A stretch of 57,054 nt of DNA, taken from NCBI GenBank assembly GCA_009602735.1, contig WELA01001240.1, positions 107,041 to 164,094 of the forward strand, in the 5' to 3' direction. The stretch's first letter is position 1. Each line of letters opens with the position of its first letter. Positions 1-57,054 of the stretch are shown in pieces. The notes under the pieces were generated by a model. That model had not been told where the DNA came from. It searched no databases and was given only the letters and a program-made list of their open reading frames with translations. A program made the translations under genes and the position numbers. The stretch comes from Mesotaenium endlicherianum (taxonomy: Eukaryota).

Positions 1-359
1 CCCCCCCCCCTTTTCCCCTCCCCCGGTCGCTGTCTGACCCCAGAGAACAAACTTGGGGGGAAACAACGTCGCAGCAACGCTACATTCATGACGTGGAAAA
101 GTGGCAGAATAAGTGCGCGGGCGCATCCCCCCGTCACTACGTGAGTCAAACGGTGCCAGGAAGGATAGAGTCTCTTAGACGCACTGCTACGCGCAAAACA
201 AGTGGGAAAAGCAGTCGAGTGCATTCGTACTTCTGCGTGGAGACAGTAAGCCCCAGCTTGCACCGGGTAAGGAGAAGCCGCAGTCCTTGAACAGAAATAA
301 GACAAGCCAAGCCTTCAACACTCCCACGGTTCGACAGGCATGCGTTGAGTTCGGATCAG

Positions 360-510
360 GAGCTCGGGGTTTAAGGGTCTCGGGGTTTCAGGGTTGTGTT
401 TAGGGTTTTTAGGGTGAAGGGTGAAGGGTTCAGGGTCTCGGAGTTTTGGAGTTTCAAGGTCTGAGTTTAGGGTTTTTAGGATGAAGGGTTCAGGGTCTCG
501 GGGTTTTGGT
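360..510 (+). repeat. Degenerate telomere-like (TTTAGGG/TTCAGGG/CTCGGGG) tract
   Basis: Recurrent tttaggg, ttcaggg and gggtctcgggg units. A complementary ccctaa-rich tract lies at ~790-900. Confidence 0.6.
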
Positions 511-2099
511 GCCCCTGATCAAATGTGGGGGTGACCCAGGCTGGGGAGAAGAAGCAGTCCCCTCATCTTCTACCGGTGGGGGGGTCTGGGAAAGCCAGAG
601 TCGCTGTCACTGAAGGATCACTCTTCCACGTCTGCAGTCTAGGGTGTAGGGGTTGGGCCCTGAGGCGTCTGCTAGACCCCAAGGTACTCTGTTGACTCGC
701 TGCCCCTCTGTCGACCTCACACTCCCCTCCATGTGAGATGACCTGGCAAGGACCACCCACTCTGCCACCCTCCTCCTCTTGCACTTCAACCTGCCCTACC
801 CCTACCTCTACCCCCACCCCCACCCCTAACCCTAACCCTAACGCTGACCCCGACATCATCCTAACCTACCCTTATCCTAATTCTCACCAACCCTAACCTA
901 AGGGCGGACAGCTTGTGCGATTGATTGGAAGACCTGGCCAGTTGACTTCTACACCCACCTGAAATTAGAAACCCTAACCTTCTCCACCGACGGTCTAAGC
1001 CTCTGAAGGTTCCACCCCAATCCTATCCCTGCGACCCGACATGAGCCTAGACCTGAAACCTTCACCTGAGGCCAACAACGCCAATGCTCTCTCTCTCCCC
1101 CTCTCCCAGTCGTTCCCTTCTTGTCTGTTGACTCTCACCTTCATATTGGCGTCTCAGCAGCTGAGTAAGCAGAGGAGGCCTGAGACCCGAGAGCGTGGTC
1201 ACTGCACAACAGAAATTCTCGTCACTTGAGAAACACGGCCTTGCAAACAAGCACCATGTGACATGAATAATAAAATGGAAACGCAGAAGGCTGCGTGAAC
1301 TTGGGTCGCAGAAATGACCCCACCTCTAGGAGCATTTCACTTCGACATACATGGTCTCCAACTGTTACTTCCTCTAATTCTTTTTTCCTTCTCCATACAT
1401 AATCTAGATGCCCCATCAACTATCACATTTACATCAGTTTTTCTCTTCACTTTCTTAAGTCAGGCCCTTAGATTTCCTATCCTACAAGCTTTTCTACTAC
1501 TCATCTCACATTCCAGCTCCAACATTTCCAAAAGTTTGCGGTACAAGCTTACACCAGAATATAGTATGTAAAGCAGGGCTTGCGGTCTAAGAAAAATACC
1601 TGCTTTGGCAAAGGCAGGAGATAAGATAGGCGGAGGAGGGGGCTGAGTTTATGAGCATTCAATTTTCTTAGAGGTTCAGCACTCTCGACACGTCGTCCTT
1701 TACACGTTCCAAATCCGTGAATCGTGCAGTCCTTAGTCCCCTTGATTGTCAGGCTGTCAATGCTTCAGAACCTTTGCACTCCAAAACACTCTCTGTCGAG
1801 CAAGTCAAGGCCTAAAGCCATGGCTTCTACTAGCACAGAAGCCAGGGAGAAGGAGTAATGAAGAAGCGATTGAATTGCGCCAGAGCTCTGATCATGCATG
1901 TTTAATTGTAACGAGCAAACCTTCTTCCTAAGAGGTACGCTAAATTATCTCTTGAAGGGGTTAATCTTAGATCAGTTTCACGTCACGCACCCCAAAGCAA
2001 AGCCACTGTTAGCAAAGCCCACACATGCCGGACCGCTTACCTGGGCTATGCCTGGCGTCCAGTAGCGCAGGGTTGATAAATGCCAGCTGTCAATAGCGC

Positions 2100-2760
2100 A
2101 CGCAAAGACAGGAAGACGACAGGCGTATGTACAGGAGCATAGACGTTAAGCGTACGTGAGCAGAGACGCAAGGCTACGCAAGCAGAGGTGGTGGGGGTAC
2201 GCGAGCAGAGATGGCGGGGGTACGTAAGCAGAGACGGCGGGGGTACGTGAGCAAAGACGGCAGGGGTACGCGAGTAGAGATGGCGGGGATACGCGAGTAG
2301 AGATGGCGGGGGTACGCGAGCAGAGACGACAGGGGTATGCGAGCAGAGACGACAGGGGTATGCGAGCAGAGACGGCGGGGGTACGCGGACAGAGACTCCA
2401 GGGGGTACGCGAGCAGAGACGACGGGGGTACGAGAGCAGAGATGGCGGGGGTACGCAAGCAGAGAGGCCAGGGGTACGCGAGCGGAGATGGCGGGGGTTG
2501 GCAGGAGTACGCGAGCAGAGAAGACAGCGGTACGCGAGCAGACACGGCGGAGATACGCGAACAGAGACTGCAGGGGTACGCGAGCGGAGACGGTAGGGGT
2601 ACCCAGAGCGGAGGCGGCAGGGTTACGGGAAGAGAGTCGACGGGGTATCCCGAGCAGAGACGGTAAGGGTACAAAGCAGTGTACGAATAAATCGCACATG
2701 CGGTCAGAGCGACCCAAGCATCTAACCCCGGCAAAGACAGGAGTACGTCAGAGAGAGGGA
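2100..2760. repeat. GC-rich minisatellite, ~21-22 bp unit (consensus ~CGAGCAGAGACGGCGGGGGTACG)
   Basis: More than 20 tandem copies are directly visible; the core is 2170-2670 with degenerate flanks. The repeat explains the overlapping repetitive ORFs here. Confidence 0.95.
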
Positions 2761-5755
2761 CGACAAGAATATAAACGTACTTTCAACGCTTGAACACTCA
2801 AATCAAACAGCCTCCTTTCGAGGTCAAACAATGAAATAATGTTCTTAAAGCTCAGCCTACTGAACTAAGCCTTTATCCTTCTCCTGGTCTTCAATTCCTG
2901 CCGTGCTCACACCTTGATAGCTCCTCACAAGCAGATTCTTGTGACTTAGGTACCTGCTCAAAATTCAGCGTACTGAAGGAAAAAGGGAGACCACCTGGTT
3001 TGATGGCATTGAATGCCCTTACAAGATGAGTAGCATCAGGTTAATGAGCCCAAGACAATTTTAAATTTTAACCACATTTTTGAAACACACTAAGTTCAAA
3101 GAAACATATGGTTTTGAGCAATATGCTGGTCACCTCAAGCAGGTCCCTGGTGTGCCATGCATCATTGCTACCCAATCTCAACGTATGGCAATGTACTTAC
3201 TCAGGTAGTACGTAAACTTGCTCCAACAGTGAACTGCAACTCACAGTTTGCAACTCACAGTTTACACCAGTCAGTCAATGATGCTCCGGATATTAATGCA
3301 GTACACATAGGATGTGGCAGTGTATGACCCAGTTAGTACATATACTTGCTGCTGAGTATGCAGGTAAGCTGAATACTCCTAATACACATCCCATCTCCCT
3401 CTCCCCAACTTAAATAGCTGTCGACCCGACAGCTCTAACCACATAAGCACACCAAGAAGTGCCTACAACTCCGCATCATAAGAACCACACACAGTGACAG
3501 TGACAGAGGATTGCGGCGATACGAGTGGTGGAGAAGAATCAACAAAGGAAAACCAAGAGAGGACACGGAGTGCAAACACCTAAGTAAGCAAGAAAGAAAG
3601 TCCCCCCCCCCAAAAAAAATAGTCCATTTTCCAGGACTAGAGCAATGCCCAGAGTGGCATAGGGAAGAGTGTACTGCCATTCAGACCCTCTCACCATAAA
3701 GCTCTATCCATGAATAACCCAAACTCAAGCCAGCGTATTACACCCCTCCATTTGAAAGTGTAGATAGCTTGCTATGAGATAAAGACAACCGGCCCCATTA
3801 GCAAGTTCCTCCAATATCAAAGAGTATTTAAACTTTTGTATCGTAGTAAACCGTTAAAAAATGAGCGTCCACCGTCGATTGTGACGTTTCAAAACTGGTC
3901 AAGACCTTTAACGTCGACACAAATCGGGTCTGCACCAGCGTGATAGATACATGCGAAGCACATGCAGGAACGTAAAACTTTTTTAGGGAGTTTATATGAG
4001 ATGGTACGTTAAAGACCGAGAAGCAACCGCAGTGAAGAAGCTACTCATATAGGCAAGGAATTGATTGATGAGTCATACACCAGCTTCAGCAAAAAACAAT
4101 ATATAGAAGGTACCGGAGGTCCTCACCCACACACTCGCCTCTAGAAGTCAGCGAATCATATTGTTTTGTGTAACTGCATAAGATGTTCACTTTAGCATTC
4201 CTTCAAGTTACGTACCTTGAGTCTTTATACAAGTTTTTTTACGTAAATTGCTAGAATGGGCGCCCCTTTATTTTGTACCACTGCGTAATATATAGCACTT
4301 TGAATCATGCTCAAAAGTCCTACTTTGCCTACCACTAATAGTAAAAGCACAACCTACTTTGTGTCCCTCTTGAAACTATATTTATTTTCGTCCTGAATTC
4401 ACAGTTTTACCCTTGAGGATTTCATTTTAACTTCTCAGATAAAGTGGCTAGTTACTTCCGGAGAAGAACGCAAAAGGTTAAGCTGTACCAGAAGCCTAAG
4501 TATACTTACTTTGAATGGAGTATATCAATGTTTGCAAAACAATAGATATCAATTGAATATGAAATAAGTGGGTACTCAAATTGCTCAATACATACAAGAC
4601 TACATACAATAGCCGTCCAAAGAATATGCCAACTATGCTGTTTTGTCTTATCGGGACTTCTGAGAGTGAGTTTTTTTATAGAGATTTGATGTATATGATG
4701 TGCGTCTAAACAGCAAAGATGCGCAACTATGTGTTCATTGTTCACAAGTCAGGGCTCACACATTTTATTCTATTGAAATACAAGATGCATTTTGTTAGTT
4801 AAGCTAGGAGGGAGACGTGACATGCAAGACTACATAATCATTGTTTTGGACATGCATTGGTAAACATGTACCTTCATGCTTAATGTTTTTTGATTTCAAA
4901 TATCGCGGGAACTAAACAATTAGTGTGCACTGCGCAAGATCACATTCTTGTTCCATATGAGCATATGACAAATGTACATTACCCTCTTTGCCACATGCAT
5001 GTGGTTTCCCAGATTTCAGATTTGAGTTTTTGAAAGTTTTGTCCTCTTGTATACGTACTCTGCGCTTCTCGCTTAGTTAAACTACTCTCGATCAAACACT
5101 TCAACCACAATTGAGTTGCGAAGAGACAAAATAATGAGTGATGATTATTCTCGGGGCTGACACTCTTATTGCTTCACATAATGAACTGCAGTAAAAGTCT
5201 GCCTCTTGCCTTCCTTTCCCCTCAGTGGAACACGCATCACCATCTGAACAGCCCTTATACCTCCATTGTGAAACCCCTCTAATTGACGAAAGGGGAAGAT
5301 CCAGCAGAAGCTCCATGAGGTAAGATATTTTTTTGTGCACACGATGTAAAAAAGTGTGAGGATATCGACAAGCCACCAGAGAGCAGCCATGCATTGTGGA
5401 AATTGAGAACAACAGTTGTTATCAGTGATTGCAATGAGAAGACCACAATGGGAGTATGATACCTAGAGTTGTTTAGTTTTGCTACTAGTGCACGTGAATA
5501 AATGCGACCCCTTACTACACGCAACAACTTGTAGGAGATGTTAGCGACGCCTATACCCCCCCTCCGATCATATACTCAACCATAAGCCTGTGTGAGGACC
5601 TACACACTCCATAGGCTCCTCACCGCTACTTGCTTTGCTGCGTTAAGAACATGATTGGGNGAGGGTTGTGCAGGAGAAGGGCGAAGGAAGGGGGAATGAA
5701 GATGGTGGGGGAAAGAAAGGTGGAGGAGTCGGGGGGGACAACACTTAAACCCAGG

Positions 5756-6651
5756 CTATGAAGGGGGGGGGAGGGGGGAGAGACTGGGCGTTACTTGTAA
5801 ACTACTGGGAGTACCTAACAAGCCCTGCAACTTGCTACTACTACTACCTGTCCCCATCCCGGCGGTGTCGACGGCAACAGGGCCGTCGCCACCCATCGCA
5901 TTAGCAGTCGTTCCGGAGGCCTGGGCGGCGTCTGCACGGGCATCTTGCCAATCCGAACGGGCGCCGCCATCAGCGCTGCTGCCAGGCAGCGCATTCGCCC
6001 CAAGGACGGGCCCGCTTGGCGCGACACCTGGCGGCGCACCAGCATCTGCAGCAGGCGCAGGCGCAGACGCCCCGCCACAGTCACCACCACCACCGCCACC
6101 GCCGCCACCGCTGCCGCCACCGTCGCCACCACCAGCAGCAGCGGCGGGAGCAGCAGCAGCAGCACCACCAGCAGCGGCAGTAGGTAGCAAGACATCTCTA
6201 TCCAGGGTGCCAGAGGACAATGGGGCGGGGGCGCCGCTGTGCGACGAGCCCTCGGCCCCGCCAGCAGTGCTCGCGCCTCTACCCAAAGTGGAGAGCGGGC
6301 GGCTGCTGCTGCCGGGGGCGGCTCCACACTGCGCGTGCGGTGGGGGGGGGGCAGGGTCGTCGTCAAAAAGCTCCAGGAGGGGGCCGTCCATGATGGGCGC
6401 GTGGGCAAAGGGGTTCCACCGATCGAAGATGATCCGACCGCCCCGGCCGACACGGGCGCGACACCTCATCGGCAGGTGAGAGCTGGGGGGAGCTGCTTCC
6501 GATGCGTCCCGGGGGGGGGAGGGGGGGATCCTCCGCACCCTCGGCGGCCCGATGCCGACAGCTGCCAGCCTCTCGTGGTCCAGGGGCTGCGTGAAGAGGA
6601 GAACAGGATCTGAAGGCCTGCTGCTTGCGGGCAGCTGCGCGCGAGCACCCA

Positions 6652-6694
<43 letters not shown>

Positions 6695-9600
6695 AGAGAG
6701 AGAGACAACGGAATGAGGGAAGGGGGGGTGGCAGAACACGAGGCGCACGAACAATAAAGAGCATGGAGCCCTAACAACACAGCACTACCGGGCAGGAGCG
6801 TGCGCCACCATATACTCCCAGTTGCCTAGGAATGAAATCCCAGGGGGGCGGGGGAGTTGAGAAGGCGGGGGTTTGGAAAAAAATAAGGGTTAAGGGCAGG
6901 TTTTTAGAGCTGTAAGGCCTGCCGGTACAGCCATCAAAATTGGGCATACACATACGCACGCCGGCATGCGTACGCCCGCACGTTTGTAAACACACGCGCA
7001 CAACCAGCCACTTCGGCCTCTGCTTTCACGAGCATGCGAGGACATCTGCAACTTACGCCAAGCACCACTCCCCCCTATGGTAGGTACGGGGGCAGTTAGC
7101 CAGCCCAGCTGGCGGCTAAGACCTGGCCGGCGTGCCCTTGTGGGGCTCAACCCCCCCCCCCCCCCCCCCCCNNNNNNNNNNCCCCCCCCCCCCCCCCCCT
7201 TTCCCCCTCCCTGGGGAGTTGTGTGACGACCACACAGGAGGCCAGCTGGCACGAGCGTGGGCCTGCGTGCGTGCGTGCGTGCGTGCGTGCTTGCATGCAT
7301 ACGAACTGGCGGAGAAAGCATTCCTCTGTGCTCGATGATGACGTCACCCCAAACGTTCACGCCCTGTTCACGCCCTGTACTACACCCCGCCCCCGCAATT
7401 GTTCTGCCGCCGCCGCTAGAGGTTGATTCCGTCACATGCGGTGGGCGTGGGCCACAGGCTGGCTCTCCTTCACCACTTCTACGAGAGCACGATTGCAGAC
7501 ATGCCCGCAGTTGAGCCAGCCTTGCTCGTTCTTCTTTTCCGGTCATTCCCCAGTGACGGTGAATGACATGGAAGTCGCACAAGAGGGAACGAAGGAGGGG
7601 GGTTTTGTGGGTTTCTTGGGGGNNNNNNNNNNNNNNNNNNNNNNNNNNNNNNNNNNNNNNNNNNNNNNNNNNNNNNNNNNNNNNNNNNNNNNNNNNNNNN
7701 NNNNNNNNNNNNNNNNNNNNNNNNNNNNNNNNNNNNNNNNNNNNNNNNNNNNNNNNNNNNNNNNNNNNNNNNNNNNNNNNNNNNNNNNNNNNNNNNNNNN
7801 NNNNNNNNNNNNNNNNNNNNNNNNNNNNNNNNNNNNNNNNNNNNNNNNNNNNNNNNNNNNNNNNNNNNNNNNNNNNNNNNNNNNNNNNNNNNNNNNNNNN
7901 NNNNNNNNNNNNNNNNNNNNNNNNNNNNNNNNNNNNNNNNNNNNNNNNNNNNNGGGGGGGGGAGGGGTGGGCGGTTGACATGCGTGCGGACAGAGCCAGG
8001 TCACTTAGTAAAGGTGCGGGAGAGGAAGCTCGTACCCCTTCAGGTGGCGGGCCCCTCGTGTGGACAGCTGGCAGCTGTCTCCTCCTCTTCCGCTTCCGCA
8101 TGCGCATAGGATCTAGCCACTCACCCTCCATGCGCGCGTCGGTGACGGGTGGCAGCACCTCACGCGCCGAGCCAAACCCCAGCCCTTGGCCCGCCAGTCG
8201 GGCGGCAGCGTGGCCATTCATCTGGTCCACAGCTGCAGCCGCCGCCCGTGCTGACGTGGAGGGGCCAGCTGTCGCATGCGGGGCCTCCACGGGGGGGGCC
8301 TGCCTCTTGGAGGGGGGCTTTCTCGGCTGAGGTGGCGGCATCATGGCTGCCGGCGATGGCACGGCGGCACCGCCAGCTGTCAGATCCTCGCCGTCCACCT
8401 TCGCTGTGTGCTGCACGAGAGAGTGACACGTGTGCAGGGGGGCCAAAGAGGAGAAGGCATACACAGGGTGCGCAGGTAGGTGAGCCATCTGTCAGTCTGA
8501 CGTCAGTTGGCCAGAACAGATGGCAGAGCGGGAGCCAAGGGCGGAAGCTCCTGTCCACTTGCAACCCTGGATGAGCGTAATCCCGATCGTCTGATGCCTT
8601 GAAGCATCCTTGAAAGAGCGCCTCAGAGGGACCACCAATCAAAATCTGATCCTCCACGAACCTTAGTGTTGGGTTTCCGTAAACTCCTCGACTGAAAGCT
8701 CAGAGGAGGCCCAAATGCCGAGGAGCACACTGACCACAGCTGGCAATCCAAGAGGCACGCACCCACGGCCTGACTGGCGGGCAAGCGCGGCGCACCTCAG
8801 CGTACTTCTTGCCCCTGTGAGCTGGAGAGCCACATAGGACACTCCAAACCCCCAAACCCCCAAACCACCAAACCAGACCCCAAATCCCTATGCCTCCAAC
8901 CTTCCGCCTGTCTCACATCTCCTTCTCCATTACCGTCTCACCCTCTCCCCCCCCCCCCTCGCTCCCGGCGTGCAACACGATGCATTATGCAAGGCCAGCT
9001 GGCGCGCTGTGGCGGTCTGCCAGGCCTTGGCGGGTGCGGCCCCCTGCCCCATCTCCAGCTCGTAGCCTTACCTCGCTCTCAGAGGTAGAGCCTGTTGTGG
9101 CTACTGGGGTGAGGTCTGGGCCTCCAGGTGCGCACGCGCTGGCGGGCATACAGAAGGTGTGCCAGGGCATTCCCCTGTTCCCGGAGCCTTAAGTATCCGA
9201 TCGTTAGAACTGCCAGCCCCACTCCTCCCATTCCGTCCCACCTGTCGCCTCCCGGCCACTTGAGTTCCTGCTGCGAGTGGGTTGGCGTTCGCGAGAGTGG
9301 GTGCGGGTGTGTCTGTTGGTGTGAGCGTATTTGGACGCGCATGCGTGTGCACGTGCACCTGCCTGACTCATAGACATGTATGTAAGCGTGCATCTAAGCT
9401 GACATAGCGCCACACAGTGGCTGCTTTTGTGCACCCTCATGTGACTGGTGGCCCCATGAGGATCCGCCACGTGCGCCCCCACACTTCCCGTTATGTCAGC
9501 AAGCACCACACCTCCTCAAAAGGACAATAGCCGTAACAGCTGCAACAGCTGCAATAAAAGGCACGAGAGACTTGCACCCTCCCTCCTCCAGCAACCCCCT

Positions 9601-12600
9601 TCCCCCCTATCTCCTCTTCTTGCCCGGGCCTTACACCTCCCTCAGTTCAAGGCCGGACCCAAAGGACAACCCTAAGCCCGACCGTAACCCTGAAACCCTA
9701 ACCTCGGCTCGAAACCCTACGTGTCCCAGCCACTGAAGCCTGGCACCAACCCCGACTCCTGGGCGCGGGAGGAGGGAGCGGAGGAGGAGGGTGGGCATAC
9801 GCTTGCAGGCAGGGACTGTAACGGCAAGTGGGGCGGGTTTGGGCTTGGGCCCCGAGGAGCGCGAGCGCGCGCGTGCGGTCGGGCGGGCGCTGGCACTCAG
9901 AGGCAGACGAGGGTGGGTGGGGCTGTGCAGGCGCAGGTGCAAAGGCAGGCGCAGGCGGAGGGTACCTTGAGCAGGAGGTGCATCTGCTGCAGGGCGCACT
10001 CGCACTCTGCCAGGTCGCGCTTCTTCATCTCCCGCTGCAGATTGCCCACAACGCCCCGCCCACCGCCGCCGCCCCCCCGCAACCACACGTGTGTTGTAAG
10101 CAGCATGTCAGAGGCCGCTAAATAAGAGTAAAAGTAACACCCCAATTAAAGTCGCTGCAGCACTCACAAGAAGTCAAAGACTGCGCACGTACTAACAAGC
10201 CCAGTTGAGAAACCTCCGCACGGAACGATGCCAGCTGGGAAGCATGTTACAAGAGGCTCACCATACATCTCAAAGTACATCTCTCGCTACACCCACACAC
10301 CCCACCCCATCCCCCACCAAAAAAAAGTCCCTGGCCTTTCTGTCTCCGGTCCCTAATACCCAACCTCAAATCAGCACTCCTTGGACGCTTTCCCGTTTCT
10401 CCCCAAGAGATTGCCAATTGTGCTAGTCCTACCCTGTGCCAAGGTCTCAGGCACACCAGAGCGATACAAAAACACCCTAGTAAAGCTGGCACCCTCCAGC
10501 CCTAACTTGACTAGGCACCCTAAAACCCTCATTAAATTTGGCACCCTACAATCTGGCACCCTACAATCTTTGCTGACCTGGCAAGGTTCATGCTCCAGTA
10601 CACCTGGCACTCTAAAACGCTCTCGGAATCCGGCACTGTTGCCCTGCAGCTCCTGCAAGATGCGATGCCCTGTGACCCGCACAGCATCGTTGCTCTACTC
10701 GGCATCCAGGTGTAAGCGGGCACAGAGCCCAAACCCGAACACCAGTTCTGACCAGAGAGACTTGAAACCCTAGGCATGCGATCCCAATTAAATTTCTTCT
10801 TTTTCCGTAAAGCACAAGCCCTCTCCAGCCTCACAGCTTCCGGACCTTACAAATCCCCCCTCAGCCCGCTTGCAGGGCTGATCTGACACCAGAGACAATC
10901 TGAGCCGTTTGCATAAACCTAGCCTTGATCCGGCGCTTACAACGCCTCTTAAGGCCTGCCCCCGTACGCGAGCTCCGGCCCAGGTTCCAGCCTCTAAGCT
11001 GCCTTCCGGCGATACTGAAACTTGTGCCGAGACTATCCCTCCGACCCGTCGCTCCTTCGCCCCTCTCCTTCCATCACTATGTACCGAAATTTCTCAGGCC
11101 TCCACTTCGGGTTTAAGCAGGGGCTCGTGTGTACGGGGTTCGGGGTGCAGGGCTTTGGACTTAGGGTTCCAGGAGGGGGGCACGCACCAGCTGCAGGCCC
11201 ATGAGGAGCTGCTTGGCCTCCAACAGGTTGCGTCTCACCTGCGGGGGCAACGGCGGCAGAGAGCGGCTGAATCAGAGCCTGCCAGGTGTCCCCCGAGCGC
11301 TGAATTGCACCCGTTGACGTGCGTAGGGTGGTCCAGTGCGCAACATATAGGGTTGTGATTTACTATTGAGAGACCCACTTGGTCACAAAGTTGAGGCTGC
11401 GGTAAGACATTGCGCACAGTCGCTGCTATGCATATTTGAGAGGGAACTCATGCACTTCCTCCCAGCCCTCACACAGACTGCAAAGACCTTCGCACGCAAC
11501 CTCCAACACACGCATTCCCGCGGGGAGCGGCCTCCCCTCCCTTGGCTGTCCCAGCTGGGCACAGGCGTGCAAGGGGCGTGGGCACTCGAAAGACGGTGCC
11601 GCTCGTTGTGACAGGTGCTTCCGCTTCACATTGAACCCCTTTGCAAATTGGTGCACTCTGTGCACTCTGTATCAGTCTCCCACCTAGGGAAGCGTGCTGG
11701 GAGACAATCCAAGCCTGTGGGGCAACAGCAGCCTGGGAGGTTCGTAACTCTCTCAAGGGTGCCCGGCCGCGGCGGGCGAGCAGGAAAGGGGGGGGGAGGG
11801 GGGGAGGGAGGGGAGCAGGCACAGGCCAGAAAGAAGACAGCAGTCAACTGAGCTCTAGTGTACAGGGAGAGCAGGCAAAGCTCAGAAAGAGAGAGTAGTC
11901 AACTGGACTCCAGGGTAGAAGAGTAGCTGGCATTAGAAGGGCAGTCATGTGGAACTGGAGTCAGCCAAAAGGGAGAAGAAGCTGCATGCGAGGGGGAGGC
12001 GCGGCCGGGGGGGCCCACCTGGCGCAGCTTCTCAAACGACGCCAAGTCGTTCTCACGGCGCTGCATCTGCGCACCCGCCCTCTCGTCGCCACGTGTCAGC
12101 CGCTCCTCCCCAGGCAAACACCCCAAGGCCCCCCCCCCTCCTCACACACACGCCGGACCCTTGCCAACCCCACTCGTTTTCTTGGAAAGGAAACAAGTGA
12201 GCACTAAGCCTCTGTTTATTGACGGTCCTCATCCCGATCCCAATCCCAATCCCAGTCCCAATCCTAATTCCGATCCCAATCCCAGTGATACGGTCCTCTC
12301 ATAGACCAGGCGTCAACCCTCCCATACACCTTCAACTCAGCTCCTGACCCTGACCCTGACGCATGGCTTCAAGCCCTAACCCCTCCTTAAACCCCATGTC
12401 TTGTCCGATCCCTGACCAGAACCTTCTCACCCCTAGCTGCAAACCCCGACCTAGCCATAACAATAACCAACGACACAGTATCCCCTCACAGTCAACTAAC
12501 GGTTTCCTTAACTGCAGCCACCTGCTCCTTGACTGTGAACAAGCTTGCGCATTCCAGAGGCCCCACCCACCCATGCAGGCAACGTAGGTAGAAGCATTGT

Positions 12601-13144
12601 TGCAGCCAACCACACGCACAAATGCTCGCATGCAACTGCAAGCAACAGCACGCAACAGCTGGCGGCACGGGAGGGGCGGCAACTCACCCGGCGAGTGTGC
12701 GGGCGGTTGGCCTTCTCCCGCGGTCGGAACACGTTGAAAGGGTTCGTGTCGTTGACAGATGGCGCCGGCTGGGCGGGGAGCAGATGGTGGGCCAGAGAGA
12801 AGCGCGAGAAATGAATAAAAGCGTGAGAAGTGCCGAGGAAGGGAGAGGAGAGCGTGAAGACTGAGGATGGCACGCACTGCTGCTTGTCGGAAACATCACG
12901 TCACATCACATCATTAAGAGAAGTGCACTCAGATGATGTGCGTATGAGTGATGTGTGCTCTGATTCCATCGCACAGTCATGCAGACTGACACCGCCATGA
13001 GCTTTTGGTGCACACAGCAGAGAGCAGGGGAGAGAAGAGAGGGAATGCAAGAGGGAAGGGGACGAGTAGGAGAGAAATGTGGTGGGCAATAAGAGCATAG
13101 TACATATAACATACTGCAGCTTCACCAGACACACAGACATACAG

Positions 13145-13219
<75 letters not shown>

Positions 13220-16200
13220 CACGCCAGAACACAAGGACATGCGTAGGGAAGCACAACCATACCTGCAAGCGGCGCAAGATCGGCTTCTGCCACTTCTCCC
13301 TCTGCGCACCCCAACACACAGTGCAGGGGAGATGGAGACAGGCGCGGAGAACAAACTGCAATGAGCCTACAATCGACACCCTGCCAAGAGGTAGTTGGAT
13401 ACCCAAGCATGGCGGGGCGGTGGAGATCTTGCGCATGTACAAGACTGGTGCGTGCTTGTGATATTGCCTTTGCTGCTTTGGATTGAGGGAAGAGCCGGGG
13501 GGGGGGCGCCGNGAGAGGGGGGAGGGGGGGGGGAGAGGGGACGAGGGCGGACGTTGGAGCAAAAGTTTTTCTTGGAACACACACATGTATGACACGTGGT
13601 TGTGTCATTGTCCTTGCCAGCGGGGGGCCACCAATACACGCACACACAAACTCACAAACACAGGCGGGCATGCGCAGACACACACATGCTCACACAAGCA
13701 CAGACAGGCACGTACACAGATGCATGCACAAGCACGCACAAACACACGCAAGCAGACAAGCAACGTCGCGTGTATGCACACGCCATATGCGACATGCGAG
13801 TGAACGCAGGCACGCACGCACACACATGCACGCACGCTCACGCGCCTGCGTTGGTTTGAGAATAGCTATTCTGCTCCCAGAAGAGCGCACAGTAGGGTAT
13901 GATCCCTCCAACACATGTCCCTCTACGGTCCCAGCGTGCAGGGGAGTGGTCAAACAATGTCAACCGGAGGTCAACGGGCGGTCAAGGGGTTACCTTGAGC
14001 CGCCAGTAGTCGTACACGGCACCCACCACGGCCTGCCTCGACGCTTGCCCCCTGAGCGCCTGCAGAGTACCAGAGAGTAATGTGCACACGCAAAGATAAC
14101 ATTCATTATAATAAGATATCAAGCACACGTATATATATATAAAACATCTACGTGTAATCACACGTAAACAAGCATATTGCCTGCTCAAACGATTGCGTGT
14201 GTAAGCGGACATGTAGTTCCATACCTCTACACTATGTGCCAATCCACGTTTGACAAGAAGTAGGTATATGGCGTCAATATCATGAAGGACAACTCAGAGG
14301 GAAAGGGGCCTCCACTTGGGTGTGGTGGGAGGGGGCAGAGTGCTGCCCCTTAGAAACATCGAGACAGTGGGAGCTTGGATTGCGACACATGTCAGGGTGG
14401 ATGACATCTGTCCCTCAACACAGACACAGCAGCAGCCCCTCACATAACAAATTCCGCAGCTACACTTACTTCCTCGCCTCCCCCCTTTCGTCCCAGCAAT
14501 AACTCTCACATACACGGAGCACGCACGCGCGCACAGACACGCGCGCACACACACACACACACAGACACACAGACACACACACACACACACACACGCGTAC
14601 ACGTATGTGTGCGTGTGTAATATGTGCACACAGGCAGACACGCCCCATCCACTTTCTGACCAGGGCCATTCCTTTATGGCGGTGTAATGAGGGCAAACGA
14701 TGATGATGTTTCTTCCACACCCAGCTGCACATGCAAATATACAGAAAGAGACACACTTTCGGTGCTCTATCGATCACCGAATACTCAGAACAAGCGATCA
14801 CCTCAATGGCAGCCTCCTTAAGGAGGACCACGGGCACGGGGGTGCCGAGCACCGGGGGCGCGCCACCTGTCCGCTCCTTGGCCCGGCTGTCCAGCAGCTC
14901 CAGGTTGTACAGCATCCACTCCAGCCTGCACCCGCAGGAATGAATTTCGGCGCATTATCAGCCATTAATAATTAATCACTCAAAAATATTATGTTGATAG
15001 AGAGTACATGGCTCTGCTGTCCAGCAGCTCCAGGCTGCAATGCATCCACTCCAGCCTGCACCCGCAAGAAAGGGTTCCTGCACATTTTGTATTGTTCTGA
15101 TTCCTACTATTTGATACTTAAATATCAATACTCTAATACTAGTACTTAATACTAGAATATGGAAAGGCACCAGCTGACACGCACAACCTACCACCCCAAA
15201 GACCCAAGTAACCAAAAGAAGAAGAAAAAGAAAACTCTGCAAAAGACCAACGAGCAAGAATCACATGGAGACAATGCTGGGCCATACCATGTACGCACAA
15301 CACATCTTCTTGAAAACGTGTTGGTTTTTTTTCTCACACCTGATGGGCAAGGAGCCGCAAGAAGCTCGTTTGTCGGAGGCTACAAGTGGGACACATGTCA
15401 GGGCGGGGGGGGGGGGGGGNNNNNNNNNNNNNNNNNNNNNNNNNNNNNNNNNNNNNNNNNGGGGGGAGGGGGAGAGGGGGCATGGCCGGCTCATGACTGG
15501 GACGTGTGGAAACAGCGCGCAAGAGTGAGGGCTTCCTTTGTATGTGTATATATATACATATATATATAGATATGTATATATATGTATATATATACATATA
15601 TATATGTATATATAGGTATATATATGTGTATACATATATATATGTATATATATACATATATATATGTAAATATCTGTATGTAAATGCGTGCGTGCAAGTG
15701 TCCAGTAATCATACATATACACGGACCTCCTTATGTCTGTATTAAGCATGTTCACACTTAAATGCGTGTACATACTTTGAAATACTTCAAACATTATCGT
15801 ATCACACACATATACACATTCTTCCACGTGGTTCAAAATAGCAGCTGATGCGTTAGACCTATTTCTCCACATGTATATCTTTCATCCAAAGGGGGGGCAA
15901 ACGCACTTCTCTGGCGAGAGGAGCTTGCGCTCGCTGTTGAAGGTGAGGAGCCAGTCGTCGTCCTCGTCGTCCAGGTCGTACTCCACAAACTCCTCCGTCT
16001 CCGACCGCGCTGCAAACCCGCGCACGCATTCACGCACCCGTGCACGCACGCACGCACGCACGGCGCCACGTAGCACGTTGCCCCGGCCCAGGCAGCCAGG
16101 CAAGCAAGCCGGCAACGAGTATCCATGCCATCAGTACACGACCAAACAAGCACTCATCTAGCGGACAGCGGACAGCGGACAGCCGGCCATTTACTGGAAC

Positions 16201-18113
16201 AGGAGAAACGGTACAGGCTGCAATTGACACGGACGAGAAGGGGGCGTGCCTTCGTCGAGACTTGAGAACCGACACCACCGACGCAGAGACGGGCAGTCCA
16301 AAGAAAGAGAGCGACGACTACAACCGGAAGCTTGCCTCGCCCCCCTCTGCCCTCTGCCTTGAAAAGGCAGGGAAGGGGCGGAGTATGCCAACACTGGCTC
16401 AGTCGCGTAGGAGGTGAAGGAGGTGGAGGAGGTGAACTTTTCTTGCCAGAAAGCACTGCACGGCTGCGATTGCTGCACCCACACTTTGGGTTATCACTAG
16501 CCAAGAAACACACTGAACACATGTTACTAGAGCCCGGTCAGTCAGTCGGTCAGCATACAAAAAAAAAAAAAAACTGGAGCCCCCCGGTCGGACCCACGAG
16601 GATAGAATGACGAGAAGATCCTTTGCGATAATACAGAATTCAATAATAAAAAGCGTTGGACACACCCACACACACAGTAAAGACTCACACGCGCACGCAC
16701 ACCCACACACGGAGGCGCGCACGCGTGCACGCGTTCACACGCACAAACACGCACACAGAGAGAGAGGGAAGGGACATGCAGGCCGAGAGGAGGGTCTGCT
16801 CTCACCTGGCTTACTCCGCACATAGGACGACGGCTGTCGAAACGTCGCCAGGTAGTCCCTCGTGTACGACTCGACGACCTCATAGTGGGGGGTGGGGATT
16901 TCGCTCCCGCCTCCTTTCCTCGCTGGGGCAGGTAGAACCTGCACCAGGGAAGGACAGAATCAAAGGCATTTTATCGGACGTGTCAAAGCTGAAAGATTCA
17001 CTTTCAACAAAAACGACAGGCAAACGAAGGACAGCTGGCAGAGGGCCAATCTGCAAAGAGCTGCATGCAATGCACATAACCAGTTCATGTGCAGCACAAA
17101 CACAGGCTATAAGTAGAGCTGTCATTCTGACTGGGACCTGAGTACATGTATTTAATCATGTGAGTACTTCACATGAAACGAAGACATAAAGTAAACTAGT
17201 CGGGTTTGTGCACATATGGGTACCAGGCACCAGACTGGGTCGCAGATCACACCCTAAGCCGCCAGTGCAGCTGCAGGAAAATAAGCTGAGACAGAAAGAG
17301 ACAGCACGTGTATGGAGCACGTGCGCGCTCTCGTACTGGCGCTCTTCTCTGGCGACAAACAGAAGCTAAGAAGAAGCTGCCACTTGAAGTTATGGAAAAA
17401 ACAAAGGGTATGCTACAACAAGAGCAGCTGTTGCAGACCACAATTCAGTTTTTTTTTCTTTTTGTAAATCACAAAACAGGCAAGGCAGATAACCCTAGGC
17501 GCAACCTCGAATGAGAAGGATGGTACTATGCCAGCGCAGAAGATAACGACGATAACAAGAGAAGTATATGAGCACAACTTCAAATGTGTCACTAGCTCTT
17601 TACTGTGACATGGCACACAGAAAGGGAGACAGGCAGTCACATCATCATCTTAGCAACTCGCACCTGCGTAACTGACCCATCCAGCTGTCTGAGAGCCACT
17701 CGTTAACATAAAAAATGATGGCGAAGCAACAAGCAACCTTGCCCTCTTTATTGCACGCAGGGACGGGAAGGCTAGCGGACATAGAGACCATGAGCTAAGT
17801 ACTTAAACCCCGAACCTTTTGACATGACTATGATTGACACACATGCTTTCATGAGTGCCAGAAGAAGTGATGACAACTCCTGACATGCTGCATTCAATGA
17901 AAAATAAAGGATGACATCGCTCGACACAGATAGTAACAAAAATACAGCGTCGAGATCATCTACCTCTTCATTTTCAGCATCTAGGGCAATGTGGTTATGC
18001 TGGACACTCCTGTTCACGCCAGCCTCTTCAGCATCAAGCTCTTTGACAGAACGGACAATGGGAAGCTTCTTGTGGATGTCGAGCGGACGGGGCCTGAACG
18101 ACAGCCTGCTCAT
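5756..18113 (-). CDS. EPL1: Enhancer of Polycomb-like protein (NuA4/Piccolo subunit), 12 exons, ~705 aa
   Basis: Hand-spliced GT-AG exons with consistent phase: 18113-17964, 16938-16806, 16009-15907, 14925-14802, 14059-13994, 13301-13263, 12768-12688, 12066-12019, 11238-11188, 10034-9966, 8410-8036, 6634-5756. Motifs: [87 protein letters not shown]. The last two exon boundaries are less certain, and the gap at 7623-7953 could hide sequence. Confidence 0.92.
13147..13217. repeat. Compound (GT)n(GA)n microsatellite in an EPL1 intron
   Basis: Directly visible. Similar arrays occur at ~6653-6705, 14545-14595, 36570-36632, 36863-36932, 37946-38016 and 39514-39545. Confidence 0.95.
15540..15680. 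repeat. Degenerate (AT)n microsatellite in an EPL1 intron
   Basis: A tatatatacatatata-type tract is directly visible. Confidence 0.9.
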
Positions 18114-19760
18114 TGTCCGCTCCTTCACTGGCAAAGGCAGCTTAAGAGTGAGACTCATGCAAGAAATGCTTGACTTCTCGTTCCTACATATGATTGTCGA
18201 TACCTTTCGCAAAAGGCTTAACACTTCTTACGACTTGAGAGACGCGACATTCTGCATCTAAGCGAGTGTGTAAGTCAATAACATGCACACATGGGAGCCA
18301 TAGCCATGGCTGAAATCCTGTAGGTACATTGGGTAGGGTTTCTCGCGAATTAGCACAGAAAGGGGGGGGAAGAGGAGGAACACAACACGGGGCGGGGTCA
18401 ACGCTCGATAACGACGAGTTTGCGACCAGCTGCGAGAATGCCACAAGCAAAGCAAAATTTCAAATACAAATATTTGTCGAAGTATGCCTTGTAGATGTCA
18501 CGATCGGGAGTCGCTAAAAGCTTAGAAACGACGACCTAACATGAAGATAATACAGAAATTTCTTACGACGACATTCATGTTGCTGGACTTGAGAACCGAT
18601 CGGTTGATTGGTTAACGTGCGCTTATTTGTGTACTGAGTAGCCACCGGGTTACAGGGGAGCTTAAGTAGGAGCAATAAGATACCACATTTCCCTAATTTG
18701 AATCTGAGAATTTCAATCTATTTTTTTGAAAATGAACCATACAATTTGTGAACCCCATGGTATGTCTGTACATGAATGATTGAAGCTGGTGTCTACATGT
18801 TGAACTGGTCAGTGTAATACGAAGTAGCCATTCTTTGATATCATTCGTGGGGGTCAGAACTTCATAACCTCAATTGTTATCCTTGATACTGAAACCATCT
18901 CCAGGGCACAGTTTTAGTTTCTTACATACATCTGAAATGTCGCGCCTCTTGGATGAAAAGAAATGACCTAATAATATTCTATTGTCGACTTAAATCATAT
19001 GGCATGAAAAAAGCATCAAGTTGAGAAACAGACATCAACTACACATACAACAACTTCCAAGAAATCAAAGCAGATAGAATGTTCACACTTCTTAAGAAGT
19101 TCTTCGTTTGCACCCTTTCCAACCAAGTTCGACAAGCCCTTGAGTTGCATCATACCTACCCATGCATCTAGTAGTTGATCTACGAATGTCAAACCTAGAC
19201 TATGAATCTCTACCTGATTCTAGCGCTACATCTCCCATACTCTTGCTGAAAGTTCAACCACACAAGGAGGTAGACATAAGCAAGCGGTCGCCCCAACCCC
19301 CCCGATACCAAACTACAAAATACAAGAGCTCGGAGAGGCAGCTCGCGCTCCTCACTCGACATCTTGCTTTATTTCTTGTAACTTCCTTTCGGAGGAAGCG
19401 TCATGAGAGAGCTCTTGCATCTAAAAGCATGCGCAACACGACAAGAAAATGCTTCCCCCACCCCCCTCCCCTCTGCACCTCATAATAGAAAGAAATCAGA
19501 TGCTCCCCTTCCACAAGAACGCTTTGCCCTCCCCGTTACAAACGCCCCTCCAACCGTCCTCTCTCATCAAGTCGAGTCGGGCAAAACAGTCCACCTTTGA
19601 CCCAACAGGTCCGCGCCCCTCCATTTCAAGAGCGCCGGCCGCGAGGCCCACGGCCCCGGCCGTCCCCAGCCGCAAAACTCCAACTCGTAGGCACACCTTT
19701 CGTGCTCGAATCACAAGCGAGCGCCGAGAACGCCTTTCGCGCGCTCGGTCGGACCCGCGC

Positions 19761-22700
19761 TCACTTCTTGCTGCGGAAGCTCTCGCGGAGGGAGGAGAAC
19801 TTGCGCATGCACTGCGCCTTAGTCTTGCCCGGCACCGCTGCGCATATCCTCTCCCACCTGCACAGAGATGCGAGCAAGTCGGGACGGAAGCAGGGTCCAG
19901 GTGGCAGCCACACGGTGAGAGGCAGTGGCGGCAGGGTCTTTCCACTCCCCCTCTGATTGCACGTTGTCTCCTGCTCTAATTGCCGGCTCCAAGAGTGTAC
20001 AGATGGGGATCGCTCGCGTGTGCTTACACAACGTCGGCAGTCAGCACATGACACGCGCGACCACAACTGTACGAACGACACTCACATTCCTACGATGACG
20101 CGGACCAACTAAAGGTCTGCTACAGCAGGTAGTTTGAATGGCGGGGGGCAGCGGGTGACAGCGGTCGGCAACAGGACACGAAGGGAGTTAGGGGCTGACA
20201 GGCAGACGGAGTAGGCGAGACAGGGGTGCCCATCACAAGAGAACATCTATTCAGGGCTCAGTCTAAAACCAGGGCCCGCATCTCCCATGTCTGACACGTT
20301 CATCACTCTGCGCATGCAACTGTGTGATCGTCTCATCTGTGCTTTGGCACGGCGGGGCTAGGGGCTAGGGGACTAGGGATAGGGCTAAGGCTGTGGCGCT
20401 AGAGAGCTAGGCCTAGAGCTGGAGCTAGGGCTAAGGCGGGCTAGGGCTAAGGGGGCTAGGGCTGAGACAACGCACCTCTTGTCAGTGTCCTTGGGGAAGG
20501 CTTTGAGCGCGCGCACGAGTGCCACCTCCTGCGCCTCCGACCACGCCTCCCCGTCACTGCCCTCGCCTCCATTCTCCTTTGCTGCTGCGGAGGTGGTCGA
20601 ATCCTCCCCGCCCGCACCGGCTGCGGCATCATCAGCTGCTGCGCTCTCGGGCTGCGTCGAATCCCCCTCGCCCGCAGGGGTGGTGGGGGCTTTTGCCTTG
20701 GCCTTGCTGGCGCCCTGCAGCGCCGCCTTTGACTTGGCTGCTGCTGCTGATGACTTGGCATCTTCTCCTCCTGCTGCCGCCTGCTTGCCGTTGGCTGCCG
20801 GGGCCTTGCCAGATGGGGCCCCGTTGGCCTGTGGAGGGGCCTCCTCCGCAGACGTGGACGGATCGGGAAGCGACACGTCGTCGGCACCCTCCTCCCTGGC
20901 TGTCAGGGGCGAGGCGATGTCCTTGGGGCTCTTTCGCTTCTGCACATTTGTATAAAATAATTCAACAACAAAAAAAAGGTACAGACACCAGATCAATATA
21001 TCAATATACCTCACAAGCTCGCATAGGGCCAGGGCAGCGCAGGCAAGGTGACGCTAGCCGACAAGAGAAGGGATTCAAAGATGTCGGCAAGTGAAACGAA
21101 AGTGGAAGTAGTAGAGTCTCAAACAACCCCGTGTAGCACGCCCTTGATACAATACAGAACAAATATCTTAAAATATAATAAATTCGGGGGCAGGCAGGCA
21201 GTGAGCCAGCACGACCATGACTGCCCTCTCCCTGGCGATGCGCACGCACGTCGCATGTATATGCAGGCGCCGCTTTCAGAAGTTGCTCCAACGCTCACGG
21301 TGCTCACGCCACACAACAGCAGCCACGCGTCTTGGTCTAAAAACCGCCCTCACCCTCACTCTCCTCTCTCCTTTCACGGCTATCCCCACACTGGAGTTTG
21401 TGGTGGAGATTACTCTGCCCCTGCCTATAAAGGCTCGTGCATCTGCTCAACGGACCGCTCACAGCAAAAAGCAGAGAGCGCGCGACACACACCCTCCTCT
21501 ACAAGACTGAGACGTTACTTTTCTGTGGGCCCTCTGTCTCAGGCTTCAGCCCCTACTCTCCTTCTCCCCCCCNNNNNNNNNNNNNNNNNNNNNNNNNNNN
21601 NNNNNNNNNNNNNNNNNNNNNNNNNNNNNNNNNNNNNNNNNNNNNNNNNNNNNNNNNNNNNNNNNNNNNNNNNNNNNNNNNNNNNNNNNNNNNNNNNNNN
21701 NNNNNNNNNNNNNNNNNNNNNNNNNNNNNNNNNNNNNNNNNNNNNNNNNNNNNNNNNNNNNNNNNNNNNNNNNNNNNNNNNNNNNNNNNNNNNNNNNNNN
21801 NNNNNNNNNNNNNNNNNNNNNNNNNNNNCCCACCCGACAGCCGGGCTGTCCTCCCCCCGTCAAATTTCCCCTCTTCCCAAGAAATGTGTATTGCCGCAAA
21901 TCTCCCACTCCTCCTCCACATCCTTTCCCCCTTACCCCTGTACCCCCTCCACCACCCCGGTGCTCCCTCAAAATCCATTTGCACTCTCCCTAAGACAAAC
22001 AGTGCCTGCCTCGGGTCATCATGTGCCAGCTGGCAGCAACAGCAGCAGCAGCAGGTTCCGGGATTAAGATTGTGTAGGACTAGGAAAATAAGGGGCTGGC
22101 TCCGGTCTCTGCTGGGGGAGAGCTCGCTCTTCCCAGAGAGAGAAAGACACCAGCCGCAGCCTGGCAGCAGCTGTCTGCAGCCAGCCAAGGCAGGTGGTGC
22201 GAGGCCGAGAACACGCGCCCAGGGAGGGGGGGAGAGAGGGANGCCAGCCAGCCAGCCTGGCAGGACGAGCGAGGCGGGATTCAGAGGCTAGGCGGGGGGG
22301 GTGCATATGAGGAATGTGACCGACCTTCTCCTTGCAAACAACACGCGAGTATTACGCTCTACACTTACGAGCTTGTGCTTACAAAAAGGTTAGAAAGTAC
22401 ATACATCAGATACAGACATCTGCTGTTACATACAAGCGTATGATGACATCACTAGGAGCACGACAAGCATGCATCCGCTTTCCAAGCTTGTGTGCATCCA
22501 TGCGCGTGCGCACTACCATGCTCAGTCGTGCACAGGCTGACACACAAGCACATGCTCTTTCTTTCAAGCTCCTACGGGTATATGACCTTACAAAGGGAGC
22601 TGACTTTCTGAAGTCCCAAATCCTCGAGCACGACAAAGCACACCTACCCGTCTCCTTCCTCTCCATTCCGCTCCCCTTTCCTCCCCCTCCTCCTCCCTTT

Positions 22701-25700
22701 CCCACCTCCTCCTCCCTCTCCCCCCCACCCCTTAGGCAACAGCACGCTCTCCCCCTGCCTCTCCCTCTCCCCCTTTCGGCTCTTGCATGCCTTCGCCCTC
22801 TCCCTCTCCCTCTCCCTCTCCCTTTTTAGGTATCCCCTTCCTTTCGTCCTTCCCCTCCCCTTGCATGCTCCCTTCCCTTGCATGCTCCCTCCCCNNNNNN
22901 NNNNNNNNNNNNNNNNNNNNNNNNNNNNNNNNNNNNNNNNNNNNNNNNNNNNNNNNNNNNNNNNNNNNNNNNNNNNNNNNNNNNNNNNNNNNNNNNNNNN
23001 NNNNNNNNNNNNNNNNNNNNNNNNNNNNNNNNNNNNNNNNNNNNNNNNNNNNNNNNNNNNNNNNNNNNNNNNNNNNNNNNNNNNNNNNNNNNNNNNNNNN
23101 NNNNNNNNNNNNNNNNNNNNNNNNNNNNNNNNNNNNNNNNNNNNNNNNNNNNNNNNNNNNNNNNNNNNNNNNNNNNNNNNNNNNNNNNNNNNNNNNNNNN
23201 NNNNNNNNNNNNNNNNNNNNNNNNNNNNNNNNNNNNNNNNNNNNNNNNNNNNNNNNNNNNNNNNNNNNNNNNNNNNNNNNNNNNNNNNNNNNNNNNNNNN
23301 NNNNNNNNNNNNNNNNNNNNNNNNNNNNNNNNNNNNNNNNNNNNNNNNNNNNNNNNNNNNNNNNNNNNNNNNNNNNNNNNNNNNNNNNNNNNNNNNNNNN
23401 NNNNNNNNNNNNNNNNNNNNNNNNNNNNNNNNNNNNNNNNNNNNNNNNNNNNNNNNNNNNNNNNNNNNNNNNNNNNNNNNNNNNNNNNNNNNNNNNNNNN
23501 NNNNNNNNNNNNNNNNNNNNNNNNNNNNNNNNNNNNNNNNNNNNNNNNNNNNNNNNNNNNNNNNNNNNNNNNNNNNNNNNNNNNNNNNNNNNNNNNNNNN
23601 NNNNNNNNNNNNNNNNNNNNNNNNNNNNNNNNNNNNNNNNNNNNNNNNNNNNNNNNNNNNNNNNNNNNNNNNNNNNNNNNNNNNNNNNNNNNNNNCGCCG
23701 GCGACGTTGGCGGCCGCCAGCTGGCGCAGGCGCGCGCGCTCCTTGCGCACCAGCTTCTTGTCCTTCTCGCGCTGCTTGCGCTGCGCCGCCGCCGCCTCCG
23801 CCGCGCGCTTGTCCGCCTCCTCCTTGCGCACGCGCTCCTCCTCCGCCGCGCGCTTGCCCTCCTCCTCCGCGTCGCGCTTGGCCCGCTGCTTCTCCTCCTT
23901 CTTGCGCACCTTCTCGCGCTTCTCCTCCTCCTTGCGCCGCGCGATGCGCGGGTCGCGCCGCCACGCGTTCTCCACCAGCAGCCGGATGCGTGCGTTCTCC
24001 TCCTTCTTCGCCTGCCGGGCCGCTCCGCACGCACACACGCACACGCACACGCACGCGACCCACGCACAGGCACAGGCACACGCAGATGCAGAAGCAGACG
24101 CACGACGAGTTCAGATTTGCCTCCCACGTCGGCTCGCTTGGTCGCTCTTTGCCTGACTAATTGCCACCGCACCCTTACATGCCAACACAGTTGTAAACAC
24201 ACTCCATACTCATACTCGTGGCCTCAACGTTCACGCTTACAGTCCCCTTCCGTTCGGCAAAGGAGTTGCAGCGTGCTCAATGCTCTCCACACTCCTGTCA
24301 GCCTACGTGCGACTGCACCACGGCCAAAACGCCTGAGACGCATGAAGCGCGCGGCAAACAACAAGCACACTTTGCCGTTCTCACACCAACACTGCCGCAT
24401 GGAATGAGCCGATGGATGACAGCAGGAGTAGTAGCGCGGCAAGCTCATCGGAGGCTGGCTTTCCAAGCATCCCAGAAACCTTCTCTAGGTAAAATCTGGC
24501 CGTTCGCATCGCTCTATCCCACATATAGAGAATATGATTGCGCAAGATCGTGCATCAATATATAACGAGCCGTTGGACTTTATAGAACTATGTGTTGCCC
24601 CACCATTAAAACTACTCGTGCTCACTTCACACACACACAAAAGCTTTGCTCCGCATGCGCGTTCGAGTCTCCCGACGTTACTGAAGTGAGCGACCCGGGT
24701 CCCACGTCCCCCGCGCATAGCGCACACAAGAATATTGCCCGCGCGCACAAGCGCACACAAGAGGATTGTCCGCGCGCACACCGCAGCGCACACAAGAGAG
24801 AACAGCCCCCCGCCGGCATCTGGGTCCTAGTCCCACTCTGCTCTCGAGAGCAACGACACAACGACGGCATGCACCTTCTCGCGCAGCTTGGAGTTCTGGC
24901 GCTCCATCCAGCGCTTGTGCTCGCGGCTCTCCGCGGAATCGATGTCAAACTCGTCCTCGTTGGGGAACTCGCGCCACGACTTGAAGCCCCACCAGAAGTC
25001 GTAGAATTTGTCCACCTCCTCCATGCCCGACGCGTCGTCGCCCAGCATCAGCGCCGGCTGGATCGTCGACCACCTGCCGCGCCGCTCGCGCCCCCACGAC
25101 ACGCCCACACGCATGCACGCACGCACGCCGCCGCGTCAGTGCAAGTGCCAACGCTAGCTCCAGCGCCAGCCCCAGCCCCGGCACGAGCATAAGCATCGCT
25201 GACAGTGTGCATGCGTGCATGCGCTCGAGCTGTCACAACAGAGACCATCCCGAGGGGCCTGCGCTTGACCGGCCAAAGTGGCTCACGCACAGGCACACAA
25301 TTCATGCACACGCATGCGCATGTCCCCAAGCAGGCCCACGCGTGCCCCTCCCCTTCTTTGAGTGGCATGGCCGACGAGTGTAGCATGCAATCACGAGAAC
25401 GAAACGTTGTCTTCCAACGGGCGGCTGGTTCGCCGACTCCGACAAGAGGGCTACCGGACACCGACACAGCGGGGGCCACGTGGCAATGGCGACGGCAACA
25501 TTTGCGTCGCAGAAACGCCCGGACGGAACGGAGCCGGACGGGGCAGGACGGGGCAGGGACGCACCTCCCGTTGCGCATGAAGACGGGGCCAAAGACCTTG
25601 AAGAAGTCCTCGGGCGCGCAATCGCCGCCCGGCACCTCGTCGTCGAACTCGTCCGTGGAGTCGTAGTTGCGGCGCTTGACGGGGTCCGTGAGCACCTCGT

Positions 25701-28546
25701 ACGCCAGCTGGATGGCCTTGAAGTGCGTCTCAATTTCCTCCTTCTTCTCCGTCTTGGCCGCCTCCGTCTTCTCGCCCAGCAGGATGGACGCCTGCTTGTC
25801 CGGGTGGTGCCGCAGCGCCGCCTCCCTGCAGAGGCGGAGGCGGAGGCGGAGGAGGCAAGGGGAGGCAAGGTCAGCGAGGAGGGCAAGCGGTGACGGGGAA
25901 GGGAGATCGAAAGGTTGCAGTGCAGCAGCAGCAGAAAGCAGCGGCAGCGGGAAGAAGGGCCAGAGGGGATGCTGCGAGATGCGACAGTTGAGGGCATTGC
26001 CAGCCAAGGTGCGAACCGGAAGGTCAAAGAGGGGGAGGAGGAGGTAAAACAAGAAAGGCGGAGGGGGGGGGAAGAAGGGAAGGGTGCACCGGCAGCAGCA
26101 GAAGGGACAGCGGCAGAGGCAGAGGCAGCAAAGGGATGCAAGCATGGCCAGGAGGAGAGGGGAGGACAGGCAAGGGAAGCAAGGGAGGGTGCACTGCAGG
26201 GCAGCAGCAGCGAAGATCACATGAGGCAGACGCAAGAATTCCGGCAAGACTGAACGACAACACGGAAGGAAGAATGGGGGAGGAAAGAGAGGTGCAGAAG
26301 GGAGAGGGCAAAAGGAGCAGGGGTGCGAGGAATACAGAACTGATAAGGAGGAAGAAGGGTATGTGAAAGAAGGAAAGGTGCAGAAAGGGGAAGGGAGAGG
26401 GAGAAAGGGAGCGGAAGAAGAAGAACGGGGGAGGAGGGAGGAGGGAGGAGGAGGAGGGAGCAAGAGGAGAAGGAGGCAGGATAGGGCAAAGAGAATGAAA
26501 GAGTGTGTGCGCGTGCGTGAACAATGGCTGCGCCGATGGACAGAAAGTTGGCACAGCAATGGGGGGCCCCTACCCCTTAACAAAAGTGGGCACACGGAGC
26601 AAACGCACGGAGCAAGACGAAAACTTCTAGCTGCCGAAGGGCTAAAAGTGGGGAAAGAGAAACTCCATGCTTGTGCAGTCTTCCAACCCCTCCTCCCCCC
26701 CCNNNNNNNNNNNNNNNNNNNNNNNNNNNNNNNNNNNNNNNNNNNNNNNNNNNNNNNNNNNNNNNNNNNNNNNNNNNNNNNNNNNNNNNNNNNNNNNNNN
26801 NNNNNNNNNNNNNNNNNNNNNNNNNNNNNNNNNNNNNNNNNNNNNNNNNNNNNNNNNNNNNNNNNNNNNNNNNNNNNNNNNNNNNNNNNNNNNNNNNNNN
26901 NNNNNNNNNNNNNNNNNNNNNNNNNNNNNNNNCCCCTCCTTTTCCTCTCCCCCCAGTCTCACCCGCTTTTACTCCTGGTGCAATCTGCTGCTGTAAAACT
27001 TCCACCAGCAAGCTAGTTCAGAATGCCGCAAGTACTTTCCCTCAGGAGTGAAAGGAGATTGGCGCAGCTCCTTAGAGCACAAATCACACCTTGAATCCGA
27101 CAGGGATGACAGATGCGACTACATGGATACACAGCACTCTTATGAAGAGAGCACTCTTCCTCAGCTCCTGACTCGCCCGTACTAGTCTCTCCACCTTCAC
27201 CCCGTCCTCACCCTGACTACCTCTTTTTTTGGGGTCTAATCTTCCATCTTTCTGAAGGTGGGGGCTTTTGGGCAAAGGGCAGGGGCAGGTTCACTGGTAA
27301 AAACAACAGCTGTCAAATGTAACAGCTCTTCAGAGAAACAGCCTGTTGCTCTCGGATCAACAAGGGAACAAAGGCATCAGCCTGAAGGCTGTCGTCGACT
27401 TTGTTGCACCGAGGAGAGAAAGAAAACAAGGAGGAGAAAAGTGAGGGGGGGGGACCTTAATCTGCTCCAGGGCCAGGATTGGTGAGAATTTCTATGCACT
27501 TCTGCCTATCTGACATGCACCTTGTCGCAATTGCAGGCTTGCACTTACCAGTACACATATATCTTTTCTCCCAGCCACTTGTGTGCTGTACTCACTGAAA
27601 TTTGTTCTTATTCATCCCTTTCACCCAAGTACCATCCAAGAGAGAGCCCCAAGCTGACAGCATACACGTAACGCATACGAACATGGACCTATCCAAAGCA
27701 GTTGCACACAACTGACTCTATAATAAATACTTTGAGCAAGTAATTCAGGGCCATTTCCAGCTTTCCAGGAACAAAAAGCCTCTGTAATCCTGTCACATAG
27801 TTAAGGAACAACACCAATAGCTACAAGTGGTAACACTTGAGGTACATCTAGACACGCACATTCACGACACCTGTCTCATGAAGGGCGCAAAGCTGAGGCC
27901 TTGTTTGTAACCACTAGGAAGGTGAGAGTAGCAACTCGGCCAACAGGTGAAGATGGCGCAAGAGGGGCAAGAAGGACCTGGACCGGTGTAAATACCCATC
28001 TTGTTTACATTGGAGAAGGGGTCTTCACCCTTAAGAAAAGCACGGAGGTGGACATGTTCACCACAGTAAAGAAATCCAGCGCTTCAGCACACTGCACCAT
28101 AATGAAGGGAGACATTGCACATCTGCAGAATGGGAAGATACCAAAAAGAGGAAAAGAGATCAGAGGAAAAGGACGGAGAAGGATTACCTGTAGGCTTTCT
28201 TCAGCTGATCATCGTTTGCCAAGTACCGAAGGTGACCCAAGCCTAGCAGGGCATAGTGGTCCTGCTCGACCCCCCCCTCTTTCCCCTTCTTTTTTGACCT
28301 CCCGCTGCTCTCCCAGGCTCCGGAATCAGTTGCAGGGGACTCGCCCTTCTTGTCCTCCTTACCCTCGCCCTCCTCATCGCTGTCTTTATCTTCAATCACC
28401 CCAGAGAACCGGAGGGCTGCTGTGTGGAAGGAAATGCCTGCTGGCTCGAACCAGTGGCCCTTCAGGGGCTTTGCTGGGGAAGATTTGATCAATGATCCCC
28501 CCTCTGGCACTTCTGAAGCATCAAATTTAAGCCGAAACGACGGCAT
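19761..28546 (-). CDS. ZRF1: DnaJ homolog subfamily C member 2 / zuotin-related factor (J domain, zuotin homology, coiled coil, SANT/Myb)
   Basis: Exons 28546-28188 (EPAGISFH...QDHYALLGLGHLRYLA), 25825-25565 (HHPDK...RRNYDSTDEFDD...FFKVFGPVFMRNG), 25073-24875 (FYDFWWGFKSWREFP...KRWMERQN), 24011-gap at 23695 (RIRLLVENAWRRDPRI), 20939-20476 (WSEAQEVALVRALKAFPK) and 19857-19761 (WERICAAVPGKTKAQC). The middle, including the expected first SANT repeat, is not visible and probably lies in N-gaps 22895-23695 and/or 21573-21828. Confidence 0.93.
20355..20465. repeat. (CTAGGG/CTAAGG)-type telomere-variant repeat in the last ZRF1 intron
   Basis: gggctaggggctaggggactagggatagggctaagg... is directly visible. 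Confidence 0.7.
25830..26520. repeat. Purine-rich (plus strand) low-complexity intronic tract
   Basis: ~700 nt G/A-rich tract inside ZRF1 intron 1, pyrimidine-rich on the transcript strand. Confidence 0.7.
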
Positions 28547-31228
28547 GGTATCCTATAGCCCCGGATCACATCTGTAGGGTTTCAGTTTAGTCGTGTAGCT
28601 CCGTATGCTACTACAAATAACAGTCTCTAGACTTGCTAAGAGATGCAGGCAACCTCAGACGGGTATACTTGGATGTTACACGAGCAGGTTCGATTGTCTT
28701 ACTGTCTTGAGTATGGGAAGTACAACCTATACAATGGCTCTCACTTAGTCAACAACAGCCTTTGTTCTTGGTCTACGGTGTTGGCAGTATCTCCCCCCAC
28801 AATACAATCTACTGCTTATAAGACGCAGGCACTTCCTTGGAGGACGTCAAATGGCTATCACTTGCCTCTTTCACAGTTGCACAAGATGCAGATCACTTCA
28901 GAAATCTAGGCGATAATTTGAAGAATCGCTAAGCAACCCCTTCTTACAATGCAGAGCAGAAATACTTCTTGAAATTCAGCTTGCAGGATCAAGGAAGATC
29001 AACTACGAATGAAGTCCGACGTACACTTTAACCAGAAAAAGAGCAAGCAGAAACTACTGCAATGCAGATAGAAAGATTATTGAGAGGAAATCGTATTCGT
29101 CTTTGACGAAAAAAGAGATCGAACTAGACGGCGTATGTTCTGCGGGAAGAAGCAGCACCCTACACGCCCCTCTGATCTCTGAAGGCTGAAGGCTGCTGTG
29201 AGGTTCACCAAGCTAATCTGAAAGGCAAATGGAGGAATCAAAATTCTCGAACTTCAGGCGCCTTTCCTTTTTTCTCCTCGCCAATCGCCAGCAGCGGCGC
29301 GTGTAAAGTGATGACAGCGGCCACCTCCAGGAAAAAGTTGAGCTAGCTGCAGGCGCCTCTGCCCACCTCTGCCCCCACCTCTGCCCCACCAATTCCAGAG
29401 GAGAGTCCCTGCCTCAAGGAGCCGCAAATACTCCGCCCCACCTCGCCCCGCTCCGACCCACTCCCCCCCTTCAAATCGCGATACCTCCGTACAGACTATA
29501 CGACCTCGACTAGAAGGAATCTTGCCGGGCTTCAGTACCAAGAGCGCTGTTGTGACGTGCTGTCGGACATGATCCAACCTCGACCCAACTCGACGCGCAC
29601 GTACTCTGACTCTATCGGCCACTATCGGCTATTATTATGCAAATTCGTCATAGTTTACATCAAATTATTCGAGGCACTCTGTCGGGCTCAAACATGACCT
29701 AAGCACGTGTTAGAAGAAGAGTCCTACCGCCCGTTTAAAATAGTAACCCTACCGCAATGGCTGGCGGCAGGTTGTAACTGATGGGAGTCTGGTACATGGG
29801 GGGAATTTGGCGCTATTTAACCGGATGTCCATATTCTGGTCACTACATAATTTTCCAGACTTCGATTTCAGGTCGTCACTCATTCATATGTTTGCTTCAT
29901 AGTAGCATTCTAGTTTCTAAACATTAATGTGTGCTTCTATATTATGGTCGTTCGTTTAACTTTAAAGTCACTAATTTTCCCGGGAGTAATCCTGAAAGCG
30001 TAAGCCCCCCATGGTCTGGTAGCAGTAGGTATTGATGAGTGCGAGTTGATACCTTGCTTTGACTTATCTACTTGCTTTCCAGCGTAGATATGACCAGCAA
30101 AGCTTTCAGAAGAAATGCGAAGGTTGAGATTGGTTGGGATAGGTTGAGACGGCCCAGCATAGAATACGCCATCGAAGGTCCGGAAATTGAAGTACAAAAT
30201 GGAAAGGGTGTGCACGGTCATAGTTATTACAACGGCACCTAAAATTACCGGAAAATAGGTGTCCAAGTCCGTTCCAGGGAGCACCAGGGAGCAATGCAAC
30301 GCAAATTTGTGCCTGCTGTTGATTTTTGCATATGAATGATGATTTCGAAATTTGCATCATTTCACATGAACTGTGATCACTCTGATTGGGACTTTGTTTC
30401 TGACGCTTCTACCGACTACAGACAGAGTTGGCCAGAGTGAGATAGACCACGTAGCACGTCGACAGCTAAGAATCTCTAATGCCGCCAAGTGGAGGCCAGT
30501 CTAAGCTCCCTGACCGTGAGAGGGCGGGACCTGCAAAGCTGCTCCAGTGTAAGAGAGGGTAAGAGAGCCATGATCGTGAAAGCGAGCGCTAGTTTCAAAT
30601 TCGGATTGCGCAATGCGGCAACTGATGAAGCGAGCACCTTAGTTAGCTAGCCTTGCAGTGAACGAGCAGGAACTATAACACATTCATAGCCGATGACCAG
30701 ATCTCTTATGCAGATATCCCCATGCAGCAGCAGTCGTACAATCAAGACAGCTGGATTGGTAGTTAAGAAAATTTCGAATAACTGCATATGGTTCTAATAT
30801 GACCTGAAACTTTGAGTACGTTCATTGAGGTATCCGCCATTTGGTGTAGGCCTGACGAGTAACTAGGTCATCATATTGATTGTTATTGGAATATCAGCTG
30901 CTTGACGTAATCCCCTCGAACTGAATATTCTATGGGTCCAGTTACTGTGAATAGCCAGATGGCCCCAATTGTGTACTATGCTTACTTTTTCACTAGAGGC
31001 TTCAAGCGTAGCGATCAAGCTGGCAGGTGATTAAATTAGAAAGGCTTATTAGGCCACAGAGGGATTGACGAGGGATTGAAGAGGGAGTCCATTGTAAGCT
31101 CGTCTGTCAAAACTGGCAGTACTGAGTAGGCACCCATGACAGCAACCCCTTCGCGTGCTACATTGCTACGTTGAAAAATCGAGGTCTTTTGTGTGACCTG
31201 GCACATTCAGTAGTGACTAACAACTCAG

Positions 31229-39952
<8,724 letters not shown>

Positions 39953-41661
39953 AGCCCAAAGTTGAAGGCCTAACCCCTAGGCTCAAAACCTTCGGCTAAA
40001 AAGTCATAATTTCTACCAAATGGCAAGGAGCCAAATTTTGTCAGCATGTAAAGTTTAAGGTTCAGTTGAGTATTTATGTCGTCAGACATTCTCTGGAGGT
40101 ATTTGCCCTTTGTCTCGCAAGTCACCACCTACGCTCTCCTAAATCTAGGTAGGAATGCCAAATGGCTAGCTATAGCAAAAGAGAAATAGTATTTATTCCA
40201 ATCGTATTCTCAGAAAATGTTGCAACCTGCCCGCGAGGTTCGTCACGTGGTCCTTGAACTCTCTCATTGTCAGGTCCAAGTGAAAGTGATCACATCTAGT
40301 AGCTCTTCACAGACGTGGATTTGGAAGTGCATGCACTTAGATGTGGAGGTCCTTTTGCTTTTCAATCCCTTGTCCTCAGACCCCGAACCCGTAGACTAAG
40401 AGTCTAAGACCGCTCCGATTCTCCACGGTAAAAGGCTTCTTAACTTGTCAAGTGGGTCGCATAGTTGATGCCTTGGCGAGGAGTTAGATGTACGACTCCC
40501 TAGATGAGGAATTCAAGAAGTCGATACTCTAGACTTTTGAAGGATGAAACTCTCGCCTTGGCCTTAGAAGTAGCCTACTTGGAACTTGCACCCTATGGTG
40601 GCACCGTGGCACCCTCGTGCATTTCTTGATCACCGGGACAAGTCTTTTGCTAGATCAAACAACCTCGACCTATTTGCTTGATTGTGAGTTCATTACACAA
40701 TCATGACTTGTAGAATATGCAATTTTTGTGTGTTGAAGGCGTCAAATTAGTATGGTAGTGCTGCGATACTTTACGCTTTGACATAATTGATGCCAACATA
40801 AGTATGGAGTATGCACTACACGCAACGTTCCAATCTGCACCATGTGGGTGCATCATAAAAGCAATTTAGAAAAACACACATACATAGAAGACCGTTGAGC
40901 TTTTAGGGTTTTCGACTCCATCAATGGTCTTGAACGACAATAATGTTTCTCAGTAGGTAGGTTGAAGGGTGGGAGCTCGGAACTTGTCAAGGGGGTACGC
41001 TTTCAAGTCCTTTCAAGGCTCCACATGCGCATGCAAGCATTTTTAAGCTCTAGTCTTGGTACCTCATACGCACTCGGCACCAAGCCTTAACAAATTAAGA
41101 CTCTCAAGTTTACAAGCACGCACTAAGAATTTGCAACACAAACTTAAATACGCTTACTTTCAGGTACAATGATAGGCTTACATGGCGACCCCCGTCACCA
41201 AACTTATTGTACGCAAAGCTTCGCACTCCATTGCTCGCTCGACAATTTCAACTCAACTAAGGCTTGCACCGATAATTAGCACCAATGTCACAAATAGCAC
41301 TAATGCCACAAGAAGCAACTTGGTGTGCTAAGTGGCTGCGACTTTTCAAAAGCTTTGATTGGAAGTCGTGCACAAAGGTGTCGTGCCTAGTCGTGTCGGA
41401 GCACGTGTGCCATCGACCATGTTGATGTGTCGGCGATCCTTCGCTCATGTGTGCTTTGCCTGGTCCACTAGTCGGTGCATCCCTGCACGTGGGGAATCAA
41501 CCTGGTAGATCGACCTCCGCGCATTTTTGGTCTGCCTGCACTCATGCTGCAAGTGAGTGAAGCCAGCATTTAGTGTTCTCACTTCAAGCTCTTCTTCTCT
41601 CACTTCCTATTTCACAATAGTATATTTGCAACAAGTTTTCTACTGCTCATTTTCCTTTACA

Positions 41662-41673
41662 CCCCTCCCTTTC
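41662..41673 (-). other. Polypurine tract of the outer element, followed by the TG start of the presumed 3' LTR at 41661
   Basis: The minus strand reads GAAAGGGAGGGG|TGTAAAGG, ~65 nt after the PHD stop codon. Confidence 0.7.
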
Positions 41674-41738
41674 ACCTGAGACGTCCCCGTCTCTTAGCTA
41701 TAAGTTGTTTTTTGTTTATCAACCTTTCAATTAGAAGG

Positions 41739-41881
41739 TTAAGGAAAGCAGTGAAGGCACTCCCATTGCCCTGCCATAATCTCTTCTTCACCAAGGCAGA
41801 AAGTGTGCCATTGGGCACCACACTTTTTGCAGGTCACCATTGCCTCTTGATCATCCAGCACTTTGCACCTGGCACAAGGTG
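41739..41881 (-). pseudogene. PHD finger (C4HC3) at the C-terminus of the outer element's integrase
   Basis: Manual translation: PCARCKVLDDQEAMVTCKKCGAQWHTFCLGEEEIMAGQWECLHCFP*. All eight Zn ligands are present, plus the conserved W before the last Cys pair. Confidence 0.9.
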
Positions 41882-42235
41882 CCTAGCTATGGAATACCTA
41901 TTTGGAGAACACGTAAAACGAATACGTATTGCAAAAATAGGTGTAAAAAATGGCAATACGTGTGAGATACATTCTTCCAAGATTCTCGCAAAAATCGACA
42001 GGGCTTATAACTTCCAAATTGCTTAGAAACTTCGAGCGCAATTGGTTGCAAATGGTAGAGGACTCACTTTGCTGTGATATGAAGGTGGTGAAAGTAAAAA
42101 ATCATTGTTACATTTTCAAACCGCCGAAGATTCATTTTTACTTCGTCAAGACGCGTATTTTGAGTATTTTGAAAATGTCGAAATACGTGGTGGAATACGT
42201 CGCTCACGGACCGATACGAGTATTCCATAAATAGG
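41882..42235. mobile_element. 354-bp non-autonomous TIR DNA transposon (MITE) with an 8-bp TSD
   Basis: TSD ACAAGGTG at 41874-41881 and 42236-42243. Left end CCTAGCTATGGAATAC; reverse complement of the right end CCTATTTATGGAATAC (14/16). Removing it restores the frame KLVPATPCARCK. Confidence 0.9.
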
Positions 42236-43449
42236 ACAAGGTGTAGCTGGCACCAATTTCTTGGGCTCAACCCTAATAGTAGGATCAATTTTTCGCAGAT
42301 GGCAAAGCAAACAATTCTGCACATGACCTCTCATGGTTTTTCCATTTGAGCCTTCCAGCTCTAGCACACTCTTTCCAAATGCATGTTTCACACGCAAGAT
42401 CACTGCAAGTGAACTGGTGTCGATGATGGTCTTGGTCTAGCAATTCCTGTAGACGAAATCTCTTTTTGGATCTGCGTCATCTGTAGCCAATAACCCCCAG
42501 CCCGTGTCTTTGCGTAGCATTGGTTATCTCGCTTCTAAGCAATCTTCAAGTTGTCCAAAGCAGCTGGCATCGTGCGTTCAAACAATGCCTTTCAACGTAC
42601 CATGACTTTTACCAGCTCTTCTAGGCTGTCCGGGTTACTCACCTGCTCAATTTCCATCTTGATGCTGCTTGGCACCACAGGATTTCTTCCAAACAATATC
42701 TCATATGGTGAGTAATTCGCCAAGGCAGCCTGCTTGATGAACCTGTAATCCATTACCAGCCATGGCAGGGCCAGATCCCAGTCTCGCTTATCATGTTCCA
42801 GACGGTACTTTCGTAATGCCAACTTGATGGTTTGCACCATCCTTTCTGCTTGACCATTTGCTTGTGGATGGTCTCTGGATGTAGTCCGATCATCAATGAA
42901 GCATTTATCCAAGAGCTTTTGGAAAGACCTTTGGGACTGAGACCCTGGTCTGTCAGCACTTCTGCTGGAGCTCCATGACGCATAATCACATTGTTGAGAA
43001 GCGCTTCCGCGGTTCCCATACTCTCTTTAGCAATTAAAGGGACAACCTCTATCCACTTAGAGAAATGCTCAATCATGACCATAATATATTTATTTTTTCG
43101 CTTTGACAACGGTAGCTCACCAACGAGGTCGCACCTTTAGCGGTAGCCTAGGCCCATGATCGGCAGAGGTTGCAAGTGCAGGTGTTGTTAGTTGAAACCA
43201 GCCTTGACGCAATATCATCTTTGGCAGGTTTTGACCACATCTTTGCACTGCTGCTTTATGCCGCTCCACCAGAAAGACAACTCCAAAAGTTAATGTTATT
43301 TGGGCACCATAGTGTCCAGTGTTCTCGTGCATATCTTGCACCAGAGCTCGTCTCTTGATAGGTTTTGACATTAACTTTTCTTGGCCATTCTTTTCAATTT
43401 TGAAGGGGTTATTGCGTTTCCAGCAAAACCTTTTGGCTCGATGACTCAC
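42236..43449 (-). pseudogene. Integrase of the outer element (frameshifted)
   Basis: DMHENTGHYG; KYIMVMIEHFSKWIEVVPL...RHGAPAEVLTDQG; TTSRDHPQANGQAERMVQTIK...WDLALPW...SPYEILFGR; tail LELEGSNGKTMRGHVQNCLLCHLRKIDP. Confidence 0.9.
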
Positions 43450-43469
43450 CTAGTCTCTCTCTTTTGGAG

Positions 43470-44350
43470 ATAATAGTTTTACTATAATCCTTCACAAACT
43501 TACAATAGTTCCGCTTAGGCCCAATAGAACTCTCAGCTTAGACGCATTCGCAGGTGCAGGATTCTTCTAAATGGCCTCAATCTTTACAATCTGAGGGGAC
43601 ATAGCGTTGTTCTCAATCTCGTGACTTAAAAAAGGCACATGTGCCTCAAAGAACCTGCACTTTCCAAGATGCAGCGTCATCTAGAATTTCTTTAAGCGCA
43701 AAAACACTTGTTCCAAGTGCTCAAGGTGCTGTACGAGTGACTTACTAAACACCACAACATCATCAAGATATGGTTTTGTAAAAACCAGGCCCTCCAGCAC
43801 CTTATCCATAGTTCTTTGGAACATGGCAGGGGAATTTTTCAGCCTGAAGGGCATCACTGTCCATTGCCATATCTCTGTTTGAGCCCAGAAAGCGACCTTA
43901 CCTTGATCTTCTGTTTTTGTAGGAATCTGGTTGAAGCCTTGCCGCAGATCAATGATGCTGAACAACTTTCCGGTGGTGGCAATTGAGAAGAACCACTCTG
44001 GCATGAGCATAACATAGCTATCTAGCTCTGTGGAATTTAGTCGCCTGTAGTCACCACACATGCGGGTGGCACTGTAAGTGCCAGCCTCGTCTTCCTTTTC
44101 TACTACTATTGTGAAAGCTCCATGTACTAAGGTTTATTTTTCAATCATGCCAAGATTGTGTAGCTCTTGGCAGGTCTTCTCCACACAGTTCCACTCTGTT
44201 GGGCTGAGCTAATGCGGCCCAACATAATTGTCAGTGTTTAGTGTGACTTCACATGCAATTCACTGCCAATTTCCTCCTTTGTAAAGGCAAACACCTTTTG
44301 GTGCTTCTTTAGCAGCCTTTCTACTTGTGCCTTTTGCTGGGCAGAGGCCA
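43470..44350 (-). pseudogene. Reverse transcriptase of the outer element
   Basis: MCGDYRRLN, FSIIDLRQGFNQI, WTVMPFRLKNSPAMFQRTMD, YLDDVVVFS, GKCRFF, LLGLS..YCKFVKDYS. Confidence 0.92.
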
Positions 44351-46519
44351 TTTTTGCAATGGTGAACATCTATGTTTCAGGCTACTTCTCTCCACCAAAA
44401 ACATCTAGTAATTGCTATTTCTTTGGTTTGGGTCGAGGATGTTCACCCCCATCTTCTCCCTCTAGCTTTTCAGCCTGATTGCTTGGTGGTGGAGTAACAA
44501 GCTTTACAGCCTGGTCCTCCTAGGGTTTAGGCTCTTCAACTTTTCTCTTCAGAGGCAGGTTTCTACCTGAAGGTCGGTGTTTCTCCCTTCCTGTCAGGTG
44601 CTTCAATCGCCTCTTAACGGGTTGCCAGAGCCATCTCCGCTCATCTTCAGCCGTCCAGCTAAAGCCTGTTTCGCCTTCTTTGAGTTTGGGGCACACTACG
44701 ATTGGCCACCCAGCTGCGTCCACATTAGCAGGTCTGGGGCCCACTGTCTATCCCCACTACTGCTGGATATTTGTCAGACGTGCTGCTGTTGTTCCACGGG
44801 ATTCTCCCAATGGCGGCATAAACGTCCAGACTCAAGTGGCGTATTGTAGCTGCTGCACTTATGCAAGTCAGTTGCACACGGCGCTCTCCTTGGTAAGGAG
44901 TTGTACCGTCCTTCTCAAGGTGTTGAGTTCTTGTTTCATGACTTATGTCGCTCCAAGTGTTGGCTCAGCCCTTCCCCTCTTTTGAGAACTGGAAGGCTAA
45001 ACATAGGAATGCAAATATTCATCTCAACAGCTTTGCGCAACACGCCTCCTTCTCCCTCCTTTCCAAGATATCTTGGATAATCTTGGGTGGAGGGCCGGTG
45101 GCTCCTTTCGGAACACCCTCTATGTGCGCTTCACCTCTGTATTTCACATTGCGCTCAAATGTACGTCGACAGGTAGCATCCCTTCTTGGGCCACCTTTCT
45201 TGGCTTCTTTACAAAAGCCCCTGGTCTCTCTTGCACTGGCTCCTTCTTGGCAGTGCAACGTGCTAGTTCTGGTGGTCGTTGCAGCTGGTCGTTGGTAACG
45301 CGCTCCAAAGCAGCACTGGCAGCAGTAGGCAATCTTAGCTCCTTGTATAGATCTTTAGGATGGGGCCCCTCCACTGTCAAGCTGTCAATTAGCCATTTGC
45401 CTACTCGCAAAACCAACGCAGAGGGGTTAAGACAAGGAAAGTCAAAACGTGCATGGGAGATCATTCTCAATCTCCTTTGTGTCTGCCAGCTCTGGCAATT
45501 CCATTTCTGGAAGGTCAGGCACCTCCGCCTCTGACGCTGTTGGTTTCTCCACTTCTGGCAGTGGCGGCTTGTCTTCTTCCTCCTGTTGATAGTCATCATG
45601 TTAGTGATGACCGCTTGCAGAGACTGCACGGCTTGCGTCATCTTCTCCTCGCAACGTTTTGCCGAGTCTGTCTCCATAAGCTAGTCCATCATCTGCCTGG
45701 TGATTTTTCCAGCCATCAAGCAAACGGCACCCAGCTAGCACTCCTCCTTGGTTGGTGTTTGACCAGATGTGTGGAATGTCTCGGCCAATTTCTTGACCAA
45801 CTCCACTTTATAGTCCTCCATGGATTCTTCCAAGCAGATAGTCTGCCTAGGCTTCTCTGCTGAGGAAGAGTCAGATTTTGCTGAATCCTGGCTGTTGGCT
45901 TTAGCCCATTTGCCAATGTTGCACTTGCGCTCCTTGGGGCCTCCTCAAGGCTTTCCCAACCTGGGGTCCCATTTGACCATTCTGGCGATGGCGGAGCGTA
46001 GCGTGGGTTTGTTTCCCAACTGTTGGTGTCAACTTCTAGCGTTCGCGTCCAATTCCTGTGCCCAATCTCCACTTCCGTAGAGTCTGACTCAGAGGTGGTA
46101 TTATGTCATGGATTCTCCCTTTCTAAAGGTATGTCTCTGACTGGTAGGTCTTCTCTCACAGGCGGTATTGGCTGCCCTTTCAGACGTCTCTTTTCCCCTA
46201 GTGGTCTCTCTTTTCAGGGGTAGTGTGGACCTTCAATCCAGGCTCATTTTTCCGCACCAATGTGATTTCCCTTTCCAAAGACTTCTCATGCTCCTGCTTC
46301 TGCAAAGGTTCTCTCTGTCATGCCCACCTCCATATATGGAGTGCTTGTGCCCCTGACTTCACTGGACGCATTTTTGCACGTGGAGATCACCTCCAAACGT
46401 CTGCGCAATCTTCTTTCTGGCCTCTAGTCTGAAGTGTACACAGCTACTTCCAACACGCGGATAGCTAATGGTGCTGGTATAGGTCCCTCGTGGAAACTCA
46501 GTTGCTGCCAAGTAAGTAT

Positions 46520-47072
46520 AATCTTCACCAACCCCGTCGTGGTGTGTTTTCCAATCATATTGCCATGGGCCTTGGCAATTGCCTTTTCTCCCATTGCGTC
46601 GACTAGTTGACGAGATATATTGTCTGGTATTTCCAAACATCTCCCTTTCTCCAGATAATTTGGCTCTCGCCAGACAAAATTCTCATTGTCATCCCTGCTC
46701 ATTCCTTGTCCTCCAACTTTGAAGGCCCTGGACTGAGGGAATGCTGTGAATGTGGGCAGAACCTCCCTTGGTTCTCCGTGTGTGTTGATCTGGTACTGGT
46801 AGTAAGGATCTTTCTTGGTCACTCCCTGGTTTGAACTCCCAACGTTTCACCCCCTGGGCGGACGTCTGGTACTCGTTGCATTGATGGCTCCATCCTTCTC
46901 AGGACATGTGGGGAATACCGTTAGTTCAAAATATTTTGGCACGTTGTGACGATCCTCCATGTCATGCATCATTGAGCAAGACGTAATGACCCAATGTTGC
47001 CTCAAAAACCAGCCATGGATATCCTGGCTGTATTTGGTTATATTTTAGGCCCGGGTGTACATTCTCCATGCA
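46520..47072 (-). pseudogene. C5-DNA methyltransferase, C-terminal half (motifs VI, VIII, variable region, IX, X)
   Basis: MENV at 47069-47058; LGHYVLLNDA*HGGSSQRAKIF*TN at ~46995-46920; EPREVLPTFTAFPQSRAF; WREPNYLEKGRCLEIPD; AIAKAHGNMIGKHTTTGLV. Confidence 0.75.
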
Positions 47073-47777
47073 TGAAATGAATCGACTTACTAAAAAGGCG
47101 ATTAATAATTAATGAAGATCTTTATATCAGCAAGTAATCTTCATGGTATTTTCTGTAAATTGATTAAACAGCAAAAGACAATACACTAGCAGTGGACAAT
47201 ACTCGTAATGGAAGAAAACTAGCATCAATAATGCAATCAGTAAACTCACACATAAGCAAGGCCAGGAGACAGTGCATACCAATGACTTCTCGCCTTGGAT
47301 TCAGATCTCTCTCAGTAAGCAGTACCAGAGAGTTGGCCTCGTTTTCAAATGCCGAACTTGAGAGCAATCCTAGCATATGAACATGGAATGAGTTTATTGT
47401 TCAACGGCCAGTGCGATGGCACCGCCTACCCGGGAGTTAACCACGTTGGTAGGACCTTGGTTAACCAAATCCACCACCATCTCCCATCATCCCGAATCGC
47501 CATCCATCCTGAGGATGTCATCTGGCCATTCATCTAGCACACCACACTTAGATGCATATCTAGGCAGTTTGTTGCTACCGAGTACGGAAGTCAGCTGGCT
47601 GTCAAAGAATGTGTCAGCAAGCTGACCTAAGATGACTTCAGCCTGCTGCCCCCGGCTGAGTCATTAAACTCATTATGTCATAAAATCCAGTAGATTCAAT
47701 ATTAACTAAAATTCAGCACGCTGAACTTATTTAAGTATTAAATTTAAATGAATATTATATCAACCAATATACTGATT
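47073..47777 (-). repeat. 3' LTR of the inner element (7 nt missing at its inner end)
   Basis: Direct repeat of 52772-53477. By eye there are roughly 45 substitutions plus a few small indels (~93% identity, approximate). Confidence 0.95.
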
Positions 47778-50700
47778 CAGTTTGTAAGCATTCTGCTGTA
47801 TCCTGCTGACATGTTCAGTTTGTAAGTATTCTGACCGACACGACGCACCACCAAATATGCACCGACCCAGACAGGATCAAGCTTTTTCTTGACCACACCA
47901 GGTAGGTACAGGTGCTGAGAATACGATTTGACCAAATCGCCCTTAGAAAATGTCAGTTTGCGACGGTGCTGATTAGTGTATTTTTGTTGGTTTGCCTGGG
48001 CTTTGTGCAGGTTCTGTTGGACTTCTGAGCCTGTCAGCAAACTCCTGGGTTAATTGGAGGGAGATCGGATTGTCAATCCCTTTAGGGTGAGTTAAAGACT
48101 CCCCTAGTATATCTGAAGGAGACTTAGGGACTCTACCCAGACTCAATTCAAAAGGAGTCTTGCCCGTTGACGGGTGCACCGCACTGTTGACCGCAAACTG
48201 GATTTGAGGTGACAGGTCATCCCAATTATCTTGCTTTTGGTTAATATAGGCTCTCAGTACCTCTTGCAAAACTCAGTTACTTCCTTCAGTCTGCCCATCA
48301 GTCTGAGGGTGGTTTGCTGTGCTGAGCAGCTGCTTGACTCCCATTAACCCCATTAAAGTTCTCCAGAACTCCGATGTAAATTTTGAGTCTATGTCTGAGA
48401 TGATAGTAGAGGGTAGCCCATGTTGGCATACTACATGGTTGTAGAACTGCCTCGCTGTTTCAAGTGCAGTTACTTTGACAGTTGTGGGGATGAAAATGAC
48501 CATTTTGTCAATTTATCCACTACTACCAGTATTGAATCATGCCCATCGGCGGTTCTTGGTAGTGTTACCACCCAGTCCATAGATATTGTTTCCCAGCGGC
48601 CAGCTGGGATGAGCAGCGTTGTAAGAGGCCCCCCGGTGGTGTGTGCCTAGACTTATTCCTTTGGCACTGGTCACAGGACTTAACGTATTTCAAGACCTCC
48701 AGAGGTAATCCCTCCCAATGATAATGTTTTGCCAGTTTGCCAACAGTTTTGGCCTGCCCCAAATGCCCACCCAGTAAACTGTCATATGCTTGACTCAGTA
48801 AACAGGACCTTATTTTCAAGTTATTAGGAATGACCAGCTACAGCCTGCCTGAAGTGGTTTCAGTCACCCAGACCCCATCCTTAAGCCTATACTCGAGTGC
48901 AGTAGCAGGACACACACCATCAGTGTAGCTGGGCTCAAATGTTGGGTCAGAAAGGTAGGCTTTCCTAAGTTGTTCAAGGAAGGACTTTTTCACCTTTAGT
49001 GAAGTGAGTGCACAAAGGACGTTATCTACAGTATGCTGACTAAAGTTCCTTTCTTGCAAGTCAGGTCTTCTAGAGAGTGCATCAGCAGGATTCAACTTCC
49101 CTGGTTTGTAGTCGATTTGGACTTGGAACTGCTCCAGCATCTGGCTCCAGCGGTTCTCCCTCCTCGACAGCTTGGACTTCTTCTGAAAGTGGGTCAGAGC
49201 TAGATGATCTGTAATCACCTTAAAAGCTTTACCATGTAAGTATGCTCTCCACTGTTTGAGTACATGAATGATAGCTAGCAGCTCTTTATCATGCACTGAG
49301 TAATTAATCTCCGCTGGATTAAATTTCATAGACTCATACAACACCGGATGCCACTCCTGCCGTACCTTACCATCCTTTGTGGTTTTGTCAGCAGGCTGCA
49401 ACAAAATAGCACCCATGGCAAAATCAGAGGCATCAGTAACCACCTGCACCGGTTTGCTGGGGTCATACACGGCTAGCACTGGGGCAGAACAAAGGGCATC
49501 CTTAAGGATTTGGAAGGCAGCCTGCTGCTCTTCCCCCCACACATACCCTATGTCTTTCTTGGTAAGGTCAGTCAATTTACTGGTCTTTGTAGATAAATTC
49601 TCAATAAATCTTCTATAGTAGTTAGCCTACCCAAGGAAAGATGTATCTTCGGAGACAAATTGTGGTATAGGCCAGTCCCTTATGGTCTGGACCTTCTTAG
49701 GATCCACACTGATGCCTTCTTTGCTGACAACATGGCCTAGAGATTCAATGCTTTCTTTGAAGAAATCACACTTGCTCATTTTAGCATACAACTGGTTCTT
49801 TCTCAGAGTGTCCATGACTGTCTTCAAGTGTTCAACATGCTGAGCTTCATCCTTAGAGAAAATTAAAATATCATCCAGGAAGACTTGCACAAACTTATCC
49901 AGGGAAGGTCTGAAATTGTCATTCATAGCATTCATGAAGGTTGCAGGAGCATTCGTCAGTCCGAATGGCATCACGTTGAACTCATAGTGTCAATAACGTG
50001 TGCGAAAGGCACTCTTGTGTTCATCCCCCTCAGCAATTTTGATTTGATGGTAACCATTCTTGAGATCTACCTTACTGAACACTTTAGCACCAGACAGGAT
50101 ATCAAGCAAGTCCTTCTGGGTAAAGCATACTTGTTCTTCAATGTAATTCTGTTAAGAGCTCTGTAATCAACGCACATCCGCATGCTCCCATCCTTTTTCT
50201 TAACAAAGAGGATGGGTGCGCCATAAGGTGATTTACTAGGGGAAATGTAACCATTTTCCTCAAGTTCTGCAATCTGTGGTTTCAACTCTTCGCTCTCCAC
50301 ATAAGACAAGCCATAAGTGCGTTGCCAGGGTGGCTGACTCCCAGGTAATAAGTCAATCCTGTGATCCACTTCCCTCATAAGAGGTAGTCCTGGAGGCATA
50401 TTTGAAACATGAGTGAGTTGAGCAACAATTTTTGCAGCAGTAGGGTGCTCCGGAGGGATTACCTTTTTTTCAACCACTTCCTCAAGTTGAGGAGGTAACT
50501 CTCTTAGCAGAAGACAGAACACTCTGTCTTCCTTCTGGTTTCAGCTGTCGATGAACTCCATTGCATTCAGCAATTTGCATCCTCCTAGAAGCCTCTTCTT
50601 TTTCTTCATTTGCCATCCATACAAGACAAGAGGAAGAGCACTGGTGGGTGCCAAGTTAGTCTGCCCATCATTGGCTCCTCTCACTTTAACTGTACCTTTG

Positions 50701-51527
50701 CTCCAACAGACTTCAGCTTGATGTCTATCAAGCCAGGACCTGCCTAGCACGAGATCATAGAAGCTTGTGTTGAGTACCTCAAATGTAAGCGATTTAGTTA
50801 GAATTGCAATGCCAGAACCTAACTGAACCTCAATAGGCTTGGTTATAATTCCTCCCAGGATGCTTGAGGCATCTCCAAGGAATATTTTTCTATTCCCTTG
50901 GGTGACAGTAGGCAGCCTTAGCCGCTTAACTAAGTCCTTGTGGATAAAAGTATGTGACGCCCCTCCGTCAACAGATGCCCTCACCTTCTTGCCTGCAATA
51001 ATGCAATGCAGTAGGATAGGAAGGGATACCTTTTCCTGACTTTTGCATTGTTCTTCTGACTTAGCAAAGAAATGTTCGACATCAGGTGGAACAAGATCAT
51101 CCAGAGTGTGCACTTTCCGGAGATCTATATTGCTGATGGTCTCCTTTATCTGGTTGTCAGGCATGCATAGTGAATCCAGTTCAGCAGGACCCATAATACC
51201 TGCTACGAGGGCAGGTAGTGACGACTCACTATCTCTAGCATCCTCACAATCAGTAGACTGGATTACTGACTGTTGCTGTCTTTTAAAGGCTGGTCTTTTC
51301 TCTCGACCTTTGGGAGGTGCTTGTCTGGACACTGCTCTCTTAGTGACCTGTCTGCTGGCAATGGAAGCAAATCGATTTTGTTGAGGCTGGTCTCGGCTTA
51401 GTCCTACCACCACCTCTTCCATAGCCGCCTCGAGAGAAACCACCTCTCCCTCTAGACTGTATAGCATTGTACTCATACCCATATTCATCACCCTGATCAT
51501 CCTCAGCCTGGTCTCCTTCAATTGCAT
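47778..51527 (-). pseudogene. pol of the inner element: protease, RT, RNase H, integrase (fragmented)
   Basis: VDGGASHTFI...[49 protein letters not shown]...[22 protein letters not shown]...DKELLAII...NPADALSRRPD; GGHLG...SCDQCQR; HGLPSTIISD..SKFTSEFW...HPQTDGQTE; DPVWVGAYLV. Confidence 0.93.
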
Positions 51528-52737
51528 TGTAGAAACCGTGGGGTTTTGACAACCTTAGACACCAAAGCATTACTTTGGCGCTTGTGATTGAATTGCTGCT
51601 GATCCCAGGCATTAGCATCCTAGATCAAGTCAACCAATATCTCATATTTTTTTTCAGCAAAATGACCTAAGACCTCAAATTTCAACCATACCTGAAGTAT
51701 GCTATCATATATTGCTCTGGCAAGTCTGGCTGCTTCATCATGTTCTCTTGGAACTTTTGAGCAAACTCAGCAACTGAAGTGGTCTGCTTCAGTGTCAGGG
51801 AGATCATCGCATAGATAGCTTTCTCCTGCTGGTTGATGACATCAAACTTCTCATGCAACTTCTCGACAAACTCTACCCACATAGGGTCACCGAGTTGCCG
51901 AGCCTTACGCTCTTCCTTCCAGTACAACCACCAGTCTGCAGCACTCCCTTTCAGTAGCGCACCGGTGTGCCTGACCTTCTCGTAATCTTGCAGTTCTGGG
52001 TAGTTCTCCAGCCACTGCTCAACATCCGCGAGAAACTTGATCAGGTAATATTTTGTGTTTCCCTCAGGATCATAGTCCTGGGGAGGTTTCGGCTTGGGCT
52101 TACTAGTCCCTTTGCCACCACCACCCGTGGTTTGAGAACCCAGTTGGTCTCGGTCTCGCAGTAGAGACATTATGATTCTTTTGTCATCCTGTTGAGATTG
52201 GTACATGCTCGCCATTTGCGATTGCATTTGCACAAACAATGCTCCCAAATCCACACTCTGAGGTGGGAGTCTAGCAAATGCAACAGCAGCATTGGCATCT
52301 ACTCGTTGAGTAGTGTCCTCAACAGTCCCTCTCGCTCCTGGAGCAGCAATTCCTACCGCATTCAGCCGGTCACGAATTTGACCTAGGGGCACATTGAGTT
52401 GTACAGCAAGAGGTGGATTCAAAATATTGGCCCTTGATGCCATTAGTTCTTTGACAGTGCGCTCGTCCGCTGGCTGTCCTTCCCTCCTTTCTGGATCTTC
52501 AACGACTTTTGCTAATCTCTCAACTTCTAATCTGGCTCTCTCCTCCTCAGCCTGCTGTGTTGCGATTGCGGCAATAGCAGCTGCCTCATCTGCAGCCTCT
52601 CTTGTTGCAGTATCTGCCACTGCTTCGGAATAGGTACGGGTTCCTGCTACATGGCTTTCAGCCTGATTTTCAACATTCTCGTTATCCTGGTTCTCCATGT
52701 CTCGGGAGTTGCTAGTTTGAGACCTCGTCTTTATCAT
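51340..52737 (-). pseudogene. gag of the inner element with zinc knuckle
   Basis: 351-aa ORF 52737-51682 (LLKGSAADWW...LKQTTSVAEFAQKF...YFRYG), then a frameshifted RGG-rich stretch and CFHCQQTGH*. Confidence 0.88.
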
Positions 52738-52758
52738 ACAAAGAAGACTGTGATAACT

Positions 52759-52770
52759 GCTCCGATACCA
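52759..52770 (-). other. Primer binding site (tRNA-iMet type)
   Basis: Minus strand TGGTATCGGAGC, 1 nt from the 5' LTR; 11/12 match to the canonical plant TGGTATCAGAGC. Confidence 0.9.
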
Positions 52771-52771
52771 C

Positions 52772-53484
52772 TGAAATGAATCGACTTACTAAAAAGGCGA
52801 TTAATAATTAATGAAGATCTTACATCAGCAAGTAATTTTTATGATATTTTCTGTTAATTGATTAAACAGCAAAAGACAATACACTAGCAGTGGACAATAC
52901 TTGTATGTCAAATGGAAGTAAACTAGCATCAATAATGCAATCAGAAAACTCACACATAAGCAAGGCCAGGAGACAGTGCATATCAATGATTTCTCGCCTT
53001 GGATTCAGATCTCTTTCAGTGAGCGGTACCAGAGAGTTGGCCTTGTTTCCAAATGCCGAACTGGAGAGCAATCCTAGCATATGTGCATGGAATGAGTTTA
53101 CTAGTCAACGGCCAGTGCGATGGCACCGCCTACCCGGGAGTTAACCACGTTGGTAAGACCTCGGTTAACCAAATCCACCACCATCTACCATCCCAAATCG
53201 CCATCCATCCTAAGGATGTCATTTGGCCATTCAGTTAGCACACCAAACTTAGATGCATATCTAGGCAGTTCGCTGCTACCGAGTACAGAAGTCACCTGGC
53301 TGTCAAAGAATGTGTCAGCAAGCTGACCTAAGTTGACTTCAGCCTGCTGCCCCCGGCTGAGTCATTAAATTGATTATGTTATAAAATCCAGTTTTTCAAT
53401 ATTAACTAAAGTTCAGCAGGCTGAACTTAACTAAGTATTAAATTTAAATAAATATTATATCAACCAATATACTGATTTATTACA
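52772..53484 (-). repeat. 5' LTR of the inner element
   Basis: The plus strand begins TGAAATGAATCG and ends TTATTACA. It is a direct repeat of 47073-47777. Confidence 0.95.
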
Positions 53485-53865
53485 ATGCGGCACATACACA
53501 GGTGGGTCCACATGATATTTCAGTACGTGGTTGATGGTTTTCACAATCTGTTTCCGATGTGCTGCACGTGTCGTTAAATCCTCTCATCCTTCCGACCTGC
53601 GAGAATGGCTAGCATGAAAATCCAACAAAGACTCAGTCAATGTTGTAAACATTCAAAAAAGGGGATGTACCTTTACAATGTTTTATCCATAATTCGGGCA
53701 ATCTAAAAATCCGGAGGCACTAAGTCTTGGAAATTCAACATTCGTCGCATCTCGTACTGCGGTGATGTCGTTATCCACATAGATGACTTTGGCCACTTTC
53801 ATCCCTCTCTGAATTATTGCCATTGTTCTTGAGCAGAGTCTCGCAAACAACTCCAGCACAACCAT
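53485..53865 (-). pseudogene. C5-DNA methyltransferase, N-terminal half (motifs I-IV)
   Basis: VVLELFARL (motif I FxGxG-like, G>R), VIYVDND (motif II-like), and ID*VFVGFSC*PFSQVGRMRGFNDTCS at ~53640-53560 (motif IV, consensus GFPCQPFSxAG..GF.D.R). Confidence 0.8.
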
Positions 53866-54158
53866 TTCTAATCGGAACGGTTCATCCGTTTAATGGGTGC
53901 TTGTGTATGATCCGCCACGAGGCTAGATGCGGCGCATGCGACACATTGCCGAAATGCGACGGAAATGTTGGTTTGAATGTGGATAAGTACAATTGGCGCG
54001 CAATCAAAGTACCTCAAGTTACCTTTTCATTTGTATCGTCACAGCTTGAGCCAATGGCGCCAATCCTGGCATCAGGTTAAACGCAGAAGTGACTAGATGT
54101 GGTATCGGCAACAGCTCTTGCTAGCTGAAGTCCATGTTACTCATAGTTTCTTGTTGCG

Positions 54159-55085
54159 TCATCCTCCCAGGTTGCCGCAGTAATGGTCTAAACGTACATT
54201 CTTATTTAGTGAGGTGTAGACGTGAGCCTCGCTTTGCAATGCCTCATTAATTTTCCTCGGATGAGATGTTGAGGTAAAACAATGCACTAACTCAGAAGCC
54301 GTCTCGCTGTTGCATACCATCTTCACATGAATCTCTTCCGTGGATTGTCTGCCTGTCTGTTGGTAGGTCACCTTTTGCATACCTGGGGGAATCAGGTCTT
54401 TTGTCCCCAGGATAACGTCATAATTCTCTTCTTTTGTAACAGTACACTCTATCATAATTGTTGCTTTTTCAAGTTTTCCCCGAATTTACTGTGATCCAGA
54501 CAGGCTTACGAGTGAGACCGCAAGACTTAGAAACCTGTCCTGATGCAGTCCTCAATTGGAAAGGGCTTTCTTCTAGTCCCTCTTAGTCAATCCCAGAGCT
54601 TTCACATCTCTTTTTCCCACGACGATTGACTGTACTCCCGTATCCAGCAAGATATTAGATGCAGTCCAGTTGTTGAACTTCATGGCGCCATCCTTCTTCT
54701 GCACTTTCACAGTGTTGAAATTGGTTGGCAATGAGGCACAATTTGCACCCTCCTCAGCTATATCTAGTTGTTTTTTGGCTTCTTCAGCCGTGAAAGGAAA
54801 AGTGAGATTAAGATCGGCTAGCGACAGCAATTTAACATGCTGTATCCGATTTTCCACCAAAGCTCTCAGCTTCTCTTGCAAAAAGCTGACTTGCTTGCGC
54901 GTCCCTGATCTAGTCTGGCGTAGCTTAGCAATCTCGTCCTTGTCCAAGGTGATCCTAAAGGTTTGGGGAAGCTTTCCAGCATTCCTAAGGACCAAAGTCA
55001 CCAAACAGTCATGATCTGCTTGCTCTTTGGCTACTGCGGCCATTGCCTTCTCAGGTATTGCCTTTGCGCCTTTGCATACGCACAA
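54159..55085 (-). pseudogene. Retroviral-type aspartic protease region of the outer element
   Basis: NILLDTGVQSIVVG, with YDVILGTKDL downstream. Confidence 0.8.
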
Positions 55086-55140
55086 CCTTTTCTGCTACAT
55101 CTGCATTATAATACACGTTTGGAGGGTCTAGTTTTGCAAA

Positions 55141-56525
55141 CTAAGCTTTGAGTCCAGCAATTTTTGCAGTCATAGCATCATACTTATGGTTACCCTTCCG
55201 GCGACCAGAGTTATCTTTTTCCATCTTTTTACCCTTATCTGCCTCTTGCATGGCAATATTAGCCCAAGGAGGCTTCACATTTGGGTTCTTAGACCACCAC
55301 TCATCTTCTGAGTATCCCTTCTTGACATTATGTGCACGTATTTGTGTGTTGCTAGCAGACAATTGCTTATCATCAGGGTAAGGACAATCTCTCTTCTAAT
55401 GTCCTGATTTTCCACAATTCCAATAGTCTTTCTGCTGTTTCAGCAGTGTTGGCATGTTTTGCAAACTAGTTAAAGGCTTACTTCTCTTGAAAATTAGAGC
55501 TAGACGCCTTAGGTGAGGAGAATTTCTTGTTCTTCTTAGGAGCCATAAGCGGCCTGGATGCCTCTTTATACCAGACTTTACCTTCTTTGATGTTGCGTGC
55601 TATTTCAGCAGCCTCGTTGACTAGTCTCGCGCTTTGCAGACAGGTGTGGCCTGACTTCACGATTTGTTTTTTTGCCCTAGCATAACATAAATATGTCAAC
55701 CACAATCCTGGGCTCGTAGATTCTTGCTTTTATCAGCAAGATCTACTAATCAAGACTTGACTTCCATGACGGTTTAGTTCTTCTGACGAACAAAATGCAC
55801 ATAACAGTGCACTTTCAGACTGCGATCTACAGGGAGGCGTTCTTCCAGCAACTTTGAGAACTGACGCAGGCAATGGTCAAGGTCAAGTTGGTCATCCCTT
55901 GCTTCTATGACCCTTCTGCAACCGCCCAGTACTTCCGCGTGACGGGCTTCAGCGGTATCACTATTGCCGTTTTGACCACTGAATGATCCTCTGCGCGTCA
56001 GCTCTTGAGCATTCGCAACCTTTTCAGACAAGTCTGCGCACAACTTCCGCAATTTTCTCACGGATCCAGCTTCATCATCATTTTCAGCAGCGGCCCTTCG
56101 CTGGCCATCAATAAATTGTAACAGGGCATTGGTTATTTCTTGTGTTAATGCATCTATGTTTAAGCTCTCAACAAGTGCAGCAGGCACCGCTCTTTCTGAA
56201 GACAAAGCAATCTTTTGGCTTTAGCAGCCTTTCTTTGGATTTTCAAATCCCTTGCCTTCTTTTGCTTTTTGAAATTCCATTCCTGGGTAAGGTCTTCCTA
56301 CTTTCGGAATTCACGATAGAGTAGCAAGACACCCTTATCCAAGTACTGAACTAGGCTTATGAATGCAATCGACTGCGTGTATGAAGCATCCTTCCGGATC
56401 TTTTCAAAGAAATCCGCCCAACAGATCTCATCGAACTCTTTGAAAGAGAGACTATCATCGCCTGTTTGTCCACTAAAACACTTTGAAGACAACTTAGAAT
56501 TCTCATCTTTTTTGTCACTAGCCAT
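55141..56525 (-). pseudogene. gag-like region of the outer element with decayed zinc knuckle(s)
   Basis: Run of minus-strand ORF fragments from an ATG at 56525. YWNCGKSGH*KRDCP at ~55425-55381 is a CCHC knuckle with its first Cys mutated. A possible second knuckle reads KKGYSEDEWWSKNP. Confidence 0.7.
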
Positions 56526-57054
56526 CTCTGTCGTGCGTTAAGAGGTCGAGCGCATCATTGGCACAGGCTGCAATGAGGTCTATAATACATGTGGCTTTAT
56601 AACCAAAAAGGGAATCAAGCGTCAAATGTTTTAACTAAGGGGTGTGTACTCTTTAAAGTGAGCACCTCAAGATTGTAATCCGGTAGGAAAACAACTAATG
56701 AAGTCTCGTCCAAAAGATCACTGGAAGCACATCATGATCTTCAAGAGTAGTCCCATGCAAGGGTTCAAGCTGTGACTTTGCTCACCACTTGTGAAGTTCT
56801 TCAAGTGATTGGAAGCCATGAGGGCTTGCTCTTCACAAGAGGGAGACTAAGTGGTCCTGAAAACAAAAGAGATAAAAGTGTAAGCTTCTACTGATAACTT
56901 TGTGTCTTACAACTGGCATAATGGACTTTTAAAAAGATGTCTCTCTATGTAGTGATTTGAGATATTATATATTAGTATGCATATATTTTTATGTTTTCAA
57001 ATATATTTGGAGTAGTATTGTGTGGAGTCAAGTGTGAATAGGTACTCTAGTAAC

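What the first reader, a model, noticed from the sequence alone, without database searches (positions are those of the whole stretch)
41662..56558. One retroelement combining a DNA-methylation writer and a histone reader: candidate self-contained epigenetic module
Seen: gag-PR-MTase-unknown-RT-INT-PHD, all on one strand. Established: animal DNMT3 couples a C5-MTase to a PHD-like ADD domain that senses unmethylated H3K4. Inference, speculative: this element has assembled an analogous pair in one polyprotein. It could methylate its cDNA or its target site to mimic or evade host chromatin surveillance while choosing sites via the PHD. I cannot determine from the sequence whether this exact architecture is already described.
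Basis: inference. Interest (0 to 1): 0.8.

Follow-up and report, generated by a model that had tools for sequence, protein, structure and literature searches.

The report
Dead Gypsy-DNMT3 retrotransposon with PHD-tipped integrase
This is a broken copy of a green-algal jumping gene whose intact relatives carry both a DNA-methylating enzyme domain and a histone-reading finger on the integrase; the two likely act at separate steps (marking the new DNA copy, choosing where it lands), and the family is already partly described.

Summary
The domain order is real on the minus strand: zinc knuckle, protease, DNMT3-like methyltransferase, unassigned stretch, RT, integrase, PHD. This copy is dead. A separate 6.4-kb Ty3 element sits inside the methyltransferase, a 354-bp MITE separates integrase from PHD, RNase H is missing, and the frames are broken.

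Two intact proteins (P0115, P0120) share the order. They belong to one RT clade (100/97) in which every sampled member carries the methyltransferase. Of 83 such proteins with an integrase-tail hit, 68 end in a PHD, and 67 of these 68 keep the catalytic residues. The PHD is of the unmodified-H3 class (cage tryptophan absent in 63 of 64). A large branch with named chlorophyte members carries the methyltransferase between RNase H and integrase.

An ADD-like coupled module is not supported: the PHD sits on the integrase tail, far from the enzyme, and several lineages keep an intact enzyme without it.

Gypsy-DNMT3 (2018), PHD-bearing algal gypsies and writer-plus-reader 'EpiLTRs' (2026 preprint) are published. 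My searches did not find this pairing or the relocated branch in print. The scan noted the pairing twice before on other DNA. Verdict: new variant of a known kind.

The parts
41400..56560 (-). Outer Gypsy-DNMT3 element, decayed; both ends approximate, no terminal repeat pair found
   Evidence: host contig depth falls towards single copy below about 41400
55381..55422 (-). Gag zinc knuckle (CCHC)
54402..54710 (-). Aspartic protease
53558..53865 (-). DNMT3-like methyltransferase, first half (motifs I-IV), frameshifted, stop next to the catalytic cysteine
47073..53484 (-). Nested unrelated Ty3 LTR element (LTRs 47073-47777 and 52772-53484, 92% identical) inserted into the methyltransferase
46466..47067 (-). 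DNMT3-like methyltransferase, second half (motif VI seen by eye at the junction; target-recognition region by HMM and tblastn)
44370..46460 (-). Unassigned stretch, much longer than the same interval in relatives
   Evidence: no Pfam hit, no hit to fetched proteins, spacing, low host depth
43510..44214 (-). Reverse transcriptase; RNase H missing directly after it
42236..43473 (-). Integrase (zinc-binding part, core, C-terminal domain), frameshifted
41882..42235 (.). 354-bp MITE, 16-bp terminal inverted repeats, 8-bp target duplication
   Evidence: multicopy in the host
41748..41879 (-). PHD finger (Cys4-His-Cys3), unmodified-H3 class; this copy lacks the aspartate after Cys3 that relatives conserve

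Best explanation
The region is a decayed copy of a green-lineage Ty3/gypsy clade whose intact members encode a DNMT3-like methyltransferase and an integrase ending in a PHD finger, and the two domains likely work at separate steps: the enzyme likely methylates the newly made cDNA, and the PHD likely tethers the integration complex to nucleosomes with an unmodified H3 tail. Shown: the architecture, the clade, vertical inheritance of the enzyme, retention of catalytic and zinc-binding residues, and the decay of this copy. Inferred: protease processing separates enzyme and integrase-PHD in this layout; the cDNA is the substrate; H3K4me0 binding steers insertions away from H3K4me3 promoters, as a chromodomain steers chromoviruses.
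For: The PHD begins 12-23 residues after the integrase C-terminal domain in all PHD-positive proteins with that domain, the chromodomain position. One host contig joins the window's integrase tail to the PHD without the MITE. Closest solved PHDs are WSTF, KDM5 PHD1, BAZ2A/B, CHD4, AIRE, DPF and MLL3/4. Of 64 PHDs parsed, 63 lack the cage tryptophan and 59 have the aspartate after Cys3; the equivalent KDM5A residue D312 is essential for H3 binding, and this class lacks an aromatic cage. The enzyme keeps Cys, Glu, Arg, Arg in 156 of 159 domains. Its tree agrees with RT and integrase about as well as they agree with each other (19 and 24 versus 20 shared splits of 52). The enzyme occupies two positions in Pol and persists without a PHD, which fits independent jobs. 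cDNA methylation was proposed for such enzymes, and a DIRS-encoded DNMT3 methylates CG de novo. The PHD-bearing Chlamydomonas Gypsy-7a inserts intergenically 2.6 times more often than chance.
Against: No activity is shown for this family: the KnitGypsy-Dnmt3 domain gave no methylation in yeast, a result the authors call inconclusive. H3 binding is inferred from sequence only, and the window's own PHD has lysine in place of the conserved aspartate. The motif before the catalytic cysteine is usually Glu, not Pro (103 versus 44 of 159), and motif X Asn is variable. Protease cleavage sites were not mapped; in the relocated branch the enzyme lies about 200 residues before the integrase core and may stay attached. 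The Gypsy-7a bias may be selection, and its membership of this clade is untested. This dead copy is less CpG-depleted (0.50-0.68) than the nested enzyme-less element (0.35), which gives no sign of self-methylation.
Confidence: 0.6

Rival explanations
1. Tethered writer: the methyltransferase stays joined to integrase-PHD (most plausibly in the relocated branch), is carried to H3K4me0 chromatin, and methylates the insertion and its flanks during integration.
For: In 47 of 55 full proteins the enzyme lies between RNase H and integrase, about 200 residues from the integrase core. 68 of 83 keep the PHD, and no PHD-positive retro-polyprotein lacks the enzyme. H3K4me0 chromatin is where animal DNMT3 acts.
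Against: In the window's layout RT and RNase H lie between enzyme and integrase. The enzyme-integrase linker is long, variable and poorly conserved (identity 0.14-0.17 at deep divergence). PHD-less lineages keep the enzyme.
Confidence: 0.2
2. ADD-like allosteric module: the PHD binds and regulates the methyltransferase, and unmodified H3K4 switches it on.
For: DNMT3-type enzyme plus a reader of the same histone state; a related PHD regulates KDM5A allosterically; high co-retention.
Against: The PHD is a canonical WSTF/KDM5-type finger; neither PDB search listed a DNMT3 ADD among its matches. Algal DNMT3s lack companion domains, so it was not captured with the enzyme. About 1,000 residues separate the two in P0115 and P0120. 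13 of 13 PHD-less proteins keep the catalytic residues.
Confidence: 0.1
3. Passengers: the PHD is a generic algal transposon accessory, the enzyme is dispensable or acts on something other than the element, and co-occurrence is only shared descent.
For: PHDs are common in Chlamydomonas transposons. The Pleodorina protein P0009 has lost catalytic residues yet keeps its PHD. In the host, contigs at 80% identity or more pile up on RT, integrase and PHD (bins of about 3,000-26,000) but hardly on the enzyme pieces (114-864; single copy about 65-75), as if many sister copies lacked it.
Against: Both domains are conserved like integrase, far above linkers, with catalytic residues intact in 67 of 68. 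Purifying selection is reported for KnitGypsy-Dnmt3. The depth gap may only reflect faster divergence: the window's enzyme is 28% identical to P0115, against 33-49% for the other domains.
Confidence: 0.1

Closest known systems
KnitGypsy-Dnmt3 of Klebsormidium nitens (de Mendoza et al. 2018, PMC5890265; 'Gypsy-DNMT3' of streptophytes in bioRxiv 10.64898/2026.05.21.726589)
   Same: Gypsy Pol ORF with an intronless, non-rearranged DNMT3-type domain, in a streptophyte; cDNA methylation hypothesis.
   Different: The text and three held supplements never mention a PHD; I could not see Fig. 4c. The DIRS-like terminal repeats described there were not found here. Chlorophyte members and the relocated enzyme are not mentioned in the passages read.
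EpiLTRs of Cymbomonas and Euglena (bioRxiv 10.64898/2026.05.21.726589)
   Same: One LTR element combining DNA methyltransferase writers with a chromatin reader.
Gypsy-7a_cRei and REM1 of Chlamydomonas reinhardtii (PMC9940879; REM1 paper not held)
   Same: Green-algal gypsy elements with a PHD finger; a proposed role in avoiding harmful insertions.
   Different: No methyltransferase is listed for Gypsy-7a; its sequence was not tested. REM1 details are recalled, not read.
Chromoviruses (Ty3/gypsy with an integrase-terminal chromodomain)
   Same: Histone reader fused at the integrase C-terminus; works-like model for targeting.
   Different: PHD instead of chromodomain (two relatives have both); separate RT clade; carries a DNMT.
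Animal DNMT3A/B with ADD domain
   Same: Closest solved enzyme structures by sequence (E=1e-17); predicted same histone state read.
   Different: The ADD lies next to the catalytic domain and autoinhibits it (established knowledge; cited titles). Here a canonical PHD lies far away on integrase and is dispensable.

Membership tests
Gypsy-DNMT3 (KnitGypsy-Dnmt3 kind) | Ty3/gypsy Pol order PR-RT-RH-INT | tested here: met
   Order met in the window except RNase H, which is missing in this copy; complete in P0115 and P0120
Gypsy-DNMT3 (KnitGypsy-Dnmt3 kind) | Non-rearranged DNMT3-type domain inside Pol | tested here: met
   motifs in canonical order in relatives
Gypsy-DNMT3 (KnitGypsy-Dnmt3 kind) | Clusters with the Klebsormidium elements on RT or DNMT trees | not tested
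   No protein named as Klebsormidium was among those whose names I saw; nearest named relatives are Closterium
Gypsy-DNMT3 (KnitGypsy-Dnmt3 kind) | DIRS-like arrangement of terminal repeats | tested here: inconclusive
   No repeat pair for the outer element in the window; ends are decayed or beyond the window; no DNA of intact relatives obtained
Gypsy-DNMT3 (KnitGypsy-Dnmt3 kind) | Purifying selection on the DNMT | tested here: inconclusive
   Protein-level conservation only; dN/dS not computed; this copy is a pseudogene
Unmodified-H3K4-reading PHD class | Cys4-His-Cys3 zinc ligands | tested here: met
   Window: 8 of 8; relatives: 64 of 68 match a strict pattern
Unmodified-H3K4-reading PHD class | No aromatic-cage tryptophan two residues before the histidine (position recalled from methyl-lysine readers) | tested here: met
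   Window Gln; relatives 63 of 64 non-Trp
Unmodified-H3K4-reading PHD class | Acidic residues for H3R2 and K4 (Asp after Cys3; acid before Cys1) | tested here: inconclusive
   Met in relatives (59 and 48 of 64); not met in the window's own decayed copy
Unmodified-H3K4-reading PHD class | Measured binding to H3 peptide | not testable with these tools
   needs a binding assay
DNMT3-ADD module | ADD domain adjacent to the catalytic domain | tested here: not met
   Canonical PHD at the integrase end
DNMT3-ADD module | Reader binds and inhibits the catalytic domain | not testable with these tools
EpiLTR | DAM plus DNMT4-related DNMT plus chromodomain | tested here: not met
   No DAM or chromodomain hit in the outer element; the enzyme is DNMT3-type
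Chromovirus | Chromodomain at the integrase C-terminus | tested here: not met

The most novel reading that the evidence does not exclude
An ancient green-lineage gypsy clade, with hundreds of 50%-identity clusters, moved its DNMT3 from before RT to directly before an integrase tipped with an H3K4me0-reading PHD. This makes a mobile DNMT-integrase-PHD machine that docks on unmethylated-H3K4 nucleosomes and writes de novo methylation at the site where it inserts: a convergent rebuild of DNMT3-ADD logic, and a hidden source of de novo 5mC in chlorophyte algae.
Probability: 0.2. Interest if true: 0.8.

Novelty: new variant of a known kind. Interest (0 to 1): 0.45.

Why it matters
The role of retrotransposon DNMTs is an open question. 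This clade offers natural contrasts (enzyme with and without PHD, two enzyme positions, one catalytically decayed member) and many intact ORFs to assay. Precomputed Pfam labels miss the enzyme in 13 of 19 relatives found from the integrase-PHD side, so these elements are probably under-annotated in algal genomes. If the actively moving, PHD-bearing Chlamydomonas Gypsy-7a belongs here, the question becomes directly testable in a model alga. The window copy itself is a fossil with no expected function.

Tried and rejected
- No whole genome is held for the window, so copy number, young copies and flank methylation could not be surveyed.
- One search used the wrong reading frame and found nothing; it is uninformative. 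One search timed out.
- The metagenome scan with P0118 returned 70 loci, all distant gypsy matches (25-40% identity) with no DNMT or PHD hit. No DNA was obtained for dN/dS or terminal repeats.
- The viral-contig scan kept 80 of 345 loci, all weak C5-methyltransferase matches (best E=2e-15); none covers the domain closely and their contexts were not examined.
- No RNA holder was listed. Five RNA runs, read at 6-24%, gave almost no reads on the coding parts.
- The complex predictor was not available, so PHD-enzyme binding is untested.
- The AU test did not reject a tree with all PHD-bearing rows as one group (p=0.275). 'PHD ancestral, then lost' is the best tree but is not proven against 'PHD gained later'.
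- The unassigned stretch matched neither Pfam nor the fetched proteins and remains unexplained.
- CpG depletion gave no sign of self-methylation.
- The REM1 paper is not held. The Chlamydomonas supplement held is cut and gave no Gypsy-7a domain data.
- Rejected: a chance juxtaposition of fragments from different elements (intact single ORFs with the same order exist); RT, integrase or PHD belonging to the nested element (it has its own set).
Full report
Observation. Six-frame translation, Pfam, tblastn with relatives and profiles built from relatives place zinc knuckle, protease, methyltransferase, RT, integrase and PHD in the stated order on the minus strand. The methyltransferase appears as three ordered pieces of a 321-position profile (positions 2-41, 83-113, 216-283; E=3.4e-6, 0.023, 1e-9). 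The PHD keeps all eight zinc ligands.

State of this copy. Bases 47073-53484 are a second Ty3 element. Its LTRs are 655 of 711 identical, it has a 5-bp target duplication with one mismatch, and it has its own capsid, protease, RNase H and integrase. It groups with enzyme-less elements on the RT tree and splits the methyltransferase. A 354-bp MITE with an 8-bp target duplication sits between integrase tail and PHD. One host contig joins the two sides without it. RNase H is missing and the aligned pieces hold stops and shifts. No terminal repeat pair was found for the outer element. Five RNA runs, read in part, gave next to no reads on the coding region. The copy is dead. The neighbour is an intron-containing receptor-like kinase with a proline-rich N-terminus (kinase by Pfam; PERK-like by eye), and the nearest named relatives are from Closterium. 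The host is therefore probably a streptophyte alga (inference).

The family. An RT-integrase search returned 103 proteins; the six best all carry PF00145, and 9 of 103 do in all. A search from the integrase tail plus PHD returned 25 proteins: 19 retro-polyproteins and 6 host chromatin proteins. All 19 have the methyltransferase by my profile, only 6 by the precomputed Pfam labels, and 17 have the PHD. A profile search of 1.84 billion representatives gave 474 clusters at E<=1e-30, of which 150 were listed; I did not inspect the rest. Among 270 fetched proteins, 173 carry the enzyme and 83 have an integrase-tail hit (one, P0048, spurious). Of these 83, 68 end in a PHD; the only PHDs without the enzyme were the 6 host proteins. 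The sample is biased towards enzyme-positive elements, since most of it came from the DNMT profile. Named members come from Closterium, Pleodorina, Chlamydomonas eustigma and Scenedesmus.

Two layouts. Type A is PR-DNMT-RT-RH-INT(-PHD); P0115 and P0120 match the window. Type B is RT-RH-DNMT-INT-PHD; two of these add a chromodomain. A quick RT tree of 118 rows put all 28 enzyme-positive rows together (SH-aLRT 96). A careful tree of 55 rows (10 type A, leaving out near-copies P0002, P0003, P0011; 21 chosen type B; 22 chosen outgroups; two window RTs) gave 100/97 for the 32 enzyme-positive rows, 98/92 for type B, and 97/93 for a ten-row type-A set holding the window. The outgroup was not itself one side of a branch. 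An eight-row subgroup (100/100) has no PHD; four of the eight reach the integrase tail, the others are too short to judge. The best tree implies PHD loss there, but an AU test does not reject the alternative (p=0.275). On 55 full proteins, DNMT, RT and integrase trees agree to a similar degree (shared splits 19, 20, 24 of 52; patristic rho 0.60-0.70). The A/B split appears on the RT and DNMT trees but not the integrase tree. One capture followed by one move within Pol is the simplest reading.

Are the domains maintained? The catalytic Cys, Glu, Arg, Arg are intact in 156 of 159 near-complete enzyme domains, 67 of 68 PHD-positive ones and 13 of 13 PHD-less ones with an integrase tail. In pairs among 55 complete type-B proteins (not independent, cluster members included), at RT identity 0.80-0.95 (7 pairs) the enzyme is 0.78 and the PHD 0.83 identical against 0.48-0.52 for linkers. 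At RT identity 0.30-0.45 (917 pairs) the values are 0.41 and 0.47 against 0.14-0.18. This is protein conservation, not dN/dS; no DNA of intact members was obtained.

What the domains resemble. The enzyme's best solved relatives are DNMT3A/B/C (E=1e-17), then DRM and HhaI. The PHD's are WSTF, MLL3/4, DPF, KDM5 PHD1, BAZ2, CHD4 and AIRE. Of 64 parsed family PHDs, 63 lack tryptophan two residues before the histidine (cage position recalled), 59 have Asp after Cys3, and 48 have an acid just before Cys1. Passages of PMC4291147 and bioRxiv 10.1101/715474 describe this class as lacking an aromatic cage, preferring unmodified K4, and needing the equivalent aspartate. The window's own PHD lacks that aspartate.

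Mechanism. The PHD starts 12-23 residues after the integrase tail, so a targeting role like the chromodomain's is the most economical inference. In type A the enzyme lies about 1,000 residues upstream across RT and RNase H, and Ty3 Pol is normally cut into separate proteins (established knowledge). It also persists without the PHD. I therefore favour separate jobs (0.6): cDNA methylation and H3K4me0-guided insertion. A tethered writer, most plausible in type B, gets 0.2; ADD-like allostery 0.1; passengers 0.1. Against my reading: KnitGypsy-Dnmt3 was inactive in yeast; P0009 has a decayed enzyme with an intact PHD; this copy shows no extra CpG loss; and host contig depth is far higher on RT, integrase and PHD than on the enzyme pieces. 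The last may mean enzyme-less sister families or simply faster divergence under the 80% cut-off; summed depth is no copy number.

Literature. PMC5890265 (abstract, passages including section 9, sections 10-11, three supplements searched; figure not seen) describes KnitGypsy-Dnmt3 and the cDNA hypothesis, with no 'PHD' in text or held supplements. bioRxiv 10.64898/2026.05.21.726589 (passages) describes EpiLTRs, writers plus chromodomain, as distinct from Gypsy-DNMT3. PMC9940879 (passages; one cut supplement) describes active PHD-bearing Gypsy-7a_cRei and lists no methyltransferase. PMC6673714, PMC8557442 and bioRxiv 10.1101/2021.11.30.470311 (passages) call PHDs common in transposons. PMC12344493 (passages) places TE-borne DNMT3 in streptophytes and dinoflagellates and says algal DNMT3s lack companion domains. 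PMC6338049 (passages) mentions methylase-encoding elements in green algae in general terms. PMC6317226 (passages) has no PHD or methyltransferase mention. bioRxiv 10.1101/2024.12.19.629503 (two passages) was read for DNMT3 and H3K4. Searches found no paper stating the DNMT3-plus-PHD gypsy architecture or the relocated branch. Subscription papers, figures, bioRxiv supplements and repeat libraries were not visible and may contain it.

Verdict. Each ingredient and the writer-plus-reader idea are published; the PHD pairing, the chlorophyte range and the relocation appear not to be. Two earlier notes of this scan report the same pairing in other genomes; they are not counted as support. New variant of a known kind, interest 0.45.

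Noticed in passing
window 44370-46460: About 2.1 kb between methyltransferase and RT: roughly 800 codons from enzyme end to RT core, against 131-355 residues in type-A relatives. No Pfam or fetched-protein match; low host depth, but one other host contig carries part of it joined to RT.
   Followed up: partly
window 56567-56887 and 56948-57051: Two very high-copy repeats (summed contig depth 150,000-900,000 against about 65 for single copy) that also appear in RNA reads; they could be short mobile elements or part of the outer element's 5' end.
   Followed up: no
window 53966-54084: A short high-depth repeat with many loose ends between protease and methyltransferase; possibly another small insertion.
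   Followed up: no
window 31217-39282 (+): Host receptor-like kinase gene with a proline-rich N-terminus and microsatellite-rich introns (kinase by Pfam; PERK-like by eye).
   Followed up: partly
window about 28000-28400 (-): J-domain-like start of a gene seen by eye in the translation; no Pfam hit at E<=0.01.
   Followed up: no
window 2149-2695: Tandem array with a 23-bp period.
   Followed up: no
proteins P0006, P0104: Polyproteins with DNMT, integrase, PHD and chromodomain: one writer and two readers.
   Followed up: partly
protein P0009 (Pleodorina starrii): Methyltransferase motifs IV, VI and VIII are degenerate while the PHD is intact.
   Followed up: partly
proteins P0098, P0040: Unrelated gypsy polyproteins labelled with a SET domain (PF00856) and PF05869 (an adenine methylase family, label recalled).
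   Followed up: no

What the first reader, a model, noticed from the sequence alone, without database searches (positions are those of the whole stretch)
46520..53865. Gypsy retrotransposon encoding a C5 DNA-cytosine methyltransferase between protease and RT, hidden by a nested insertion
Seen: joining 53865-53485 to 47072-46520 on the minus strand gives, in canonical order, motif I (VVLELFARL), IV (GFSC*PFSQVGRMRGFND), VI (ENV), VIII (QRAKIF*TN), IX (REPNYLEKGRCLEIP) and X (AHGNMI). These lie on the same strand as, and between, the element's protease and RT. Established: this is the motif order of Dcm/DNMT-type C5-MTases, and retrotransposon-borne cytosine MTases have been reported in the charophyte Klebsormidium and in Symbiodinium (de Mendoza et al. 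2018). Inference: the ancestral polyprotein released an MTase able to methylate the element's own cDNA. This may be a new host lineage or an independent family. This copy is inactive.
Basis: partly seen in the sequence, partly recalled or inferred. Interest (0 to 1): 0.88.

Follow-up and report, generated by a model that had tools for sequence, protein, structure and literature searches.

The report
Dead Gypsy retrotransposon with DNMT3 methyltransferase
This is a dead copy of a plant-lineage jumping gene that carries its own DNMT3-type DNA-methylating enzyme gene, split by a second jumping gene; the kind is already described in an alga, and the enzyme likely marks the element's own new DNA copies.

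Summary
Observation confirmed. A complete Ty3/Gypsy element (47073-53484) splits a decayed C5-methyltransferase gene. With N at the insertion, the two flanks score 99.8 bits against a family profile; controls reach 22. The outer element reads zinc knuckle, protease, methyltransferase, 2 kb spacer, RT, integrase, PHD; RNase H is deleted. The enzyme is DNMT3-like, not Dcm-like, and it is not an independent family: intact relatives share the layout, including Closterium, Marchantia and Klebsormidium proteins. It is a new, dead member of the streptophyte Gypsy-DNMT3 kind (de Mendoza 2018). The scan has noted this family before in other genomes and on other pieces of this one. New here: a sister RT lineage, named only from chlorophytes (Monoraphidium, Scenedesmus), carries the homologous domain between RNase H and integrase, and RT and methyltransferase trees both split largely by position. 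Methylation of the element's own cDNA is likely but untested; the Klebsormidium domain was inactive in yeast, and I found no CpG signature.

The parts
55381..55422 (-). Gag CCHC zinc knuckle remnant of the outer element
   Evidence: PF00098 E 0.0019; tblastn to P0003, P0031 and P0049
54402..54710 (-). Aspartic protease remnant of the outer element (3 stops)
   Evidence: PF13650 E 0.00065; tblastn to P0003 E 4e-5; stops listed
53490..53880 (-). 5' half of the DNMT3-like C5-methyltransferase (motifs I-IV), with stops and frame changes
47073..53484 (-). Nested ordinary Ty3/Gypsy element without methyltransferase; decayed
   Evidence: Ty3_capsid, protease, RT, RNase H; no methyltransferase-profile hit inside; very high summed contig depth
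52772..53484 (-). 5' LTR of the nested element, followed by a primer-binding site at 52770-52759 (tRNA-Met match recalled)
47073..47777 (-). 3' LTR of the nested element; its first bases are lost; 654 of 699 aligned bases match the 5' LTR (K2P 0.068)
46499..47072 (-). 3' half of the methyltransferase (motifs VI, VIII, IX, X)
44380..46424 (-). About 2 kb spacer between methyltransferase and RT; purine-rich, partly coding-like, no known homologue; partly shared by a second copy in the same organism
43516..44214 (-). Reverse transcriptase of the outer element (MCGDYR / DLRQGFNQI clade); RNase H is deleted just after it
   Evidence: PF00078 E 7e-22; P0042 residues 1630-1886 have no counterpart between 43516 and 43473
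42230..43473 (-). Integrase of the outer element, frameshifted
   Evidence: PF00665 E 1.7e-6
41742..41879 (-). PHD finger at the end of pol
   Evidence: PF00628 E 6.4e-6, above the curated cut-off

Best explanation
This is a dead copy of a streptophyte Gypsy-DNMT3 retrotransposon, split by a younger Gypsy insertion, whose DNMT3-like methyltransferase was likely made with Gag and protease, likely packaged into the particle, and likely methylated CpGs on the element's newly made DNA. Shown: the domain order, the DNMT3 affinity, the decay, the nested insertion, and the same layout and catalytic residues in intact relatives. Inferred: the element's protease would cut the enzyme free; the new copy would arrive already methylated, so that it looks like host DNA or is damped at once; the PHD finger on the integrase would steer insertion by histone marks. 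The identification is about 0.95 certain and the cDNA-methylation mechanism about 0.65.
For: Layout: P0003, P0035, P0042 and P0254 have protease-methyltransferase-RT in one ORF; locus L001, picked by RT alone, reads protease-methyltransferase-RT-RNase H-integrase-PHD. Of 12 RT hits with this clade's motif (among 28 hits), 5 carry methyltransferase sequence upstream in the same ORF; the other 7 start at most 160 residues before RT. Catalytic positions in 61 related domains: Cys 59, Glu 60, two Arg 57 and 57. RT and methyltransferase identities co-vary across 73 proteins (rho 0.56, 0 of 500 permutations as high). A model of relative P0138 (pLDDT 91.5) matches DNMT3B at Z 29.2 (rmsd 2.9, 282 aligned) and DNMT3A at Z 27.8, above M.MpeI 25.9, HhaI 23.1 and a Shigella enzyme 21.2. 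The window RT falls in the methyltransferase-bearing RT clade (100/99) and on the protease-side branch (89/91). In PMC5890265 two DIRS-borne Dnmt3 domains methylated CpG de novo in yeast.
Against: No activity is shown for any Gypsy-borne domain: the Klebsormidium domain gave no methylation in yeast, which the authors call inconclusive. CpG observed/expected in the outer element (0.45-0.58 in four parts, 0.92-0.93 in two short ones) is not lower than in the nested element without a methyltransferase (0.35), so there is no self-methylation signature. The window's methyltransferase is a long branch (2.0-2.2): it lay in a starred protease-side clade in one quick tree but in no starred set in a second. 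AU tests did not reject placing its RT with the other layout (p 0.29) or beside the outgroup (p 0.33). The split terminal repeats of the Klebsormidium elements were not found. RT-clade locus L002 has no methyltransferase in 2.9 kb upstream, although it also lacks a protease and matches L001 only from 250 bp before RT, so it looks truncated.
Confidence: 0.65

Rival explanations
1. Same family, different job: the enzyme acts after integration or on another substrate (insertion-site chromatin, other copies, host DNA, or the element's RNA) rather than on cDNA in the particle.
For: No CpG signature specific to the element; the Klebsormidium domain was inactive on yeast DNA; the authors list RNA methylation and self-limiting roles as options. 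The domain also occurs between RNase H and integrase in 101 of 234 methyltransferase-bearing proteins, often with a PHD finger, which would suit action at the integration site.
Against: The fold is closest to DNA-acting DNMT3, above the DNMT2 tRNA enzymes (Z 20-22). Both positions put the enzyme in a packaged polyprotein, beside the cDNA (inference).
Confidence: 0.28
2. An independent capture of a bacterial or phage Dcm/HhaI-type methyltransferase by this Gypsy lineage.
For: The motif IV piece alone is nearest to HhaI in the PDB, but at E 1.4; the window domain is a long branch with at most 29% identity to any relative.
Against: Pairwise scores of the read-through: median 38 and maximum 79 bits against 200 retroelement domains, 1-16 bits against 8 prokaryotic enzymes chosen as near hits of the family. 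The GF-x-CQ form of motif IV also occurs in 10 relatives, the Klebsormidium protein among them. The 3' piece has no match in 50,697 phage records.
Confidence: 0.03
3. An unrelated methyltransferase fragment (for example a host DNMT3 retrocopy) that happened to land between protease and RT.
For: The distance from methyltransferase to RT is about 2.3 kb here against 13-266 residues in 31 relatives, and summed contig depth is low over the spacer and the middle of the domain.
Against: The domain sits where relatives have it, 170 codons after the protease, and carries the retroelement family's own region between motifs VIII and IX. Contigs of other copies cover the bins that hold the two ends of the domain (depth 3416 at 53564-54149 and 2165 at 46425-46561, against about 70 for single-copy DNA).
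Confidence: 0.02

Closest known systems
KnitGypsy-Dnmt3 of Klebsormidium nitens, later called streptophyte Gypsy-DNMT3 (de Mendoza et al. 2018, PMC5890265: parts 1-5 of 7 read, supplements searched, main supplementary PDF and figures not available; bioRxiv 10.64898/2026.05.21.726589: passages and section 8)
   Same: Gypsy element with an intronless Dnmt3-related domain in its polyprotein; a K. nitens protein (GAQ93235.1) has Gag-protease-methyltransferase order and a similar motif IV, and groups weakly with the window domain (SH-aLRT 91, long branches). That this protein is one of the paper's elements is my inference.
   Different: Different host; dead copy; 2 kb spacer before RT; no DIRS-like split repeats found here; a PHD finger, which did not appear in the text or supplements I could search.
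SymbioDIRS-Dnmt3 of Symbiodinium (same paper)
   Same: Dnmt3 domain inside a retrotransposon Pol; the only such domain shown to methylate CpG.
   Different: DIRS element with tyrosine recombinase; an independent capture according to the paper.
EpiLTRs of Cymbomonas and Euglena (bioRxiv 10.64898/2026.05.21.726589, section 8 read)
   Same: LTR elements with a cytosine methyltransferase and a chromatin-reader domain.
   Different: Their enzyme is sister to DNMT4 and comes with an adenine methyltransferase and a chromodomain; here it is DNMT3-like, after the protease, with a PHD finger.
Animal DNMT3A/3B catalytic domain (PDB 6u8p, 4u7t)
   Same: Closest solved structures by profile and by fold.
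   Different: Host enzymes with PWWP and ADD domains; about 20-24% identity to the modelled relative.

Membership tests
C5 DNA-cytosine methyltransferases | Motifs I, IV (catalytic Cys), VI (ENV), VIII, IX, X in canonical order | tested here: met
   Read-through covers profile positions 12-339 of 347 in order; swapping the halves loses the joint score
DNMT3-like clade | Closer to DNMT3 than to DNMT1, DNMT2, DRM or bacterial enzymes | tested here: met
   Shown through relatives: profile 89 vs 50 vs 34 bits; fold Z 29.2 vs 23.1. Window read-through prefers retroelement profiles. No tree with host DNMT3 sequences could be built.
Gypsy-DNMT3 (KnitGypsy-Dnmt3 kind) | Ty3/Gypsy domain order, protease-RT-RNase H-integrase | tested here: met
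   RNase H deleted in this copy
Gypsy-DNMT3 (KnitGypsy-Dnmt3 kind) | Intronless DNMT3 domain inside the element's coding region | tested here: met
   Colinear with the profile over 1.08 kb of DNA
Gypsy-DNMT3 (KnitGypsy-Dnmt3 kind) | Methyltransferase in the same ORF as RT | tested here: inconclusive
   Decayed 2 kb spacer with stops in all frames. Relatives show both forms: 32 with methyltransferase then RT in one ORF, 35 protease-methyltransferase ORFs without RT
Gypsy-DNMT3 (KnitGypsy-Dnmt3 kind) | DIRS-like split terminal repeats | tested here: inconclusive
   No repeat between 55000-57054 and 38000-43000, or within the latter, beyond short matches; the 5' end abuts another high-copy repeat and the window end
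Gypsy-DNMT3 (KnitGypsy-Dnmt3 kind) | Groups with Klebsormidium retrotransposon DNMT3s | tested here: inconclusive
   SH-aLRT 91 with long branches in a quick tree
Gypsy-DNMT3 (KnitGypsy-Dnmt3 kind) | Purifying selection among copies; catalytic activity | not testable with these tools
   No genome held; catalytic residues conserved in relatives
Bacterial Dcm/HhaI-type | Closest relatives prokaryotic | tested here: not met
EpiLTR | DNMT4-sister enzyme with DAM and chromodomain | tested here: not met
   DNMT3-like domain after the protease and a PHD finger; no DAM or chromodomain hit in the Pfam scans of the frames read, although decay could hide one

The most novel reading that the evidence does not exclude
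Gypsy-DNMT3 is not a Klebsormidium oddity but one ancient retrotransposon lineage of all green plants. It captured DNMT3 once, kept it together with an integrase-borne PHD finger (a writer and a reader in one polyprotein), and moved the enzyme once between two slots: after the protease in streptophytes and between RNase H and integrase in chlorophytes. The many intact natural ORFs make self-methylation of retrotransposon cDNA directly testable.
Probability: 0.45. Interest if true: 0.72.

Novelty: new member of a known kind. Interest (0 to 1): 0.42.

Why it matters
A transposon that carries the enzyme its host uses to silence transposons inverts the usual arms race, and what the enzyme does is still open. 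This copy adds little by itself: it is dead and the kind is in print. Its relatives matter more. There are 184 representatives at E up to 1e-30, intact ORFs in several green lineages, and two positions for the domain. They widen the published range (streptophytes only, in the papers I found) and give better substrates than the one Klebsormidium domain that failed in yeast.

Tried and rejected
No whole genome is held, so copies could not be aligned or dated. The 3' piece alone found nothing in the word-indexed protein search, in Pfam or in the Atlas (best 0.76). The viral contigs held no relative of the RT. Expression: no RNA holder was listed; three RNA runs, read in part, gave 1, 4 and 0 reads, all under 90% alike, which is no evidence either way. 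No contig joining across the nested insertion was among the 15 joints shown of 644. The spacer matched no Pfam family in six frames and none of 261 fetched proteins above shuffled controls (27.7 vs 25.8-28.9 bits); a PHD-like hint at about 45430 was dropped. A natural stop after the methyltransferase, a lead from earlier notes, could not be decided: the frame ends at 46426, about 25 codons after the domain, and summed depth falls there (2165 to 114), but decay stops look the same. CpG and CHG depletion did not separate the outer from the nested element. The careful 104-row RT tree did not finish; the quick tree was used and a 32-row careful tree run instead. Literature: nine full-text searches found no paper on this family in chlorophytes, Closterium or Marchantia, or on the two positions; the library lacks most subscription papers, and Fig. 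4c and the main supplementary PDF of PMC5890265 could not be seen and may show domain order or a PHD finger. PMC12344493, PMC11982613, PMC10952607 and bioRxiv 2021.11.30.470311 were seen as passages only.
Full report
Observation. The six motifs lie on the minus strand in the order given. A 6.4 kb Ty3/Gypsy element (53484-47073) interrupts them just before motif VI. It has LTRs that match at 654 of 699 aligned bases, a primer-binding site and 5-bp target-site copies that differ at one base. Pfam barely sees the remnant (E 0.0046 for one of four pieces), so I looked for relatives. The outer RT retrieved P0003, an intact Gag-protease-methyltransferase-RT-RNase H protein. Its domain retrieved 69 long proteins and 184 representatives at E up to 1e-30, of which 150 were listed. 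A profile from 61 of the 69 hits the window strongly only at the two predicted places. With N at the insertion, the flanks score 99.8 bits in a frameshift-tolerant alignment; controls reach 22 (240 other stretches) and 21 (100 shuffles).

Anatomy. The outer element reads zinc knuckle (55422), protease (54710-54402), methyltransferase (53880-53490 and 47072-46499), a spacer of about 2 kb, RT (44214-43516), integrase (43473-42230) and a PHD finger (41879-41742). The copy is dead: it has stops and frame changes in every large domain, the nested insertion, and a deletion that removes RNase H. No terminal repeats were found; the 5' side runs into another high-copy repeat at the window end. Contigs from a DNA run that may be the source of this sequence show many related copies over gag, RT, integrase and the bins holding both ends of the methyltransferase, and one other copy that shares part of the spacer (summed depth is not a copy number). 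The host looks like a streptophyte: a proline-rich receptor-like kinase exon is nearest to streptophyte clusters.

What kind of enzyme. It is DNMT3-like. The family profile ranks DNMT3A (89 bits) over DRM (50) and HhaI (34). A confident model of relative P0138 matches DNMT3B and DNMT3A best (Z 29.2 and 27.8; HhaI 23.1). The window's read-through scores 80-111 bits against small retroelement profiles and 33.5 against prokaryotic enzymes. The Dcm-like look of motif IV is shared with 10 relatives, including a Klebsormidium nitens protein with Gag-protease-methyltransferase order.

Is the domain part of the element? Yes. Of 12 RT hits with this clade's signature, 5 have methyltransferase sequence upstream and 7 start too close to RT to tell. 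Of 12 loci picked by RT alone, L001 has the full layout, L002 appears truncated before RT and has no methyltransferase, L003 is too short, and the 9 distant ones have none. In a careful RT tree of 32 rows, all 23 methyltransferase-bearing RTs and the window RT form one clade against 8 others (100/99); the outgroup is small and the AU tests leave the window's exact place open.

Two layouts. Among 234 fetched proteins with the domain (near-copies included), 67 have it after the protease or before RT, 101 between RNase H and integrase, 65 alone and 1 unclear. The second layout is one RT clade (100/98), sister to the first (89/91); the methyltransferase trees split largely the same way, with a few exceptions, and identities co-vary (rho 0.56). 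The named proteins of the first layout are from Klebsormidium, Closterium and Marchantia; of the second, from Monoraphidium and Scenedesmus. Most proteins are unnamed, so the match to lineages rests on five genera.

Mechanism. Most likely the enzyme is translated with Gag and protease, packaged, cut free, and methylates CpGs on the new cDNA, while the PHD finger steers integration. Position, conserved catalytic residues and the activity of DIRS-borne Dnmt3 in yeast support this. Against it: the Klebsormidium domain was inactive in that assay, and CpG depletion here is no stronger than in the nested element. Action at the insertion site or on RNA is the main rival. Whether a natural stop follows the domain, as in 35 relatives and as earlier notes suggest, cannot be decided from this copy.

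Comparison and verdict. It works like, and very probably belongs to, the Gypsy-DNMT3 kind of de Mendoza et al. 2018. Two defining features are met, three are inconclusive and none failed. The scan has noted the family in other genomes and on other pieces of this genome; those notes gave leads only. The finding is real and well spotted, but it is a new dead member of a known kind. The two-position, green-plant-wide picture from its relatives is the part worth following. Interest 0.42.

Noticed in passing
P0078, P0113, P0261 and about 100 other fetched proteins: A sister RT lineage carries the homologous DNMT3-like domain between RNase H and integrase; named members are chlorophytes. P0078 also has a Tudor-like domain after the PHD finger (PF21743, E 4e-5).
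   Followed up: partly
window 44380-46424: Unexplained 2 kb spacer, purine-rich on the coding strand with strong codon-position bias at 45500-45799; partly shared by a second copy; no homologue found.
   Followed up: partly
window 47778-47830: The nested element's 3' LTR has lost its first bases, beside a short duplicated stretch; no purine tract is evident before it.
   Followed up: partly
window 56494-57054: Another very high-copy repeat abuts the outer element's gag end (summed depth about 250,000).
   Followed up: no
window 33461-38374 (+): Intron-containing receptor-like kinase with a proline-rich N-terminus (PERK-like by recall); a similar proline-rich ORF with a transmembrane-like stretch lies at 31217-32611.
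   Followed up: partly
window 20385-28552 (-): Exons of what looks like a DnaJ/zuotin-related gene with a Myb-like end (recalled from the translations; the pieces scanned had no Pfam hit).
   Followed up: partly
P0119, P0246, P0228, P0249, P0079, P0163: In these relatives the Gag-protease-methyltransferase ORF ends within 0-4 residues of the domain, which suggests a conserved stop in that branch.
   Followed up: partly
window 2149-2695: Tandem array of a 23-bp unit.
   Followed up: no
window 38733-39282: ORF-like GC-richer stretch between the kinase gene and the element's 3' flank; not identified.
   Followed up: no
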